From the IMG/VR virus record IMGVR_UViG_3300017971_000186: DNA of 64,000 bases; one strand, written 5' to 3'. This DNA is from a virus. Taxonomy: Duplodnaviria; Heunggongvirae; Uroviricota; Caudoviricetes. The position numbers were made by a program, and so were the translations under genes. The notes beneath the pieces are model-generated. The model saw only the letters and a program-made list of their open reading frames with translations. It was not told the origin of the DNA and ran no database searches. Positions 1 through 64,000 of this stretch are shown piece by piece. Positions within the stretch are counted from its first letter, which is position 1; the number at the start of each line of letters is the position of its first letter.

Positions 1-180
1 GAGTCTTGGCCCTGGAAGATTTAGGGGATATTTTTATTGCAAAAACATTTCTCACACCAGATATGTTGAAAGAGATGGAATGGTGTCAACCTTTAATAGA
101 TCCAGAGATTGATATCAAAATTGATTCATTTGCAGATCTATTAAAGCTTGATACTATAAAAATTCGAGAGCCAAAATTCT

Positions 181-429
181 TTGAACAAGAATTGGCTGAA
201 ACATTTTTCAAATTACTCTTATCGGAAGAAATTGATTATGAATAAAAAATTAAAATTATGTTGTCCTGTATGCGGGGATGAGATCACGGCAGATCCCCAT
301 GAAATAAAAAAACATATGACAACGAATAAAGAACATATAGAACGTTTAGAGATACTTATCTTAACACAAAAAGTAATAAAAGGCAAACTCGAAGAAACCT
401 TTTATCCTGATAGGAGATTGCCCAATTAA
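181..429 (+). CDS. Small Zn-ribbon protein (CPVCG motif). The true start is probably the ATG at 238, which overlaps the upstream stop as ATGA.
   Basis: ORF track. The CxxC motif sits near the N-terminus of the short form. There is stop-start overlap with ORF 6..245. Confidence 0.35.
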   Translation: MNKNWLKHFSNYSYRKKLIMNKKLKLCCPVCGDEITADPHEIKKHMTTNKEHIERLEILILTQKVIKGKLEETFYPDRRLPN

Positions 430-431
430 TT

Positions 432-725
432 ATGGAACAAAGATTAATTAGAAATTTAAACTTTTTAGAAAAAGGGGTCTATTTCGTATCAAATAAAGTT
501 CAAGCTGAACCTCAATTTACTCTTACTTTAGATTATGATGATTCTGATAAAGGAAAATTTATTAAAATAAATAAATATTATTTGAAAAAAATGATAGAAG
601 AAGCAGGTTTCGCTGATGTATTTGTGGCATATTGGTTTTTTGAAAAAGAAAAAGCTTACGCTTATATCTGTGTAGAAAATGAAATGGTAAAAGATTGGTT
701 TAGAACAACTTATATGTTAGCCTAA
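432..725 (+). CDS. hypothetical protein
   Basis: 97-aa ORF with diverse composition, contiguous with neighbouring genes. Confidence 0.4.
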   Translation: MEQRLIRNLNFLEKGVYFVSNKVQAEPQFTLTLDYDDSDKGKFIKINKYYLKKMIEEAGFADVFVAYWFFEKEKAYAYICVENEMVKDWFRTTYMLA

Positions 726-780
726 AAAAACTTCTGTATTTTTGCATTGCTAGCGTCGTATAAATATATAAGGATTAATC

Positions 781-1062
781 ATGAAAAGGAGACATATGAT
801 TTTTACGATAGGGCATACAGAAAGTTATAAACAATATTTATCAAAACAAGAAAAATGTATGAAACTTGGAAGGACAGAAAACTATCGTGGTGGTTCTGTA
901 TGGCAGACAAAGGAGGAAGCGGAAAAATTCTGCCCAGTTGATTATTCTGTATATGGGTTGAAAGCTGATTGGAATAAAGATACCGAACCCAATCCAAATA
1001 ATTGTTGGTCTGATCTACTTTACGATAGAGAGATTGTTGATTTAAATACAGACAAATTATGA
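781..1062 (+). CDS. hypothetical protein
   Basis: 93-aa ORF. An AAGGAGA-like RBS lies upstream, and the ORF follows an AT-rich promoter-like spacer at 720-780. Confidence 0.4.
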   Translation: MKRRHMIFTIGHTESYKQYLSKQEKCMKLGRTENYRGGSVWQTKEEAEKFCPVDYSVYGLKADWNKDTEPNPNNCWSDLLYDREIVDLNTDKL

Positions 1063-1291
1063 CTGATAATATGACCGATATTGTATTCTATGTAATCACA
1101 GATTGTTCTCAAATGAAATATATCTACAAAGATATAATAAATTGGGGAATCAATCATTATGCTAGCTGTTTAAATATTACCTTGACTACTAAAGAGAAAA
1201 AGGCAGTTTTTACTAAAATTATTAATGGGATAGAAAATTTAAAATTAAAATATGATGGTTCATTATTTTTAAAAATTTAGATGAGGTAAAA

Positions 1292-1891
1292 ATGGATGGT
1301 TTTTTTACAGGAATCGGTAGCCGTAATACTCCAGAAAAATATTTAAATATTCTTGAAAATGTTAGCAGATTTATTGTAGATACCTACAAATTGAAATTAC
1401 GTAGTGGGCACGCTGTAGGAGCCGATAGAGCCTGTGAAAAGGGTGCAAACGGTTTTGCCGATATCTACCTACCTTGGAAAACTTATGGGATTAGACCCTA
1501 TAAGAATGATCCAGGGATGGAAGTTATCGGCAATGCTATTATTCCTGAACGAGAAAAAGAAATAGCTGAATTTATGTGCGATCTTGTTGCCAGAAAACCT
1601 TATCAAGAAATGGAACGTGGTGTGCAATTATTAATGGAACGTAATGTAAATCAGATTATTGGACATACAGATCCCGTACATGAATTAAGCCGAATCGTAT
1701 TATGTTATAGCCCAGATATAGGAGGGACAAGTTACGCGACAGCTCTAGCGAGACACTTTGATATTCATATTACAAATATTTTAAATTTAAATTTAAGTGA
1801 AGTAATAGAAGAAGTGGATTCAGTTATACCGTCTACTTCAAGAATAAAATTAACAAAAGCTGAAATACTAGAAGGAATTTACAATTTATGA
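1292..1891 (+). CDS. DprA/Smf-like (SLOG Rossmann-fold) DNA-processing protein
   Basis: N-terminal 'TGIGSRNTP' followed by 'SGHAVGADRACEKGA' resembles the DprA signatures 'VGSRxxS' and 'SGxAxGIDxxAHxxAL'. Later 'ERNVNQIIGHTD' resembles the 'RNRIISGLS' region. GAGGT RBS. Confidence 0.5.
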   Translation: MDGFFTGIGSRNTPEKYLNILENVSRFIVDTYKLKLRSGHAVGADRACEKGANGFADIYLPWKTYGIRPYKNDPGMEVIGNAIIPEREKEIAEFMCDLVARKPYQEMERGVQLLMERNVNQIIGHTDPVHELSRIVLCYSPDIGGTSYATALARHFDIHITNILNLNLSEVIEEVDSVIPSTSRIKLTKAEILEGIYNL

Positions 1892-2961
1892 CTGAACCAA
1901 TGATCACTAACCATATTATACGTTTTGGGGATTCTAGGGATAACTTTCCACTAAAGAGCAATAGTGTTGATTTAATAATTACTTCTCCTCCATACCCTAT
2001 GATAGAAATGTGGGATATGCTGTTCTTTGATTTTCTGGATATCAAACCAGATAAAGAAATGAAAACAAATGCACTTTTTGAAGCTATGCATCAAGAGCTA
2101 GATAAAGTATGGTCAGAATGTTATCGGGTACTAAAACCCGGTGGCTTTGCTTGCCTCAATATCGGAGATGCTGTTCGAACATTTTATAAAACTTTTCAAT
2201 TATTCCCAAATCATGCCAGAGTTATGGATTTCTGTATGGATATAGGACTTATTCCCCTTCCATTAATCCTATGGAGAAAACCAACAAATGCCCCGAATAA
2301 ATTCATGGGTTCTGGTATGCTTCCCGCAGGGGCTTATGTAACCCTGGAAAATGAATACATACTCATATTTAGAAAAATGGGTAAAAGAACCTTTCTCACT
2401 CCTGAGGATAAACTTAGAAGAAAACAAAGTGCTTTCTTCTGGGAAGAAAGGAATCAATGGTTCTCTGATACTTGGAGTTTTAAAGGTACAAAGCAAAAAC
2501 TTAATCATAAAAATATTGAGCGAAGTGCTGCCTTTCCTTTTGAATTACCATACCGATTAATTAATATGTATTCCTTGAAAGGAGATGTGATATTAGATCC
2601 ATTTCTCGGTACCGGTACAACCTCACTAGCTGCTATGGCATCTGGTAGAAATAGTATAGGTATTGAATATAATAATGATTTTAAAGAAATTATTGAAAAT
2701 AATCTTACCAATAATATTGATTTCATGAACGGGTATATAAAAGAAAGACTCAATAATCATTTTACCTATACAGAAACAAATGGTATAGACAATTTTAATT
2801 ACCATAATAAGAGCCATAACTGCCCGGTAAAAACAAATCAAGAGATTGAAATACAAATAGATCAAATAAAAGAGATATTACTAGGTAATTCTAATGCTGA
2901 TAACACACTAATTTTTAATACTGAATATAACAATACATTAATTCAACAGGACAAAGAATAA
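1888..2961 (+). CDS. beta-class amino-DNA methyltransferase (N4-cytosine or N6-adenine)
   Basis: Catalytic motif IV 'DLIITSPPY' is near the N-terminus. The AdoMet motif I 'ILDPFLGTGTTSLAA' lies about 200 aa later. The order IV then I is typical of the beta class. Confidence 0.85.
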   Translation: MTEPMITNHIIRFGDSRDNFPLKSNSVDLIITSPPYPMIEMWDMLFFDFLDIKPDKEMKTNALFEAMHQELDKVWSECYRVLKPGGFACLNIGDAVRTFYKTFQLFPNHARVMDFCMDIGLIPLPLILWRKPTNAPNKFMGSGMLPAGAYVTLENEYILIFRKMGKRTFLTPEDKLRRKQSAFFWEERNQWFSDTWSFKGTKQKLNHKNIERSAAFPFELPYRLINMYSLKGDVILDPFLGTGTTSLAAMASGRNSIGIEYNNDFKEIIENNLTNNIDFMNGYIKERLNNHFTYTETNGIDNFNYHNKSHNCPVKTNQEIEIQIDQIKEILLGNSNADNTLIFNTEYNNTLIQQDKE

Positions 2962-2994
2962 AGAATGGCCATAAATTAACAGACTCTAATAACA

Positions 2995-3654
2995 ATGATA
3001 AAAGAGGAGGGTTTAGTGATTGTAGCGTTATTTTCAGCGCTATTTGCCATTTCAATTTGGTTCTATATTTTTACTCTTATTTTTATTATTATAGCTATTA
3101 TTTGTGAAGAGCATGATTCTTTTGAATTCGCTATAGTTCTGCTAGTCCTTTACAGTTTAGCTATCCAATTTTTCGCAAAAATTAACATTTTCAAATGGAT
3201 AATAGAAAATCCTATCCATCTTTTATGGATAATACCAGGATATATCCTTTTCGGAATTATATGGTCCTGGGTAAAATGGGGACTCTTGCTTAATAAGATA
3301 GCAAAAAAGACAGAAGAAAAATGGGAGGATTTTTTAAAAGATAAGGAACTTCCTAAAGATACTAAAACAATATCTAAAAAATTACATGAGGAATGGAAAA
3401 GCCAGATTCGTTATGGCTATGAAAGGCCAGTATTTAAAGAAAGTAAAAAGAAAATATCTGTATGGGTTATGTATTGGCCCATCAGCATTATTTGGTATCT
3501 TTTAAATAACCTTATTAAAGATCTTATAAATCGGATAGTTGTTCAATTTCGAAAAGTTTATGAAGGTATTGCTAATAATGCATTTAAAGAAATTGATAAT
3601 ATTAAAATAGAAGAAAGTTCTAAAGTAAAAAAACTTAATAGAACTAACAATTAA
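2995..3654 (+). CDS. Integral membrane protein. The start is possibly the GTG at 3010, after AAAGAGGAGG.
   Basis: Several long hydrophobic segments, then a Lys/Glu-rich C-terminal half. Confidence 0.45.
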   Translation: MIKEEGLVIVALFSALFAISIWFYIFTLIFIIIAIICEEHDSFEFAIVLLVLYSLAIQFFAKINIFKWIIENPIHLLWIIPGYILFGIIWSWVKWGLLLNKIAKKTEEKWEDFLKDKELPKDTKTISKKLHEEWKSQIRYGYERPVFKESKKKISVWVMYWPISIIWYLLNNLIKDLINRIVVQFRKVYEGIANNAFKEIDNIKIEESSKVKKLNRTNN

Positions 3655-3674
3655 ATAAAAGATCTAAATAAAAT

Positions 3675-3857
3675 ATGGAGGGTGATATGACTAAATGTTC
3701 AAAATGCGGAACTGCTGTATATGGCTCTAAATGCCCTAGATGTGGTAAAGTAATAAAGAGATCTGGTAGCTATAAATCATCAAGTTCCTTTGATGATGAT
3801 GATTCTATCTTCGGTTCTGATAGCGATGATGATAGTAGCTATGATGACGATGAATAA
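3675..3857 (+). CDS. Zn-ribbon mini-protein with acidic Asp/Ser tail. The start is probably at 3687.
   Basis: CSKCG...CPRCG motif. The GGAGGGTGAT RBS precedes the ATGACT at 3687. Confidence 0.45.
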   Translation: MEGDMTKCSKCGTAVYGSKCPRCGKVIKRSGSYKSSSSFDDDDSIFGSDSDDDSSYDDDE

Positions 3858-4102
3858 TGAAAAAAAGTGAAAAACTAATTAAGAGACTTGAAGATGAGTT
3901 TAATTTAAAAGCTGTCTCTTTCTACCGATGTTACCCAGGTTATTGGCAACGTAAAGCCGGAACCTGGGTCTGGTGGGTTGAATTAGATAATGGAAGACTA
4001 ATAGGATCAAGTCAATCTGTCACATCATTATTAAAATGTAAAAAATGGTATATCGTAGTATCACCGGTACTTAGTGTAGATGATGAAATTGTAGGAGAAT
4101 AA
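3857..4102 (+). CDS. hypothetical protein
   Basis: 81-aa ORF. ATGA overlap with the upstream gene. Confidence 0.4.
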   Translation: MKKSEKLIKRLEDEFNLKAVSFYRCYPGYWQRKAGTWVWWVELDNGRLIGSSQSVTSLLKCKKWYIVVSPVLSVDDEIVGE

Positions 4103-4105
4103 TCC

Positions 4106-4495
4106 ATGGAATTAACTGAAAATAACGTAGAGGAAATATTAAACAACTGTCTCTTTCAAAATGGAGAAGATACAACCAAACATGTCAGAGCAGAAGGCAT
4201 TCTTCAAACTTTTGGACTTCACCCTGGCAGACTTGAAGAGAACAAAGCTAATATCGGTGAACTCATAAATCAGCTTCCTGAATCATTTCTGGAAAGTAAC
4301 GGTGGTGACACATTCCTAAATATGTGTAAAAATAAAAACGGTGATCAATGGGCTAGTTATCATCGTATCATGGAAATTTTATTGATCCTAGGTATTGCTA
4401 TTGGTAAACTGAAATATAAGACTCCCAGAAAACTATGGTTTGGAACTCCACCAGATATAATCATTGTTGAAGAAGAGACTCATAAGGAGGATTAA
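4106..4495 (+). CDS. hypothetical protein
   Basis: 129-aa ORF. AGGAGAATAATCC RBS. Confidence 0.45.
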   Translation: MELTENNVEEILNNCLFQNGEDTTKHVRAEGILQTFGLHPGRLEENKANIGELINQLPESFLESNGGDTFLNMCKNKNGDQWASYHRIMEILLILGIAIGKLKYKTPRKLWFGTPPDIIIVEEETHKED

Positions 4496-4497
4496 TA

Positions 4498-4721
4498 TGA
4501 AGTATCAACTCTGGACTGAGGGTTATCAAGCAACCGGAGAATCAAGTGGTGCCCAATATCACGGAGAATGGGAGGGTGAAACTTTTCGAGATGCTGTCAT
4601 AGCATTCCGAGATTCACTAACTGATAAATATTCACGTGATTGTATTAACATAGAAAGATTAACTTTTTGGGGTTGTGAATTTTTTGATAACAAAAATGAT
4701 GCAAGAAAATCCTTTGGCTAA
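4498..4721 (+). CDS. hypothetical protein (short form of ORF 4464..4721)
   Basis: AAGGAGGATTAAT lies immediately upstream of the ATGAAGTATCAA at 4498. The longer N-terminus is probably artefactual. Confidence 0.4.
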
Positions 4722-5208
4722 CCTACACAAGAAGGAAAAGATGGAAGATAACGAAAATACAATAGAATTGGCACAAATTCCGTATGGAATTGAATTTGAA
4801 CATGAAGGTAGAAAATATATTGCAGTAGGATGGAGTGGTACAAGAACAAAATGTTATGATGTTACTGATCTTAAGAAAATACAAATATCATGTTATGAGG
4901 AGGTAAAAGTTGATCCTTTAATTTACAGTGACATTAAAAATGATAACCAATTTAAAGATACTGAAATAGAGAGACAATTGGAAATACCCATTGGAGAACT
5001 AGAAAAGAAAAAAGATACTCCTGAAGTAAGAGCACTCCTGAAAATTATCAAAACATTCCCATTTATAGTTGATGTAGCTGAGCATAAATTCGATCCTGAC
5101 TACGCTGGCATGTCTATAGTCAAAGAAATGTACGAAAGATTAACCGTTGAACAATTAGTAGAAATTTTCAAGCTAGAAAAATTAGAAGAAGATAAAACCG
5201 ATGAGTAA
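4675..5208 (+). CDS. hypothetical protein
   Basis: 177-aa acidic ORF. Confidence 0.4.
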   Translation: MNFLITKMMQENPLANLHKKEKMEDNENTIELAQIPYGIEFEHEGRKYIAVGWSGTRTKCYDVTDLKKIQISCYEEVKVDPLIYSDIKNDNQFKDTEIERQLEIPIGELEKKKDTPEVRALLKIIKTFPFIVDVAEHKFDPDYAGMSIVKEMYERLTVEQLVEIFKLEKLEEDKTDE

Positions 5209-5714
5209 ATTTTTTGATATTTTAAAGGATTTTTGAATTGGAATATTTCGAAATGAGGCTAGCTGGGAAAAAATAGCTGAAAATTTAAATATAGAATAAG
5301 GTACTGTATTTTAATGTATGAAAAACACTATGATCCCAATGGGAAGAGTAAATTTATTATCAGTATAAATGAAAAAAAGAGAATAAAAGAATTTACCGGT
5401 GGTAGAGATATATCCGAATTTGAAATTATAAATGAACCTAAAATAGGAAAAGCATGTGTAATTCCATGTACAACTAATTATAGAATATGCAGAGAGGATG
5501 AATATGAGTGTTCCTGATATTATTTATCTGGAAGACATGCAATGGGATACGACCTATGCTGGTTGTAAACCTGCGATTCAACTTAATGTAGAAGGTAAAA
5601 AGATCATCATTAACATATTACAAATAAAAGATATGTACAGAAAAATCATGATGAACGAAATCAAACCCCTAGTGGATGAAATACATGATAACATAAATAG
5701 AAAAGGTCAGACCT

Positions 5715-5876
5715 TATGAAAAAACTTAAAGATTACACATTTGGTGAAATTTATGATGAATGTAATAATAGGACAACTTGTGATGACTGTAAGTTCGAAA
5801 TAATATGTTCTACATTGCCCTTATCTTTTGATGACATCTTCATTATCACAAAAATTGATGTAGAAATGGAAATATA
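5715..5876 (+). CDS. small Cys-rich protein (53 aa)
   Basis: Below 60 aa, so not in the track. ATGA overlap with the upstream gene. 'CDDCKFEIIC'. Confidence 0.3.
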
Positions 5877-6035
5877 ATGGCTATTAAATTAATTCATTCA
5901 GAACCTGATTCATCCCATATTTTATACCAAATATGTCCCAATTGTGGTTCTAATATGGAATTTATATCAAAAGATATAACAAAATCTAAAGGTGGATCAT
6001 ATATAATATGCCCTAGTTGTTTGAAAATTGCTTAA
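5877..6035 (+). CDS. mini Zn-ribbon protein (52 aa), paralog of 6534..6665
   Basis: 'ICPNCGSNMEFISKDITKSK...CPSC'. It shares the 'MA[IV]K..., ICPNC..M.F...DI.NSK' pattern with the ORF at 6534. Confidence 0.4.
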   Translation: MAIKLIHSEPDSSHILYQICPNCGSNMEFISKDITKSKGGSYIICPSCLKIA

Positions 6036-6279
6036 TTTAAAAGGAGAGATTGTGAAAAAAATAGAAATTTCATTTGATGGTAGTAATGAATCGTTGAAAG
6101 AACTGTGTGTGACTATGGAAAAACTATTCAGGGCATATGAGAATAGTGGTACTATAGAGAAGTTTTACAATGTAACAACGCAATCAACAAACAACACAGA
6201 AAGTGCGTCATTTACTCCACATGATTGTGTTGAGATGTCAGATGGCGTATCTTGTCAAATTTGCGGTGAAATTATATAA
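6028..6279 (+). CDS. Hypothetical protein. The likely GTG start is at 6052, after AAAGGAGAGATT.
   Basis: ORF track. C-terminal 'CQICGE' motif. Confidence 0.4.
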   Translation: MLNLKGEIVKKIEISFDGSNESLKELCVTMEKLFRAYENSGTIEKFYNVTTQSTNNTESASFTPHDCVEMSDGVSCQICGEII

Positions 6280-6533
6280 ATAAAACGACGCACATTTCTG
6301 GGAACGTTGTAATAATTGTATAATCCTTTCAACAAAAGGAGCTTTCTGGATTTTTTTCGGATTTTTTTGTACAGCGCTTTTAATGGGGATTCGATTTAGC
6401 TATAATCCAAATTTTTCATTATCTTTTTTATACACAATAATACCATTTGTTATGGGTATAATCGTTGAAATAATTCTATACTATAGGAAGAAAAAAGACA
6501 ATTCCAGATTCAAAAATAGAAAGAATAATAGCT

Positions 6534-6665
6534 ATGGCTGTTAAGATAGTTAATAAGGATCCAGATCCATGCTATATAAGGCAAAAGATATGTCCCAATT
6601 GTGCTGTCACTATGAAATTTTTACCAAGAGATATTAGCAATTCTAAAATAGAGACGAAGAATTAA
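6534..6665 (+). CDS. mini Zn-ribbon protein (43 aa), paralog of 5877..6035
   Basis: 'MAVKIVNKDPDPCYIRQKICPNCAVTMKFLPRDISNSK'. Confidence 0.35.
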   Translation: MAVKIVNKDPDPCYIRQKICPNCAVTMKFLPRDISNSKIETKN

Positions 6666-6671
6666 CATCAA

Positions 6672-7022
6672 ATGGCAATCAAAATAGAAAGTTTATCGGA
6701 ATTAAAACAGTGGAATAAAAACCCCACTAAGGAAAAGCCCATAGTCCTAGAATGGCTCATGGACTGGTTCTTCGAAGAATTACTTGATAGAAGTGAGATA
6801 GAAAAAGCAATCGAAGCTCGGGAAGTATTAATAGAGTTTACTATGATATGCGAGAAAATGGATCGAAAGAATGCCATAGAAAGAGTTGATACAAATTTCG
6901 ATTATTATAGTGGACGGGCTATCACCCGATGGAGACCCGAATGGTTGGAATTAAAGAAACAAATATATAAAAATGGTGGAAAAGTTTTTCAAAGTCACTG
7001 GCCAGCAATAACAGGCTATTAA
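6672..7022 (+). CDS. hypothetical protein
   Basis: 116-aa ORF. Confidence 0.4.
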   Translation: MAIKIESLSELKQWNKNPTKEKPIVLEWLMDWFFEELLDRSEIEKAIEAREVLIEFTMICEKMDRKNAIERVDTNFDYYSGRAITRWRPEWLELKKQIYKNGGKVFQSHWPAITGY

Positions 7023-7037
7023 AAGGGGAAAGATATT

Positions 7038-7283
7038 ATGGAGGAAATGACACCTGGAGAAATAATGGCAAGGATATTAAAAGGAGATAATACAGTTTCA
7101 AAAGAAAAATTTGAAGAAGTAACTGTAAACTTTTTTACTAAGCATGGAGTCCATTGTGAAATTACCAGTGATTTTAATAATCTTAAAAAGAAATCCCATA
7201 AACATGAATTTGAATCCGATGGAGGAAATTGTATTCATTGTGATATGACATGGGATGAAATAAACGAAGGAGAAGAGAAATAA
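7038..7283 (+). CDS. hypothetical protein with C-terminal Cys/His cluster
   Basis: AAAGGGGAAAG RBS. 'HCEIT...CIHCDM'. Confidence 0.4.
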   Translation: MEEMTPGEIMARILKGDNTVSKEKFEEVTVNFFTKHGVHCEITSDFNNLKKKSHKHEFESDGGNCIHCDMTWDEINEGEEK

Positions 7284-7506
7284 ATTGCAAACAGCAACTC
7301 GATTAAACAACAGGAATTATAATTACGAAAAAGTAAACAGAATAAGAAAAGAATTCGAAAGAAAAGTAAGAGGCGGTGACTTGATTCAGTATACTTATTG
7401 GCTTGAGAAAAGAATCTTAAAAGCTGAGGAGACATTACGAAAATACGAGCAAAAAGTAAAAAGTTGTTCAAATAAAATTCGAAGGGCTCTAATATAAGGA
7501 TGAGAA

Positions 7507-8028
7507 ATGGTTAAATATTCTGCAGAAATCAAAGATGGAAAATTATTAGGTATAGGATTAACTAATATGAATATCGAGAAATTAAAAAAGGGCATGCCTA
7601 TCCTAGTAAAACTTCCAGATCTCAAAATACTAACTGGTTGGAATGGTAGCATTGTCATTATGTACGGTAAAACTAAAAAAGCTATAAAAAGAGAAATAAA
7701 ACAAGCCTCTCTTGGAAAAATAAAATATATAGACAGAATAGGTGAAATATTAAAATTCTCTTTTACTATTAGAGGAGAAAAAACACTAGGAATAGGTATA
7801 AATGAATCCCATACAAATAAACTTATAGAATGGATACCATTTAAAATAGAATATCAAGATCTTAAAGATCTAACGGGCTGGGAAGGTAAAATCCTTCTTT
7901 CATGTGGTGACTCTGAAGAAGATATACGGGAGGAATTATCTGATTATATTGGCGAAAACACTAAAATAATCGATAAGAAAAAGGAATACATCGAAAAACA
8001 TTTGAAAGGTAAAGAAAATGGCGATTAA
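7507..8028 (+). CDS. hypothetical protein with internal ~65-aa tandem domain duplication
   Basis: The repeats 'LLGIGLTNMNIEKLKKGMPILVKLPDLKILTGWNGSIVIMYG' and 'TLGIGINESHTNKLIEWIPFKIEYQDLKDLTGWEGKILLSCG' are clearly related. Confidence 0.45.
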   Translation: MVKYSAEIKDGKLLGIGLTNMNIEKLKKGMPILVKLPDLKILTGWNGSIVIMYGKTKKAIKREIKQASLGKIKYIDRIGEILKFSFTIRGEKTLGIGINESHTNKLIEWIPFKIEYQDLKDLTGWEGKILLSCGDSEEDIREELSDYIGENTKIIDKKKEYIEKHLKGKENGD

Positions 8029-8230
8029 TGATGATGATATCACAGTTTGGAACTGTCCCGAAGCTGGCTGTAACGGAAAATTAATAAGACGAAAAAATAA
8101 GATTGATGGATCTCCTTTTCTCGGATGTACCAGATTTCCGAAATGCCGGTACACTCAAAAAGATGAATCAAATAGTGACGAGGAAGGATATCCTGATGGA
8201 CTGGCTGATGCTGCATCAGTATGGGAATAA
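8018..8230 (+). CDS. stand-alone topoisomerase-type C4 zinc-ribbon protein
   Basis: 'WNCPEAGCNGKLIRRKNKIDGSPFLGCTRFPKCRY' fits the zf-C4_Topoisom pattern (CPxCG...k.G.Fl.Cs.yP.C.y). Confidence 0.55.
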   Translation: MAINDDDITVWNCPEAGCNGKLIRRKNKIDGSPFLGCTRFPKCRYTQKDESNSDEEGYPDGLADAASVWE

Positions 8231-8414
8231 TTGGAGGTAGGATATGGTACGGACTGAATACCAATGCTCTCACATCAAAGAATGTAATAAAAAAAATTGT
8301 CCCCATTATCCGAGACACAGTAAAAAAGAAGATTGTAATGAAGAATGTGATGATTTTAAAGAAGCCAGATGTGTATTAAGGAAACCCAGGCGATCATATC
8401 ATAAAAGGTAATGT

Positions 8415-8615
8415 ATGAACAATTTTGAACTTAGTGATCAACAAAAAAAATTAAAAGAAGAACATGGTTCACCCGAAGAATTTGCAAAGGCATGTTACAA
8501 AGCAATACCTGAATTTATAAGTAGAAATGAAGCTGAAATAGCTATTCAAAAATATGATTATGAATGGATTGAAGCAGGAGCAAATAGGTGCTTAAGAATG
8601 CGAAAAAATTACTAG
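8415..8615 (+). CDS. hypothetical protein
   Basis: 66-aa ORF with a nearby RBS. Confidence 0.35.
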   Translation: MNNFELSDQQKKLKEEHGSPEEFAKACYKAIPEFISRNEAEIAIQKYDYEWIEAGANRCLRMRKNY

Positions 8616-8848
8616 AATGCATCCAGGTATATAGGAGCCATGGTGAAAATGAACTTTCTGAAGAACACTTTGAAATGGCTCAGAAAGCCCAAAAAGAGAT
8701 CGAAGACATATCTGAGGCTATACCAGTCATCCGAGCTATACTCGATGCTCACGGCCCTACAAGCCAGCCCTGTATGGCGCTAAGGATTGCTATAGAAAAA
8801 GCTGAGAACTGGTTGGAGAATTTTCAATTTTCTAATAAAGAGAAATAA
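8588..8848 (+). CDS. hypothetical protein
   Basis: 86-aa ORF. Confidence 0.35.
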   Translation: MLKNAKKLLECIQVYRSHGENELSEEHFEMAQKAQKEIEDISEAIPVIRAILDAHGPTSQPCMALRIAIEKAENWLENFQFSNKEK

Positions 8849-8852
8849 GTAT

Positions 8853-9260
8853 ATGAATGCTTTATATTATGAAGATCTTGTTGTAGGAATGTCTTGTGGT
8901 TGTGGCAATCCTCAATGCAATAAAAAAGCTGAATGGCTTCATGCCAGATGCCATATTAAAAGTGGTCTAATGGTCACATTTACTGAAAATATACTATTTA
9001 TTAATTGTAATACATGCAAAACTTCCGTTGTCAATTTATACTATGATTCAATAACAAATTATAAAAGAATAAATATATCTCATAAAAATGAAACGACTTT
9101 TTTATTCTCAGAATTTGGAGAATGCTCTACACCAGAATGTTCTATTAATATGGGTTTAGAGGTAAGATTCGATAATTATCAAATTTTACTCTATTGCCAT
9201 AAATGCAAGGAACTAGTAGCTACAGTAACTATAAGAAAAAGAGAATCTACAGGGGGTTAA
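8853..9260 (+). CDS. Cys-rich hypothetical protein (multiple CxxC)
   Basis: 'CGCGNPQC', 'CNTCK', 'CSTPEC' and 'CHKCK' suggest a Zn-binding protein. Confidence 0.4.
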   Translation: MNALYYEDLVVGMSCGCGNPQCNKKAEWLHARCHIKSGLMVTFTENILFINCNTCKTSVVNLYYDSITNYKRINISHKNETTFLFSEFGECSTPECSINMGLEVRFDNYQILLYCHKCKELVATVTIRKRESTGG

Positions 9261-9263
9261 TTT

Positions 9264-9509
9264 ATGAGTACAGTGATTATTGAACGTAGAGATTTAATTA
9301 AAAACACCGAAAAAAGAACTATTGGTAACACTCTCGATAACAAAGAAGACAGTAAACAAGAATCAAATCATCCAATGGTTTCAATTGATGATGGATATGA
9401 AAACACTTATCAAATTGATTATATCTGTTATAACAGAAAATGGTTTATGGTAGCACCAGAATCAGACCAGAAAAGACTGACCCGGGAATGGGATGAAAGA
9501 GAAATATAG
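9264..9509 (+). CDS. hypothetical protein
   Basis: GGGGG RBS. 81 aa. Confidence 0.35.
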   Translation: MSTVIIERRDLIKNTEKRTIGNTLDNKEDSKQESNHPMVSIDDGYENTYQIDYICYNRKWFMVAPESDQKRLTREWDEREI

Positions 9510-9856
9510 TGAGTAATATTATTGTTACATCTCATAAAGAATTTTTTCATATGCCTTATTACGGCAAACTTGAAACACAGATAGCCAAAGGAAATCGCAT
9601 ATGTCGAGGTTGCAATGGTACCATCCCTAGAAATAGTAAATGCTTATCCGAAACATTTTTATCTGACCAAATGATAAGAATGGGAAAAACAAGAACTGTA
9701 TATAAAAAATTATCCTATTGTCAGCACTGTGGAGAAAAAAGGATAGATTTTCTTCATAGTCTTATTGAAGAAAAATTCGATACTATCAAAAAAATCAAAA
9801 AAGAAATACGTATACCTAAAAAAGGAAGATACGCTATTTTATGTGGCACAACATAA
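9509..9856 (+). CDS. Cys-rich hypothetical protein
   Basis: 'CRGCNG...C' and 'CQHCGEK'. Confidence 0.4.
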   Translation: MSNIIVTSHKEFFHMPYYGKLETQIAKGNRICRGCNGTIPRNSKCLSETFLSDQMIRMGKTRTVYKKLSYCQHCGEKRIDFLHSLIEEKFDTIKKIKKEIRIPKKGRYAILCGTT

Positions 9857-10114
9857 ATAAAGATTTATTTATCTACATCAAACGGAACTGGAAAATATTT
9901 TTACATCTATTTTTCAGAACTAAACGGTTTGGTGTGAACAATAAATGGTGGTCAGACTTTAATTCTCCTTTTGGAATATCAATATGGAAACGATTGTGGT
10001 GGGCAATAACTGTTAAACCACTTATAAATAATTATCAAATGATTATCTTCAGAGCCAGAGGATGCTGGTTCTTAACAACTGAAGAATTAAACTTATTAGG
10101 ATGGTTAAATTATT

Positions 10115-10381
10115 ATGATACAAATTAGAAGACACCCGTTTAAGAAATGCTTTAAATTTCTTGAAACCAAAATAGCTGTTGGTTCTATTATTTATTCTGC
10201 TGCTTTTGAAAACGGAGTTATTAATGTTTATTCACGGGAGAATACTGATATTGAAGAAATGGAAACTAGAAAATTTATTATCATAAATAGTGGAGAAATC
10301 TATAAAGAAGATACCTTAATTTACATTAATAGTGTAACTACTTTTGAAGAAGTTGTTCATGTATTTGAGCAAATCACTTAA
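10115..10381 (+). CDS. hypothetical protein
   Basis: 88-aa ORF. Confidence 0.3.
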   Translation: MIQIRRHPFKKCFKFLETKIAVGSIIYSAAFENGVINVYSRENTDIEEMETRKFIIINSGEIYKEDTLIYINSVTTFEEVVHVFEQIT

Positions 10382-10405
10382 TACACTCTTAACAAAGGAA
10401 AATTT

Positions 10406-10879
10406 ATGGCTTTCACTCCTTTACACGCGACTATAGGTATAACACTCACAAAAGTAATTCCAAATCCATGGGTTTCAATCCCTGTTGCTTTCTTTAGCCA
10501 TATTATTGTTGATCTTTACCCTGAATGGACCTCTAGTACCTCTGGTCTTAAAAGCAAATGGGATTTCAAGAATTATACTTGGAAAGAATATACACTAATA
10601 GCAGTACAATGTTTTTTAGCGGGTCTCATCATAGCTTATTTAATTATTAAAGGAGATTGGATTCTCTTTGCCGGTGCAGTTGCAGCTAATCTTATGGATA
10701 TATGGGATTTTCTATGGGAAAAGATATTTAAAGACCGATTTTGGTTTGTTCATGGAGGATTCTTCCCATTTCGAAGGACATTCTCCTGGCAGGGGACAGC
10801 AATGAGAGCATTAAACAATGTTGCAATAGATGCTGTATTTATAGTACTCATAATAATACTTCTATGGAAAGTAAGTTGA
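10406..10879 (+). CDS. integral membrane protein
   Basis: AAAGGAAAATTT RBS. Four or more hydrophobic helices. Confidence 0.45.
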   Translation: MAFTPLHATIGITLTKVIPNPWVSIPVAFFSHIIVDLYPEWTSSTSGLKSKWDFKNYTWKEYTLIAVQCFLAGLIIAYLIIKGDWILFAGAVAANLMDIWDFLWEKIFKDRFWFVHGGFFPFRRTFSWQGTAMRALNNVAIDAVFIVLIIILLWKVS

Positions 10880-11487
10880 TGTTAGATATACATAAATATG
10901 ATAAAATATTGAGCTATTATATTGGGGGCGATGCAGAGATTGTTGATAAATCCAATAAATATATTTATCGAGGTATTATCAGTAATATCTTATTAAATAA
11001 ACAAGAACTATTTATTTATTTCGATGTATTAATTAAAAACACCGATAACAAATGGATACAATTATTTGACCCTGATGATCTGATATATAGAGTTGATGTC
11101 GATAATATCTCTTTTTCTACCTTTGTAGGAAGTAATTTATTTATCGATACAGGGTATGTGTCTACTGAGATTATAGAATTACATATGGATGGAAAAAGTC
11201 CATTTGATTGGAAAGGTTTTAAAATACCTAAACAAGACGACCCAAGGGAATGGGAACATGCTAATATAAATGCTCCTATACTTCGAATACCTCACAAGAA
11301 ATTAAAAAGATCTAGTAATTTAAGTGTTTATAGAAGTATTTGTCCAGCATGTAATATAGGTTTATTATTTGTTGGTAGAGATCCAAAAACTCATATACTT
11401 CAAGAGCATGATTATTGTGTATTATGTGGTCAAAGAGTTATATACACTGACATCGAAGATCTCAGAAAAAGTGAAGGGCATTATTGA
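10878..11487 (+). CDS. Hypothetical protein. This is the short form of ORF 10741..11487 and starts at a TGATG overlap.
   Basis: The upstream part of the track ORF overlaps the membrane gene in another frame. 'MLDIHKYDK' begins exactly at the stop of the upstream gene. Confidence 0.4.
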
Positions 11488-11750
11488 TGGAATTTAAATA
11501 TGCATTAATAACTATAGGTATATCCACATATTTCCTGATAAATTTCATAGTATTAATAGTTTGGTTTTCCGATTATTTTGAAAGTATTGATAACTTTGGA
11601 TATGATGAAAACTTTACTGGTTGGAAAATTTTAGGAGTAGTTGCTCAAATATTTTTCTTTGCTATACCAATGTTCATTTATATCATCGGTCAAATAATAT
11701 GTAGAGGAATAAAGGAAAAGATTAATGATATATCTCATGTATATAGGTAA
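11484..11750 (+). CDS. small membrane protein (2 TM)
   Basis: Hydrophobic. ATGA overlap. Confidence 0.35.
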   Translation: MMEFKYALITIGISTYFLINFIVLIVWFSDYFESIDNFGYDENFTGWKILGVVAQIFFFAIPMFIYIIGQIICRGIKEKINDISHVYR

Positions 11751-11958
11751 TTTAATGGTTAATTTTGCTATATTCAATTTTATATCAATGGTCTTGTTTA
11801 AAAGAGATGAAATGGATGAGGTACTTTTTATATCAATATTGGTATCTTATTTTCATACTTATCATGAAATAAAAACAATGAATGTAATTTTATATATGGT
11901 TTTAGTATTTTTATCAATAATAATCGGAGGACGTTTTTACAGGAAATTTATGAAATGA
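11725..11958 (+). CDS. small membrane protein
   Basis: Hydrophobic. Confidence 0.3.
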   Translation: MIYLMYIGNLMVNFAIFNFISMVLFKRDEMDEVLFISILVSYFHTYHEIKTMNVILYMVLVFLSIIIGGRFYRKFMK

Positions 11959-12146
11959 AAAAATGGTGGTTTCGAGGAGATTTTCTTCTTCCAAATGGGT
12001 TGTGGCTAGGCGTAATTACTCACATTGTTAATACAATTGGATTAATTACAAATAGCCATATTACATCAATCATAGGACACACGATCTTTAGTATCATTGC
12101 ATTTATAACAGTGATTTTGGCAATAAGACATCCTGAAAATATTTAA
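11955..12146 (+). CDS. small membrane protein
   Basis: Hydrophobic. ATGA overlap. Confidence 0.3.
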   Translation: MKKWWFRGDFLLPNGLWLGVITHIVNTIGLITNSHITSIIGHTIFSIIAFITVILAIRHPENI

Positions 12147-12149
12147 ACA

Positions 12150-12485
12150 ATGAAATTTAAATATAAAGGGATATGTGAAGGGTGGGCTATACCAATCCAC
12201 AAAGCCAAAGATGCTGTATATCGAAAATACGCTGAACTCACACTTTGCAAAAAATGTTTTAATGATTGGAAAGAAGACCATAAACATTTACGAGTAGGGA
12301 ATATTATGACTAAAGAAGAATATAAACAACTAGCTCTTGAAGCACAACTAGAAAAGGCGCAAAATGAGATTATCGCCGAACATAATGAGATAGAAGCTAA
12401 ACGAGTTGTTGGTAAAAAAGTATTTATGTCTTATAAAAGTGAGAAATTTGTAGCTCTAGTAAAAGCAGTCAGGGAAATAGAATAA
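12150..12485 (+). CDS. hypothetical coiled-coil protein
   Basis: 111 aa. C-terminal heptad-like Glu/Lys/Ala region. Confidence 0.4.
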   Translation: MKFKYKGICEGWAIPIHKAKDAVYRKYAELTLCKKCFNDWKEDHKHLRVGNIMTKEEYKQLALEAQLEKAQNEIIAEHNEIEAKRVVGKKVFMSYKSEKFVALVKAVREIE

Positions 12486-12651
12486 TGAGAGAGATTTGGG
12501 AAACAATTATCAATATTATAAATGGTACAAACATCTTTAATGAATCAAATTAAAATTGGGACCCTTCAAAGGAGGAGAAGAGCCCCAAACCATACAATAT
12601 CCCATTAATCAATATAAAAATAATAAATAAAGATAAAAAAGGAGAATAATT

Positions 12652-13200
12652 ATGGTAGCTTTAAAAATCAAGGTCACAAATATCAAATGTAATGATCCCC
12701 AGGATCCCCGAAAAGATGAACTTTATTTCATTACTGCTGTTAATCAAAAATGCATCGTAAGTCAAACTATTCGAGGTATAAAACGTGGGGCATGTCTTGA
12801 TTTAGATGAAGTCATTTTTGATAGCTATGTTGAAAAAGATACACCAATTATTATTACTTGTATGGAACAAAGAGGACTTAAAGATAATACTTTAACAGCA
12901 GATTTGTTAACCAATCTTGCTGATAAAGGTTTAAAAATAGCTAAGAGTAAACTTAAAATGGCCAATTCAGATTCGAATGATATCTGGAAACAAGTCGGGG
13001 AATATTTATTATCTAATGCTGTTTCAATAATTAAAGTCATGTTCAGAGATACTCCTTTAATGACAAAAGTAATCACCGAACCTTATTCAGAAGATATTGA
13101 ATACCCTATTACCTATGTTATGAAAGGTAAGAGTGATGAACGTCCTACTTATGACTATGAAATTCTATTATCTATAGAGATGGAAAAGAAAAATGATTAA
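12652..13200 (+). CDS. hypothetical protein
   Basis: AAAAGGAGAATAATT RBS. 182 aa. Confidence 0.45.
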   Translation: MVALKIKVTNIKCNDPQDPRKDELYFITAVNQKCIVSQTIRGIKRGACLDLDEVIFDSYVEKDTPIIITCMEQRGLKDNTLTADLLTNLADKGLKIAKSKLKMANSDSNDIWKQVGEYLLSNAVSIIKVMFRDTPLMTKVITEPYSEDIEYPITYVMKGKSDERPTYDYEILLSIEMEKKND

Positions 13201-13837
13201 CCTAAATGCAATAAAAGTTATGGTGGATTTTGAGAAATATTCATACCGTAAAATAAATAGAAGGGATGACGGTTTAATCGAAGTCTTTGATTTCTCCAAT
13301 TTAAAACTAATAATAATTGAAGAAAAAGGCTTTTATGTTAAATTTCATATGGATGATATAAAAGATGAAAAAGATATTCCCTGGGATATATTACACGAAT
13401 TTCAAAAATATTTTAATAATACCAACATCGAACTTTTAAATATACTCTGTCAAACAAGTAAAAGATTCGATTTTGAATTTGATTTCTTCAATATAGAAGC
13501 TGACCCTGTCTCTTCTGAAGAATATGAAAAAACGGGAAAATACTATAAATGGCCCTATCTTCAGTTCGACTTTCGATTAAATCAAATATTTTCAATAGAG
13601 GAATTTCGTGAACAATTAAATAAAATATATAATACATACCAGGTCTACGACCGGGACTGGCCCGAAATAAAAATATTCTTTAAAAAGTTTACAGAAGCTA
13701 ATATTTCTAAAACTTTTAAAATGGTAAAAGAATTAATAGAGATAAATAATGAAATAGTAGAAGATATGGAACTTGCCAAAAGGATACTTTTTACAGCATC
13801 TAAAAAGGGTTGGTTCGAACTATTAAAGGAAATATGA
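13193..13837 (+). CDS. hypothetical protein
   Basis: 214 aa. Overlaps the upstream stop. Confidence 0.45.
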   Translation: MINLNAIKVMVDFEKYSYRKINRRDDGLIEVFDFSNLKLIIIEEKGFYVKFHMDDIKDEKDIPWDILHEFQKYFNNTNIELLNILCQTSKRFDFEFDFFNIEADPVSSEEYEKTGKYYKWPYLQFDFRLNQIFSIEEFREQLNKIYNTYQVYDRDWPEIKIFFKKFTEANISKTFKMVKELIEINNEIVEDMELAKRILFTASKKGWFELLKEI

Positions 13838-14361
13838 TGGGTGAATGGATAGCAAAATTTGGCCTCCCTTTAGCATTTGCAATTAGTTTCTGGTTTATAT
13901 TAAGAGCTACTAAAAATATCACGAAAGCCTATAAACAGATGATTGAGATATATAAAAAAATGGAATCTATATCTGATCGAATAGGGCATCTTTATACTCT
14001 TACAAGAATCCTACATAACGGATTATGTGACCCTTTACACAAAATGATCTTTGCTAAAATTTATGAAACAGACCCTAAAAAATGCCCTAAGAATCCCTAT
14101 GAAAACTTTAATGTGTTTAAAGAAGTTATTTTGGAGAACTATCAAATTACTCTTGGTAAATTAGAAGAACTTAAAAAACAAGTAAAAGAGGAACCCAAAA
14201 CCATAGAAAAAATCGATAAATATATTAATGAAATTAATAATGTAGTCAACTTGTTAAGCACTATTGATGAAAAAAGTTCAAAAGATCATATCAACAATAT
14301 CATGTATGAAGTAAGTGCTACCATGATGAAAATATTAAGGGTCAATTTTGATGAAGTTTAA
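13810..14361 (+). CDS. hypothetical protein with N-terminal TM helix
   Basis: 183 aa. Hydrophobic N-terminus. Confidence 0.4.
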   Translation: MVRTIKGNMMGEWIAKFGLPLAFAISFWFILRATKNITKAYKQMIEIYKKMESISDRIGHLYTLTRILHNGLCDPLHKMIFAKIYETDPKKCPKNPYENFNVFKEVILENYQITLGKLEELKKQVKEEPKTIEKIDKYINEINNVVNLLSTIDEKSSKDHINNIMYEVSATMMKILRVNFDEV

Positions 14362-14767
14362 TATTAATGACATTGCCACTATACGCCATACTTTCACCGA
14401 ACATGAAGTTCTTTATTATAGTGGACTCATACATGATGATAATCCGATTCACACTGACAAAAAATATGCAGAAAAGTCTATTTTCGGGAGACCTGTTGTC
14501 CCTGGAATGTTTGCTGCCAGCTTCTTTTCCGGATTAATCGGGAGCAAATTACCAGGCAAAGGTTCTATTTATTTAGGCCAAAATTTAAATTTTTTAAAAC
14601 CCGTATTTATAGGTGAACAAGTATTATTTGTAGTCAAAATTATACATATACGAAAAGATAAACCAATTATTACATTAAATACATATTGTATTAATGATAA
14701 TAAAAGTAATACAGGGACCATACTTATTAAAGGTGAAGCTATTGTTAAAGCACCAAAGGAGGAATAA
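14348..14767 (+). CDS. MaoC-like (R)-hydratase/dehydratase hotdog-fold protein
   Basis: 'YSGLIHDDNPIHTDKKYAEKSIFGRPVVPGMFAASFFSGLIG' matches the MaoC dehydratase motif (D.NPIH.D...A....FG..I.HG). Confidence 0.7.
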   Translation: MMKFNINDIATIRHTFTEHEVLYYSGLIHDDNPIHTDKKYAEKSIFGRPVVPGMFAASFFSGLIGSKLPGKGSIYLGQNLNFLKPVFIGEQVLFVVKIIHIRKDKPIITLNTYCINDNKSNTGTILIKGEAIVKAPKEE

Positions 14768-15204
14768 TGTTAATAACTGATTTTGAAGATGGCGGATTTC
14801 CTATCTCTATCCATACACCTATTATTTGTACTGTATTAAGAGAAGATAACGATGACCCTCTTATGAGTGAATCAATAATGGCCTATAATCGTTATGAATT
14901 GAAGAAAATAATAACTACTCGTAAAATAGTTTACCTTTTAGGAATCTGGCCTGGTAAGAGAGTTACGGATGGATATCCTTTAAAACCTGAAAAATATAAA
15001 GATTTCCCAGTACCACCTGAAAGGTATAAAAATATTGATAGTGCTATTGATATTATCATTATGATGGATAAAGATCAATTTTCAAAAATAATATATAAGC
15101 CAGGACCACGCAGTGAAGACCATGTTCTTATAGAATCAGATGATTTTAAATTATATGAATATGTAAGAAAAGCAGGACTAAAATATAAAACAGTATTTGA
15201 ATGA
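14767..15204 (+). CDS. hypothetical protein
   Basis: AAAGGAGGAATA RBS. 145 aa. Confidence 0.4.
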   Translation: MLITDFEDGGFPISIHTPIICTVLREDNDDPLMSESIMAYNRYELKKIITTRKIVYLLGIWPGKRVTDGYPLKPEKYKDFPVPPERYKNIDSAIDIIIMMDKDQFSKIIYKPGPRSEDHVLIESDDFKLYEYVRKAGLKYKTVFE

Positions 15205-15221
15205 TGTAGCAAAGGAAACAC

Positions 15222-16403
15222 GTGGATTTATTTGGCATTCTCTTAATAATTGCACATCTACTCATTTTCGTTGTTTTTGTTAATAGATATATCTTCGGAA
15301 GATTTTATCTTAATTTAAATAAAAAAGCTTTATCTGAGATCAAAGAAAATTTTCATCCTCCCATAACTATTATTGTTCCCTTGTACAATGAAGGTGGTAG
15401 TATAGCCAAAACTATCCGTAGCTTCTCTGAACAAGTTTATCCAAAAGAGAATTTACATGTCATGGTTATTGATGATTGTTCTACCGATAATAGTTATGAA
15501 ATAGCCAAAAAAGAAATTGTTAAATACCCTAATGCACAAATATTTCGAAATAAAAATAATGTAGGAAAAAGAAAAAGTATTATCAATGCTGTACGTCGTT
15601 GTAAAACAGAATTTGTTATTTCAATTGATTCTGATGTAATTTTAGATAAACATGCAATTTCTCGCCTTATTAGACGTTTCACTAAAGAAGACATAGTTGC
15701 AGTTGGTGGGAGAGTCGATGTGGTTAACAACAATGTTAATTGGCTCACCCAAATGCAGACAGTAAAATATTATTACAGTTATAAACATTTAAAAAATTTA
15801 GAGAGATCTTTTTTCAGTGTTATGTGCTTATCAGGATGTTTAACAGCTTATCGAACTAAAGTATTAATTGAACTTGAAGATATTTTACTAAAAAGGAATT
15901 TCTTCGGGCTTCCAATTAAATACGGTGAAGATCGATTCTTAACAAGACAAATAATTAAAGCTGGCTATAAAACCTTTCTTACTCTTGATGCTCATTCATA
16001 TACAAAAGTCCCTGAGAACTTAGATCAATATATACTGCAACAATTACGATGGAGAAGATCTAATTTAATCGATTTTTTCTGCGGGTTATCTCATATATGG
16101 AAAATCAATCCAATTGTAAGTATCCATTATCTTGGACTTTTTGCTATGCTTTTATCCTATCCCATGATTCTTATACAGACATCCATGTCCGGATATTTCT
16201 TTGAATTTGCAATGTTTCATATTTTATTACTATTCATATTCGTAATTATTTATACAATAGACACACGTAATCTTCCCATAAATAAAAAAGCTAAATTTCC
16301 TTTAGCTTTTCTCACAATTGCTATAATAATGCCAGTCACATATTTGATTTTAACACCACTAGCTCTTTTTACTCTTGATTCCGGGAGCTGGGAGACTCGA
16401 TAG
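15222..16403 (+). CDS. Processive GT2 beta-glycosyltransferase, NodC/HasA/chitin-synthase-like. Probable GTG start.
   Basis: Motifs: 'IVPLYNEGG...VMVIDDCSTDNS', 'NVGKRKSII...ISIDSDVIL', 'YGEDRFLT' and 'QQLRWRRS' (QxxRW). The C-terminal TM helices run near-colinear with NodC as recalled. Confidence 0.85.
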   Translation: MDLFGILLIIAHLLIFVVFVNRYIFGRFYLNLNKKALSEIKENFHPPITIIVPLYNEGGSIAKTIRSFSEQVYPKENLHVMVIDDCSTDNSYEIAKKEIVKYPNAQIFRNKNNVGKRKSIINAVRRCKTEFVISIDSDVILDKHAISRLIRRFTKEDIVAVGGRVDVVNNNVNWLTQMQTVKYYYSYKHLKNLERSFFSVMCLSGCLTAYRTKVLIELEDILLKRNFFGLPIKYGEDRFLTRQIIKAGYKTFLTLDAHSYTKVPENLDQYILQQLRWRRSNLIDFFCGLSHIWKINPIVSIHYLGLFAMLLSYPMILIQTSMSGYFFEFAMFHILLLFIFVIIYTIDTRNLPINKKAKFPLAFLTIAIIMPVTYLILTPLALFTLDSGSWETR

Positions 16404-16433
16404 AAAGGATAGAAAATTTAATAACTTGACCTT

Positions 16434-17534
16434 ATGAATATTAAAACAAGCTTAAACTGGTTATTTCTTTCTATATATAAAATAATCGGATTCATAACTT
16501 TGGCAGCTATCTGTGTAGGAATACTTGGATACCTTACAGGATCTCTTTTTTATATTATTGATAAAAGATGGGTGATTCCTATTATTTTATCCCCGCACTC
16601 TGAACAGGTAGTTAAATTAAACTCCCAACATATACAACAGAAGTTTCTCTATAATAAAACAATGGTAGAAAAACTCAGACTGCAGTCTAAAATAAGACTG
16701 CTCAAAGAAGAAGTCAAAGTAAAAAAAGATCTGCAAAAAAGGTTTGAACTGGCTTTTAAAAGCGATCTTAAAATGATGAGACAGAAATTAGATCTGATTT
16801 CTGAAGCCCTTAAAGAACATGATGATATCGAATTCACCGCGAATGGAGCTTATTCAAGATCAGAGTTAGCTAATATCAGTTCTTTAATTTCTGCTGGTAT
16901 CATAGATAGACAGACATATAATCGCAATAAATTCAGTATAGATCAGAATATCAGGAATTTAGCGACATTTAAACAAAAAGAAGAACAATTAAAATTAGAA
17001 AAAAATAGATTAATAAAAAGCATCTCTTCATTAGAATCATTCAATAATAAAATAAAAAAAACAGATACAAAATATAAAGCAGAACCCATTTATGATGTCC
17101 TCATTATAGAACAGGAATATCTTATATTAAATCAAGATGTCAATGGGTTGGAAAATGAAATAGATATGTTAAATTTAGAATCAGAGATAATTGATAGCTC
17201 TCTTGAAGGTTACAATGAAATCTGTGAAAAATTAGAGCAATCCCCATATTTTAAAGCTATAAATAAGAGTGTAATTGTAGCATTTGCTCCATATTCAAAT
17301 ATTCGAAATATAAAAGTCAACGATCCTATCTATGGGTGTTACCTGGGTTTATTTCTATGTAAAAAAATCGCTGTTGTTAAAGAAGTCCTTGAAGGAGAAA
17401 TTATTGCAAAACATCCTGTATTCAACAAAGAATTAAGAGGTATGATGGTTATTATTGATATGAAAGATAAGGACATGGATTGGGCTAAAGCAAAATCATT
17501 ACATGTTGGAACGAAGCCTTTTTTCATTCTGTAA
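16434..17534 (+). CDS. N-terminal TM anchor plus long coiled-coil plus C-terminal beta region (membrane-fusion/HlyD- or PCP-like architecture)
   Basis: TM near residues 10-40, extended heptad Lys/Glu-rich middle, beta-rich C-terminus. Architecture only, no diagnostic motif. Confidence 0.35.
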   Translation: MNIKTSLNWLFLSIYKIIGFITLAAICVGILGYLTGSLFYIIDKRWVIPIILSPHSEQVVKLNSQHIQQKFLYNKTMVEKLRLQSKIRLLKEEVKVKKDLQKRFELAFKSDLKMMRQKLDLISEALKEHDDIEFTANGAYSRSELANISSLISAGIIDRQTYNRNKFSIDQNIRNLATFKQKEEQLKLEKNRLIKSISSLESFNNKIKKTDTKYKAEPIYDVLIIEQEYLILNQDVNGLENEIDMLNLESEIIDSSLEGYNEICEKLEQSPYFKAINKSVIVAFAPYSNIRNIKVNDPIYGCYLGLFLCKKIAVVKEVLEGEIIAKHPVFNKELRGMMVIIDMKDKDMDWAKAKSLHVGTKPFFIL

Positions 17535-17543
17535 GGATATAAG

Positions 17544-18566
17544 ATGTTAATAAAAGTACAGATACTTCTAATAACTTTTTTAATCTCGGTCTACAGTGAA
17601 TTACCTTATTCTAGATGGCTTACTGCCACAAAGAATTCAGAAAGAATCTTGTTATTAACCCCAGAACTATTGATTCATGGTGTAAATACAGATAGCCAAG
17701 AAGGAAATATAGAATTAACGTATAATTTTATCAATCTATATAAAGGCATTATAATTGGAAAGAGAACTGAAGCCGAATGCCATTTATATGAAGTCTGTCA
17801 AGAACTCGATAAAGTACTCACTATTGGTACAGATATAGGGAAACTTGCTCTTCTTGAAACAAAACTCAAAAATATTATTCAATTAAAAGATACAGTCACC
17901 AAAAAATTAATTTCCCTTGAATTCCTATTAAAGAAAGAATTAGTTACACTAGATGTTTTATATAGCTTTGAGAATAAACTCGAAAAACTGAACCTTATCG
18001 AACTTGAGACCAATTTAGAAATAGAAAGACTCAGGCAATTACCAAAACCGCGTAATATAAAAATAGAAAGATTAGTGACACATTTCATTATCTATGATAG
18101 AGAAGTAGAGATTCATTCTGCAAACCTAAGAAAATCCTATGCCTGGGCAATTACTACTTCAGGAGGAGTAAATGTACAATATGAGAACAAAGAAATAATC
18201 ATTAATCCTCTAGGTCAATTAATGATTCATTTTAAATTTGGACGTTTCTTTCAGAATAAATATAATAGAGAAGCTATTATTTATCGAGATGACTGGAGAA
18301 AAGAAAATTTTCAATCATATCTTGTTCGAATTGAACAACTGAAAGATAAATATAAAAAAATACAGGTAATATTAAAAAAACGATTAATAGAGTTAGAAAA
18401 AAATGTAACTATACTAAAAAATAGAATTGAAAATCTTAATACCATAACAAATATAAAAGTACTAAATTATAAAGAGCTATTAAATATTGATCTAGCTATT
18501 TTCTTAAATGAAAAGAACTATATCTCTTCTTTAGCCGAGATTTTAATGAATATAAATCATCTATAA
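17544..18566 (+). CDS. secreted coiled-coil protein
   Basis: Signal-peptide-like N-terminus 'MLIKVQILLITFLISVYSE', then long coiled-coil segments. Confidence 0.4.
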   Translation: MLIKVQILLITFLISVYSELPYSRWLTATKNSERILLLTPELLIHGVNTDSQEGNIELTYNFINLYKGIIIGKRTEAECHLYEVCQELDKVLTIGTDIGKLALLETKLKNIIQLKDTVTKKLISLEFLLKKELVTLDVLYSFENKLEKLNLIELETNLEIERLRQLPKPRNIKIERLVTHFIIYDREVEIHSANLRKSYAWAITTSGGVNVQYENKEIIINPLGQLMIHFKFGRFFQNKYNREAIIYRDDWRKENFQSYLVRIEQLKDKYKKIQVILKKRLIELEKNVTILKNRIENLNTITNIKVLNYKELLNIDLAIFLNEKNYISSLAEILMNINHL

Positions 18567-18579
18567 AAAGGAGTATTAA

Positions 18580-21500
18580 GTGTTGAAATATCTATTAATC
18601 ATAATTATTAACCTGTTCCTCACAGGGTTGGCTATTCAAGCGGATGAAATATCATATCTTTTAAAAAATGTTGCTATCGATGGAGATGGTTGGTACAGAA
18701 GTACAGACTGGAAAGATGGATTCGGTTTAGACGAAGAATTTTATTTCAGTACTGAAAATGGTGATACTGTATACTCTGTTGGCTATGGGCAAGTCGATAT
18801 GGCTTTAACAGATAGTCTAAGAAAAAAGTTAGGATATGAATATCTTGTAGTGATTGTTAAACACTTCTATGATAAAAATGATACTGAATCATATTACTAT
18901 GGTCTTTACAATCTATTAAAGGACATATTTGTCACTGAGGGCCAATGGATTGAGAAAGGCCACCCCATTGCTACTGCAGATGGATCTAAAATCAGATTCA
19001 GTACCATAGGATTAGATTTTCCCGTAATTATTCAACTTCAAGATACTTTAATAATACTCCCTAATCCTGGTTTCAAATCACCCCGATCCTGGTTAAATAC
19101 TTCAGTATTCTATTCCACTCTGTATAAATATGATTTCGGGCCTTCCTGCAATTATTCCAGTGAACAATGGGATACTACTAGCACCAGTTTAATAAGCCCT
19201 GAATTAACACAGGCAAATTCATCTGTTATTTATTTCTATATGAAAAAATTACCCTCAACCGATACCCTTTATCTCCATGACGGTCAACTCGCCGATGTAA
19301 TGGCTCTTGTTAAAGATAAAAATGATGTATGGAACTATTTACCTATTCTTAATGCTAATGCTGACTACAGTTTTAGAGAAGGAGATATTTCCATAGATGA
19401 ATATAACGTATATAAAGTAGACTGTTTAGGAATGGAAGTAAAACAAGTCTCTCTTGACGTATTAGAGAAGTATCAAGTCAGATGGATTAAAATCTTGATG
19501 CCAGCAAAAAGAGATACAGTTAATTTTTATGAAATAGATACAACTGATTGTGATAGACAAGCCTTTAAAGAAGAATGGAATAATAGCGATAATTTAAGTA
19601 ATTGGAAAAGCCTTCGATCCTCTATTTCATATGACATAGATAAAGGAAACCCTGGAGCCTCATTAAAAGTGAAATCAAACAATATCAGACATGATGAAAT
19701 CGGAGTATCTGTCGATAAAAGATATACAGGTAATTTAGCTTGTAATAATATCACCGGAATCAATTTCGACATCAAAACACCTGATATGAATTTTTTCGAA
19801 GTCAGATTAAGATGCAATATTAATAAAGCATGGAAAAAAATATTTACAAGAGAAGATTTTAAAATTAACTCCTGGTCCCACTTAAGTGTCAAATTAGATC
19901 CTACTTGGTCAGATAGTGAAGCAATTGCCAATGGCTGGGAACAGGAATCTCCTCTCAGAGTTATAAGTTTCGCTGAAAATCTCAATTTAATTTCAGCTTT
20001 AGAAATATATGGTATAACCCACTTTTGCCGAGATAGTCTTCTTCAATTTAATATTGATAATTTTCAAGTATGTTATGATGCTACTTGTACCCAGACAGAT
20101 ATTTCCCAAATATACCCTAAAAATTTAATAGTTATTCAAGCTGATAGAGATTCAGCTATGCTTCGTTGGAATAGTATCCCTACAAGCCAATATATAGTAT
20201 ATAAAGACACAAGTCCTATTGATACTATATCTGATACATTCTATGTAGATCGAAATATAAATCAATCGCTAATTTCAACTTATAGTGTAATTGGATTAGA
20301 CAACGGGTCTATGTCTGGGATCTCTGATATAATTACAATGGATTTTTACAAAGATATAAGACAATATGGCGATTGGAGAAATTACACTTCAGCTCGGGGA
20401 ACCAAATATACTATCCTTCAAAGTGATACCGATAAAGTAAATATTGGAAATACTTTTATGGATATGTTAATCAGATTAGAAGGGAATCTCAATGTAGGAT
20501 GGAAACTATTCATGAATGACTCTTTTAACCTCGATATGCATGCCCCTTATTTAGATGCCCATTATAGATTAAAATCATGGGGACATTACAGAATCACTCA
20601 TTATTTGGAAACAAAAGACAATGACACAATCCTTCTAGTTTTTGATACTCGGCATCGGGATAAATATATCAGTAAAAATGGTGAATTGCGCTATGGTATA
20701 GGCCCACATAATGATGGATCATGGAAAAGAGTAAATCATCATTTACAACACTCTTTAAATGAAATTGCTGTAGCATTAAGAAAAGTTCCCAAAAGAATCA
20801 CCCGACTTATTGAAATTAGATTTAAATGTGATACCGTTGAAATGGAAATACCAACATTTTTTCATGACTCTACTAATGCTATGAGTGATAAATTTTATAT
20901 TCGAGATACCAGCATAGTATTAGCTAATTGGGACATAAGAGGCAATGATTCAAATGCCATCGTAACAAAATTCTATGAATATGAAGATAGTACCTATTGT
21001 ACAAGACTACTCACCACTAATGGAATGGCCACAAGTTTCAAACTCAAATTTGATGAACCTAATGTGTCTCAATTCTTTTCTTATATTGGTATTAAAAATT
21101 ATACCAGTGATTTTAGAATGTATTACGAAGTATTAGTTGTAGATACTGTAAATGATACTGTTATTGACTACGATATTGCTTATGATACCAGAAACTGGAC
21201 CGAAAAAAGAATAGCCCATTATGTTTCAGGCCGAGATGCCCGTATCGGGATAGGTGATGGCCGATTTGGAGTATATTGGCATAGTTATTATGGCTTTTTA
21301 CAAGAAGATCTCGATAGTGTTTGTTCAGCCGAAGGTATACCCAAAATGGAAATTATTGGTGTATTAGGAATATCTTTCAGAATAGAACGAGAAATACTCC
21401 TTTATGGTTTGCATTTAGGCGACACAAAAAAAGATGTATTATGGACAGATCGAACTCCTTACACATCTGTTAACCATCCTGACCATTACAAGGTATGGAA

Positions 21501-22710
21501 AATACTGGGAACTAAACAAGGAACTTCCTTAAATACAGTTGGAGTCTTCACTGAATTTATCAGTGATAGTGGTATGGCTACTTTGTATAAATTCAAATTT
21601 CCATTACCCAATACTCACCAATTTTATGGATTCACAAATATTACATCATTCGATCCTTTTAGACTCTTTGTAGAAGTAATAACTAATAAAAACACAATAT
21701 GCCGTATTGCTTATGATACTCGGTATGATAAAGGATTTAAAAAAATGTATAGTAATGGAAAAGAAGCTCGGGTTGGCATCGGTGCTGTCCCAGATACTCT
21801 TATCCATGACTACAACTTTGATCTTAAAAAAGATTTAATTGATGTATCAACTACCTCAGGAATAGATACATTATATCCTGTAGCCGTTACTGGAATATAT
21901 CTTAGAACTGGGAATAAAACTCGTATGGCTCCTTTTGAATTAAGATCAAATCCACAACCCGATTATTCCCCACCACAACCAAACCCTTTATCCTGGGAAG
22001 TTGCTCCGGTAATTATGGGACATAATTCTATAATGATGGAAGCTGTTGAAGCCACAGATGAGAATGGAGTTGAATATCATTTTGAATGTATTGGAGGACC
22101 ATGCCATAATAGCAAATGGCAAGAAAGCCCTATTTACGTTGATACTGGAATTTATAATCCTAATCTCTGTACTTATAGGGTAAGAGCAATAGATAACAGT
22201 CCTAGAAGAGCTTATAATATTACTCATTGGTCTGTGCCGGGATCTGCCGTGGCTCATGTTGCTCCAACAATAGGGTACACAACCATTTTTCCGAAGAAAG
22301 TAACAACTACCCCAAGACGTGCGATGCCTTTCACAATGCCATATAATGACTATATAGACAGTATAGCCATTTACCATGGTGGTGGTACCGGCAACCTTAT
22401 TTTGGCTGTATATGATGGAGATAACGTTCCTGAGAACTTATTAGGCATCACTCCTCAAACAAATGTAAATTCAAATGAAGGATGGCAAACAATCAGTTTA
22501 ACAACACCGGTAAATATTTTAGCAGGAACTAAGATCTGGTTAGCATGGGTATTTGAAAATGCTACAGAAGTACGGTATGAAGAACATGATTCAGGAAGAG
22601 CTTTGGTTAATGGATCATCGTGGTCTGATGGAATGCCAAATCACTTCGGAAGTAGTACTGTATCAAATTATGTCTACTCAATATATGCCATTTATAGGAA
22701 TTCACCATAA
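18580..22710 (+). CDS. Giant secreted multidomain protein (1376 aa) with FN3-like domain and internal repeats. GTG/TTG start after AAAAGGAG.
   Basis: Signal peptide 'MLKYLLIIIINLFLTGLAIQA'. FN3-like segment around 20080-20330 (LRWNSIP...YIVYKD). The repeated block 'AYDTR...RIGIG/RVGIG' occurs twice. Confidence 0.5.
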   Translation: MLKYLLIIIINLFLTGLAIQADEISYLLKNVAIDGDGWYRSTDWKDGFGLDEEFYFSTENGDTVYSVGYGQVDMALTDSLRKKLGYEYLVVIVKHFYDKNDTESYYYGLYNLLKDIFVTEGQWIEKGHPIATADGSKIRFSTIGLDFPVIIQLQDTLIILPNPGFKSPRSWLNTSVFYSTLYKYDFGPSCNYSSEQWDTTSTSLISPELTQANSSVIYFYMKKLPSTDTLYLHDGQLADVMALVKDKNDVWNYLPILNANADYSFREGDISIDEYNVYKVDCLGMEVKQVSLDVLEKYQVRWIKILMPAKRDTVNFYEIDTTDCDRQAFKEEWNNSDNLSNWKSLRSSISYDIDKGNPGASLKVKSNNIRHDEIGVSVDKRYTGNLACNNITGINFDIKTPDMNFFEVRLRCNINKAWKKIFTREDFKINSWSHLSVKLDPTWSDSEAIANGWEQESPLRVISFAENLNLISALEIYGITHFCRDSLLQFNIDNFQVCYDATCTQTDISQIYPKNLIVIQADRDSAMLRWNSIPTSQYIVYKDTSPIDTISDTFYVDRNINQSLISTYSVIGLDNGSMSGISDIITMDFYKDIRQYGDWRNYTSARGTKYTILQSDTDKVNIGNTFMDMLIRLEGNLNVGWKLFMNDSFNLDMHAPYLDAHYRLKSWGHYRITHYLETKDNDTILLVFDTRHRDKYISKNGELRYGIGPHNDGSWKRVNHHLQHSLNEIAVALRKVPKRITRLIEIRFKCDTVEMEIPTFFHDSTNAMSDKFYIRDTSIVLANWDIRGNDSNAIVTKFYEYEDSTYCTRLLTTNGMATSFKLKFDEPNVSQFFSYIGIKNYTSDFRMYYEVLVVDTVNDTVIDYDIAYDTRNWTEKRIAHYVSGRDARIGIGDGRFGVYWHSYYGFLQEDLDSVCSAEGIPKMEIIGVLGISFRIEREILLYGLHLGDTKKDVLWTDRTPYTSVNHPDHYKVWKILGTKQGTSLNTVGVFTEFISDSGMATLYKFKFPLPNTHQFYGFTNITSFDPFRLFVEVITNKNTICRIAYDTRYDKGFKKMYSNGKEARVGIGAVPDTLIHDYNFDLKKDLIDVSTTSGIDTLYPVAVTGIYLRTGNKTRMAPFELRSNPQPDYSPPQPNPLSWEVAPVIMGHNSIMMEAVEATDENGVEYHFECIGGPCHNSKWQESPIYVDTGIYNPNLCTYRVRAIDNSPRRAYNITHWSVPGSAVAHVAPTIGYTTIFPKKVTTTPRRAMPFTMPYNDYIDSIAIYHGGGTGNLILAVYDGDNVPENLLGITPQTNVNSNEGWQTISLTTPVNILAGTKIWLAWVFENATEVRYEEHDSGRALVNGSSWSDGMPNHFGSSTVSNYVYSIYAIYRNSP

Positions 22711-22763
22711 ATTAATATGCTACAAATTTAGTATTGATATTAGTTTCGAGAAATTTCGTTGAA

Positions 22764-22783
22764 CCCTGAAAGATATTTCAGGG
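22764..22783. terminator. candidate bidirectional hairpin terminator between convergent gene blocks
   Basis: Perfect inverted repeat CCCTGAAA-GATA-TTTCAGGG. The following T-tract is weak. Confidence 0.3.
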
Positions 22784-22875
22784 TCATCGGGGTTTATACT
22801 CATTGTCTCTTCAATATCATCACATTCTTTTATAATAGTATCAAAAGATTCCAGAATACTTTTTTCCCATAGAAA

Positions 22876-23064
22876 TTATTCTTTTATTTCTGATTTCTTA
22901 GATTCATTTAACCTTTCCATCTGTCTTTCTAACATTATTACTCTACTTTCAAGAGTATATAACATTTGGGCCAGACAACCTATGGAAGTATAAATTCCTC
23001 GAATAAAATAAAGACCAAGCATAAAAATAATAACAAAACCAATATATAAAATGATGTAGAGCAT
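22876..23064 (-). CDS. small TM plus coiled-coil protein
   Basis: 62-aa ORF at the distal end of the minus-strand operon. Confidence 0.25.
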   Translation of the reverse strand: MLYIILYIGFVIIFMLGLYFIRGIYTSIGCLAQMLYTLESRVIMLERQMERLNESKKSEIKE

Positions 23065-23151
23065 AACATTTAGAGAGTTGTTTAATAGTTAAAATCACTG
23101 ATGTCTTATTATTTAAATTATGCATTATTCGAAAATTTATTTAAATTTATT

Positions 23152-23331
23152 TTTTTAATAATAATCCGTGTCTACTATGAAAGATTCATCATACCCATCC
23201 CCATAGGTTTTCAAACATCCATTGGAATCCATAAAAGTACCATTTACTGTATATGTAACATTACCATCAGTAGCACTCATTCCATCAAAATCACCATTTA
23301 AAGCATCACATTCTTTTTTATTATCTGTCAT
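23152..23331 (-). CDS. small hypothetical protein (59 aa)
   Basis: 'MTDNKKECDALNGDFDGMSATDGNV...'. ATGA overlap with the stop of the upstream gene. Below the track cutoff. Confidence 0.3.
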
Positions 23332-24158
23332 TTCTTTTCCTTTTCTGTTTTTGATACTGGAAATAATTGCAAATTCAAATGGAATACCCCATTGGTAGGT
23401 ACTTGATCCTCATCTATAATTTCAGCTATTTTTATCTGAAGATTTTTCATTTCAGCTTTTATTAAGGATAATGCTTTTATAGAAACTCTATTTGTAATTG
23501 TAGTAAGTTCTTGATTTTCAATCCCTTTAAAAAGGGCATTTTGACCCAATTCTAATACTTGTTTGTGAAATTTCTTAAAAGCTAATTCTCTTAATTCATC
23601 ACTAATAACAATAGATTTACAATGCACATATTTACCCGATGATCCCTTTTTTATAAGTCCCAATTCTTTTAATAAAGTTACCGCTTTCCGTGCCTGGACT
23701 TCGGTTATAGGAGGATCTACTGCTTTTGCTAAAATCTTATAATCATTTTTCCAATCATAAAATGCCAATAATTCATAAATAACAACATGATACCATTTAG
23801 AGAAGTAATCAAACTCATTTTTTAAAGTTTGAAATTTTTTTGACTTCTTACCAAGTGATTGTAATTGGTAGAATTGATATTCTTTTTCATCGATATTCTT
23901 AGAATTATTAAAATTAACCAGAGCTATGAAATATTTTTCCTCTCTTTTATTCAGTTCCATAGCTTTAGTAATCATATGGGTGCTACGTTGAGCTAGTTTT
24001 TTTTCTCCACTAATAACTTTGGGTATGAAAGTTTTAGTCCGGAAACCAGCCTTATCAGCAAAATACTGATATGAAAATTTCGGATTTAATTGTTTTTGCT
24101 CTTTATAGTAATCGGAAATAAAATCTTTATAGCTAGTATAGTCAAAGATACTGATCAT
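23328..24158 (-). CDS. TIGR02147-like putative DNA-binding/regulatory protein
   Basis: The N-terminus 'MISIFDYTSYKDFISDYYKEQKQLNPKFSYQYFADKAGF' resembles the family I recall as TIGR02147. Identification from memory only. Confidence 0.3.
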   Translation of the reverse strand: MISIFDYTSYKDFISDYYKEQKQLNPKFSYQYFADKAGFRTKTFIPKVISGEKKLAQRSTHMITKAMELNKREEKYFIALVNFNNSKNIDEKEYQFYQLQSLGKKSKKFQTLKNEFDYFSKWYHVVIYELLAFYDWKNDYKILAKAVDPPITEVQARKAVTLLKELGLIKKGSSGKYVHCKSIVISDELRELAFKKFHKQVLELGQNALFKGIENQELTTITNRVSIKALSLIKAEMKNLQIKIAEIIDEDQVPTNGVFHLNLQLFPVSKTEKEKK

Positions 24159-24361
24159 TAGATGACCTCATAGTAATCTGTTTGTTGATGTATAACTTAG
24201 TTAAATGAATTAAGTTAGAGGTGTTTTAATAATAATATAATTTTGGATTATAACTTGGCAATAAAAAAATGTTCCCCATACAAAGAAAATAATTTTTTCC
24301 AGTAAAAATGTATAGTGTTGGAAGTATTAAAGTTAAATGTAATTATTTTATACTAAAAGTC

Positions 24362-25207
24362 TTACTCAACTTTACTTTCATAGAATATACCTATATAAAT
24401 TTTCCACATATCCTTTGGACTCAGCGATTTTAACCGTTTCCAATTAAAAGTATCTTTAAATTCAGCTCCTTTACTTTCATACTTTTTATCATATCCCTTA
24501 TACCACTGGAAAGGAACCTCTTTACCATCAATATTTCGAACAAAAATAGTTCGAGGTGTCACCACAACAGTCCGTGTCTCAAGAGGAATATGGGTATTAA
24601 AACCCAAAGGACTCTTTTGGACAAAATATTCTATTGTATCTCTATCTACAATAGTAATAATAAGAGGATAAATCTCACGGTTTTTACTTATCGGTGCCGA
24701 TCCCTGTAAACTGTCTTCTAATGGTATGTGACGGATATCTCCAAACGGAGCTGGATAAAGCTTTCCATCCTGCCATAAATAAGAAGTTTCCTGGAACTTC
24801 TTATCCATTTGTCTGATAAATGTACCGTAAGCACCAAATTTTCGATAATATTCAAATAGTAATGGTTTTGTATAGAGCCAATAACTATAACCCTCACGCC
24901 ATATATCCTCACCCAATAATTTTAATTGAGCCCCTATACGTCTTCTATGAGAAGCCCGTCCTTTATAGAGATCAATAAGACAGTATTGACGAATAACCAA
25001 ATTGTTCGGAGCTGCACCTTCGGCCATTTTAACCCACATATTTTTCGTGAGCCTTTTCTTTTCCTCTTTAGTAAGAGACTTATTATCTAAATAATCATTA
25101 TACTTTTTTTCTTGAAAATTTGCGAGACTAGAACCATACTCAAAATTATAAGTACAACCAAAAAAAAGGAGAGTAATAACAAGGATTAAAATAACGAGGA
25201 AATTCAT
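24362..25207 (-). CDS. putative lipoprotein
   Basis: Signal peptide with lipobox-like 'LLFFGC'. Confidence 0.5.
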   Translation of the reverse strand: MNFLVILILVITLLFFGCTYNFEYGSSLANFQEKKYNDYLDNKSLTKEEKKRLTKNMWVKMAEGAAPNNLVIRQYCLIDLYKGRASHRRRIGAQLKLLGEDIWREGYSYWLYTKPLLFEYYRKFGAYGTFIRQMDKKFQETSYLWQDGKLYPAPFGDIRHIPLEDSLQGSAPISKNREIYPLIITIVDRDTIEYFVQKSPLGFNTHIPLETRTVVVTPRTIFVRNIDGKEVPFQWYKGYDKKYESKGAEFKDTFNWKRLKSLSPKDMWKIYIGIFYESKVE

Positions 25208-25306
25208 AAGTTATCCTCCTTAAAACTGGGAGAGAATTAAATTTAATACCACCTGCCTCAAAAGAAGCTTTACCTATGAAAGTGAATAAAGAGATTATTA
25301 CAAAAA

Positions 25307-25702
25307 TCAAATAAATTTTATATTTCTGGTATGCCCAAAAATGGTACCTATTACCTGCACATCATAAGGGAGGCTGTTTTCAGAACAATTATAACAGATT
25401 ACATATTTTTGTTTGGGTAAATTTTCCAATGAATAAACCTTATGTGAATGCGATATGGAAAATAATCGAGCTTGTGATTCCAATTCTATCACTATAGGAG
25501 CATCATAAATTTTACTAGCCTGGATTACAGCGCTGTCTAAAGCATCCTGAGGTACGTTATCAGCAATATAGATACCATCATTGGTAATAGCATACTCAAT
25601 ATATTTCAGGGCCTGTCCTGCATACCTGGTAGAAGGAAAACGAAAAGCTTTAATTTTTTTTCTTTGGTTTTGAAAATGAACTGCAATTTCAAACCTATCC
25701 AT
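25307..25702 (-). CDS. leader-family protein (N-terminal 'MDRFEIAV')
   Basis: An internal Met of the track ORF gives 'MDRFEIAVHFQNQRKK', matching the family leader. Confidence 0.45.
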   Translation of the reverse strand: MDRFEIAVHFQNQRKKIKAFRFPSTRYAGQALKYIEYAITNDGIYIADNVPQDALDSAVIQASKIYDAPIVIELESQARLFSISHSHKVYSLENLPKQKYVICYNCSENSLPYDVQVIGTIFGHTRNIKFI

Positions 25703-26393
25703 AGCGACCTCCATCAACTTCCCCTTGTCTTTGAAAACCAGCTCGAATATCTCGATTAAGCGCCTGGGCTTCTCGGGTAGGAAGTGTTAAATGAAGAGTG
25801 GAACGGCCATTTTCATTTTCACTAATAGAATAAGCCAAAGATCTTAATGGAATAATTATTCGGTGCCCGTCAGGACCTGCTATCAATAGATGCCTAGAAG
25901 TAGGTCCACGAGAACTCATAGTATCCCCAGAATGAGTTATAGCTGAAGTACCCATATTTAACATAGTCCTTGCAACTTCCTCAGCTTGTACTGCCATTTC
26001 TCGATGTATTTGTTCTCCAAGAGCTGATTCTTCCTGTTCTGGAGAAGAGATATCAATACCAAGTTGACCTTGAGAAGAAATAGTAAGACCTGGCTGTCCT
26101 CGAACCCCTTGAGTACCAGTTACACCGAACATATGAGTAACCCCTGGAATTATCTGAGTACCTGTCTGACCTTGAAGCATTCTTGTTTGATTAGAATTAT
26201 CTGGAGAATCCCAATTACCAGGATTTCTCTCTATTTGTCTTTCTAGACCAATTGGAGGTATTTGAGTATTACTAGAACCATCTGACTTATTCTGAAAACG
26301 ATTTACTATATTACTTAATAAAGATCCTTTAACTTTATTTATAGTTTTTTCTACTGGTTTCTTTTTATTCAGTGCTATATCAAATCTATTCAT
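25695..26393 (-). CDS. leader-family protein (N-terminal 'MNRFDIALNKKKP'), Gly/Gln-rich collagen-like middle
   Basis: The track ORF begins at a GTG. The ATG three codons in gives the family leader. 'QGQTGTQ...GVRGQPG'. Confidence 0.5.
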   Translation of the reverse strand: MNRFDIALNKKKPVEKTINKVKGSLLSNIVNRFQNKSDGSSNTQIPPIGLERQIERNPGNWDSPDNSNQTRMLQGQTGTQIIPGVTHMFGVTGTQGVRGQPGLTISSQGQLGIDISSPEQEESALGEQIHREMAVQAEEVARTMLNMGTSAITHSGDTMSSRGPTSRHLLIAGPDGHRIIIPLRSLAYSISENENGRSTLHLTLPTREAQALNRDIRAGFQRQGEVDGGRYG

Positions 26394-26535
26394 TACCACA
26401 TAGCTCCTGTTATACCTGTGATGTTCCTAATTCCTCTATAATTCACAGTTTTTTGACCATCAACTCTATTATTAATTTTCTGATTTAACTCTTTCTTTTT
26501 CGGCTCTTTATTTAAAACTATACCATATCGATTCA
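26394..26535 (-). CDS. mini leader-family protein (46 aa, 'MNRYGIVLNKEPKKKE')
   Basis: Below the track cutoff. TAATG stop-start overlap with the next member. Confidence 0.35.
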
Positions 26536-26548
26536 TTTATTTTCTCGA

Positions 26549-27175
26549 TTAAAAGGGTAAATCATCTTCCCAGTTATTATCAGGATTAAATGACTCATTA
26601 GAATCGTCCGAATTCATATCAAATTCACTTGCATCAGCAGAATCATTAAATTCTCTATTTGACTCAAGATTTATAGTTGGAAGAGACGAATTACTTTCTA
26701 GATCTTTGTTATAACCATTTTGAACAAGAAGTTCTCTAGCTATTTCCCAATCACCCCTATTTACAATAACATGATTTTCATCAAGATTTAATCGAGATTG
26801 TGTATCTGGATGAATATGAAGTACACCACGACAACAAGATATATCTAATATATTTGATATAATACCAATAGGTATTATACTCTCATTAATAATTGGAACA
26901 ATTTCTCCAATTGAATTAACACCAACCGCATCTCCAACAGATACATTATATTCATTTTCAATCTCTACTTGAATAATACTAACTGCTGGTGCTCCTGCTA
27001 CATTCATATTTCTATTTATAGTCATTGCATCTTCAGGAGAAGATCTTACATTAATAGCGTCTTGAAATAAAGCTATCTCGATTCTTTTTACCTCTGATTC
27101 TTTCAAATCATCAGGTTCTTTTCCAGAAACTTTTTTCAGAGATCTCTTATTAAGTATTATGTCGAAACGCCCCAT
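26549..27175 (-). CDS. leader-family protein ('MGRFDIILNKRSLKK')
   Basis: AAGGT RBS. The C-terminal region 'HIHPDTQSRLNLDENHVIVNRGDWEIAREL' is paralogous to the next member. Confidence 0.55.
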   Translation of the reverse strand: MGRFDIILNKRSLKKVSGKEPDDLKESEVKRIEIALFQDAINVRSSPEDAMTINRNMNVAGAPAVSIIQVEIENEYNVSVGDAVGVNSIGEIVPIINESIIPIGIISNILDISCCRGVLHIHPDTQSRLNLDENHVIVNRGDWEIARELLVQNGYNKDLESNSSLPTINLESNREFNDSADASEFDMNSDDSNESFNPDNNWEDDLPF

Positions 27176-27183
27176 ACATTACC

Positions 27184-27594
27184 TTAAGAATTGCTGATAT
27201 TTAAACTTGAAAGATTATACCTACTTAAATCAGGAACAGTCCTTCCTCTATGTAAAGGAGGTGAAGAAGGTGGAGGAAGATTAGTATAAGTCCCATCAAT
27301 CCCCGTTAAAGTTTGCCTAGCTCTTTCCCAATCCCCTCGATCCACAATTACATGATCATTGCCAATATTTAATCGTTGTTGAAGTCCTGGATGCTCATGA
27401 AGAAAACCTCTTTTCGTATGCCCTCTTGAGATGCCCACTATTTCAATATTTTCATTTTGTTCTTTCTGAAGCTTCGCTATTAAAGCTACAACTGTTTCTG
27501 AATCAGCACTCCCTATATCAACCCCCATTATTAAATTAGGTTGATCACGTTTTATAGGCACTTTTTTCCCTTTTATAATATCATATCTACTCAT
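27184..27594 (-). CDS. leader-family protein ('MSRYDIIKGKKVPIKRD')
   Basis: ATGA overlap. The C-terminal region 'LHEHPGLQQRLNIGNDHVIVDRGDWERARQTL' is paralogous to the previous member. Confidence 0.55.
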   Translation of the reverse strand: MSRYDIIKGKKVPIKRDQPNLIMGVDIGSADSETVVALIAKLQKEQNENIEIVGISRGHTKRGFLHEHPGLQQRLNIGNDHVIVDRGDWERARQTLTGIDGTYTNLPPPSSPPLHRGRTVPDLSRYNLSSLNISNS

Positions 27595-27890
27595 ACTATG
27601 CTATTTCCAATGATAGGGACACCACCTTCTCTCACAAAACTTATATCAAATAGTTCATACATTGGATATTGAGAAGTCTGATCATTACCTGTTTGGTCAC
27701 TACCCCTAAATGGGATCGGTTCATCTCTCTTATATCTGGGTGGACCTATAGAAAAATTTGATAATAAAGATGATGGTCTACTTTTTAATTGAAAATCCTT
27801 CATACTTTCTTTAAAAGTTTCCAATGTCAATGGATCCATTTTATCAAACAAAGAAGGTTTTTTATTTAACAAGATATCATAACGATTCAT
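27591..27890 (-). CDS. leader-family protein ('MNRYDILLNKKPSLFDK')
   Basis: AGGGG RBS. 99 aa. Confidence 0.5.
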   Translation of the reverse strand: MNRYDILLNKKPSLFDKMDPLTLETFKESMKDFQLKSRPSSLLSNFSIGPPRYKRDEPIPFRGSDQTGNDQTSQYPMYELFDISFVREGGVPIIGNSIV

Positions 27891-27898
27891 TTATACCC

Positions 27899-28399
27899 CT
27901 ATTCAAAAATCAATTCAATCTTAACCTTTTTATTAACCAATTCTTCAGCCAAAAAAACATCCCATTTCAACCCTAAAATATTCATCACTCTACTTCCAAA
28001 AGATTCCCTGTATTTTAACAACTGACTCTCATCACATGTAGCATAGACAATTTTATCCGGTGGTAACATCTGAAATCTATCCATATAAAAATCAACATTA
28101 TCATAGAACAGATAGGGATGACCATACATATACCGTTCATTAGACATTGAACAAGTCTTTAAATTCTTCATCCTTTTTGGGTTGTTTTCAATCATCGCTC
28201 CTAACATATTCAAAATGAAAGATTCTTGTGATTTAATTATACATAGTAAACAAGGATAACCTAACTTTAAATAGATATTTAATATTCTTAATAAAGCTGT
28301 TGTCTTCCCACTATTCCTTGAACCTACAATCATCCTTCTACAACATGGAGGAGGCGCAGGAGGTGGATCTTTACCAAGTATAATATCATATCTATTCAC
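27899..28399 (-). CDS. leader-family protein with P-loop ('MNRYDIILGKDPPPAPPP...IVGSRNSGKTTALL')
   Basis: GTG start overlapping the XRE stop. Walker A GxxxxGKT. Confidence 0.55.
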   Translation of the reverse strand: MNRYDIILGKDPPPAPPPCCRRMIVGSRNSGKTTALLRILNIYLKLGYPCLLCIIKSQESFILNMLGAMIENNPKRMKNLKTCSMSNERYMYGHPYLFYDNVDFYMDRFQMLPPDKIVYATCDESQLLKYRESFGSRVMNILGLKWDVFLAEELVNKKVKIELIFE

Positions 28400-36721: not shown

Positions 36722-38311
36722 TTATGTACCCGGCTTCTTACCTTCGATATCCTTAAGAATATTACTAATTTCATTCTGAACCTGACCTATATCCAGGTCA
36801 TCAGAAGGACTAGCATACCGTGCTCTTAAACCGTCTTTTTTATTATCGTCCCAACCGACCCACTTATATAAGTAGTCCAGTTGTTCTGCCATTGTGGTTA
36901 AAAGATTCGTCTTTTTCTTTAATACTTTCTGAATAATACCAGTAGACAATTCAGTCTTATCATAAAAAGCATCATACATACTCTCACGTAAAGTTTGCTC
37001 TATCTCTCTACCAGATAAGTCCTTGCTGTCTACAGCTAATTTAGGAAGATCAAATTTTTTAGGATTCCTCTCTAACTTTTTAATAAGAATTTCAAAAATA
37101 TCCCGACGTTCATAAGACTGTGGAATATTTACAAAAAATGTTTCATCGAACCGATTGATCAATTCTGGTGGTAAAAATCTAATATCATTAGACGTAGCTA
37201 TTGTAAATACAGGTTTGGTACATTCCTGCATCCATATAAGAAATGTTCCAATAACCCTGGCAGTGACACCAGAATCAGAAAAAGTTGACGACTGGGAACC
37301 TGCGAAACCCTTCTCTATCTCATCGATCATTAAAATGCATGGGCTCATATTTTCTACAATATTTAAAACACGGTGCATGTTTGTTTCACTATCACCTACA
37401 CGGGAACTGAAAATTAGGCTAGGATCAAAACAAACTGCAGGAAGGCCCCATTCATTAGCTAAAGCCTTTAAAATCAGGGACTTACCACATCCAGGCAGAC
37501 CCACTAATAGGAGTCCTTTAAGTAAAGGTAAACCAAATTTCTGACCTTCAACAGTCCATCCCCCATAAGATTTTTGAATCCACTTTTTAAGATTCTGCAT
37601 GCCTCCTACATCATCAAAGGAAACATTGGTTTCTAATAAAGAGAGTAACTCTGTCTTAGCGATAGCATTCTTTTTAAACTCTCGAATGAAATCCAAATTA
37701 ATCGTTTTATAAATAGAATAACTTTGCAAATAGGACTGTTCTATTTCAAATAAAGTTAATCCTTTTAAATTATTGAGAATTTCTGCACTTGGTTTCTTAT
37801 CACCCTTTAATTCCAATTTTTTACTAACCTGATTAGAGTGGCTTTTTATTCTATCATCATCAGGTAAATCAAAGAAAACAACTTCACCTAGCCGTTCTAG
37901 ACCCATCGGGACACGAACAATTTGTGAAACAAAAACCAAATTCATAGTGAATTCTTCATCTAGCTGATATCGAGAAAGCAAATCCTTAATCATTCGCACA
38001 TTCTGTTTATCTTCTATATACATGTCACTATCAAGGAAGATATATTTTTCGTAATTATCTCTACCCTTAAAGTCTTTGGTTAATATTTCAGCAAGAACAT
38101 CTCGAAAATTACGTGCAGATTTTACCTGCACATTAAATTTATCTTTCAATAACTTTTTTAAAGGGACAACACCAGACAAAGTACGAGAATAAACAAACCA
38201 CTCATCTTTTTTATAATTCTCATGAAAGTATTTTAAAACTTCTATATCGGATTCAGCGATAACAAAAGACAATGGCCTATTTGCACCAATACATTGATCG
38301 AGACTAAGCAT
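36722..38311 (-). CDS. AAA-family ATPase
   Basis: Walker A 'GLPGCGKS', 'SRVGDSE' (cf. AAA 'SKWVGESE'), Walker B 'ILMIDEIEK', 'PPELINRFDETFFVNIP' sensor/Arg region. Confidence 0.75.
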   Translation of the reverse strand: MLSLDQCIGANRPLSFVIAESDIEVLKYFHENYKKDEWFVYSRTLSGVVPLKKLLKDKFNVQVKSARNFRDVLAEILTKDFKGRDNYEKYIFLDSDMYIEDKQNVRMIKDLLSRYQLDEEFTMNLVFVSQIVRVPMGLERLGEVVFFDLPDDDRIKSHSNQVSKKLELKGDKKPSAEILNNLKGLTLFEIEQSYLQSYSIYKTINLDFIREFKKNAIAKTELLSLLETNVSFDDVGGMQNLKKWIQKSYGGWTVEGQKFGLPLLKGLLLVGLPGCGKSLILKALANEWGLPAVCFDPSLIFSSRVGDSETNMHRVLNIVENMSPCILMIDEIEKGFAGSQSSTFSDSGVTARVIGTFLIWMQECTKPVFTIATSNDIRFLPPELINRFDETFFVNIPQSYERRDIFEILIKKLERNPKKFDLPKLAVDSKDLSGREIEQTLRESMYDAFYDKTELSTGIIQKVLKKKTNLLTTMAEQLDYLYKWVGWDDNKKDGLRARYASPSDDLDIGQVQNEISNILKDIEGKKPGT

Positions 38312-38512
38312 TTATATTATTCCTATCTGTTATATCTATTTTACCCGCAATAAATTTTACGGCAATTCGTCTTTTTCATTCTTTCCCGATCTTCCTTATT
38401 GTAAACATTATCAATAATAAATTCACTGAAAGACACGGGAAAGAAATCAATACGAGTAGAGCCATCGGGCATTATACGTAGAGTAAGTTTATTCTCCTCT
38501 ACTTCCGGTTTC

Positions 38513-38824
38513 TTATCGAATGACATGGATATGAATCTCCCCATTCGCCTGAACTTCTTCTCGGATCTCATTACCTTCACGAATAGCACGATCTTTGTAC
38601 CAATTAACCGTGTAATTCTGAAGAATTTTTTCCACATACTTTTTATCCATATCATCATATGAAACCTTACCTTTTTTACCATTTATAACAATATTATGAT
38701 AAGGTCTCGTTATGGTAAAAGTATCAGCATTCTTTACATTATAACTGATTCTCATTTGATTCAATGTATTTTCCATAATGGTCATCGATCTTATCTCACA
38801 ATCAACATGTACTTCTTTTGACAT
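38513..38824 (-). CDS. hypothetical protein
   Basis: 103 aa, diverse composition. A 61-aa ORF (MSFDKK..., about 38341-38526) follows with ATGA-type overlap. Confidence 0.4.
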   Translation of the reverse strand: MSKEVHVDCEIRSMTIMENTLNQMRISYNVKNADTFTITRPYHNIVINGKKGKVSYDDMDKKYVEKILQNYTVNWYKDRAIREGNEIREEVQANGEIHIHVIR

Positions 38825-39263
38825 GATTATCCCCTTTCTGAGTTATGTACATCTTGATGTACAGGTACATGATCACGATCTTCATCTTTAGTAACTCTAC
38901 CAGCATCCCGTCCCAAATTTGACAATTCGTAACAATCATTGGTTTTTTCTTTCCCAATAATTTTTGAATTCCCATTTTTAAAAACTACAATTTTCGAATT
39001 AGGTAACATTTATATCCTCCTTACCTTTTTTATTTATGACTATTTCATATTTTAATGGATCAATCAATACCACTTCCTCATCTATATAATTAAGTAAACA
39101 TTGACCAAATAGAGCTAGTTCTATTCCTATATTTTCTACATCTATCTTTTTAGAAATTTCAATTGCTTTAAGATCTGCCTTTATCGAAAATTCAGGATCG
39201 GTCAAATATTTATAATTAATCTCATCCTTTTTCATTTTTCATCCTCTTTACCTTTTTATTTTT

Positions 39264-39725
39264 TTAAGAGCTATATTTTTTTATAGCTTTTTCCATAGAT
39301 TTAATCGTTTCTTTCATCTTATGTATTATTACACCCCGATAATTTCTTACTGGCCCTTCTCGCTTCGCAAACAGCCCGATGCCCCCATTACCACACTCAG
39401 GGTTCGGGCAATGTGGGCCTCCCCAATCCCAGGAATCTTTATATTCTTGTAGGGGAAATTTACCACCACAAACATCACAACGAAACCATTTTGAAGTTAT
39501 AGTTTTGTTTGGCATCCCATCTCTTGGATTAGCCAGGGTATGGACATCGTACTCTTCAGGGTCATAACTGAACACCACTTTACCGGTAGCTATTCCATTT
39601 TCTACTACTTCATATCCTTGTTTTCGATATGTATTACCCATAATCACTTTTCCAGTTTCTTTATATCTTTTAACAATTGCTTCACTTGATTCAAGAAATC
39701 TTCTGAATGTTTCATACAAATACAT
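39264..39725 (-). CDS. Cys-rich hypothetical protein. It possibly starts at the internal Met around 39641.
   Basis: 'CDVCGGK...CPNPECGNGG'. The upstream 28 codons overlap ORF 39644..39877. Confidence 0.4.
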   Translation of the reverse strand: MYLYETFRRFLESSEAIVKRYKETGKVIMGNTYRKQGYEVVENGIATGKVVFSYDPEEYDVHTLANPRDGMPNKTITSKWFRCDVCGGKFPLQEYKDSWDWGGPHCPNPECGNGGIGLFAKREGPVRNYRGVIIHKMKETIKSMEKAIKKYSS

Positions 39726-39891
39726 AAATTAGCAAGGCCATTCGCTCCATAACCTGAGATAGAGATATAATAATCTTGCTTCTGAATGATGCAATTGTCA
39801 TCAGAAGCTCTACAACGAGGAGTACAATATGTAGGTTCCCTCAACTGTTGTTTTAATTTTATGTTTACACCACTCATAAAAATCTCCCATA

Positions 39892-40695
39892 TTAAGGATA
39901 TATATCTAATTTCTGAAATAATTCTGATTTCTGACCTAAATTATTTATTCCCCACTTATTCATAAAAGCGAGAGTATCCTTCCGATGCCATTCAGAGACA
40001 CCTTTTGATGAAGCCTCCAAACGATGCTTGACTTGTGATCTAGGTTCATACCAGACTTCCCAACCCCGATACCGCGCCCAGTAGCAATAGTCACTGTCTG
40101 AGCATATCAAAAACATATTTTCATCCAATAGTCCTATATGTTGAATCATTTCCCTTCTCAGCATTGCTGAGGCAAAATTAATCCAGGTGGATTTCTCAGG
40201 AACTCTACAATGCCCCATAGAGATTCTTCCCCCCTTATGGATTCCATTGGGGAACGCCTGAATAGTTCCTCCATGACGAATAATATCAGGATCATCGTGA
40301 TCTATCTGCATAGATCCAACAATCCCGACTTTTTCCCCATAAGAAAATCGATCTATAAGAGCCTGTTGTGCTCCCTTAAGAACCACAGCATCCTGATTAA
40401 GTAACCAAACATAGGGAGCACTACCGGCAAGAATACCTTCATTTACACCCTTGGTAAAACCTCTATTGACTTCATTGTTATCAATTATATGCAAGACATA
40501 ATTATTACAGTGCTCTTCAACGGATGCAACACATACATCTAGATATTTTCGATCTCCATAAAGGAGAATTATTATATCAGTAGTAATTTCAGGAACTGAT
40601 TCTGATATCAAAACTTTATCTGTTTCTGACTTCACAGAAATAGAATTAGGTTTTTGCTTATTCTTGTTGTTTTTCTTTTTCTTTTTTGTTTTCAT
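39892..40695 (-). CDS. GT2-family glycosyltransferase (RfbF/WbbL-like)
   Basis: 'ILLYGD', 'NRGFTKGVNEG', 'LLNQD' and 'ICSDSDYCYWARYRGWEV' motifs typical of GT2 rhamnosyl/glycosyl transferases. Lys-rich N-terminal extension. Confidence 0.6.
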   Translation of the reverse strand: MKTKKKKKNNKNKQKPNSISVKSETDKVLISESVPEITTDIIILLYGDRKYLDVCVASVEEHCNNYVLHIIDNNEVNRGFTKGVNEGILAGSAPYVWLLNQDAVVLKGAQQALIDRFSYGEKVGIVGSMQIDHDDPDIIRHGGTIQAFPNGIHKGGRISMGHCRVPEKSTWINFASAMLRREMIQHIGLLDENMFLICSDSDYCYWARYRGWEVWYEPRSQVKHRLEASSKGVSEWHRKDTLAFMNKWGINNLGQKSELFQKLDIYP

Positions 40696-41130
40696 TGTTA
40701 CCCTTTATCCAATAGTTCCAAATCCCTTGTGCCCAACTATACGTGTACCAGATACTTAAACAAAAAAATCCCCATTGTTTGTTTTGAAAAGATTCAATAA
40801 GCCAGAAAGGTTGACTGATCATACCGATAATAAAACCCCACCGACTCCACCGTTCCTTTCGACTTAAAAACCAAATTGCCAAAGCACCTAGCAAAAGTAT
40901 AAAAACTTGGTTTATATTCAATTTCCAAAAAACCTCCTATAGATAATACGACATTAAGAGATGATCACAATAAGAAGAAAATTAAATTTTTTTAAACAAG
41001 GGATTCAGATATGTAGACTTTTGACTCCAGCCTCTCTAAACCGATTAATGCATTCTTATAGAAGAAACATCCTTCTTTCTTACAGAAAACTGCAGTCCTT
41101 TTATCCCCTTCAACTGTTTTGTCTTCAATC

Positions 41131-41892
41131 TCAACTTTGGATTGACACTTTGGACACCGTAGCTCGATCATACTTTATACCGTATTTAATCATGGCTTTT
41201 GCTAATTTGCTTTTCATAGCACTTATTGTAGTTGTTGATACTCCATAAATCCGAGCGATCATTTTATTGTTGTATCCCTTATACAGAAGTCGGAAAAGGT
41301 CCAATAGAGTACACCCGTTTTCTTCTATCTCTGTGATTAAATCCTTGATTTCATTAAATTCTTCACCGATTTTACCACGCTTTTGAAGACGTTCCAATAT
41401 TTTTAAAAAATTGAGAGAAGTATTTTTATGTTGTCTCTTTCGTAACTTAAATTTTATGTTCTGAGGTGATTTTGAAAACTGACGCTCAAAATCGCTGAAT
41501 TCTTCCATAAAAGAATTATTGTTAAAATATTGATTGTCGTAGAAATCATCTGAAACATCATAATAAGCGGGAATAAGATCGAACTCGTTAGTATCATCAG
41601 TAGGAGAAGGGGTTAAAACACGGCACCGACGAAATCGACCATCGTGACTTTTCACTCTGGTGATTATAAAATTACGGATAATTTTAAAAAGGTAAGAAGA
41701 TATTTGTACATTATAACTGGGATCATAAGCTTCAATGATTTTCTTTTTTGTTAAGAACTTCACATAAAGCTCTTGGACAACATCATCAGGTGAACCAGGA
41801 TAATCAAGATACTCGCACTGTTTTCGGACTAGAGCACGAAATTCTGCATCATTTTTTTGGGCAAAGACAGCAATATCATTAGTAGGTAGCAT
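41131..41892 (-). CDS. sigma-70 family (ECF-like) RNA polymerase sigma factor
   Basis: Region 2-like 'VQELYVKFLTKK...YLFKIIRNFIITR'. Region 4 HTH-like 'MIARIYGVSTTTISAMKSKLAKAM'. Confidence 0.55.
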   Translation of the reverse strand: MLPTNDIAVFAQKNDAEFRALVRKQCEYLDYPGSPDDVVQELYVKFLTKKKIIEAYDPSYNVQISSYLFKIIRNFIITRVKSHDGRFRRCRVLTPSPTDDTNEFDLIPAYYDVSDDFYDNQYFNNNSFMEEFSDFERQFSKSPQNIKFKLRKRQHKNTSLNFLKILERLQKRGKIGEEFNEIKDLITEIEENGCTLLDLFRLLYKGYNNKMIARIYGVSTTTISAMKSKLAKAMIKYGIKYDRATVSKVSIQS

Positions 41893-42142
41893 TGAGGGAC
41901 GCTCCTTTATTTGTGTTATTTTAGTATTTATGTTTTTTGAGCTTACCCTAGTCTCTACGTAAAATTTATGGCTCGAATTTAACTCAGCTTTTTATATTTG
42001 TAAGTCTATAAATTGTAGATACTTAGAATAAGCCAATTTCAGCTTAATTTTTAATCAAAAACTAATATAAAAGAAAAATTTATTTTTCGCAAACAATATT
42101 TTTAACTTTTTTTATTTAATACAAAAGAGAAAATTTATCCCC

Positions 42143-45100
42143 TCATATCCCAAAAAATCTTGCCAAAAGGGAAAAACTTTCAGGGTGTACTTTATACTCT
42201 GAAACTAATAAAGAGTTCCCTGATCTGTCACGGATTTTTAAAATTTTTTTATCTTTCTCTTCATATCGATTGCCCTCATCATTCAAAAAAACCAAAATAT
42301 CATTCAACCATCGTGAACTTATCGTACTCAATTCTCGCAGAGTATAAATCAAATATTGACCCGATATATCACCGCCGTTTAGAGTTTTTTTTTCTGATAT
42401 TTTACTACTATCTACAGTACCACTATCAACTTTCTCCAAAACCTCCTTATCTTTAGGTACATCATGTTGTTCAGACTTTTCTATATCTTGTATTTCAGAA
42501 GGAGTTTTTTCCTCTATAATCTGGTTATCTGGTACCTCATTTGAATCTTTCTCTGAATTTTCTTCTTCAATTTTATTACTTTCCACCGGAGGTTCATCAT
42601 TTTTATCTTTTGGCACATCATCTTTTATCTTCTGTAAAGATTCAAATTCCATTAAAGGCTCACTTAATTTATTCCTCAAATCAGGAAAATCCTTAAGAAA
42701 ATCACCTTTAACTCTCCAAGTATCACCATACTGTATATCAACTTCCAAAGGAATGGGCCATTTCAATTGACCCTGAATAATATCATTCAACTGCATGATC
42801 TTACAAATCTCTGGTACCAGTATCTGCAATTTTTCAGTTGTAATCTCAAAAACCAATTCATCATGCATGGTAATCAATATTTTTATATCATCATGCAGAT
42901 TATTTCTCGTGAGCCAGGAGTTCATCCGGGCCATGACAGCCTTCATAATATCCGCCGAAGTATTTTTACTTATAATTCCAGCAGAATCAAACCGATGTAA
43001 AGGAGATTTTACTGATAAAGTGTATGTAACTTCTTTTTTACTTAAAACTCTTTTCTTTTCTAATTTGGAATGATAATAAATTTCCGGTAGTTCACAATTA
43101 TAACTTTCTAATAATGACACTATTCCAGGTAAACTAACATTTTTACCCTTCCTAACTTTACATACATATGAGCGATCATTCCCATTTTTTACATAACAAT
43201 TCCCTAAAGAATTTAATATAGGCTCTCTTAAAAAATCAGGTAAAGGCATATTTTGTGTGTTACATTTTCTCTCTTCTTTTTTATAAGTTAAGTCCATTAA
43301 TTCCGCAAAAATTCGATAATTCATCCAATTAAATATGGATGAGCCATCACCACAATCATAAATAGTAGAGGGACATCCTAGGGTCCAAGCTAATAATTGA
43401 ATATCTCTCAATAGATCTTTATTAGGAGTATGGAAACCATATTTATTGGCCTCTTTCTTACATCCATCTGTATCAAAATAACCTCGTAAAAATGATTGTC
43501 TCATTTTTATAGGGGATTCCATAATTCGTTGAGGGATTCTCTTATCACGAGCATCATGAAAATGATAACCCATTTCTCCAAAAAGTTTTGTTAAAGTAAC
43601 GGAACAGATACTCGTTTTATAACAAATACCTTTACTACCTTTATTTAAAACAGGTTCCGAAATATTTAATCCGAGATCATTTAATTTTCTCTTAAGATCA
43701 GGAAATATTCTTCTTATCTTTTCTTCACCAAAATTTAATGTTATAACATATTTAGATGCCTTTTTATCAATGTATATTGAGCCATCTCCAATAACACATC
43801 CTAATAAATAGGCTATAAAATCCCACTCCTCTGCCGTACTCACTTTCAATTTCTGTGCATTCCATACATTTCCCTCAAAAATAATTTCCTCAGGATAACT
43901 CCCAAATTTTAATAATTGAGGGCGAGATATACATATATTAGTATCTTCTGTTAATTCATTAAATTTTTTAAATTCATATCTTTCATTATTTACTGTTAAT
44001 ACTTCATGCCGTGTATCACAATGAAGAATCATTCCATTTTTTAATTCAATTATCGCTAATTGAGCCTCTCCACGATCCAATACTTCAAAATCCTCCCATG
44101 AAACCCCAGTCCATATTTTTAAATTTTGGCCTGATTCCTTTAACTTTTTGATTTTTATAATAGATAAATAACCTTCTGTTGTTAAACAGCGCTCTTCTTG
44201 ACAAAGGCAACCTTGAATTTTTGTATTAACTGCACATCGATCTGCATGAGCAGCCAATCCCTTATCCCCACTATCATAGTACTTATTTAACGGTCTAGTA
44301 CGCCCAAAAATAGTTTTAACAAATTTCTCTTTTCTAGCTACCACGATCACCCGGTCAATCCATTTCTTCAGTTTAGGAACTCCTGCAAAAAATGTGGCTA
44401 GAATCTTTTTGGCCTCCGGTACAGTTATTTTAGCATTACCTGCAAGAGTAAATGGGCCTCCTAAATAAAGGGCCAAAAAATTAACTGTCTTTCCTATTTT
44501 CCTCTCACTTTTTAATACATCCTTAGGATCTTTTCCCGAGATAATAGCACCTGTAGCAGTATGGAAATCAATTCCTTTATGAATCGATTCAATCCAGGCA
44601 GTCTCATTCGAAATATTTGTAGCTACCCGCATCTCTTCATTTGCATAGTCAATCGCTACCATCGTTTTACCAGGACGAGCAATAAACGCCCTTCTCATAT
44701 CAATGTCAGGATTATCCTCACTAGGCATCTTTGGAATACTCTGGACATTAACTCCTGAAGACCCATCTATATGAATACCCTGACCACCAGGACTCGAAAA
44801 TCTTCCGGTATCAGTTCCAGTCTGTTTAAATTGAAGTTTTACAAAACCTTCTTCATCGTGGTTGTTCAAAAGATTATTAATATATGTCGATAAAACTTTT
44901 TCCAATCCACGGAAATTTATGATCTTCTTAACAATGGGGTAAAGGTCAGCTATTTTATTTAAGGTTTTACTATCAGTGCTGTATTGCCCAGATTTGGTTT
45001 TTGTTTTCTCTGGATATTTATATTTCAAATCATCGAATAGTATTTTACCTAATTTCTGTGAACTTCCCAAATTAAATTCATAACCGACCAATTGATGTAT

Positions 45101-45931
45101 CTCTTTTTTAATATCTTCTATACGGTTTTCAACTTTTGTTTTTAAGTCCTTGAGATATGGAACATCAATTTTTATTAGATTTGCTTCCATATCCATCATA
45201 ACAAATACAACCCGTTTCTCTAAGTTATATATCATCTGTTGACTCTTTATAATTTCCTGTTCCGTAAAAAAGATATATAAATCCATAGTACACATAGCAT
45301 CAGAGGCTCCATATGTATACCCCACATCAGGGGAGACAAGATCAAAATGACCTTCTTTGGCAACCTCATTAAATTTTAACATTGGTTGATCAAGTAATTC
45401 TGGAGAGAGATCCTTTAATTTATTGGCTTTTCTTCCTGAATCATGCAAATACGCCAGCAAAAGTGTATCTTCGAATTGATTATGATTATCAAGAACAATA
45501 CCGTAATTCTTTAAATAAGTTAAATCGAATTTAGCATTATGGTATATTGTAATACAATTATAACAAAGACGTTTTATCTCCTTTAAAACAGCCTCTTCTG
45601 GAAGATTAAATTCTATCCCTTCTCTATGATTAATAGGGATATAAATGGCCACTTTCGGATCATAACATAAAGCAAAACCTACTATTTTACCAATAGGAAC
45701 AATTTTACCATCTACTTTTTTTACCCTTGTATTAAGTCCTGTCGTTTCCAAATCAAGGGCACATCTTTTCGCTTCTATCGCCCTATCAATGTAATTTTCC
45801 ACTTCTTCCATGCTCTTGGCTAATTTAAACGTACGATCAGCCATCCATGGCATTTCGGCTATTCTGGTTTGAACAGTATCCTCCACAAATTCCATAAATC
45901 CTGTGTTTACAAATTGTTTTTTTGGTGCCAT
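42143..45931 (-). CDS. family A DNA polymerase (3'-5' exo plus pol), intein-containing
   Basis: Exo I 'ALDLETTGL', Exo III 'YGASDA', 'RFSSPGGQGIHI...VNVQSIP', motif A 'DYANEEMRV', motif B 'RKIGKTVNFLALYLG', 'AVNTKIQG|...|TSADIMKAV' and motif C 'MHDELVFE'. Confidence 0.9.
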   Translation of the reverse strand: MAPKKQFVNTGFMEFVEDTVQTRIAEMPWMADRTFKLAKSMEEVENYIDRAIEAKRCALDLETTGLNTRVKKVDGKIVPIGKIVGFALCYDPKVAIYIPINHREGIEFNLPEEAVLKEIKRLCYNCITIYHNAKFDLTYLKNYGIVLDNHNQFEDTLLLAYLHDSGRKANKLKDLSPELLDQPMLKFNEVAKEGHFDLVSPDVGYTYGASDAMCTMDLYIFFTEQEIIKSQQMIYNLEKRVVFVMMDMEANLIKIDVPYLKDLKTKVENRIEDIKKEIHQLVGYEFNLGSSQKLGKILFDDLKYKYPEKTKTKSGQYSTDSKTLNKIADLYPIVKKIINFRGLEKVLSTYINNLLNNHDEEGFVKLQFKQTGTDTGRFSSPGGQGIHIDGSSGVNVQSIPKMPSEDNPDIDMRRAFIARPGKTMVAIDYANEEMRVATNISNETAWIESIHKGIDFHTATGAIISGKDPKDVLKSERKIGKTVNFLALYLGGPFTLAGNAKITVPEAKKILATFFAGVPKLKKWIDRVIVVARKEKFVKTIFGRTRPLNKYYDSGDKGLAAHADRCAVNTKIQGCLCQEERCLTTEGYLSIIKIKKLKESGQNLKIWTGVSWEDFEVLDRGEAQLAIIELKNGMILHCDTRHEVLTVNNERYEFKKFNELTEDTNICISRPQLLKFGSYPEEIIFEGNVWNAQKLKVSTAEEWDFIAYLLGCVIGDGSIYIDKKASKYVITLNFGEEKIRRIFPDLKRKLNDLGLNISEPVLNKGSKGICYKTSICSVTLTKLFGEMGYHFHDARDKRIPQRIMESPIKMRQSFLRGYFDTDGCKKEANKYGFHTPNKDLLRDIQLLAWTLGCPSTIYDCGDGSSIFNWMNYRIFAELMDLTYKKEERKCNTQNMPLPDFLREPILNSLGNCYVKNGNDRSYVCKVRKGKNVSLPGIVSLLESYNCELPEIYYHSKLEKKRVLSKKEVTYTLSVKSPLHRFDSAGIISKNTSADIMKAVMARMNSWLTRNNLHDDIKILITMHDELVFEITTEKLQILVPEICKIMQLNDIIQGQLKWPIPLEVDIQYGDTWRVKGDFLKDFPDLRNKLSEPLMEFESLQKIKDDVPKDKNDEPPVESNKIEEENSEKDSNEVPDNQIIEEKTPSEIQDIEKSEQHDVPKDKEVLEKVDSGTVDSSKISEKKTLNGGDISGQYLIYTLRELSTISSRWLNDILVFLNDEGNRYEEKDKKILKIRDRSGNSLLVSEYKVHPESFSLLARFFGI
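42962..44209 (-). mobile_element. intein (416 aa) with LAGLIDADG homing endonuclease inserted in the polA 'IQG/T(A/S)ADI' site
   Basis: The insert starts with Cys right after '...NTKIQG', ends '...IISKN', and the +1 residue is Thr of 'TSADIMK'. LAGLIDADG blocks 'YLLGCVIGDGS' and 'LRGYFDTDGC'. Removal restores the canonical PolA motif. Confidence 0.75.
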
Positions 45932-45936
45932 TAATA

Positions 45937-46479
45937 TTATCCTATTTTGAGTGTATCTAATTTATTATTTAATTTTTGGATGTCTTCTGAAATATCTATA
46001 TCTTTTGATGAATTGAACATTATTATATGATAAGCAGTTACTAAAGCACTGTAACGTTTATAAATGAGTTTATTTCTAAATTCTTTTATTTTCTTCTCAG
46101 CATCTAAAGTCCATACAGATGTATCTGAAATTGGCACTATTTTCTCTATAATAAATTCAGGTTCATCGGGAATTACTGAAATATCTAATTGATACTTATT
46201 TACTATATGTAAAAGAGCCGTTTTATAATACATCTGTTCTTTTTCCATAACAAACCTTATCACATCCCAGGATTTGTGACAAACCCAACAAAACATTGTC
46301 TGAGTTTCCCGATAATACCTGGCTGAAGGTTTCCTATCTTTACCATGAAATGGACAACGAAGCTGTGCCTCATCCACTAGCTCCGGGTTATAGACAAACT
46401 CCACCCCATAGTCTATCATAACCTTGCTGAGATCCACTTCACTTAAAATCAGCTCTTTCAATTTCTCTGGACTTTTCAT
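45937..46479 (-). CDS. DnaG-type primase zinc-binding (CHC2) domain protein
   Basis: 'CPFHGKDRKPSARYY...FCWVCHKSWDVIRFV' matches CPFHxExTPSF...CFGCGxGG..I.F. No TOPRIM follows. Confidence 0.6.
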   Translation of the reverse strand: MKSPEKLKELILSEVDLSKVMIDYGVEFVYNPELVDEAQLRCPFHGKDRKPSARYYRETQTMFCWVCHKSWDVIRFVMEKEQMYYKTALLHIVNKYQLDISVIPDEPEFIIEKIVPISDTSVWTLDAEKKIKEFRNKLIYKRYSALVTAYHIIMFNSSKDIDISEDIQKLNNKLDTLKIG

Positions 46480-47987
46480 ATATTTAACGAAATCTCCGAA
46501 GATATATCTTCTATACCCATTTCATCTTGCGAATTTTCAACGGTCTGATCGAAATCCCGTAATTTCTTAGTAGCAAAATCTAGATTGGCTTCAAAAGGAG
46601 CGAAATGCGCTCCGTCCCGATTTTTTAGACAACTTATTTTTACAATACCACTATTACGCATTTCCTCGGTATTGAAAAGAGCTATAACCCCATCAGAGGA
46701 CCGTTCACTTTCATTTGCATCAGATAAAGCTGTGAGGTTATAAATACCGTCATTTTTTACAGCATCCCTATGACCTTGACGGTTAAATTGATATGGAGTA
46801 ATAACTCTTAACCCTCTTCCATTATCAAAATTGATAGTCAGGTTTTTTAACTTTCTTATCATATTATTAAGATCAACTCTCCAATCCCCGTATTTCTGGT
46901 CTTTATCCTGAACCATTAACCCTACATAATCCACAACAAGAAAATCCAGAACTTTCCCACGATCCTTTAACTCATTATTATATTCTTCTAAAGTTGTTTC
47001 TAAATAAGAAGGAGTACAATTTGCTGGAGGCTTAACTAAAAACAATTCTCCGAAATCCTCTCTATTTGAACCAAAATCTTCACAGACAACATTGAAGAAC
47101 TCTTCCTCAGTTGGGGACAATTCGGAATAACGAACTTTATCATAAGTAATTTTTCCAACAAATTTTTTATATTCCGGATAAGCATACCAACCAGGATAAC
47201 TGGAATGTAATACATAGAACATATTTCTCATTTCATCATACTGCATTTCCAATGTAACAAACATTCCATTTAATCCTTGCATGATCCCACTGTAGGCCAG
47301 ATTTACAGCAAAAGTGGATTTACCCTGACCTACAAATGCTGCGATTATAAATAGGTCACCAAGTTTTATGCCTCTAAAAACATTATCAATTTTCTCCAAA
47401 TCAACAAATAGCCCTATATTTGTAAGAGGGTCTTTTTTTCCTCTATTATAATCCTCTATCACTTCAGCACTATCCTCTCTACTTTTTATTTGACCTTCAT
47501 TTTTTATATCTAAGGCATTAAACAAAAATTTTTTGGATTGACTATTGAAATAAGTAACCGCTTCATTTAAACCTTTTATTTCCTTTTTCTTTTTCCCCTT
47601 CAATTTCAAACCGTTCTTTGCTACCTGCCACGTCTTTTCAACAATTGTTTTAAATTCATCCTCACATTGTTCCGTAAATTTCGTTTTTAGAATAGCTCTA
47701 TAATCAGAACCCCAAAATGGGATCTCAGAAACAATATCACTCAAATGAGATACTATTACTTCATCCCCCTCATTATTAGCCTTTTCAAAAAGAAGTTCTA
47801 TTGAAGGCAATTCCTTAAATTCCCGATAATGAGACTCAATCCATTCATACAGTTTTATATAGGAGGGATCTTCCGGTTGAATTTTACTAGTGAGAAATAC
47901 TCGATAATTTTTAGATAGTTCATCCAGTGGAATTGTTGGAATCTTGTTTTTTCTTATATTTATTATTGAACGAAATACCTTTTTCAC
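46476..47987 (-). CDS. DnaB-like replicative helicase
   Basis: Walker A 'AAFVGQGKSTF', 'LVVDYVGLM' (Walker B), and the RecA-fold C-terminus 'ITPYQFNRQG...LSDANESERSSDGVIALF...KISCLKNRDGA' resembling the DnaB H3/H4 motifs. Confidence 0.8.
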   Translation of the reverse strand: MKKVFRSIINIRKNKIPTIPLDELSKNYRVFLTSKIQPEDPSYIKLYEWIESHYREFKELPSIELLFEKANNEGDEVIVSHLSDIVSEIPFWGSDYRAILKTKFTEQCEDEFKTIVEKTWQVAKNGLKLKGKKKKEIKGLNEAVTYFNSQSKKFLFNALDIKNEGQIKSREDSAEVIEDYNRGKKDPLTNIGLFVDLEKIDNVFRGIKLGDLFIIAAFVGQGKSTFAVNLAYSGIMQGLNGMFVTLEMQYDEMRNMFYVLHSSYPGWYAYPEYKKFVGKITYDKVRYSELSPTEEEFFNVVCEDFGSNREDFGELFLVKPPANCTPSYLETTLEEYNNELKDRGKVLDFLVVDYVGLMVQDKDQKYGDWRVDLNNMIRKLKNLTINFDNGRGLRVITPYQFNRQGHRDAVKNDGIYNLTALSDANESERSSDGVIALFNTEEMRNSGIVKISCLKNRDGAHFAPFEANLDFATKKLRDFDQTVENSQDEMGIEDISSEISLNI

Positions 47988-48020
47988 TTTTTTATCCTCT
48001 GATTTGTATGAATTTTTATC

Positions 48021-48764
48021 TTAACTAAATGGACTAAATTTTGATGCTGCATTTTGTGCCTCTGATCTAATCTCTTTAATTTTCATTCCTACATCCGCTA
48101 TACTGATTTTTTTATATCTCTTACTTTTTATCTTTTCTGATATCTCAGATTCTGAATCACCAGTAATAACAGGACTTAAAAACTTTTTTAAATCATCTGT
48201 ATATTCCCGAATATTTTCGAGCACTGTGGATTCAGGTAAATAAACCCATGTAGGTTTGTCACTGTGATACCGGTTATAAACAACCTGTGAAATACATGTC
48301 CCCAAATGATCATTTTTCTGTTTAGTATCCAGAGTAAAAACAACCAGCTCATATTTATTCATATCTGTTAACCGAGTCTGTGATTTATCCTCTTGTTGGA
48401 CAAAAAATTTCTGAAGGATTTCAATTGATTGGCATAAATAAATAGAAGGAGGATTATTTAAAAATCGATACTTAATAATAACACTCTTTACATGGAGTAA
48501 AAAAGTTTCCATAGAAGTACTAGTTATATATAAATTAGGACTTTTTGATAAATCCTTCAAATCAAGGAACATGCGTTTATCTATCTTTTCAAGAGGTAGA
48601 TAGATATCACCTAACGGTCTTAATAATTCATATGTATTTGAAACAAACTTAGATTTCGAACATAAACACCACTCGGTCACTGGTTTCATTAATCCCGTAT
48701 GAAAACTTCTTAAAACTTTTATTCTTTTTCCTTCTCCATTACATATCGGACATACATCAGTCAT
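48021..48764 (-). CDS. hypothetical protein with N-terminal CPICNGEG Zn motif
   Basis: 247-aa ORF in the replication operon. No diagnostic motif beyond the Zn ribbon. Confidence 0.4.
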   Translation of the reverse strand: MTDVCPICNGEGKRIKVLRSFHTGLMKPVTEWCLCSKSKFVSNTYELLRPLGDIYLPLEKIDKRMFLDLKDLSKSPNLYITSTSMETFLLHVKSVIIKYRFLNNPPSIYLCQSIEILQKFFVQQEDKSQTRLTDMNKYELVVFTLDTKQKNDHLGTCISQVVYNRYHSDKPTWVYLPESTVLENIREYTDDLKKFLSPVITGDSESEISEKIKSKRYKKISIADVGMKIKEIRSEAQNAASKFSPFS

Positions 48765-48765
48765 T

Positions 48766-50448
48766 TCACTTTATTCCTTCCGCATCTTTTAACAGATCCT
48801 CATATAATTCATTGATAACAGTACTTTCATGAGCCGCAAAATCCAGAGCACCTTCAGCAGTATCACCAATAATCTGATCACTCAAACTCTTTTTACTTGA
48901 GACCTTGGATATCACTCTAACATCAATAGATTTTTTATTTACAAGATGAATAAGAAGAATATGATCCTGGATACTACCGATACGCTGTGCCCTTCCAATA
49001 GTCTGAGCAAGATCACCATATGACCATGGAGTGTCATAGAAAATAATGACACTGGCAGCCTGTAAATTTAAAGCTGCAGAGCCAGCAGTTGTTATAAAAA
49101 TCAGATTACAGTCGGGATCGTTCTGGAATGTTAAACGGGCTTTCTGTCTTTCTCTGTCACTAGTAATGTCACCATGTATTTTTGTATATTTTATACCATT
49201 CTTTTCACAGATAGATTCTAAAATTGGAATTCCACTTTTAAAACGAGTAAATAGAATCACTTTTTCACCTAGCAATTCCTCTTTCATTAAACGGAGAAAT
49301 TCAATTTCTTTGCTGGATTCCCCAGGTTCATTTATAAGACCCGGACCATTACTGACCATCTGACAATAAGTCAGAGCAGCCAGCTTCCCACGTTTCTTAC
49401 CCTCAGAAGATAAAAATTGGTTATACTTTTCCTCTAGTTCATTATATCGTTTTTCAATCTTAGGACCAGTAGCACCATTACGTATTTGATCACAGATATC
49501 AAAGTATTCTTGTTTGATTCTCTCTTCATATAGAATACCCGCTAGAGCCTGTTTATAAAGCTCTTTCTGCTCGGGTAACATCTCCAGGACCACTTTTTTA
49601 GATATCAGCTTTGGAAGCTCTGTAGCCACTTCCTCTTTACGTCTAATAAGAAAATAGGGATCAAGGGTTTGTTTGAATTTATCTAGGTTTTTATATCCAA
49701 TCAATTTGGGGATGTATCTCATTTTCCCTTTGATCTTTATCTTCATTAATTCAGTTCTGCAGAAATTTTTTCTGAAATTTGTGATGTTACCAAAGAGGCC
49801 GGGAACTATAACACTATAAATGCCCCATACTTCCTCTAGGTCATTTTTTATGATAGTGGCCGATAACCCATATGCTCTACTAGAACCCTCTGCAATCTCT
49901 TTACATGCGAAATAAGTCTTGGATTTTCGGTTTTTAAAGGCAACACACTCATCAAAAGTTACCATATAATTTGGAGTTAGAGTTTCCTTAATGGTATCAT
50001 ATTCATTTAATACTGGAGCATAATTAATAATAAATACATTCTCTTTAAATCTTTCATACTGGTGCTTCCGAGATTCGTAACCTTCCTTAATTCCTTTGAC
50101 CTTATTAACTATAACCCTAGTAGTTATTCCGGTGGTAAACTTCTCAAACTCTTCTTGCCACTGAAATGTAGCCGATTTGGGACATACCACTAATAATTTT
50201 AATGTCGGGTCCATTTGTAACAGGAAAGAATAGGCAGCAATTGAAATTAAAGTTTTTCCAAGTCCGGTCGCATCTCCCAATACCATACGCTCTAAGAGCA
50301 TAAGATGGAGAGATCCTATTACCTGGTAATAGCGTAAAATAGTTTCTCGTTTTAAATATTTATTTTCCTTAAACTTTGCCGTCTTCGATTTTCTCAATTC
50401 TAGTAATTTTGGATAAACCGATGGCACTCCAATAAATTTTTTTGCCAT
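48766..50448 (-). CDS. SNF2/Rad54-family ATPase-helicase
   Basis: Motif I 'LGDATGLGKTL', motif II 'VTFDECVAFKN', and the C-terminal 'LIFITTAGSAALNLQAASVIIFYDTPWSYGDLAQTIGRAQRIGS' (motifs V/VI). Confidence 0.8.
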   Translation of the reverse strand: MAKKFIGVPSVYPKLLELRKSKTAKFKENKYLKRETILRYYQVIGSLHLMLLERMVLGDATGLGKTLISIAAYSFLLQMDPTLKLLVVCPKSATFQWQEEFEKFTTGITTRVIVNKVKGIKEGYESRKHQYERFKENVFIINYAPVLNEYDTIKETLTPNYMVTFDECVAFKNRKSKTYFACKEIAEGSSRAYGLSATIIKNDLEEVWGIYSVIVPGLFGNITNFRKNFCRTELMKIKIKGKMRYIPKLIGYKNLDKFKQTLDPYFLIRRKEEVATELPKLISKKVVLEMLPEQKELYKQALAGILYEERIKQEYFDICDQIRNGATGPKIEKRYNELEEKYNQFLSSEGKKRGKLAALTYCQMVSNGPGLINEPGESSKEIEFLRLMKEELLGEKVILFTRFKSGIPILESICEKNGIKYTKIHGDITSDRERQKARLTFQNDPDCNLIFITTAGSAALNLQAASVIIFYDTPWSYGDLAQTIGRAQRIGSIQDHILLIHLVNKKSIDVRVISKVSSKKSLSDQIIGDTAEGALDFAAHESTVINELYEDLLKDAEGIK

Positions 50449-50556
50449 ATAAACTCCTCATCTATTATACGAGACTTGAAAGGGGAAATGGAAAGTAAAA
50501 AATTTGGAAAAACCAAACTTTTTTACTATGTAACTCGAAATATTAGACTTAAAATT

Positions 50557-51528
50557 TTAAGAAAATTTCCGTTTTGTACCGGGTTTTTTGGGGGGATCTT
50601 TTTCCAGAGGTTCCATTAATGATTTTTTTCTGATAGGTTCAGGATGCTTCACAACCTCTTGCATGATATCAAATCCATCACTATTTGGTTTATTTTTTGT
50701 CGATTGATGTTGTTGCTCTTTTTGCCACTTTCTAATTATACCCCAACCATTGGTATAATAATCTTTTTTATCCTTCTTTTTCTTTGTAGTACGCAACTTC
50801 TCAACCAATCGTTTCATTATATCCATACCACCGGTTTCAGGCTTGATCTCTTTTGCAATCTTCATAGCCAATCTGACAGCAGTTTTTTCTGGTGATTCTT
50901 CCACAGGTTTTTCCTCTTTTTTAAATTGACGAGTTTCTCCAAAAGGACTTAATTTTTTATTACCCCTTTCAGAGAACAAAGTATAAAAATATTTCCCAGA
51001 ACCTTCATCAACATTATTTTCATAATCTTCTTCGAATTTTTTACGAGTATAACTTTTATTCTCCTGTGAATTTATAAAATCAGCTTCAGGTTTTTTAAAT
51101 CTAAAATTAAATATTCCTTCACTTGTAGGTTTACCAAAGAGGGCTTTATAAGCTGGGCTTTTTTCAAGGTCTGCTGGTAAAATATCTTTTGCTGGCTCTA
51201 TATCTTTTTTCTCAGCTTGAATAATTTCACTCACATTCATGTTCTGATCAGAATCATAAATATTATGACTTTCTGATTTCTTTCCATTAGGAAGAAGCCC
51301 TAGCCTGTATATATAATATTTTAAATTCCCATTTTTATCTTCCCGAGAGAAATGGATCCAACAAGCTTGCCACTGGAAATTTCCACTATCATCTGAAAGA
51401 GGTTCTTTTCTTTTAGTTTGAAGAGTTTCAATACTATCAGCTTTAAAAAAGAAAACAACACGAATGATATCAATATCACCTGTAGCGGAAATAATCATTC
51501 TCATATAATCAGATAAACTTGTTAACAT
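50557..51528 (-). CDS. Lys-rich hypothetical protein (possible internal virion/DNA-associated protein)
   Basis: 323 aa, strongly basic C-terminal half. Confidence 0.4.
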   Translation of the reverse strand: MLTSLSDYMRMIISATGDIDIIRVVFFFKADSIETLQTKRKEPLSDDSGNFQWQACWIHFSREDKNGNLKYYIYRLGLLPNGKKSESHNIYDSDQNMNVSEIIQAEKKDIEPAKDILPADLEKSPAYKALFGKPTSEGIFNFRFKKPEADFINSQENKSYTRKKFEEDYENNVDEGSGKYFYTLFSERGNKKLSPFGETRQFKKEEKPVEESPEKTAVRLAMKIAKEIKPETGGMDIMKRLVEKLRTTKKKKDKKDYYTNGWGIIRKWQKEQQHQSTKNKPNSDGFDIMQEVVKHPEPIRKKSLMEPLEKDPPKKPGTKRKFS

Positions 51529-54500
51529 TAATTAGTACCCCGTTTAGTTATAGGACGTCCAGGCATTTCAAAAATATCAACTGTATCCAAATTAGAACGT
51601 TCATTAAAAAACCTTGAATGACTTGATTGGTCTGTTTCACTAGCTACAACCATTAAATAAAGCCTACCATCATTATCTTTATTTAAAATATAGGATTGAT
51701 AAGTCTTCTGGTATTGACCTGTAGCATCCAATTTCTCAAATCTTAAACCGAGATTACCGTAACCCAAAGAAGCATTCGGAATACTAATAGTAGATCTCCC
51801 ACGATCAGCAGTATTTACACCATATATCACTGAATTTGGAGGAGCATCTACAATATTCTGTACTTTGGTCATTATCCTTGACTCAAGAACAGGGTATCCA
51901 TCTGAAACCGCATTAGAAATATTTTCACTTCTTCCCATACTATCATGAGTATTATCATATGTTGGCAATCTATCGATAATATTAGATTGAGAAAAAGAAG
52001 GAATATCTTTTCCTGTAATAGTGTAGGACTCACCACCGATAGAAGTGAAATCTGGTTTCCCTGTGATAGTTAGACTCGTGTTACTATAAACCTGTGAAAC
52101 TTCAAACTGTTTCGATGGAGTAGAATCAGCACTGATAACGTAACCAGGATTCACTCCGGCTAGCCAATTTGTATTTACACCTGTTACAGAAGTACTATCT
52201 GCAGTAAAAATCGCTACACCATCCGTAAACGTAGTATCAGTAATACCACCTGAACCAGCAGTAGTCACCATGGCCGGTCCTGTTTCTTCTATAACACCAA
52301 AAGCAGTTGTATCTAGCAACCCTTGATATGGAACAGCATGATAAAAGAAATCATAACCTTCAGATGATGTGATAGCACTTTTCATCAATAAGGGTACTTC
52401 TATTGTAGTACTACCTGCAGGAGCAGAGCTAAATTCTATTTCAATTCGAGATTTTGTTGAATCGGTAGGATATCTACTGTTAGTACTAGTAAGAGTTACT
52501 TGAGTTCCATCAACATAAGCGATACCAGCCCCATCCAGAACAGCACCACTAGCTACTGCTTGAATAGCCTTATTTGTACTGTCTATATTAAATGTCGTTA
52601 AAATACCATTCGGTGACTGTAATGGAGAAAGCTCACTCATTTCATAAGTATCGATTACAGCTCTGGATTGTTTATTTGTATTAAAAAACTTGGATCCTAT
52701 ATAAAGTTTCACTTCAATATCAGTATTTAACGATACTGCAGGACTTTGCATATTGATAATATATTGAGTGGAAGTCCTGGTAATAAGAGGTGTTCGATAA
52801 TTACTATTCACATAGACACTTGCTACACCTAATATATCATAACCAAATGCAGTTCTATCAACTGTTATATACTGAGTACCATTACCTAAAGCATGATAAA
52901 TCATTTGATGCCCGAAATCATAAGGTTCTGTGGAATTGGCACCCTGATTTGACAACATGTGAAAATGTGTACCATCAGTTGCTACTACTGGATTAGCATT
53001 TCTTACTCTGATATCATTATCAATAGGAGCAATTATTTGAGTTCCTACACCTTCATTTCTTACTTCCAGGAAATTCTCTGGGAGAGCTGTCATTCCATTT
53101 GGGCCTTCTGCAAGCATAACCGTATAATCGATAGTGATAGGTACACTTGTCCCTATCAATGAAGATGTGACAAGTATAGTTATCGTTACTGTATTTGTAC
53201 CAGTCCCAGAAACAGTATAATCCACAGATAAAGTAAGAGCACCACTTGAAGTATAAATTTCATCGATACTTGTTATAGAAGAACCAGTTGGATATGTAGG
53301 AATTGTGATTTGTACCTGATCTGAAGTGGCCCACGGTGAACCTGGAGTACCGCTCGTTTTATCATTTACTGTCTTTACAGCAAGCGTATCTGACTGAGAT
53401 ATCTGAGCATTAGAAAACATTCTTCTTAAACCATCACCTTGGGCAATCAAAGTCGAACCTGCAAGATCCACATTACTTACTGCATCAACCTGAGTAAGGA
53501 TCTTTCCAAAATGATCTTCTCCTAAAGTCAGTTTTGCCATTTTTTGACGGATTTTTCCACGAGTAAGTTTTTCAAAAGCTGACTCACATATCTCTTTCAT
53601 GTTCTGGACCGGAGTAATTCTGTGACGCATATCCAAAATGTCATCTGTTACTACCCAATTGTTATATCTGTTATCGGGACGATCCGAAGGTTGACCCAGT
53701 AAATAATCAGCTAAACTTTTTCCAGCACCATTAGAACGGGTTTCCACATTATAAGTACCGGTATTTCGACGGTGAATAGCAAACATAGGAATAGCATATG
53801 TATGACCATCAACAGTTTGTAGATCTGTTTGTGCTCCTGCATCACCTACTCCTGCTCTCCAGAGGCCAGGATCACCGGAAACCTGGGAAAAATAAGCTTG
53901 GCTACATGTACTTAATGGAGAAGAAAGAGGTCCTTGTACAAAGACTTTATTAGGGTCAAAACCATCGGGATAAGATTCGATATCAATATCATCAACTATT
54001 CTAATACGATACTGTATTTGAACTCTAAGAGAAGTTTCAATATTAATTGCAGGATCAACAAGATCATTAGAAGGATTCGTACCACCATAAAGGATATTGC
54101 CATATTTATACACTACATCAGATATAGTAATAAGTTTTCTCCAAACTTCAAGAAATACAAAATCTACTCTATAACCTGTTGAAGGAGGAGCAGAAAGAGT
54201 AATTATATTATTCTCATCTAATGAATTTGATCCTTGAACGAGTAACTTCCAGCCATTAACATATGCTATTAATGTCTGTGCTTCTACACCTTTATCCAGA
54301 GATAGTAATTTGAATGAATTTGCTGTATAAGTAGAAGAACAAATCACATCTCCAGCATCAGCGCTACTTTCAGTGACATCATCTCTTAATTCACCAACAA
54401 TTCCCCATCCACTAGGAAGTAAAAACTGAGCTAAATCTTTGGCATGTTCAGATGAAATATCACCTGTAAGATTAACTTCACTTGATAGAGGAGGTTTTTT

Positions 54501-54581
54501 CCTTTGGTAAACTACTTTTTCAAAACTTCTATTGTCGTAATCCAATACTCTGGTCTGGTTTGGGCCTAAATAATCAGACAT
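51528..54581 (-). CDS. large structural protein (1017 aa), paralog of the 60501..64000 protein
   Basis: Shared block 'INIETSLRVQIQYRIRIVDDIDIESYPDGF...LWRAG...VDGHTYAIPMFAIHRRNTGTYN...DDILDMRHRI'. Thr/Ser/Gly-rich beta-type C-terminal region. Confidence 0.5.
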   Translation of the reverse strand: MSDYLGPNQTRVLDYDNRSFEKVVYQRKKPPLSSEVNLTGDISSEHAKDLAQFLLPSGWGIVGELRDDVTESSADAGDVICSSTYTANSFKLLSLDKGVEAQTLIAYVNGWKLLVQGSNSLDENNIITLSAPPSTGYRVDFVFLEVWRKLITISDVVYKYGNILYGGTNPSNDLVDPAINIETSLRVQIQYRIRIVDDIDIESYPDGFDPNKVFVQGPLSSPLSTCSQAYFSQVSGDPGLWRAGVGDAGAQTDLQTVDGHTYAIPMFAIHRRNTGTYNVETRSNGAGKSLADYLLGQPSDRPDNRYNNWVVTDDILDMRHRITPVQNMKEICESAFEKLTRGKIRQKMAKLTLGEDHFGKILTQVDAVSNVDLAGSTLIAQGDGLRRMFSNAQISQSDTLAVKTVNDKTSGTPGSPWATSDQVQITIPTYPTGSSITSIDEIYTSSGALTLSVDYTVSGTGTNTVTITILVTSSLIGTSVPITIDYTVMLAEGPNGMTALPENFLEVRNEGVGTQIIAPIDNDIRVRNANPVVATDGTHFHMLSNQGANSTEPYDFGHQMIYHALGNGTQYITVDRTAFGYDILGVASVYVNSNYRTPLITRTSTQYIINMQSPAVSLNTDIEVKLYIGSKFFNTNKQSRAVIDTYEMSELSPLQSPNGILTTFNIDSTNKAIQAVASGAVLDGAGIAYVDGTQVTLTSTNSRYPTDSTKSRIEIEFSSAPAGSTTIEVPLLMKSAITSSEGYDFFYHAVPYQGLLDTTAFGVIEETGPAMVTTAGSGGITDTTFTDGVAIFTADSTSVTGVNTNWLAGVNPGYVISADSTPSKQFEVSQVYSNTSLTITGKPDFTSIGGESYTITGKDIPSFSQSNIIDRLPTYDNTHDSMGRSENISNAVSDGYPVLESRIMTKVQNIVDAPPNSVIYGVNTADRGRSTISIPNASLGYGNLGLRFEKLDATGQYQKTYQSYILNKDNDGRLYLMVVASETDQSSHSRFFNERSNLDTVDIFEMPGRPITKRGTN

Positions 54582-55515
54582 TTGATACTCCCGTCATCTT
54601 TATTTTCCACAATAGTAATGGTTCTATCGTATTTGATTCTAATTCAGTGAATTTAATAAGTTGATCGATTAAATTATCATATTCAAAAAGAAAGTCTGTA
54701 AAAACCGCACTATCTAAAAACCATGTAGCTGGATAACCAACTTGATTTTTAAAAACGTTATCAATACCATAAAACCTATATAACACTTGTGCTAGTTCTG
54801 ATAAAAATGATTTTAAAATAGAAAAATTTTCAATGATACTCCCAAGAGTACTTTTTAAAATTCTAGAAGCAATCTTTTTACTTATTATAATTTGTACTTT
54901 ATTAACCTGTTCATCAGATCGCTCCAAACAACTGTCAACAGTTTCATAATCTTGAGACAATTCAGCCATTCCAGTCTTTGCCTCATTTATGATATCCATG
55001 ACATTTTTTCTACCCCATAATTTCCTGTCAAGATTAACCTTTAAAAGCACCTCAGAAGCTTCTTGTAAATTATTTTTCGTCTCTTCAAACTTTTTAAGAT
55101 TTAACCGATAATCATTTAATTTTTCTATTATACCTTGTTTATTTTCTGATAGAATCGATCTATTATCTTGGGTCTCATCTGGTTTTGCTTTCAATACATA
55201 GATCTCTACCGGTTTTAAATTTTTCTTTATATTTTCAATCGTATCTATTACTAATTGAGTGTATCTCTTATCTACCGGCCTCCATCGAGCTGAATCCAAT
55301 TGAGATGTTTTACAGATGTTTTCTACAATATGAGAAAGAACTGGCACAACTCTATTTTGTAAAACCTGCTTTGATTTTGCTGTCATTATAACCCGGTTAT
55401 TCAACAACGCATAAAAATGTCTGCCTATCTTAGAGATATTTATTGATTCTGTACCCATCTGTAATTGACCCAGTATTGTCCCAGGTCCTTTACATACTCC
55501 AAGATTCTCAAACAT
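54574..55515 (-). CDS. hypothetical structural-module protein
   Basis: 313 aa. 8-nt overlap with the downstream gene. Confidence 0.4.
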   Translation of the reverse strand: MFENLGVCKGPGTILGQLQMGTESINISKIGRHFYALLNNRVIMTAKSKQVLQNRVVPVLSHIVENICKTSQLDSARWRPVDKRYTQLVIDTIENIKKNLKPVEIYVLKAKPDETQDNRSILSENKQGIIEKLNDYRLNLKKFEETKNNLQEASEVLLKVNLDRKLWGRKNVMDIINEAKTGMAELSQDYETVDSCLERSDEQVNKVQIIISKKIASRILKSTLGSIIENFSILKSFLSELAQVLYRFYGIDNVFKNQVGYPATWFLDSAVFTDFLFEYDNLIDQLIKFTELESNTIEPLLLWKIKMTGVSNV

Positions 55516-55573
55516 TGAATTAAATCCCTTTACTTGCTTAAATCTTTGCTATAACATATATTACAAAGAACAC

Positions 55574-56158
55574 TTAAGCTGTTATCCTAAATATTATGGT
55601 CAAAGTCATTGAATTTGTTTTATTTAGAACAGGAAAAGTTCTGTAATTGACTTCAGTACCACTATCCAATAAATCTGTTGCATCTCCACCAAATAAACCC
55701 ATTTCCACTAAAGGACCTACACCTTCTGTTTCTGCAAATGTTGCGGTGAAATCAAGAACGTTCGTTGGAACAATAGTTGGATCCCCGGTTTCTGGATCTA
55801 CAAAAGTTACATCCTCAGTTGTAAAAGCTTTTCTGGCTATTTCATTCTCAAGAGTTGTCTGTGTAGTTGTAGGCTGAGGAGGATTCTGTAAATTCCACCC
55901 AACCCCACCTGTACCTACTGCCAAATAAGTAATTCCACCACTAGGCTCACTATTGTCCTTTAATAAACGTGCTATTAAAACTGAAGCGGAATTTACAATA
56001 ATATTATTTCCGTGTCTTTTACCAACTATTTGTCCAGAACGATCTTTAAGTATCATCCAGAACTCGCCTTTTAATGAAGGTGATTGTTCCAGATATCTTA
56101 ACTTAAAACCCCCTGAAAATGTATCACCGGTTTTATGCAGATTTTCTTTATAAAACAT
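55574..56158 (-). CDS. hypothetical structural-module protein
   Basis: 194 aa, Gly/Thr-rich. Confidence 0.4.
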   Translation of the reverse strand: MFYKENLHKTGDTFSGGFKLRYLEQSPSLKGEFWMILKDRSGQIVGKRHGNNIIVNSASVLIARLLKDNSEPSGGITYLAVGTGGVGWNLQNPPQPTTTQTTLENEIARKAFTTEDVTFVDPETGDPTIVPTNVLDFTATFAETEGVGPLVEMGLFGGDATDLLDSGTEVNYRTFPVLNKTNSMTLTIIFRITA

Positions 56159-56218
56159 TTGTAGCTCCTTATAGTACTATTCTCTCTTACTTAAATTATT
56201 AATAGTTTATTACAGATA

Positions 56219-59200
56219 TTATAGAGGCATCATTTCCATCAACTCTATAGTTCGAAATGTCTTACTAGGAAGAAGCTCTTTAAATGTTTTCTTCCTAAAT
56301 CTCACAACTTTATCATTCAGAAAGCTATAATCACCAGAATAACTCAGAGGATTAGTTAAGTGTATCGGATTTACTAATCTTACTAAAGCATTTGGAAAGT
56401 TATCAGGTGAACCTAATTCGTCATCAGCTATATTGTAATACTCAAAAACTGGTCCTGAAAAGATATGCTCCTCAACATTTAAAGTATCCTTATTGAAAAA
56501 CACTATCTTAATACCATCACTATCATCATCAAGAAACGTAAAGAATTCATCAAAATTGAGTCCTAGCGTAATACCTACACCATCCTGACAATAACCTGGA
56601 AAGACATCATCGTCATCAAGAATCCTAGACCAATCCCAATTTGCCATAGGCATTGTCACAACATTGTTTATGTAATATTTTGTCTCTACTTGAATAGCCG
56701 GACCAGCCGGATACGGACTTACCTGTACAAAACCTGTCACTGGATCAAGACTTAATACAGTCCATAAAACTCCATTTACCCTAACTTCTATATCACTAAT
56801 CGTTGCCGGATTACCATTAATATCTATAACAGGTAAAGCAGGAAAGCTAATTGTATCACCATTATACGTATATGGAAATGTTGCAGGTAAGTAATATTCA
56901 GGAGTAGCACTACTATCAGTATTAAAGGTATAAGTATATTCGCCAACACCAGTAGATTCCAATTCCCTAAGAATAAAACTTTCGCGTAAATTCATTCCAG
57001 GTACTCTGACATTTGGTACACCCTGATAAAATCCCGGGACTGTAACTTCAACATCATCGACCTGAACAGAATCAAATAAAATCCACGGAGGACATTCTTC
57101 TAAAGGCGGTATATCATCACCATCAATACGTATTCTAAATTCTACCCGTTCTGAATCACATATAGAACTTAAAGGTATGTCTTCATTACCTTCTTGGAAC
57201 TCTTTCAGTAGTAAATCAGAATAAAGTAGTAAACGATGATTTGTTCTTATATCTTGTAATTTTCTACTGTTAACCAATCCTGGATGATATGACCATGTCT
57301 TTTGAAAAGGAGGAGTACCTACATTTAATTTCAGAATCGGGTCTAATCCATTTTCAAGATAAGAATCATCTAAATAATCATATGCCGTAGTATCATAAAG
57401 AAATTCAGGTGAAAAGAAAATATTAAAATGATTTATAGTATTAGCCTGATTTATTATAGAAGCACGAGTAGCAGGTTTCTGAAAAGTATTTAATTGTAAC
57501 GTATCAGGAGAATTTAATACCGAACTATGATGTAATAAATAACCCCGATAACGATAACCTATTACTGCAGTTGCATCTGGTGTTATAGGAGCTGTTTCAG
57601 GATTTTGGTTTAATTCTCCGTCGAAAACAATACCATAAGTTGAATTCGGACCTATATAAGTATCAAAAGTTCTACCCAATTCATCAAAAAGACAAGAATA
57701 TTGATATTTCTTACCATAAAAGAAACTAAATAAAAACTCATCTCCTACCTGAGGTAAACGTCCTAATTCAGAACTATTCCAAAAGCTCGAAAGTTGATTA
57801 ACTGTTACATGCCCTAATAAAGCATTTACATCTGTTATTGCATTACTTATTACTGTACCATCTACAGATAATGTTACATCACTTGTATCCGCAAGAATAC
57901 CCGTACTATCACCTTCTACAAGAGGAGCATTTGGCATCTGCCAGCTACCCACTCCATAGACATATATAGATGATGTATCATAATTAGTACTATCCTGAAG
58001 ATAAGAATAATCAAATTGGAACTCTTCCCCAGGAATAGGAAAAGTTAATGCTGTATTATCCCAATATTCATGGTCCTCACTTAATTGCACTTTCCCGGAA
58101 CTAGCATCGACATATACTACCGGTTGAGGAGGTAAAGAACTTCCATCTAACATCACAGAAACATCTGAAACTGTAGCTGGATTACTCGATCCATCAGTTA
58201 AGGGAGTGTTTTCCATGAAAAAAGCAAATTCATTTCCAGGCAGAGCTGTCTGGTTTGTACCATAAGGATTGGCAAAATGACCACTTCCCATTCTGATGTT
58301 AAGAGTAGAAGAATAATCTTTAGACTGGACACTTCCACTGGAACAATTTGTTCTTAAATCTTCATAATAAGGCTGAAGAGCATCTGTTACCCAACGATCA
58401 CAAACGGTCGTTTCAGTTGTTCTTATCTGAAGAGGAAATCTCCCCTTAGAATCCATATGTTTTTTTACATATTCCTGGAATATGGGAAGTCTGTAATAAT
58501 CTCTATAGAACTGTGAACTCCATGTAGGAAACAAACCTACAGGATACCACCAGAATTGAAAATTACCAGGTATAATTTGATAATTTATTTTTACATGATC
58601 ACCTATTTCAAGAGAGCTAAAACTAATCTGACGACCATTTACATCAAAAATCTGTGTTCCCTGAGTACCTGGTTCAGTTAATACTCTGGTGCCATCTTCC
58701 AAATAAAAAAGGTAATCCCAATGATGAATGGAATCTATTCGACCTGTTGCTCCTTCACTAGTAGGAAGGACAAATACCTGCAACGCCATAAGCGTTGTTT
58801 CATCAAAAGGGTCAAAAATATAAAGAGGGACACAACCACCACCGGTATCACCAAAATAGATATCTGTTGTCTTATTTACATCAATGGTCTCAGTCCATAT
58901 CAATCGTGTATCATATAAAACATGCGCTGGCCGCACTAAATTAATGTAAAAATCTAAATCATTTAATAATGAAGTTATATTATAACCAGCAGGTAATTGA
59001 CCAGGTATCAATGCTTCAACAACCATGTAATTTGTGTCAGTGACATCAAGAGATGTATCAGGATTCCTTAATTCCCTATACAACTCTTTTATGATAACTT
59101 CCTGACCTGTAAACTGACTGGCTAATGCTTCAATATCATCAACCCGCGATCCCCGCAAATAAGTGTTTTTAATCGCTATTAAAAATTCTCTATATGTCTG

Positions 59201-59533
59201 GTCATTGTAACCAAGAGGAGCTATTCTATTGCCTAAAAAAAGCCTCTCACCAAGAATCTGATGAAGATACTCTGGTCTTGTCGTAGTGTATTGAGAATCT
59301 CTTGATATATCATCATTAGAGATTCTTATTCGAGACAGCTCCCGAGCATTAAAACGATGGAATAAAGCAAGATTACTACTATAGGGATCTTTAGGGTAAT
59401 TAGAAGGCAATAACGTTCGCATCTCAAGGAGACGTTGCTCAGCGAGATTTTTTAAATTACGACGATCACTTTTAGCATCATGGAATCGGCGTCTTCCGAG
59501 TTCTTCTGAATCTGGTAGATATATTTGAGTCAT
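56219..59533 (-). CDS. large structural protein (1104 aa)
   Basis: Long ORF, beta-rich composition. Divergent AT-rich promoter region upstream (59534-59721). Confidence 0.5.
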   Translation of the reverse strand: MTQIYLPDSEELGRRRFHDAKSDRRNLKNLAEQRLLEMRTLLPSNYPKDPYSSNLALFHRFNARELSRIRISNDDISRDSQYTTTRPEYLHQILGERLFLGNRIAPLGYNDQTYREFLIAIKNTYLRGSRVDDIEALASQFTGQEVIIKELYRELRNPDTSLDVTDTNYMVVEALIPGQLPAGYNITSLLNDLDFYINLVRPAHVLYDTRLIWTETIDVNKTTDIYFGDTGGGCVPLYIFDPFDETTLMALQVFVLPTSEGATGRIDSIHHWDYLFYLEDGTRVLTEPGTQGTQIFDVNGRQISFSSLEIGDHVKINYQIIPGNFQFWWYPVGLFPTWSSQFYRDYYRLPIFQEYVKKHMDSKGRFPLQIRTTETTVCDRWVTDALQPYYEDLRTNCSSGSVQSKDYSSTLNIRMGSGHFANPYGTNQTALPGNEFAFFMENTPLTDGSSNPATVSDVSVMLDGSSLPPQPVVYVDASSGKVQLSEDHEYWDNTALTFPIPGEEFQFDYSYLQDSTNYDTSSIYVYGVGSWQMPNAPLVEGDSTGILADTSDVTLSVDGTVISNAITDVNALLGHVTVNQLSSFWNSSELGRLPQVGDEFLFSFFYGKKYQYSCLFDELGRTFDTYIGPNSTYGIVFDGELNQNPETAPITPDATAVIGYRYRGYLLHHSSVLNSPDTLQLNTFQKPATRASIINQANTINHFNIFFSPEFLYDTTAYDYLDDSYLENGLDPILKLNVGTPPFQKTWSYHPGLVNSRKLQDIRTNHRLLLYSDLLLKEFQEGNEDIPLSSICDSERVEFRIRIDGDDIPPLEECPPWILFDSVQVDDVEVTVPGFYQGVPNVRVPGMNLRESFILRELESTGVGEYTYTFNTDSSATPEYYLPATFPYTYNGDTISFPALPVIDINGNPATISDIEVRVNGVLWTVLSLDPVTGFVQVSPYPAGPAIQVETKYYINNVVTMPMANWDWSRILDDDDVFPGYCQDGVGITLGLNFDEFFTFLDDDSDGIKIVFFNKDTLNVEEHIFSGPVFEYYNIADDELGSPDNFPNALVRLVNPIHLTNPLSYSGDYSFLNDKVVRFRKKTFKELLPSKTFRTIELMEMMPL

Positions 59534-59721
59534 AAATATATCTCAAGTATTAAAAGAAAATTATAATTGATAAATTTTTATTAAAGATGGCCTTCGCGAG
59601 GTATTATTCTTTTTACTGAAGTATTTGATTGGTTTAAAATGTTTTTTCTCTTGCTCAATGGTAAATCTAATAATATATTATAAAAAATATATAAATAATA
59701 TTAACAAAAAGGAAAATATAA

Positions 59722-60117
59722 ATGGAATACTCAAGACCTTTTGATGATGGTTGGCTTGATGAAGTCATAAAAAATGAAAAAGAATTTGTATGTGATCAAA
59801 TAAAGGAATGTTTTGGTGAGGATGACGATTACGAAGAAATTATTAATGCTTTTGTAGAGAAATCCTTAGAAAGTTTAGCAATTAAAATGAAAGTACGTTT
59901 TGAAAACAGTTTCAATAAAGCTGTAGAAGAATTAAAACAATTACATCATGAAAAAGAAAAGGCACTAAAAGATGAATGTACTGAAACTGTTCTGGATGCT
60001 CAAAATGAATATTGTGAGAAATTACAGCAATTAAACAGTACAATAATAAAAGAATTATTGCCTACTATAACCCAGAAAATTCCTGATTTTAAAAAAGATC
60101 TTTTAAGTAAATATTAA
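59722..60117 (+). CDS. Hypothetical acidic protein. It is the only plus-strand gene inside the structural block.
   Basis: 131 aa. AAAGGAAAATATAA RBS. Confidence 0.4.
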   Translation: MEYSRPFDDGWLDEVIKNEKEFVCDQIKECFGEDDDYEEIINAFVEKSLESLAIKMKVRFENSFNKAVEELKQLHHEKEKALKDECTETVLDAQNEYCEKLQQLNSTIIKELLPTITQKIPDFKKDLLSKY

Positions 60118-60488
60118 ATCTGGTTATATTTATACAAACTTACATCCGATGCATCTTTGTAAAAGGTAAAGAGTCCCAAAGGATATTCATCAGCATAATG
60201 GCCACTGGCATTAGTAGGAAGAGCAGGGATATCTATTGATAATGCTGAACTGGTAACATCAGATCTCGATTGAGTCATATCAGCTACGTCACCAACATTC
60301 TGCAAATATAATAAAGTATTCTGATAAGAAAAAGTTTCCACTCCAAAATTGGTAATATTGTCAAATAAAACCCGTGATCCATCAAACTTTAATAATTTGC
60401 TTCCAACTCTGGCAGTACCAGGAAGAACACTTAACGTAGTATCTGATACTTCAAATCCAAAATTATTAAATCCTGTAGTTGTTAACAT
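60114..60488 (-). CDS. small structural-module protein
   Basis: 124 aa. Confidence 0.35.
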   Translation of the reverse strand: MLTTTGFNNFGFEVSDTTLSVLPGTARVGSKLLKFDGSRVLFDNITNFGVETFSYQNTLLYLQNVGDVADMTQSRSDVTSSALSIDIPALPTNASGHYADEYPLGLFTFYKDASDVSLYKYNQI

Positions 60489-60500
60489 ATTTAAAATCCT

Positions 60501-63500
60501 TTACTTTCTTACCAATGGCTTATTCGGTAATCGGTAGATCCCGATAACATTACCACTTCCTGTTTCACAACCTGTGTAATTTTCTAAATCAGTAAGGCTA
60601 TCTCTGGAAATTATTATAAGAACATATTCACCTCGTAATAATTGAGTAGAGTTCTCTTTTACTCTTCCTATAGTAGCGATAAATATCTTTCTCGGTATTC
60701 CAATTTTTATACCTTCTGTTCTGAAGGCAAATTCTGTATCACATGTACTATAAAAAGTACGTAACAACTCATCAGTAGTTAAACTTGAAAAAGTTAACTC
60801 TTCCCCAAAAGAACCAGGAACAATAGTAGGCATCTGAACAAACCCACTATCTACTGAGAAATTAGAAAATCTAAATAGATCTAAATTATAAAATTCATTA
60901 TCATCAATAATAGAGCTATTATTTACAGGGATACTATCAATAGGGAAACTATAAGGTTCCTTATCTACAAGACTGCCTCCAGTACCTAAATTTGATATAT
61001 AAATACTTGTAGGATTAGTAACCATCCCTACTATTAAACTGGAAGGAAGATTTGTAGGAGTTTGACTCGGAATAAAATTATAAGCTATCTGTAATCCATC
61101 ATCAGCATCAGTGCCATAAATTAAATTAGCCTGTTTTATTAAAGCCTGTATCTTGACACTAGTTGGTGATATAGGAGTAGCGAAATTTACTGTTAAAGTC
61201 GTGGTATTAAATCCTGTCACTGTTACTGGAGTAAGAACATCTCCCGCTCCAACATCAACCCAAGCAAAATGATCAGTTAAACTATTCACAGTTTCTGTTG
61301 TACTTATACCAAGAAATACCCCAGAAGCTGTGGAGATTTGACCACTATCAGCATCGAGGCTAGTAAACTGAACACTTGATATAGACCCAGGAGGAAATGA
61401 AGTTATTTTTAAACGAGATGAATAAGCAAATGGGCTTATTTTTTTCTCACCCTGAGTAAAATTAACACTTGCACCATTTCTGGTATAAGAATTACCGGTA
61501 GCTGCCAATGCCATACCCACAATTTCAATGACATTACCTTCGATAAAGGGGAAACCAGAAGCACTGTCAATATAAATGGCATCTGTGATTACAATATCAT
61601 CTATCTTAAAACTAAAACCAGAAGTGATATTATTTATTTCACTGACACAGTAAAGATTATAATAAGAAGTCGTATCTGCAACATCAGGATAAACTTCCTG
61701 ACTTATCTTAATCTGATTAATACTTTGTATTTCAGTACTAGTTAGTCTTATATATAAATGTACCTCAATCGAAGAAGCTCGGGCTTCCTGTGCAGTACTT
61801 CCTGCCTCTATAACAGGATAGGCTAGAGTATAACTCGGATATCCTGAAATACCTGAATCCCATTCTTCAATCTTTCTACCAGAAGTTTCACTGGTAAATA
61901 CTCCTCTATAGAAAAAAGAAGGTTCACTTACCGTTCCTGTATTTTCTACTAGCTGAGGAGTAGAAGGAATTTTACTCAATGACTTAGGACTAAATATTAC
62001 ATAATGAGCCACAATATCATAACTGACTAAATTAGTGTCTTCATTTGTAGTGTTTACTTTTGCACTAAAATTAAACGTTACTGAATTTGTACCTATACCA
62101 GTAAATTCTCCCGGAATAGGTTTCCCATCATATGTGGCACTATTACTTACATAACGAGCTGTATAATAAATAGAATTAGGATGAAATAATCCCCGAGTTC
62201 CTACTGGAATACTTAATGTCACATCAAAAGGTAAAGAAGTAGATGCAGGAACACTTTGAGATATTGTACTCGTTGTTGTAATTGATGTGACTTGTCCCGA
62301 AACAGCCTCGCTCAATGTAGCATCAATTTCAGTACCAGAACCATGCGCGATATAATCCAATTGTAAAGGCTCAACAGAATAACTATCACCACCAGTGGTT
62401 TGTCTGAAAAATCGAGTTTTTAACTGATTATTCATAAGGGCATCAAAACTACTATTTAGTAATTCAGTCACTGAAGGGATAAATATTTGTCTCCTGACAT
62501 CAAGAATATCCTGATCTACAACATCAACACCGGTCAAAAGATCAGGTCGGATATTTGAAGTACCTTTAGCATTAGAACCATTTGTATTATTGGCAGCATT
62601 AAAAGTAGTGCTATTTCTTCTATTGACAAAAAACATTGGGATAGCCCATGCGTACCCATCTACTGTATTAGAGCATTTCGCTTGCCATAAACCATAATCA
62701 CCTGTCGTAGAACCCATGTTCTGATAAGCAAATGATCCTGTAGCATTTGGCCCTAGAGCCACAATACCCGCTGAGCCTAGCCCCGCATCCGGATATGAAA
62801 AGGGATCAACATTTTCTATAACTCTTATTTTATATTGAATTTGAACTCTTTTTGTCGTTTCTATGTTTGTGTCAGGATGGATCATTTCATCATCCAAAAA
62901 GATAACAGTATCTACATTACCTTCATTATAAACCCGTTGCACCCTTCGAGAAACGGTATCACTGATTTGAGTAGTCCATGTAGTACCACCATCTTCAGTA
63001 TGTCGCATCACTGAAAATGCTCCAGCTACCCATCCCTTATTTTGATCAACAAAACTTACACCATTTAAATCATAGCTGGTATTTGGAGTTTGTTGATTCC
63101 AATTAGCACCAATGTCTGGACTCATCAACACTGTTCCAGATGCCCCTGTAATCCATGCCCTACCCGTAAAAATATCAGGGCTGACTTTATGCCAATAAGA
63201 GACAAGGACTGTATCACATGCTTGAGGAGCCTGATTAAGAATAATTTGACCTGTAGTTCCATCAATGCTATCTATAAGAACAGAAGTACCATTTACAGTT
63301 ACAACAGTACTTAAATTACCCTCACCATCGACATCAGCAGGGCTATTCGTTGTTGTACCTAACCCATCACCTTTAGTCATAGGAACATTCACTACAGTAC
63401 AATTTTTATTTGAACCTGTAAATTGGGAAGTTACCTCTTCATTGGTCACGTGGATATCAAGAGAAGGGGCCATTGTGACATCAGTGTAATTCACTGAAAG

Positions 63501-64000
63501 ACTTGTATAACCAGAACCAGTGTATATGTTACCAGATTGATCAACCCAGGACAGCCCACCATCAGATGATCTTAAAATTGTACCATTATCACCAACAGCA
63601 AAACCAAAATTTAAATCATAGAAAAAGACAGCGTTTAAATTTTCTGTGGTACCACTTGTTAATGTTATCCAATTGGATCCACCATCAGTGGTTTTTATTA
63701 TAGTACCATTATCTCCTACTGCCCATCCTACTAAACTATCATAGAAATAAATATCATTAAGATTTGCTGTAACATTACTATTTTGAGCCGACCAGTTAAC
63801 TCCATTGACGGTTTTAAGAATAATACCACCATCACCAGCAACCCAAGCAATTAGATGTGTAGCTGCATGAATCCCATTGAAATTCTCAGTATAGCCACTC
63901 TGTAATACGAGCCAAGTTACACCACCAGATGAAGTTCTACCTATGGCACCATTATCACCGGCTACCCAACCTACTGTTGTATTTATAAAATGAACATCAT
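60501..64000 (-). CDS. Large structural protein with N-terminal BNR/Ycf48-like beta-propeller repeats. It is 5'-truncated by the window edge.
   Basis: The reading frame stays open upstream of the track's GTG 'start' at 63494, all the way to 64000. Repeats of type 'GW.VGDNGTI.KTTDGG..W' and 'HTEDGGTTWT'. Central region paralogous to 51528..54581. Confidence 0.5.
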   Translation of the reverse strand, partial: DVHFINTTVGWVAGDNGAIGRTSSGGVTWLVLQSGYTENFNGIHAATHLIAWVAGDGGIILKTVNGVNWSAQNSNVTANLNDIYFYDSLVGWAVGDNGTIIKTTDGGSNWITLTSGTTENLNAVFFYDLNFGFAVGDNGTILRSSDGGLSWVDQSGNIYTGSGYTSLSVNYTDVTMAPSLDIHVTNEEVTSQFTGSNKNCTVVNVPMTKGDGLGTTTNSPADVDGEGNLSTVVTVNGTSVLIDSIDGTTGQIILNQAPQACDTVLVSYWHKVSPDIFTGRAWITGASGTVLMSPDIGANWNQQTPNTSYDLNGVSFVDQNKGWVAGAFSVMRHTEDGGTTWTTQISDTVSRRVQRVYNEGNVDTVIFLDDEMIHPDTNIETTKRVQIQYKIRVIENVDPFSYPDAGLGSAGIVALGPNATGSFAYQNMGSTTGDYGLWQAKCSNTVDGYAWAIPMFFVNRRNSTTFNAANNTNGSNAKGTSNIRPDLLTGVDVVDQDILDVRRQIFIPSVTELLNSSFDALMNNQLKTRFFRQTTGGDSYSVEPLQLDYIAHGSGTEIDATLSEAVSGQVTSITTTSTISQSVPASTSLPFDVTLSIPVGTRGLFHPNSIYYTARYVSNSATYDGKPIPGEFTGIGTNSVTFNFSAKVNTTNEDTNLVSYDIVAHYVIFSPKSLSKIPSTPQLVENTGTVSEPSFFYRGVFTSETSGRKIEEWDSGISGYPSYTLAYPVIEAGSTAQEARASSIEVHLYIRLTSTEIQSINQIKISQEVYPDVADTTSYYNLYCVSEINNITSGFSFKIDDIVITDAIYIDSASGFPFIEGNVIEIVGMALAATGNSYTRNGASVNFTQGEKKISPFAYSSRLKITSFPPGSISSVQFTSLDADSGQISTASGVFLGISTTETVNSLTDHFAWVDVGAGDVLTPVTVTGFNTTTLTVNFATPISPTSVKIQALIKQANLIYGTDADDGLQIAYNFIPSQTPTNLPSSLIVGMVTNPTSIYISNLGTGGSLVDKEPYSFPIDSIPVNNSSIIDDNEFYNLDLFRFSNFSVDSGFVQMPTIVPGSFGEELTFSSLTTDELLRTFYSTCDTEFAFRTEGIKIGIPRKIFIATIGRVKENSTQLLRGEYVLIIISRDSLTDLENYTGCETGSGNVIGIYRLPNKPLVRK

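What the first reader, a model, noticed from the sequence alone, without database searches (positions are those of the whole stretch)
15222..16403. Phage-like element encodes a NodC/HasA-type processive polysaccharide synthase
The 393-aa membrane protein has the full signature set of processive GT2 synthases (chitin-oligosaccharide synthase NodC, hyaluronan synthase, cellulose synthase core): 'VIDDCSTDNS', 'DSD', 'GEDRFLT' and 'QQLRWRRS' (QxxRW). It also has C-terminal TM helices and an N-terminal TM, and it aligns near-colinearly with NodC as I recall it. Virus-encoded synthases of this class are classically known from chloroviruses (HAS, CHS). They would be unusual in a bacterial virus, where one might suggest production of a GlcNAc-type polymer for surface modification, superinfection exclusion or biofilm. 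That role is a hypothesis only.
Basis: partly seen in the sequence, partly recalled or inferred. Interest (0 to 1): 0.65.

Follow-up and report, generated by a model that had tools for sequence, protein, structure and literature searches.

The report
Huge phage carries polysaccharide synthesis-export machine
A giant bacterial virus encodes a hyaluronan/chitin-synthase-like enzyme together with its own periplasmic adaptor and TolC-like outer-membrane channel, which looks like a complete kit for making a sugar polymer and pushing it out of an infected Gram-negative cell; the viral reference sets searched hold nothing like it.

Summary
ORF 15222-16403 (+) encodes a 393-aa membrane GT2 with intact DDCS, DSD, GEDR and QQLRW motifs and a C-terminal WETR. 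It is colinear with NodC (173 bits, far below the 550-bit equivalog cut-off; 28% identity), and its closest solved structures are hyaluronan synthases.

The next gene (16434-17534) folds like an EmrA/HlyD periplasmic adaptor. The third (17544-18566) is a confident TolC-family outer-membrane factor. The triad occurs together in 67 of 81 bacterial loci, mostly Myxococcota. PIG-L or CE4 deacetylases lie next to it in 44 of 85 loci, which points to an N-acetylhexosamine polymer.

The window has phage replication and baseplate genes and belongs to a roughly 470-kb contig. All three genes share the same nearest bacterial clade, have the phage's 30% GC, and are under purifying selection (dN/dS 0.11-0.19). 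PHROGs, GenBank phages, IMG/VR and BFVD hold no counterpart.

Best reading: a phage-borne, self-contained synthase-adaptor-channel system that secretes a GlcNAc-type glycan. The product and the biological role (surface masking or superinfection exclusion) are inferred.

The parts
15222..16403 (+). Inner-membrane GT2 synthase, 393 aa, HAS/NodC-like. It has one N-terminal TM helix, a cytoplasmic GT-A domain and three C-terminal hydrophobic helices.
15471..15482 (+). DDCS (aa 84-87), the nucleotide-sugar binding Asp motif. It is invariant in the family.
   Evidence: invariant columns D84, D85, C86, S87.
15627..15635 (+). DSD (aa 136-138), the DxD metal and UDP-binding motif.
   Evidence: invariant D136, S137, D138; aligned to DSD of HAS and of NodC.
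15924..15935 (+). GEDR (aa 235-238). This motif holds the catalytic base and is the equivalent of TED in BcsA and GDDR in HAS.
16038..16052 (+). QQLRW (aa 273-277), the QxxRW acceptor-binding signature of processive GT2 synthases.
   Evidence: motif definition from PMC4132801.
16389..16400 (+). WETR (aa 390-393), at the very C-terminus. It is the family-specific variant of the WGTR/WGTSGR motif of HAS. The phage copies stop right after it, while bacterial copies carry a low-complexity tail.
   Evidence: aligned to 'WGTRG' of CvHAS and 'WGTSGR' of XlHAS1; aligned to 'WLSR' of SmNodC.
16434..17534 (+). Periplasmic adaptor (membrane-fusion-protein-like), 366 aa. It has an N-terminal TM anchor, a beta strand, a very long alpha-helical hairpin and a C-terminal beta domain.
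   Evidence: AF2 pLDDT 82.8. Foldseek top and only significant hit is EmrA 4tko at 3.8e-6, followed by EmrAB-TolC, HlyD and MacA. It is adjacent to the GT2 in 81 of 85 loci. It is 38% identical to the bacterial orthologue, E 2e-93.
17544..18566 (+). TolC-family outer-membrane factor, compact at 340 aa, with a signal peptide. It has two repeats, each a beta-hairpin followed by long helices.
   Evidence: AF2 pLDDT 94.2, pTM 0.83. The top 37 Foldseek PDB hits are all TolC/OprM/CusC/SilC/VceC/CmeC/MtrE, from 6e-10 to 1.5e-6. Six of 30 family members hit Pfam OEP, best 5.7e-8. It is 28-30% identical to bacterial orthologues, E about 1e-40.
14767..15204 (+). 145-aa protein of unknown function immediately upstream. 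It travels with the cassette only in the phage-clade contigs.
   Evidence: 46% identical in L001/L002; absent from bacterial loci; no Pfam or PHROG hit; dN/dS 0.28.
18580..22710 (+). 1376-aa secreted protein immediately downstream, the last gene of the + strand block. It is conserved next to the cassette only in the phage clade, and a functional link is not shown.
   Evidence: Signal-peptide-like N-terminus. Weak Peptidase_M23 (2e-5, below cut-off) and DUF4082. 43% identical start in L001/L002. No PDB or PHROG hit.

Best explanation
The window comes from a huge (about 470 kb) phage of a Gram-negative host. The phage carries a complete, co-transcribed, three-component polysaccharide synthesis and export system.

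Proposed mechanism (inferred): the inner-membrane GT2 (15222-16403) polymerises sugars from UDP-sugars on its cytoplasmic face and threads the chain through the membrane, as hyaluronan and chitin synthases do. The membrane-anchored adaptor (16434-17534) bridges the periplasm with its long helical hairpin. The TolC-like trimeric channel (17544-18566) takes the chain across the outer membrane. The polymer most likely contains beta-linked N-acetylhexosamine (chitin-like, PNAG-like or glycosaminoglycan-like).

The cassette was taken as one block from a bacterial lineage related to certain Myxococcota, has since adopted the phage's base composition, and is kept by selection.

What is shown here: the homology, intact motifs, folds of the partners, synteny, distribution and purifying selection. 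What is inferred: the physical coupling of the three proteins, polymer rather than oligomer, the sugar identity, and the role during infection. The role I consider most likely is coating the infected cell to mask receptors or exclude competing phages, as has been proposed for the chlorovirus HAS and chitin synthase; I rate that at roughly 0.3.
For: GT2 identity and intact catalytic set.

Adaptor fold.

TolC fold with high confidence, and Pfam OEP in relatives.

Tight operon: gaps of 30, 9 and 13 bases, and no + strand terminator.

The triad is the conserved unit: the GT2-adaptor pair is present in 81 of 85 loci, and all three genes in 67 of 81 unique loci.

Product hint: a PIG-L GlcNAc de-N-acetylase is adjacent in 38 loci and a CE4 polysaccharide deacetylase in 6 more, giving 44 of 85 loci. 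The closest characterised enzymes all use UDP-GlcNAc (NodC, HAS, Chitin_synth_2).

En-bloc origin: all three genes have the same nearest bacterial relatives.

Maintenance in the phage lineage: dN/dS is 0.11, 0.16 and 0.19 against the 69%, 59% and 48% identical copies in L001. The region's GC is 0.30, like its surroundings.

The same gene order appears in an independently assembled contig from another run, and four index blocks hold carrier contigs in the 0.2-1 Mb class.

Phage context; contig size.

Precedent for GT2 + MFP + TolC export: BgsBA-TolC (PMC13438883) and the XcsAB-TolC model (PMC12430437).
Against: There is no biochemical evidence.

The synthase has only the minimal NodC-like membrane set (three TM helices plus an interface helix). 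For NodC this was argued not to form a channel and to limit products to about five residues (PMC4132801). The column aligned with NodC's ruler Arg-349 is Arg in the window and in 17 of 24 relatives, so an oligosaccharide product is not excluded.

The adaptor assignment rests on one significant Foldseek hit with a low TM-score (0.21) and no Pfam HlyD match.

The window's own p340 has no Pfam OEP hit, and its family profile finds no TolC in the PDB by sequence.

The phage cassette carries no deacetylase, sugar-nucleotide supply gene or c-di-GMP receptor.

No capsid or terminase gene lies within the 64-kb window, so the phage assignment is strong but indirect.
Confidence: 0.7

Rival explanations
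1. It is a NodC-type oligosaccharide synthase. It would make short chito-oligosaccharides (a signal or primer) and not a polymer, and the adaptor and TolC-like proteins would export these small molecules or serve another purpose.
For: NodC is the best NCBIfam hit and is colinear over the full length. Identity is 28% and the minimal TM layout is the same. The residue aligned to ruler Arg-349 is Arg in the window (ruler concept from PMC4132801).
Against: The score is 173.5 bits against a 550-bit equivalog cut-off. No NodA/NodB-like or NodIJ-like genes are nearby. The ruler column varies across the family (W, L, Y, Q in 7 of 24) and lies in a gapped, low-confidence part of the alignment. The obligate pairing with an adaptor and OMF, with no separate inner-membrane transporter, argues that the synthase itself feeds the conduit. 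From my own knowledge, streptococcal HAS has a similar minimal size and makes MDa polymers.
Confidence: 0.12
2. It is a true hyaluronan (or other glycosaminoglycan) synthase that alternates GlcNAc with GlcA. That would make it the bacterial-virus counterpart of the chlorovirus HAS.
For: The best solved-structure relatives are HAS enzymes (4e-34 and 1e-25), aligned to the end of the WGTR-type motif. Some bacterial loci carry a heparinase II/III-CE4 fusion and a sulfatase next to the cassette.
Against: No UDP-glucose dehydrogenase was seen in the cassette or in the neighbouring genes scanned. The motif is WETR, not WGTR, throughout the family. The commonest neighbours are de-N-acetylases, which fits a poly-HexNAc better. 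The NodC profile scores higher than any other NCBIfam model.
Confidence: 0.12
3. The cassette is bacterial, not viral. Either the contig is a bacterial or plasmid replicon (or a chimeric assembly), or the genes are inert, recently captured passenger DNA.
For: No capsid, portal or terminase gene lies in the window. More than 2,000 homologues are bacterial. IMG/VR has none.
Against: The cassette's GC (0.30) matches the window, whereas its bacterial relatives have 0.46-0.76. It is flanked on both sides by genes found only in the phage-clade contigs. The window holds phage-type replication, baseplate and tail-fibre genes. The same locus was assembled independently in other runs. Purifying selection acts between two diverged phage-clade copies.
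Confidence: 0.06

Closest known systems
Class I hyaluronan synthases (Chlorella virus CvHAS, PDB 7sp6-7spa; Xenopus HAS1, PDB 8smm)
   Same: A membrane-integrated GT2 with the DxD, G(E/D)DR and QxxRW motifs and a C-terminal W-x-T-R motif. These are the best solved-structure matches. CvHAS is also virus-encoded.
   Different: This protein is much smaller (393 aa against 570-600) with fewer TM helices. The motif is WETR, not WGTR. The match covers mainly residues 112-394. The product is unknown. It is coupled to an adaptor and an outer-membrane channel, which HAS enzymes lack.
NodC chitooligosaccharide synthase (TIGR04242; S. meliloti NodC)
   Same: Same size class, colinear over the full length, the same motifs and the same membrane layout of one plus three hydrophobic helices.
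   Different: It scores 173.5 bits against a 550-bit cut-off and is 28% identical. There is no nodABC or nodIJ context. It is paired with export partners. NodC makes capped-length oligomers that stay in the cytoplasm for further modification (PMC4132801).
Tripartite synthase-dependent exopolysaccharide systems: BgsA/BgsB/TolC (mixed-linkage beta-glucan, Sinorhizobium) and the XcsA/XcsB/TolC cellulose model of cyanobacteria
   Same: [quoted passage not shown]
   Different: Those synthases are BcsA-like glucan synthases with c-di-GMP-binding domains, and they borrow the cell's general TolC, which is encoded elsewhere. Here the synthase is HAS/NodC-like, no c-di-GMP module was detected, and a dedicated compact OMF is encoded in the same operon. 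The whole set also sits on a phage.
Phage GtrB-like O-antigen conversion glycosyltransferases (phrog_841 and related)
   Same: A phage-encoded GT2 that changes the host surface. This is the best PHROG match.
   Different: The match covers only the generic GT-A half (residues 48-167). From my own knowledge, GtrB is a non-processive polyprenyl-phosphate glucosyltransferase without the QxxRW motif or a C-terminal channel region.

Membership tests
Membrane-embedded processive GT2 beta-glycan synthases (HAS/NodC/CHS/BcsA superfamily) | GT-A catalytic domain with the D, DxD, (T/G)ED(R) and QxxRW motifs | tested here: met
   DDCS 84-87, DSD 136-138, GEDR 235-238 and QQLRW 273-277 are all invariant in 24 sequences. 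They align to the same motifs of HAS and NodC.
Membrane-embedded processive GT2 beta-glycan synthases (HAS/NodC/CHS/BcsA superfamily) | Catalytic domain flanked by transmembrane helices | tested here: met
   Hydropathy finds helices at 2-20, 298-316, 325-343 and 359-377. Hydropathy was the only topology evidence; no experiment or dedicated predictor was used.
Membrane-embedded processive GT2 beta-glycan synthases (HAS/NodC/CHS/BcsA superfamily) | Processive synthesis and translocation of a polymer | not testable with these tools
   This needs an enzyme assay or product analysis.
HAS/NodC/chitin-synthase subgroup | C-terminal W-G-T-R type motif after the last membrane helix | tested here: met
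   WETR 390-393 is invariant in the family. It aligns with WGTRG of CvHAS and WGTSGR of XlHAS1. Gly is replaced by Glu in every member, so this is a family-specific variant.
NodC (TIGR04242 equivalog) | Score at or above the curated cut-off of 550 bits | tested here: not met
   173.5 bits.
NodC (TIGR04242 equivalog) | nod gene context (nodA, nodB, nodIJ) | tested here: not met
   The neighbours are a MaoC-like protein, unknowns, an adaptor and an OMF in the window. No such context was seen in the bacterial loci.
NodC (TIGR04242 equivalog) | Molecular-ruler residues (SmNodC Leu-19 and Arg-349) that close the product site | tested here: inconclusive
   The aligned columns hold F and R in the window. 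Across the family they hold F/L/A/V and R (17), W (4), L, Y, Q. The region is gapped.
Class I hyaluronan synthase | Closest sequence relationship, and a supply of UDP-GlcA (hasB/ugd) in the locus | tested here: inconclusive
   HAS is the best PDB relative (4e-34), but no UDP-glucose dehydrogenase was seen in the window cassette or the sampled bacterial loci. The product is untested.
PgaC/IcaA PNAG synthase (TIGR03937) | Score at or above the curated cut-off of 422.3 bits | tested here: not met
   93.8 bits, covering residues 31-318 only.
Tripartite synthase-adaptor-OMF secretion (Bgs/Xcs type) | Membrane-fusion/periplasmic adaptor protein genetically coupled to the synthase | tested here: met
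   It is adjacent in 81 of 85 loci. The fold is TM, beta strand, long hairpin and beta domain. The top Foldseek hit is EmrA at 3.8e-6, with HlyD and MacA in the list. No Pfam HlyD hit was found at sequence level.
Tripartite synthase-adaptor-OMF secretion (Bgs/Xcs type) | TolC-type outer-membrane channel | tested here: met
   pLDDT is 94. All 37 hits at E <= 1.5e-6 are TolC-family proteins. Pfam OEP matches 6 of 30 relatives but not the window protein itself. All three genes occur together in 67 of 81 loci.
Tripartite synthase-adaptor-OMF secretion (Bgs/Xcs type) | Physical complex, and export that depends on all three parts | not testable with these tools
   This needs genetics, pull-downs or cryo-EM. 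No multimer prediction was available.
Huge (>=200 kb) phage | Genome of at least 200 kb with virion and phage replication genes | tested here: inconclusive
   The identical proteins lie on a 469,617-bp contig. Phage replication, baseplate and tail-fibre families are in the window. The polymerase is nearest to the 485-kb phage record LR745208. Capsid and terminase genes are not in the window, and the rest of the contig could not be read.

The most novel reading that the evidence does not exclude
A huge phage installs its own trans-envelope glycan-secretion machine in the host, made of a HAS/NodC-like synthase, a periplasmic adaptor and a phage-encoded TolC-like channel. It coats the infected cell with a chitin-like or glycosaminoglycan-like polymer. 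This would be the bacterial-virus counterpart of the chlorovirus hyaluronan and chitin synthases. By the viral references searched here, it would also be the first phage-encoded outer-membrane factor. In addition, the cassette defines an uncharacterised bacterial exopolysaccharide pathway in which synthase, adaptor and OMF share one operon. That would give direct genetic support to the still-debated tripartite model of synthase-dependent secretion.
Probability: 0.5. Interest if true: 0.82.

Novelty: new variant of a known kind. Interest (0 to 1): 0.72.

Why it matters
From my own knowledge, phages remodel host surfaces with single tailoring enzymes (Gtr, acetylases), and only giant algal viruses are known to make a whole extracellular polymer. 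A phage that carries synthase, adaptor and outer-membrane channel would change the host envelope without relying on the host's own export parts. This bears on superinfection exclusion, aggregation and biofilm formation, and on how long-cycle huge phages manage infected cells.

The cassette also exposes a widespread but undescribed bacterial system: 434 loci among 185,579 species genomes, mostly Myxococcota. In it the three parts are co-operonic. That is the genetic link missing from the cyanobacterial XcsAB-TolC model, and it is only indirect in the rhizobial Bgs system. Finally, a compact, portable three-gene module for secreting a GlcNAc-type polymer is of biotechnological interest.

Tried and rejected
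1. IMG/VR was scanned with single-protein peptides and then with family-conserved peptides. No relative was found either time.

2. The one JGI metagenome scan, run with a phage-clade alignment, found only bacterial-type or distant relatives. The best was 55% identical.

3. Exact-product look-ups for the GT2 and the adaptor found no record. The OMF look-up did work. No look-up returned more than a 23-kb contig, so the rest of the 470-kb contig could not be read.

4. Word-indexed protein searches for the adaptor returned only 3 and then 10 sequences, because of the coiled-coil composition.

5. Sequence-only searches for the partners were uninformative. The adaptor profile against the PDB gave only coiled-coil noise. 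The OMF-family profile against the PDB gave nothing. Only the fold comparisons resolved them.

6. The promoter scan was at chance level (76 sites found, 77.8 expected), so no promoter is claimed.

7. The 1376-aa downstream protein has no PDB or PHROG match, so its link to the cassette is left open.

8. The greedy ORF census in the high-GC loci produced several spurious antisense 'families' (clusters 3, 4, 7). I discarded them after reading the sequences.

9. The NodC molecular-ruler test was inconclusive.

10. Literature searches found no report of a phage-encoded HAS/NodC-type synthase or TolC-like protein, and no description of the myxobacterial triad. The library is incomplete, so this is absence of evidence only.
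Full report
**1. The observation**

ORF 15222-16403 (+; GTG start; 393 aa) exists as described, and all the quoted strings are in its translation. Pfam gives Glycos_transf_2 at 1.6e-31, Glyco_tranf_2_3 at 3.9e-28 and Chitin_synth_2 at 2.8e-17. In NCBIfam the best model by far is NodC (TIGR04242): 6.6e-51, 173.5 bits, residues 36-393 on model positions 38-394 of 395. PgaC/IcaA follows at 93.8 bits. Both are far below their equivalog cut-offs of 550 and 422 bits. Hydropathy shows one N-terminal and three C-terminal hydrophobic helices.

**2. What the enzyme is**

In a 24-sequence alignment, the following are invariant: DDCS (84-87), DSD (136-138), GEDR (235-238), QQLRW (273-277) and the terminal WETR (390-393). 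The other members of that alignment are 51-69% identical to the window protein.

The single sequence matches Chlorella-virus and vertebrate hyaluronan synthases at about 1e-19. The family profile matches Xenopus HAS1 at 4e-34 and CvHAS at 1e-25. Those alignments run through the HAS WGTSGR/WGTRG motif, which here reads WETRG. Chitin synthase (4e-10) and BcsA (2e-9, GT-A half only) are much weaker.

I fetched authentic S. meliloti NodC from pSymA. It aligns colinearly at 28% identity. NodC's 'molecular ruler' (Leu-19 and Arg-349; PMC4132801) maps to F and R in the window. That column varies in the family, though (R in 17, W in 4, and L, Y, Q once each), and it lies in a gapped region. Oligomer versus polymer therefore cannot be decided from sequence.

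The protein is a member of the HAS/NodC/CHS branch of membrane GT2 synthases. It is not NodC, not PgaC, and not demonstrably a HAS.

**3. The surroundings: a three-gene machine**

The genes from 12652 to 22710 form a tight + strand block. The gaps around the synthase are 30, 9 and 13 bases, and there is no + strand terminator. A 69%-identical synthase (P0002) lies on two short 30%-GC contigs with the same order: 145 aa, GT2, 362 aa, 338 aa, then a large protein.

In bacterial genomes the 52-56% identical synthases are also followed by Pfam-less proteins of about 367 aa and about 381 aa. These are true orthologues of the window's next two genes: 37-38% identity at E 2e-93 and 3e-91, and 28-30% identity at E 7e-40 and 1e-41.

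Across 85 fetched loci, tblastn finds the 366-aa partner beside the synthase in 81. With profile HMMs, all three genes are together in 67 of 81 unique loci. Most of the remainder are truncated contigs. There are two main layouts: co-directional, as in the window (31 loci), and a divergent adaptor-OMF pair upstream (30 loci).

**4. What the partners are**

Neither partner has a Pfam, NCBIfam or PHROG match.

The 366-aa protein was modelled with AlphaFold2 on a 10-sequence alignment, giving pLDDT 82.8. The model has a TM helix (4-42), a beta strand, helices spanning residues 57-268 that fold back as a long hairpin, and a C-terminal beta domain. Its only significant Foldseek PDB hit is the periplasmic adaptor EmrA (4tko, 3.8e-6, 341 columns). 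EmrAB-TolC, HlyD and MacA chains appear further down. TM-scores are low (about 0.2), as expected for long flexible hairpins. I read it as a membrane-fusion or periplasmic adaptor protein, with moderate confidence.

The 340-aa protein was modelled on a 30-sequence alignment (from the exhaustive HMMER search). The model is confident: pLDDT 94.2, pTM 0.83. It has a signal peptide and two repeats of a beta-hairpin plus long helices. All 37 Foldseek hits at E <= 1.5e-6 belong to the TolC, OprM, CusC, SilC, VceC, CmeC or MtrE family. Six of its 30 relatives independently match Pfam OEP, best 5.7e-8. It is a compact TolC-family outer-membrane factor.

**5. Mechanism**

The parts are an inner-membrane synthase, a membrane-anchored adaptor and an outer-membrane channel, with no other transporter conserved in the locus. 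This is the architecture proposed for two other systems: the rhizobial mixed-linkage glucan system BgsA/BgsB/TolC (PMC13438883) and the cyanobacterial XcsA/XcsB/TolC cellulose model (PMC12430437). In those systems TolC is encoded elsewhere, and the review notes that this weakens the cyanobacterial model. Here the channel is dedicated and co-operonic.

I therefore propose the following. The synthase polymerises and extrudes the chain. The adaptor's hairpin docks onto the OMF. The chain then leaves the cell through the TolC-like tunnel. The homology, folds and linkage are shown here. The physical coupling is inferred.

**6. The product**

The nearest characterised enzymes all use UDP-GlcNAc. In the bacterial loci, a PIG-L family GlcNAc de-N-acetylase lies directly beside the synthase in 38 loci (Pfam 9.3e-19 for the representative). 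A CE4 polysaccharide deacetylase is present in 6 others. That makes 44 of 85 loci, or 38 of the 65 loci that are at least 9 kb long. Two unrelated deacetylase families recruited to the same synthase point to an N-acetylhexosamine polymer that is partly deacetylated after synthesis.

A few loci add a heparinase II/III-CE4 fusion and a sulfatase, or C-type lectins. The phage cassette has no deacetylase. The sugar identity remains an inference, and hyaluronan-like or other products are not excluded.

**7. Is it really in a phage, and is it functional there?**

The window encodes the following:
- a family A DNA polymerase, an SNF2-type helicase and a DnaB-like helicase;
- primase and DprA-like proteins;
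- endonuclease VII;
- a sigma-like factor, a DNA methylase and a baseplate-wedge/tail-fibre-network protein;
- a protein with tail-fibre PHROG matches.

Most other ORFs match nothing. There are no tRNAs. The identical cassette proteins are recorded on a 469,617-bp contig. The polymerase's only near-full-length phage match is the 485-kb record LR745208. The same gene order occurs in an independently assembled contig from run SRR6963591, and four index blocks hold carrier contigs in the 0.2-1 Mb class.

The cassette's GC (0.30) equals its surroundings, whereas the bacterial relatives have 0.46-0.76. Neighbour-joining trees of each gene, and of the concatenate, place window plus L001 together. 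Their nearest relatives are the same bacterial clade in every tree: Myxococcota MAGs L003, L005 and L012, and the MAGs L007-L011. This fits one ancient en-bloc capture.

Between the two phage-clade copies, dN/dS is 0.11 for the synthase, 0.16 for the adaptor and 0.19 for the OMF. dS is near saturation, so these are rough values, but they clearly indicate purifying selection. No capsid or terminase gene lies inside the window, and this is the main gap in the phage assignment.

**8. Comparison with what is known, and novelty**

PHROGs has no full-length family for the synthase. Only GtrB-like families match, and only on the GT-A half. PHROGs has nothing for either partner. GenBank phages hold no close homologue of the synthase. 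The best are 25% identical, mostly in mislabelled bacterial contigs. GenBank phages have no match at all to either partner. IMG/VR has no relative. BFVD has no TolC-like fold, with zero hits at E <= 0.001. Literature searches found no description of such a phage system or of the bacterial triad.

The bacterial family is sizeable: more than 2,000 proteins at E <= 1e-10, and 434 loci among 185,579 species genomes. It is mostly in Myxococcota, including cultured Sorangium, Pyxidicoccus, Vitiosangium and Citreicoccus, with some Acidobacteriota.

I class the finding as a new variant of a known kind. It is a synthase-dependent tripartite secretion system, but with a HAS/NodC-type synthase and a dedicated compact OMF, and it is carried by a huge phage.

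**9. Biological role (inference only)**

Because the phage brings its own adaptor and outer-membrane channel, the host must be diderm. The phage also does not depend on host export components. By analogy with the chlorovirus HAS and chitin synthase (from my own knowledge), which cover infected algae with fibres, the most likely benefit is to mask receptors. That would exclude competing phages and keep progeny from adsorbing to cells that are already infected. Aggregation or biofilm formation, and protection of the infected cell during a long cycle, are alternatives. None could be tested here.

**10. Verdict**

Confidence in the molecular model is about 0.7 and interest is 0.72.

Noticed in passing
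window 30776-33217 (-): An 813-aa protein has Major Vault Protein shoulder (1.4e-23), Vault_3 repeat (3e-11) and SPFH/Band_7 (7e-5) domains. This is a vault-protein-like protein in a phage genome.
   Followed up: no
window 14348-14767 (+): A MaoC-like (R)-hydratase/dehydratase domain protein (Pfam 5.7e-16; NCBIfam enoyl-CoA hydratase subfamily 7.9e-27) lies in the same tight + strand block, two genes upstream of the synthase. It is also present on the independent contig L095. Any link to the glycan, such as acylation, is unknown.
   Followed up: partly
window 18580-22710 (+): A 1376-aa protein with a signal-peptide-like N-terminus has a sub-threshold Peptidase_M23 match (2e-5) and a weak DUF4082 match. 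It lies directly after the TolC-like gene, is conserved there only in the phage clade (43% identity in L001/L002), and has no PDB or PHROG match.
   Followed up: partly
window 14767-15204 (+): A 145-aa protein with no detectable family accompanies the cassette only in the phage-clade contigs (46% identity, dN/dS 0.28). It could be a phage-specific regulator or accessory subunit.
   Followed up: partly
window about 22700-23330: Gene orientation switches from + to - here and the cumulative GC skew peaks here. The cassette sits at the end of the + strand block. This could be a replication or transcription boundary.
   Followed up: no
window 42143-45931 (-): A 1262-aa protein has a family A DNA polymerase in its first 575 residues and a long C-terminal extension with a weak helicase PHROG match. 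The only phage record matching 86% of its length is the 485-kb LR745208, at 28% identity.
   Followed up: partly
window 34366-34935 and 34966-35625 (-): Two adjacent genes both match the same unknown-function family, phrog_24725 (about 1e-8). This looks like a tandem duplication.
   Followed up: no
window 17544-18566 (+), aa 23: The TolC-like family has two conserved cysteines (positions 23 and 79 in the window's numbering). The phage-clade copies keep Cys79 but have Ser at position 23, so a probable disulfide is lost.
   Followed up: no
L007, L008, L010, L011 (genome contigs): MAGs labelled 'uncultured Rickettsiales' carry the cassette at 63-69% GC and cluster with Myxococcota MAGs. The taxonomic label looks doubtful.
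   Followed up: no
L004/L005 12770-17359; L006 9249-10871; about 9 Kofleriaceae-type loci: Bacterial cassettes are variously followed by a CE4-heparinase II/III fusion plus a sulfatase, by a TIG-CE4 protein, or by C-type lectin-domain proteins. A Ser/Thr kinase recurs nearby in about 10 loci; I identified it by reading the sequence, without a profile search. These point to lineage-specific tailoring and binding of the polymer.
   Followed up: partly
window 41131-41892 (-), 1292-1891 (+), 1888-2961 (+): These encode a phage sigma-like factor (Sigma70_r2 plus a GerE-type HTH), a DprA-like recombination mediator and an N6/N4 DNA methylase.
   Followed up: no

Follow-up and report, generated by a model that had tools for sequence, protein, structure and literature searches.

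The gp32 protein of phages T4 and RB69 consists of a short N-terminal peptide (the B domain), a linker, a zinc-OB core and an acidic C-terminal tail. In T4 the peptide attaches to the core of the next gp32 along the ssDNA, and this makes binding cooperative (PMC12893549). The tip of the bacterial SSB C-terminus, DDD[IL]PF (PMC3000357, PMC8509808), is likewise a short terminal motif, and it links SSB to many genome-maintenance proteins, for which the C-terminus is a recruitment hub (PMC3000357). PIP-box and clamp-binding motifs are short terminal motifs that send many replication proteins to one hub, while the tags read by AAA+ unfoldases (ssrA, N- and C-terminal ClpX motifs) combine a terminal motif with an unstructured linker and can stand at either terminus. 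The capsid-targeting sequence (CTS) of T-even phages is found on late, packaged proteins and is removed by the prohead protease, which cuts behind a conserved Glu. This CTS is all that the T-even internal proteins have in common, i.e. ∼10 N-terminal residues on variable small proteins from a fast-evolving locus (PMC3012670). Here we describe a phage peptide carried by a predicted gp32-type SSB and by an array of mostly unrelated proteins. Its most likely role is that of a docking tag through which a range of proteins reach the replication machinery, and not that of a capsid or vault packaging signal.

The window, a stretch of 64,000 nucleotides from a member of the Caudoviricetes (IMG/VR record IMGVR_UViG_3300017971_000186), contains seven tightly packed minus-strand ORFs from position 28399 to 25307, confirmed at the coordinates given in the sequence-only reading. 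An independent gene caller run on the source contig returned the same products of 166, 99, 136, 208, 47, 232 and 131 aa (m1 to m7). The array shares its strand with the replication genes, within one long run of packed minus-strand genes, and its genes are translationally coupled, with stops overlapping starts. The products m1 to m4 begin with MNRYDIILGK (from a GTG start), MNRYDILLNKK, MSRYDIIKGKK and MGRFDIILNKR, and m5 to m7 with MNRYGIVLNKE, MNRFDIALNKKK and MDRFEIAV, a start pattern of M-[NDSG]-R-[YF]-x-I-[ILAV]-[LVK]-x-K. An eighth leader-bearing gene, m8, lies outside the array (36719-36015) and begins with MDRYQIAVGKKP. The consensus reads M-[ND]-R-[YF]-[DEQ]-I-[LAI]-L-[GN]-K-K-P; behind it comes a flexible Pro/Lys/Glu linker, and only the 10-12 N-terminal residues are shared. 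Under a chance model based on the amino-acid composition of the window, p(M-x-R-[YF]-x-I) is 3.6e-4; eight gene starts with this motif were observed, against 0.04 expected per 100 genes. Inside the window proteins the motif is not enriched (9 seen, 6.5 expected). A sequence-only reading had described seven consecutive minus-strand genes with near-identical N-termini, and ORFs, gene calls and chance estimate agree with it. Scans of the window for sigma-70 promoters and terminators showed no excess over shuffled sequence, and Rfam and tRNA scans returned nothing.

The constraint on the leader acts at the level of the peptide. The invariant Arg3 is encoded by AGA (three times), CGT (three times), CGA and AGG across the eight members, and codons also vary at Ile6 (ATT, ATC, ATA) and Leu8 (CTT, TTA, CTG). 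The sequences 5' of the start codons show no conservation. Because the Arg3 codons differ and nothing is conserved upstream, selection is on the leader peptide and not on the DNA, as the sequence-only reading had proposed. Explanations at the DNA or RNA level, or through translation start, are rejected on the codon variation together with C-terminal copies of the motif, described below. Between orthologues the leaders are 50-90% identical (70-90% for intact genes), compared to 22-47% for the bodies (67% for that of m7), which bears out the proposal of a short, portable N-terminal tag on mostly unrelated bodies.

The first gene, m1 (27899..28399; 166 aa), encodes the leader, a Pro-rich linker and a small P-loop NTPase with Walker A motif GSRNSGKTT, the P-loop domain of the sequence-only reading, and has a weak match to AAA_14 (E 0.0015). 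Its GTG start overlaps the end of an HTH_3 (Cro/CI-type) regulator gene (28392..28769, minus strand), which also heads the array in two related contigs, L088 and L100. Orthologues of m1 that have the leader are present in L088, where the bodies are 35% identical, in L095, where the gene comes straight after that for the SSB, and in L092, P0274, P0275 and P0276. Since an hhalign comparison of the m1-type and SSB profiles gave only a spurious 22-column match, these bodies are taken as unrelated. The body of m2 (27591..27890; 99 aa; leader MNRYDILLNKKP) has no detectable relatives in Pfam, PHROGs or the array itself, and its positional counterparts, of 63 aa in L088 and of 95 aa in L089, have different bodies. 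In m3 (27184..27594; 136 aa) MSRYDIIKGKK is joined to a HPGLQQRL...VDRGDWERAR domain; this C-terminal domain is common to m3 and m4 (38% identity over 98 aa, E 1e-12). The m3 orthologue in L089 is a pseudogene with a CTG start and an in-frame TAG. The m4 product (26549..27175; 208 aa) combines the leader MGRFDIILNKR and the m3-related body with an acidic tail ending in EDDLPF, which is read directly in the translation, as is the short G-x-y run of m6; the acidic and collagen-like regions reported earlier are thus present. Counterparts in L088 and L100 belong to the m4 type by a common HEHPxLQ...VDRRDWE domain, and the complete L088 protein ends in DDGLPF. L095_d, which has only leader and tail in common with m4, ends in EDDFPF. 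The DD[LF]PF tail of the m4 type appears from its sequence to resemble the tip of bacterial SSB.

The remaining members are m5 (26393..26536; 47 aa), with leader MNRYGIVLNKEP and a 35-residue tail, m6 (25695..26393; 232 aa) and m7 (25307..25702; 131 aa), with the divergent leader MDRFEIAVHFQNQRKK. Behind its leader, m6 has a Lys-rich linker, a Gly/Gln-rich G-x-y stretch and a conserved C-terminal domain, and its orthologues are found in L089 (37% body identity) and L095 (L095_e; 32%, 199 aa, E 1.6e-12). m5 is probably a fragment of an m6-type gene: it resembles the N-terminal part of m6-type proteins, and 36 aa align at 42% identity with the one in L095. The m7 orthologue in L089 is 68% identical and has a TTG start at the same residue. 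The bodies had been called unrelated; this holds for most of them, but not for m3 and m4 with their common domain, nor for m5, which resembles the m6 type. Pfam, PHROGs and NCBIfam scans of the leader-bearing members yielded nothing significant beyond the weak P-loop match.

The eighth carrier, m8 (36015..36719, minus strand; 234 aa), is composed of leader MDRYQIAVGKKPDPKKEEK, a linker, an OB/Zn core and a C-terminal tail, and sits in a PolA-primase-DnaB module. Its AF2 model (pLDDT 90.3) has RB69 and T4 gp32 as top PDB matches and predicts the gp32 fold, an OB-fold core with an inserted zinc-binding subdomain. Residues H67, C75, C85 and C86 show conservation of 90% or more among 58 homologues, and by spacing, not by superposition, we take them to be the equivalents of gp32 H64, C77, C87 and C90. 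Searches with the single sequence or a profile gave no family match in Pfam, PHROG, NCBIfam or PDB, and the relationship to gp32, as modelled, is visible only at the fold level. In the same model residues 1-10 have a pLDDT of 90 and the linker one of 66-79, which suggests that the leader is packed on the core. The divergent gp32-like SSB family to which m8 belongs counts 166 cluster representatives and goes unrecognised by sequence-family libraries. The motif is at the N-terminus in 51 of 118 representatives, three of which have an extra C-terminal copy, and only near the C-terminus in another three of the 118. It is thus an N-terminal peptide and family trait of the gp32-type SSB that can occupy either terminus, and a tethered docking peptide would behave in this way. 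For SSB homologues ending in R-R-I-x-W, L102 and L103 gave no clear case of neighbours with the same motif. L104 is a short contig of an SSB with the C-terminal motif only.

Related genomes were seen in part, most contigs being short. Each of the six contigs with a motif-bearing SSB (the window, L088, L095, L092, L097 and L099) also holds at least one other motif gene, here called satellites. L095 has five of them directly after the SSB gene, and in the satellite of L099, a 190-aa protein, it is the C-terminus that carries the motif. SSB family and satellites have an identical motif and co-occur in several lineages. Conserved satellite types (the m1 P-loop type, m6, and the m4 type with its DD[LF]PF tail) span lineages whose SSBs are only 31-38% identical. 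SSB and satellite leaders are most similar within a genome, with 3 of 120 permutations reaching the observed value; this covariation is weak and driven by two short contigs, and at position 6 L095 has His in the SSB against Ile in all five satellites. Neither blastn of the array against GenBank phages nor IMG/VR scans for close relatives with m8 and m4 found a match. Three IMG/VR matches to a degenerate leader DNA pattern were chance hits to Ser codons and not ORF starts.

The tag is read as a docking signal for the replication machinery because the same peptide heads the phage's own gp32-like SSB, whose N-terminus appears to be the original home of the motif. This link points to the replication and recombination machinery, which was absent from the options of the sequence-only reading. 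We give about an even chance to the peptide being a portable short linear motif, similar to the N-terminal cooperativity peptide of gp32, that docks satellites onto the SSB; here we infer that the SSB core is the receptor and recruitment the effect. The motif would serve self-association in the phage SSB, as the gp32 peptide does, and the seven array proteins and their counterparts in related phages would dock through the copied peptide at the same acceptor site. This would bring the satellites to ssDNA coated by the SSB, for instance where an SSB cluster has a free end. Their payloads may be factors of replication, recombination or takeover, including the small P-loop NTPase of m1. The m4 product could act as an adaptor whose DD[LF]PF tail imitates that of bacterial SSB, and could either draw the partners of host SSB towards its phage counterpart or titrate them away. 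In this arrangement, unlike in bacteria, where SSB has the motif and its partners the pocket, the partners copy the peptide of the SSB.

Several points count against docking on the SSB. In sequence, the motif shows no similarity to the T4 LAST motif (KRKST); satellites bound at the cooperativity site would be in competition with contacts between SSB molecules; and a conserved Cdc48-like AAA ATPase, encoded next to m8, could receive a terminal tag just as naturally. A further difference from gp32 is that the motif can also be placed at the C-terminus. Somewhat more tentatively, a huge-phage lineage may have turned the self-association peptide of its SSB into an address tag on at least seven unrelated proteins, loading them onto SSB-ssDNA filaments, with an adaptor that mimics the host SSB tail. 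We know of no description of a gp32 peptide shared with at least seven non-SSB proteins, and such a recruitment code for a viral replisome would not have been described before.

The AAA ATPase (36722..38311, minus strand) lies immediately upstream of m8 and resembles the D2 domain of Cdc48/p97 (PF00004, 3.9e-24; Cdc48/p97 in PDB, 1.6e-41; CDC48 in NCBIfam, 4.6e-25). In phages, tblastn found distant matches only, at ≤35% identity. It is a candidate alternative receptor: peptide and linker could form an engagement tag by which the ATPase, as a segregase, remodels, extracts or unfolds the SSB and satellites as a set of clients. We consider this unlikely, although the ATPase is of the classic-clade unfoldase type, its gene overlaps the SSB gene in a pair kept in the window, L092/L093 and L095/L096 (AAA 63-65% identical), and the motif is always terminal and followed by a disordered linker, like unfoldase tags. 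However, the short contigs L097 and L099 have leader-bearing SSBs and satellites with no AAA gene adjoining in the DNA covered. Moreover, the leader is predicted to be ordered on the SSB instead of hanging free, and gp32 gives direct precedent for a self-association peptide at the N-terminus of an SSB. As a difference from the known unfoldase tags, no protease partner was found.

It is rather more doubtful that the motif docks on another replisome hub, such as a sliding clamp, DnaB-type helicase, primase or PolA, with the SSB as one client among others. The replication-module context would fit, and clamp and SSB-tail hubs do work via terminal short motifs (PMC3000357). Yet the window yielded no clamp, the consensus differs from known clamp-binding and PIP motifs, and the SSB is the only constant companion in every contig seen.

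A capsid-targeting sequence of the kind that T4 internal proteins have, by which the products would enter the prohead and be injected with the DNA, is very improbable in spite of a strong formal resemblance: a variable array, ∼10 shared N-terminal residues, and gene turnover including a pseudogene. The best-conserved carrier is the SSB in the replication module, the array follows the replication genes in strand and packing, and the motif also occurs at C-termini. No prohead-protease site (L/I-x-E) ends the leader, with no Glu at a fixed position and K/P-rich linkers of variable length, and the capsid-targeting analogy of the sequence-only reading thereby loses its conserved cleavage motif. Its two other analogies fared no better. 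Pfam and PHROGs gave no match to the encapsulin family among ∼40 larger window proteins, including every ORF of at least 90 aa between 24.4 and 38.3 kb, so that cargo loading into an encapsulin has no encapsulin gene among them, and to our knowledge the motif differs from the known encapsulin loading peptides. Polymorphic toxins have a long conserved N-terminal domain, a C-terminal toxin and an adjacent immunity gene; here the shared part is just 10-12 residues, and no toxin or immunity family was matched among the leader-bearing members in Pfam or PHROGs, which speaks against a trafficking domain of polymorphic effectors.

The window also encodes a protein homologous to major vault protein (MVP; 30776..33217, minus strand; MVP_shoulder 1.4e-23, Vault_3 3e-11), which in the window and close relatives lies between SSB and array. 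This position would suit a leader that loads cargo into a vault-like shell, a reading to which we assign hardly any probability. MVP relatives are very widespread (>5490 proteins), and among 80 loci fetched from metagenomes, out of 288 tblastn-confirmed relatives, 79 (≤52% MVP identity) lack both the motif and the SSB; the one locus with the motif is from a close relative (68% MVP identity). Conversely, motif-carrying phages occur without MVP in the flanks covered, and L095, with its SSB and five satellites, has no MVP within 10 kb downstream of the SSB, its place in the window. The motif does not track MVP across these loci, co-occurrence of the two having been suggested as a check, and there is no evidence that MVP is part of the leader system; it is context only. 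Known vault cargo has a ∼160-aa domain (INT), unlike the short leader, and Pfam detected no INT domain in the leader-bearing members.

That the leader has no interaction function and is a remnant of duplicated genes or of an optimised translation start is scarcely credible. In favour of this, m3/m4 and m5/m6 are true paralogue pairs and the genes are coupled. Against it, conservation of the leader between orthologues far exceeds that of the bodies, the leader persists across lineages with SSBs only about 30% identical, and codons vary at its invariant residues. The idea is largely refuted by copies of the peptide close to the C-terminus in SSB homologues and at the C-terminus of one satellite.

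If the peptide docks on the SSB, it would give a simple rule for assigning unknown huge-phage proteins to the replication and recombination machinery. It would also show how a network of SSB interactions can be built in the reverse direction to that of bacteria, with partners that copy the SSB's own peptide. Proteins of the m4 type, which have the phage tag at their N-terminus and a tail like that of host SSB at their C-terminus, are candidate hijackers or titrators of host genome-maintenance enzymes, and such an adaptor could, if this is true, capture the SSB-interacting repair and replication enzymes of the host. The 12-residue tag could in addition become a tool for sending proteins to ssDNA.

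The window (G+C ~32%) derives from a huge phage and carries, on its minus strand at 28399-25307, seven consecutive open reading frames (m1 to m7; 166, 99, 136, 208, 47, 232 and 131 aa), which overlap or are separated by gaps of at most 13 nt. m1 starts with GTG, within an overlap with the stop codon of the HTH_3 regulator gene before it. The same seven products were called by an independent gene caller on the 469-kb source contig (ENA ERZ27256783, k141_627434), and all begin with the leader M-x-R-[YF]-[DGE]-I-[ILAV]-[LVK], confirming the tandem family described in the sequence-only reading. A six-frame scan extended the family by an eighth member outside the array, m8 (36719-36015, minus strand; MDRYQIAVGKKPDPKKEEK, 234 aa), with an AAA ATPase gene directly upstream. 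Counting m8, eight leader-type starts were seen against 0.036 expected per 100 genes from window composition; within protein interiors it is no commoner than background (9 occurrences against 6.5 expected). The invariant Arg is encoded by AGA, CGT, CGA and AGG, Ile6 and Leu8 by three codons each, and DNA 5′ of the array start codons is unalignable, similarity starting at the ATG. The constraint therefore acts on the peptide, not on DNA, as had been proposed. The C-terminal bodies had been described as unrelated, and in all-against-all BLASTP similarity is indeed confined to residues 1-14 in most member pairs, but one C-terminal domain is common to m3 and m4 (38% identity over 98 aa, E 1e-12). 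m5 (47 aa) is similar to the beginning of m6-type proteins. Just past the array, where strand blocks switch, a DUF4423 protein (23328-24158, minus strand) adjoins a predicted lipoprotein-like gene (24362-25207).

The m8 family was unrecognised by any sequence library searched, and HMMER, run in full against 1.84 billion representatives, returned 166 relatives at E 1e-3 or better. An AF2 model of m8, built from a 58-sequence alignment (pLDDT 90.3, pTM 0.76), was compared with the PDB using Foldseek; the top matches were the RB69 gp32 core (E 3.2e-4), T4 gp32 (1gpc) and 8gme_B, all at probability 1.0. BFVD matches include T4-like phage proteins annotated as single-stranded-DNA-binding (SSBs). 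H67, C75, C85 and C86 are nearly invariant in the family, with a spacing that we take to be similar to that of the gp32 zinc ligands. Given the structure matches and these near-invariant His and Cys residues, m8 is, by its predicted fold, a divergent gp32-type SSB.

Motif position was scored in 118 full-length SSB-family representatives. The motif is N-terminal in 51 (e.g. MNRYDHALNK, MDRYRIALNKK, MNRYEILLNKKP and MDRFQILKG), three of which have a second copy near the C-terminus. Another three carry it near the C-terminus only (P0176, TSRYKIALQQ; P0224, VTRYSIALKKIKGG, at the extreme end; P0225, TGRYEMARRKIR), and the other 64 lack it and begin directly at the FGFD core. The leader is therefore a terminal module, separable and independent of position. 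The m8 model gives residues 1-10 a pLDDT of 90 and a short helix at 3-7 (linker, 66-79), and we read the leader as a peptide predicted to pack on the core. A leaderless subset (P0157, P0161, P0166, P0173, P0180, P0185, P0193, P0203, P0212, P0217, P0219 and P0221) ends in the basic-hydrophobic R-[RK]-[RK]-I-x-W, which may be another peptide for self-association; in contigs L102 and L103 no neighbouring gene with this motif was found.

The leader was found neither in GenBank phages by blastn nor in IMG/VR by a degenerate DNA pattern. The major vault protein (MVP) homologue of the window (33217-30776, minus strand; 813 aa, MVP_shoulder 1.4e-23) has relatives at 42-45% identity in phage records LR756500 (462 kb) and LR756501/3 (735 kb), and a preprint mentions phage MVPs as of unknown function (10.1101/2023.11.10.566534). 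The family is very large: with E 1e-100 as the limit it has >5490 proteins, and contigs of 100-590 kb carry many of them. Co-occurrence of the leader with MVP, suggested earlier as a check, was not borne out: among 80 MVP loci fetched from 288 tblastn-confirmed metagenome relatives, the motif stood at an ORF start in only the closest (L008, 68% MVP identity). An MVP-linked reading is not supported, as MVP is very common and the leader does not track it.

A protein search gave three closer MVP relatives (79%, 75% and 68% identity); the array was compared in the contigs of the latter two, L088 and L089, leaving out the 79% relative (2.7-kb contig). In its SSB part L088 has an m8 orthologue (MNRYEIARGEVP) and a truncated m8 paralogue. 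Its HTH gene is followed by an orthologue of m1, a new member of 63 aa and one of m3/m4 type that ends DDGLPF. The L088 SSB gene is tandemly duplicated (2-364 and 357-1049), and the homologous protein P0128 (MNRYQIARGEVP) resembles a full-length version of the upstream copy, which argues that both paralogues kept the leader. L089, without HTH or m1, has a 95-aa member, an m3 pseudogene and orthologues of m6 and m7, the last with a TTG start at the residue matching the window m7 start. The pseudogene (7766-8086) has CTG where it should start, and exactly at the Gln position of m3 it has TAG in frame; from the sequence, TAG read as Gln through stop-codon recoding is a possible alternative. Leader identity between orthologues is 5-9 of 10 residues (7-9 in intact genes) against 22-47% in the bodies (67% in m7), so the leader stays constant while the array turns over. 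DUF5662 follows MVP in the window, L088 and L089. Between SSB and MVP, the window has two adjacent minus-strand ORFs matching phrog_24725, of unknown function (34366-34935 and 34966-35625; 189 and 219 aa); L088 also has two copies and L089 one.

Leader-bearing non-SSB proteins, here called satellites, accompany the SSB, not MVP. The 60-kb contig L095 (identity to the window 68% in PolA, 63-65% in the AAA ATPase, 38% in the SSB) has the SSB leader MNRYDHALNK and five satellites: a P-loop protein of m1 type that comes directly after the SSB, one protein that ends EWVNMDTVLEDL, another of 122 aa, a third of 209 aa with the end EDDFPF, and an orthologue of m6. MVP was not found in the 10 kb downstream of this SSB. 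In L092 an m1-type gene has the same 12 residues as the SSB (MNRYEILLNKKP), in L097 the gene adjoining the SSB (MDRFQILKG) begins MTRFQILKG, and in L099 (SSB leader MGRYSIILKK) a 190-aa protein has the C-terminal end KSRYDIIKGA. A profile search added leader-bearing m1-type proteins P0274, P0275 and P0276, and L100 again has the order HTH, m1, small member, m4-type. No clear leader-bearing member was seen on a 13-kb contig that carries a leaderless SSB. SSB and satellite leaders matched better within than across genomes (3 of 120 permutations reached the observed value), a hint of within-genome matching driven by L092 and L097. Replication genes on the array's strand comprise a primase, two helicases, one of them of DnaB type, and PolA (42143-45931, minus strand), which has an intein with a LAGLIDADG domain. 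In L095 the intein lies in the orthologous AAA ATPase (6850-10014), not in PolA.

Through its N-terminal domain, T4 gp32 binds to the core of the neighbouring molecule on ssDNA, which makes binding cooperative, and its C-terminal domain serves partner recruitment (PMC12893549); m8 has this three-part layout in common. In the simplest reading, the leader would be the self-association peptide of the m8 SSB family, and satellites copying it would dock at the same acceptor site and be recruited to SSB-coated ssDNA. We infer that the SSB is the receptor, and give roughly even chances to a short linear motif common to the gp32-like SSB and its satellite set, most likely for SSB docking. The m4-type satellites have an acidic stretch and then a DD[LF]PF end resembling the bacterial SSB tip, which recruits at least 12 genome-maintenance proteins (PMC3000357, PMC8509808); by analogy, they may be adaptors or decoys for host SSB partners.

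Chief among rival receptors is the upstream AAA ATPase, of Cdc48/p97 D2 type; in three lineages its gene and that of the SSB overlap. Unfoldases of this kind also engage a terminal tag plus flexible linker. However, L097 and L099 have SSB and satellite with no adjacent AAA gene in the available sequence, and the leader is predicted to be ordered in m8. A shared targeting tag, proposed earlier, survives as a portable tag, but the compartment was wrong. The closest formal analogue is the capsid targeting sequence (CTS), which is all that diverse T4 internal proteins share (PMC3012670). Capsid targeting itself is disfavoured by the lack of a cleavage motif past the leader, the SSB as chief carrier, the replication-gene neighbourhood and the C-terminal copies. 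The encapsulin and polymorphic-toxin/effector analogies are not supported: a scan of ~40 of the window's larger ORFs with family libraries gave no encapsulin gene, and a toxin/effector architecture is absent.

Other tagged arrays were also seen. Seven genes beside MVP in LR756500.1 (26354-31664; identical in L030) start MKY[IL]xxYEEF, and six of the seven proteins end ADDFG[FLM][FLI]DN or a close variant, with differing middles (LRR repeats versus others). Their N-terminus, MKYIKEYEEFILE followed by A, is similar to the T4 CTS, MKTYQEFIAE followed by A. Small-gene arrays in the MVP-bearing phages L052 (377-3333), L055 (236-22070) and L050 (5145-8942), with N-terminus MK[IYH][IK][KR]xFE and C-terminus K[FY]N[ILM], are, judged by their termini, further putative double-ended tag families. 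In L038 (13900-17119) and L052 (13272-14631), small genes (62-156 aa) stand in tandem arrays of 6-11; all start MFKVGDKVVCI and are probably whole-length paralogues.

With docking on the SSB as the preferred reading, leader sharing would belong with known principles, namely SSB-centred recruitment by terminal motifs and self-association through the gp32 N-domain.
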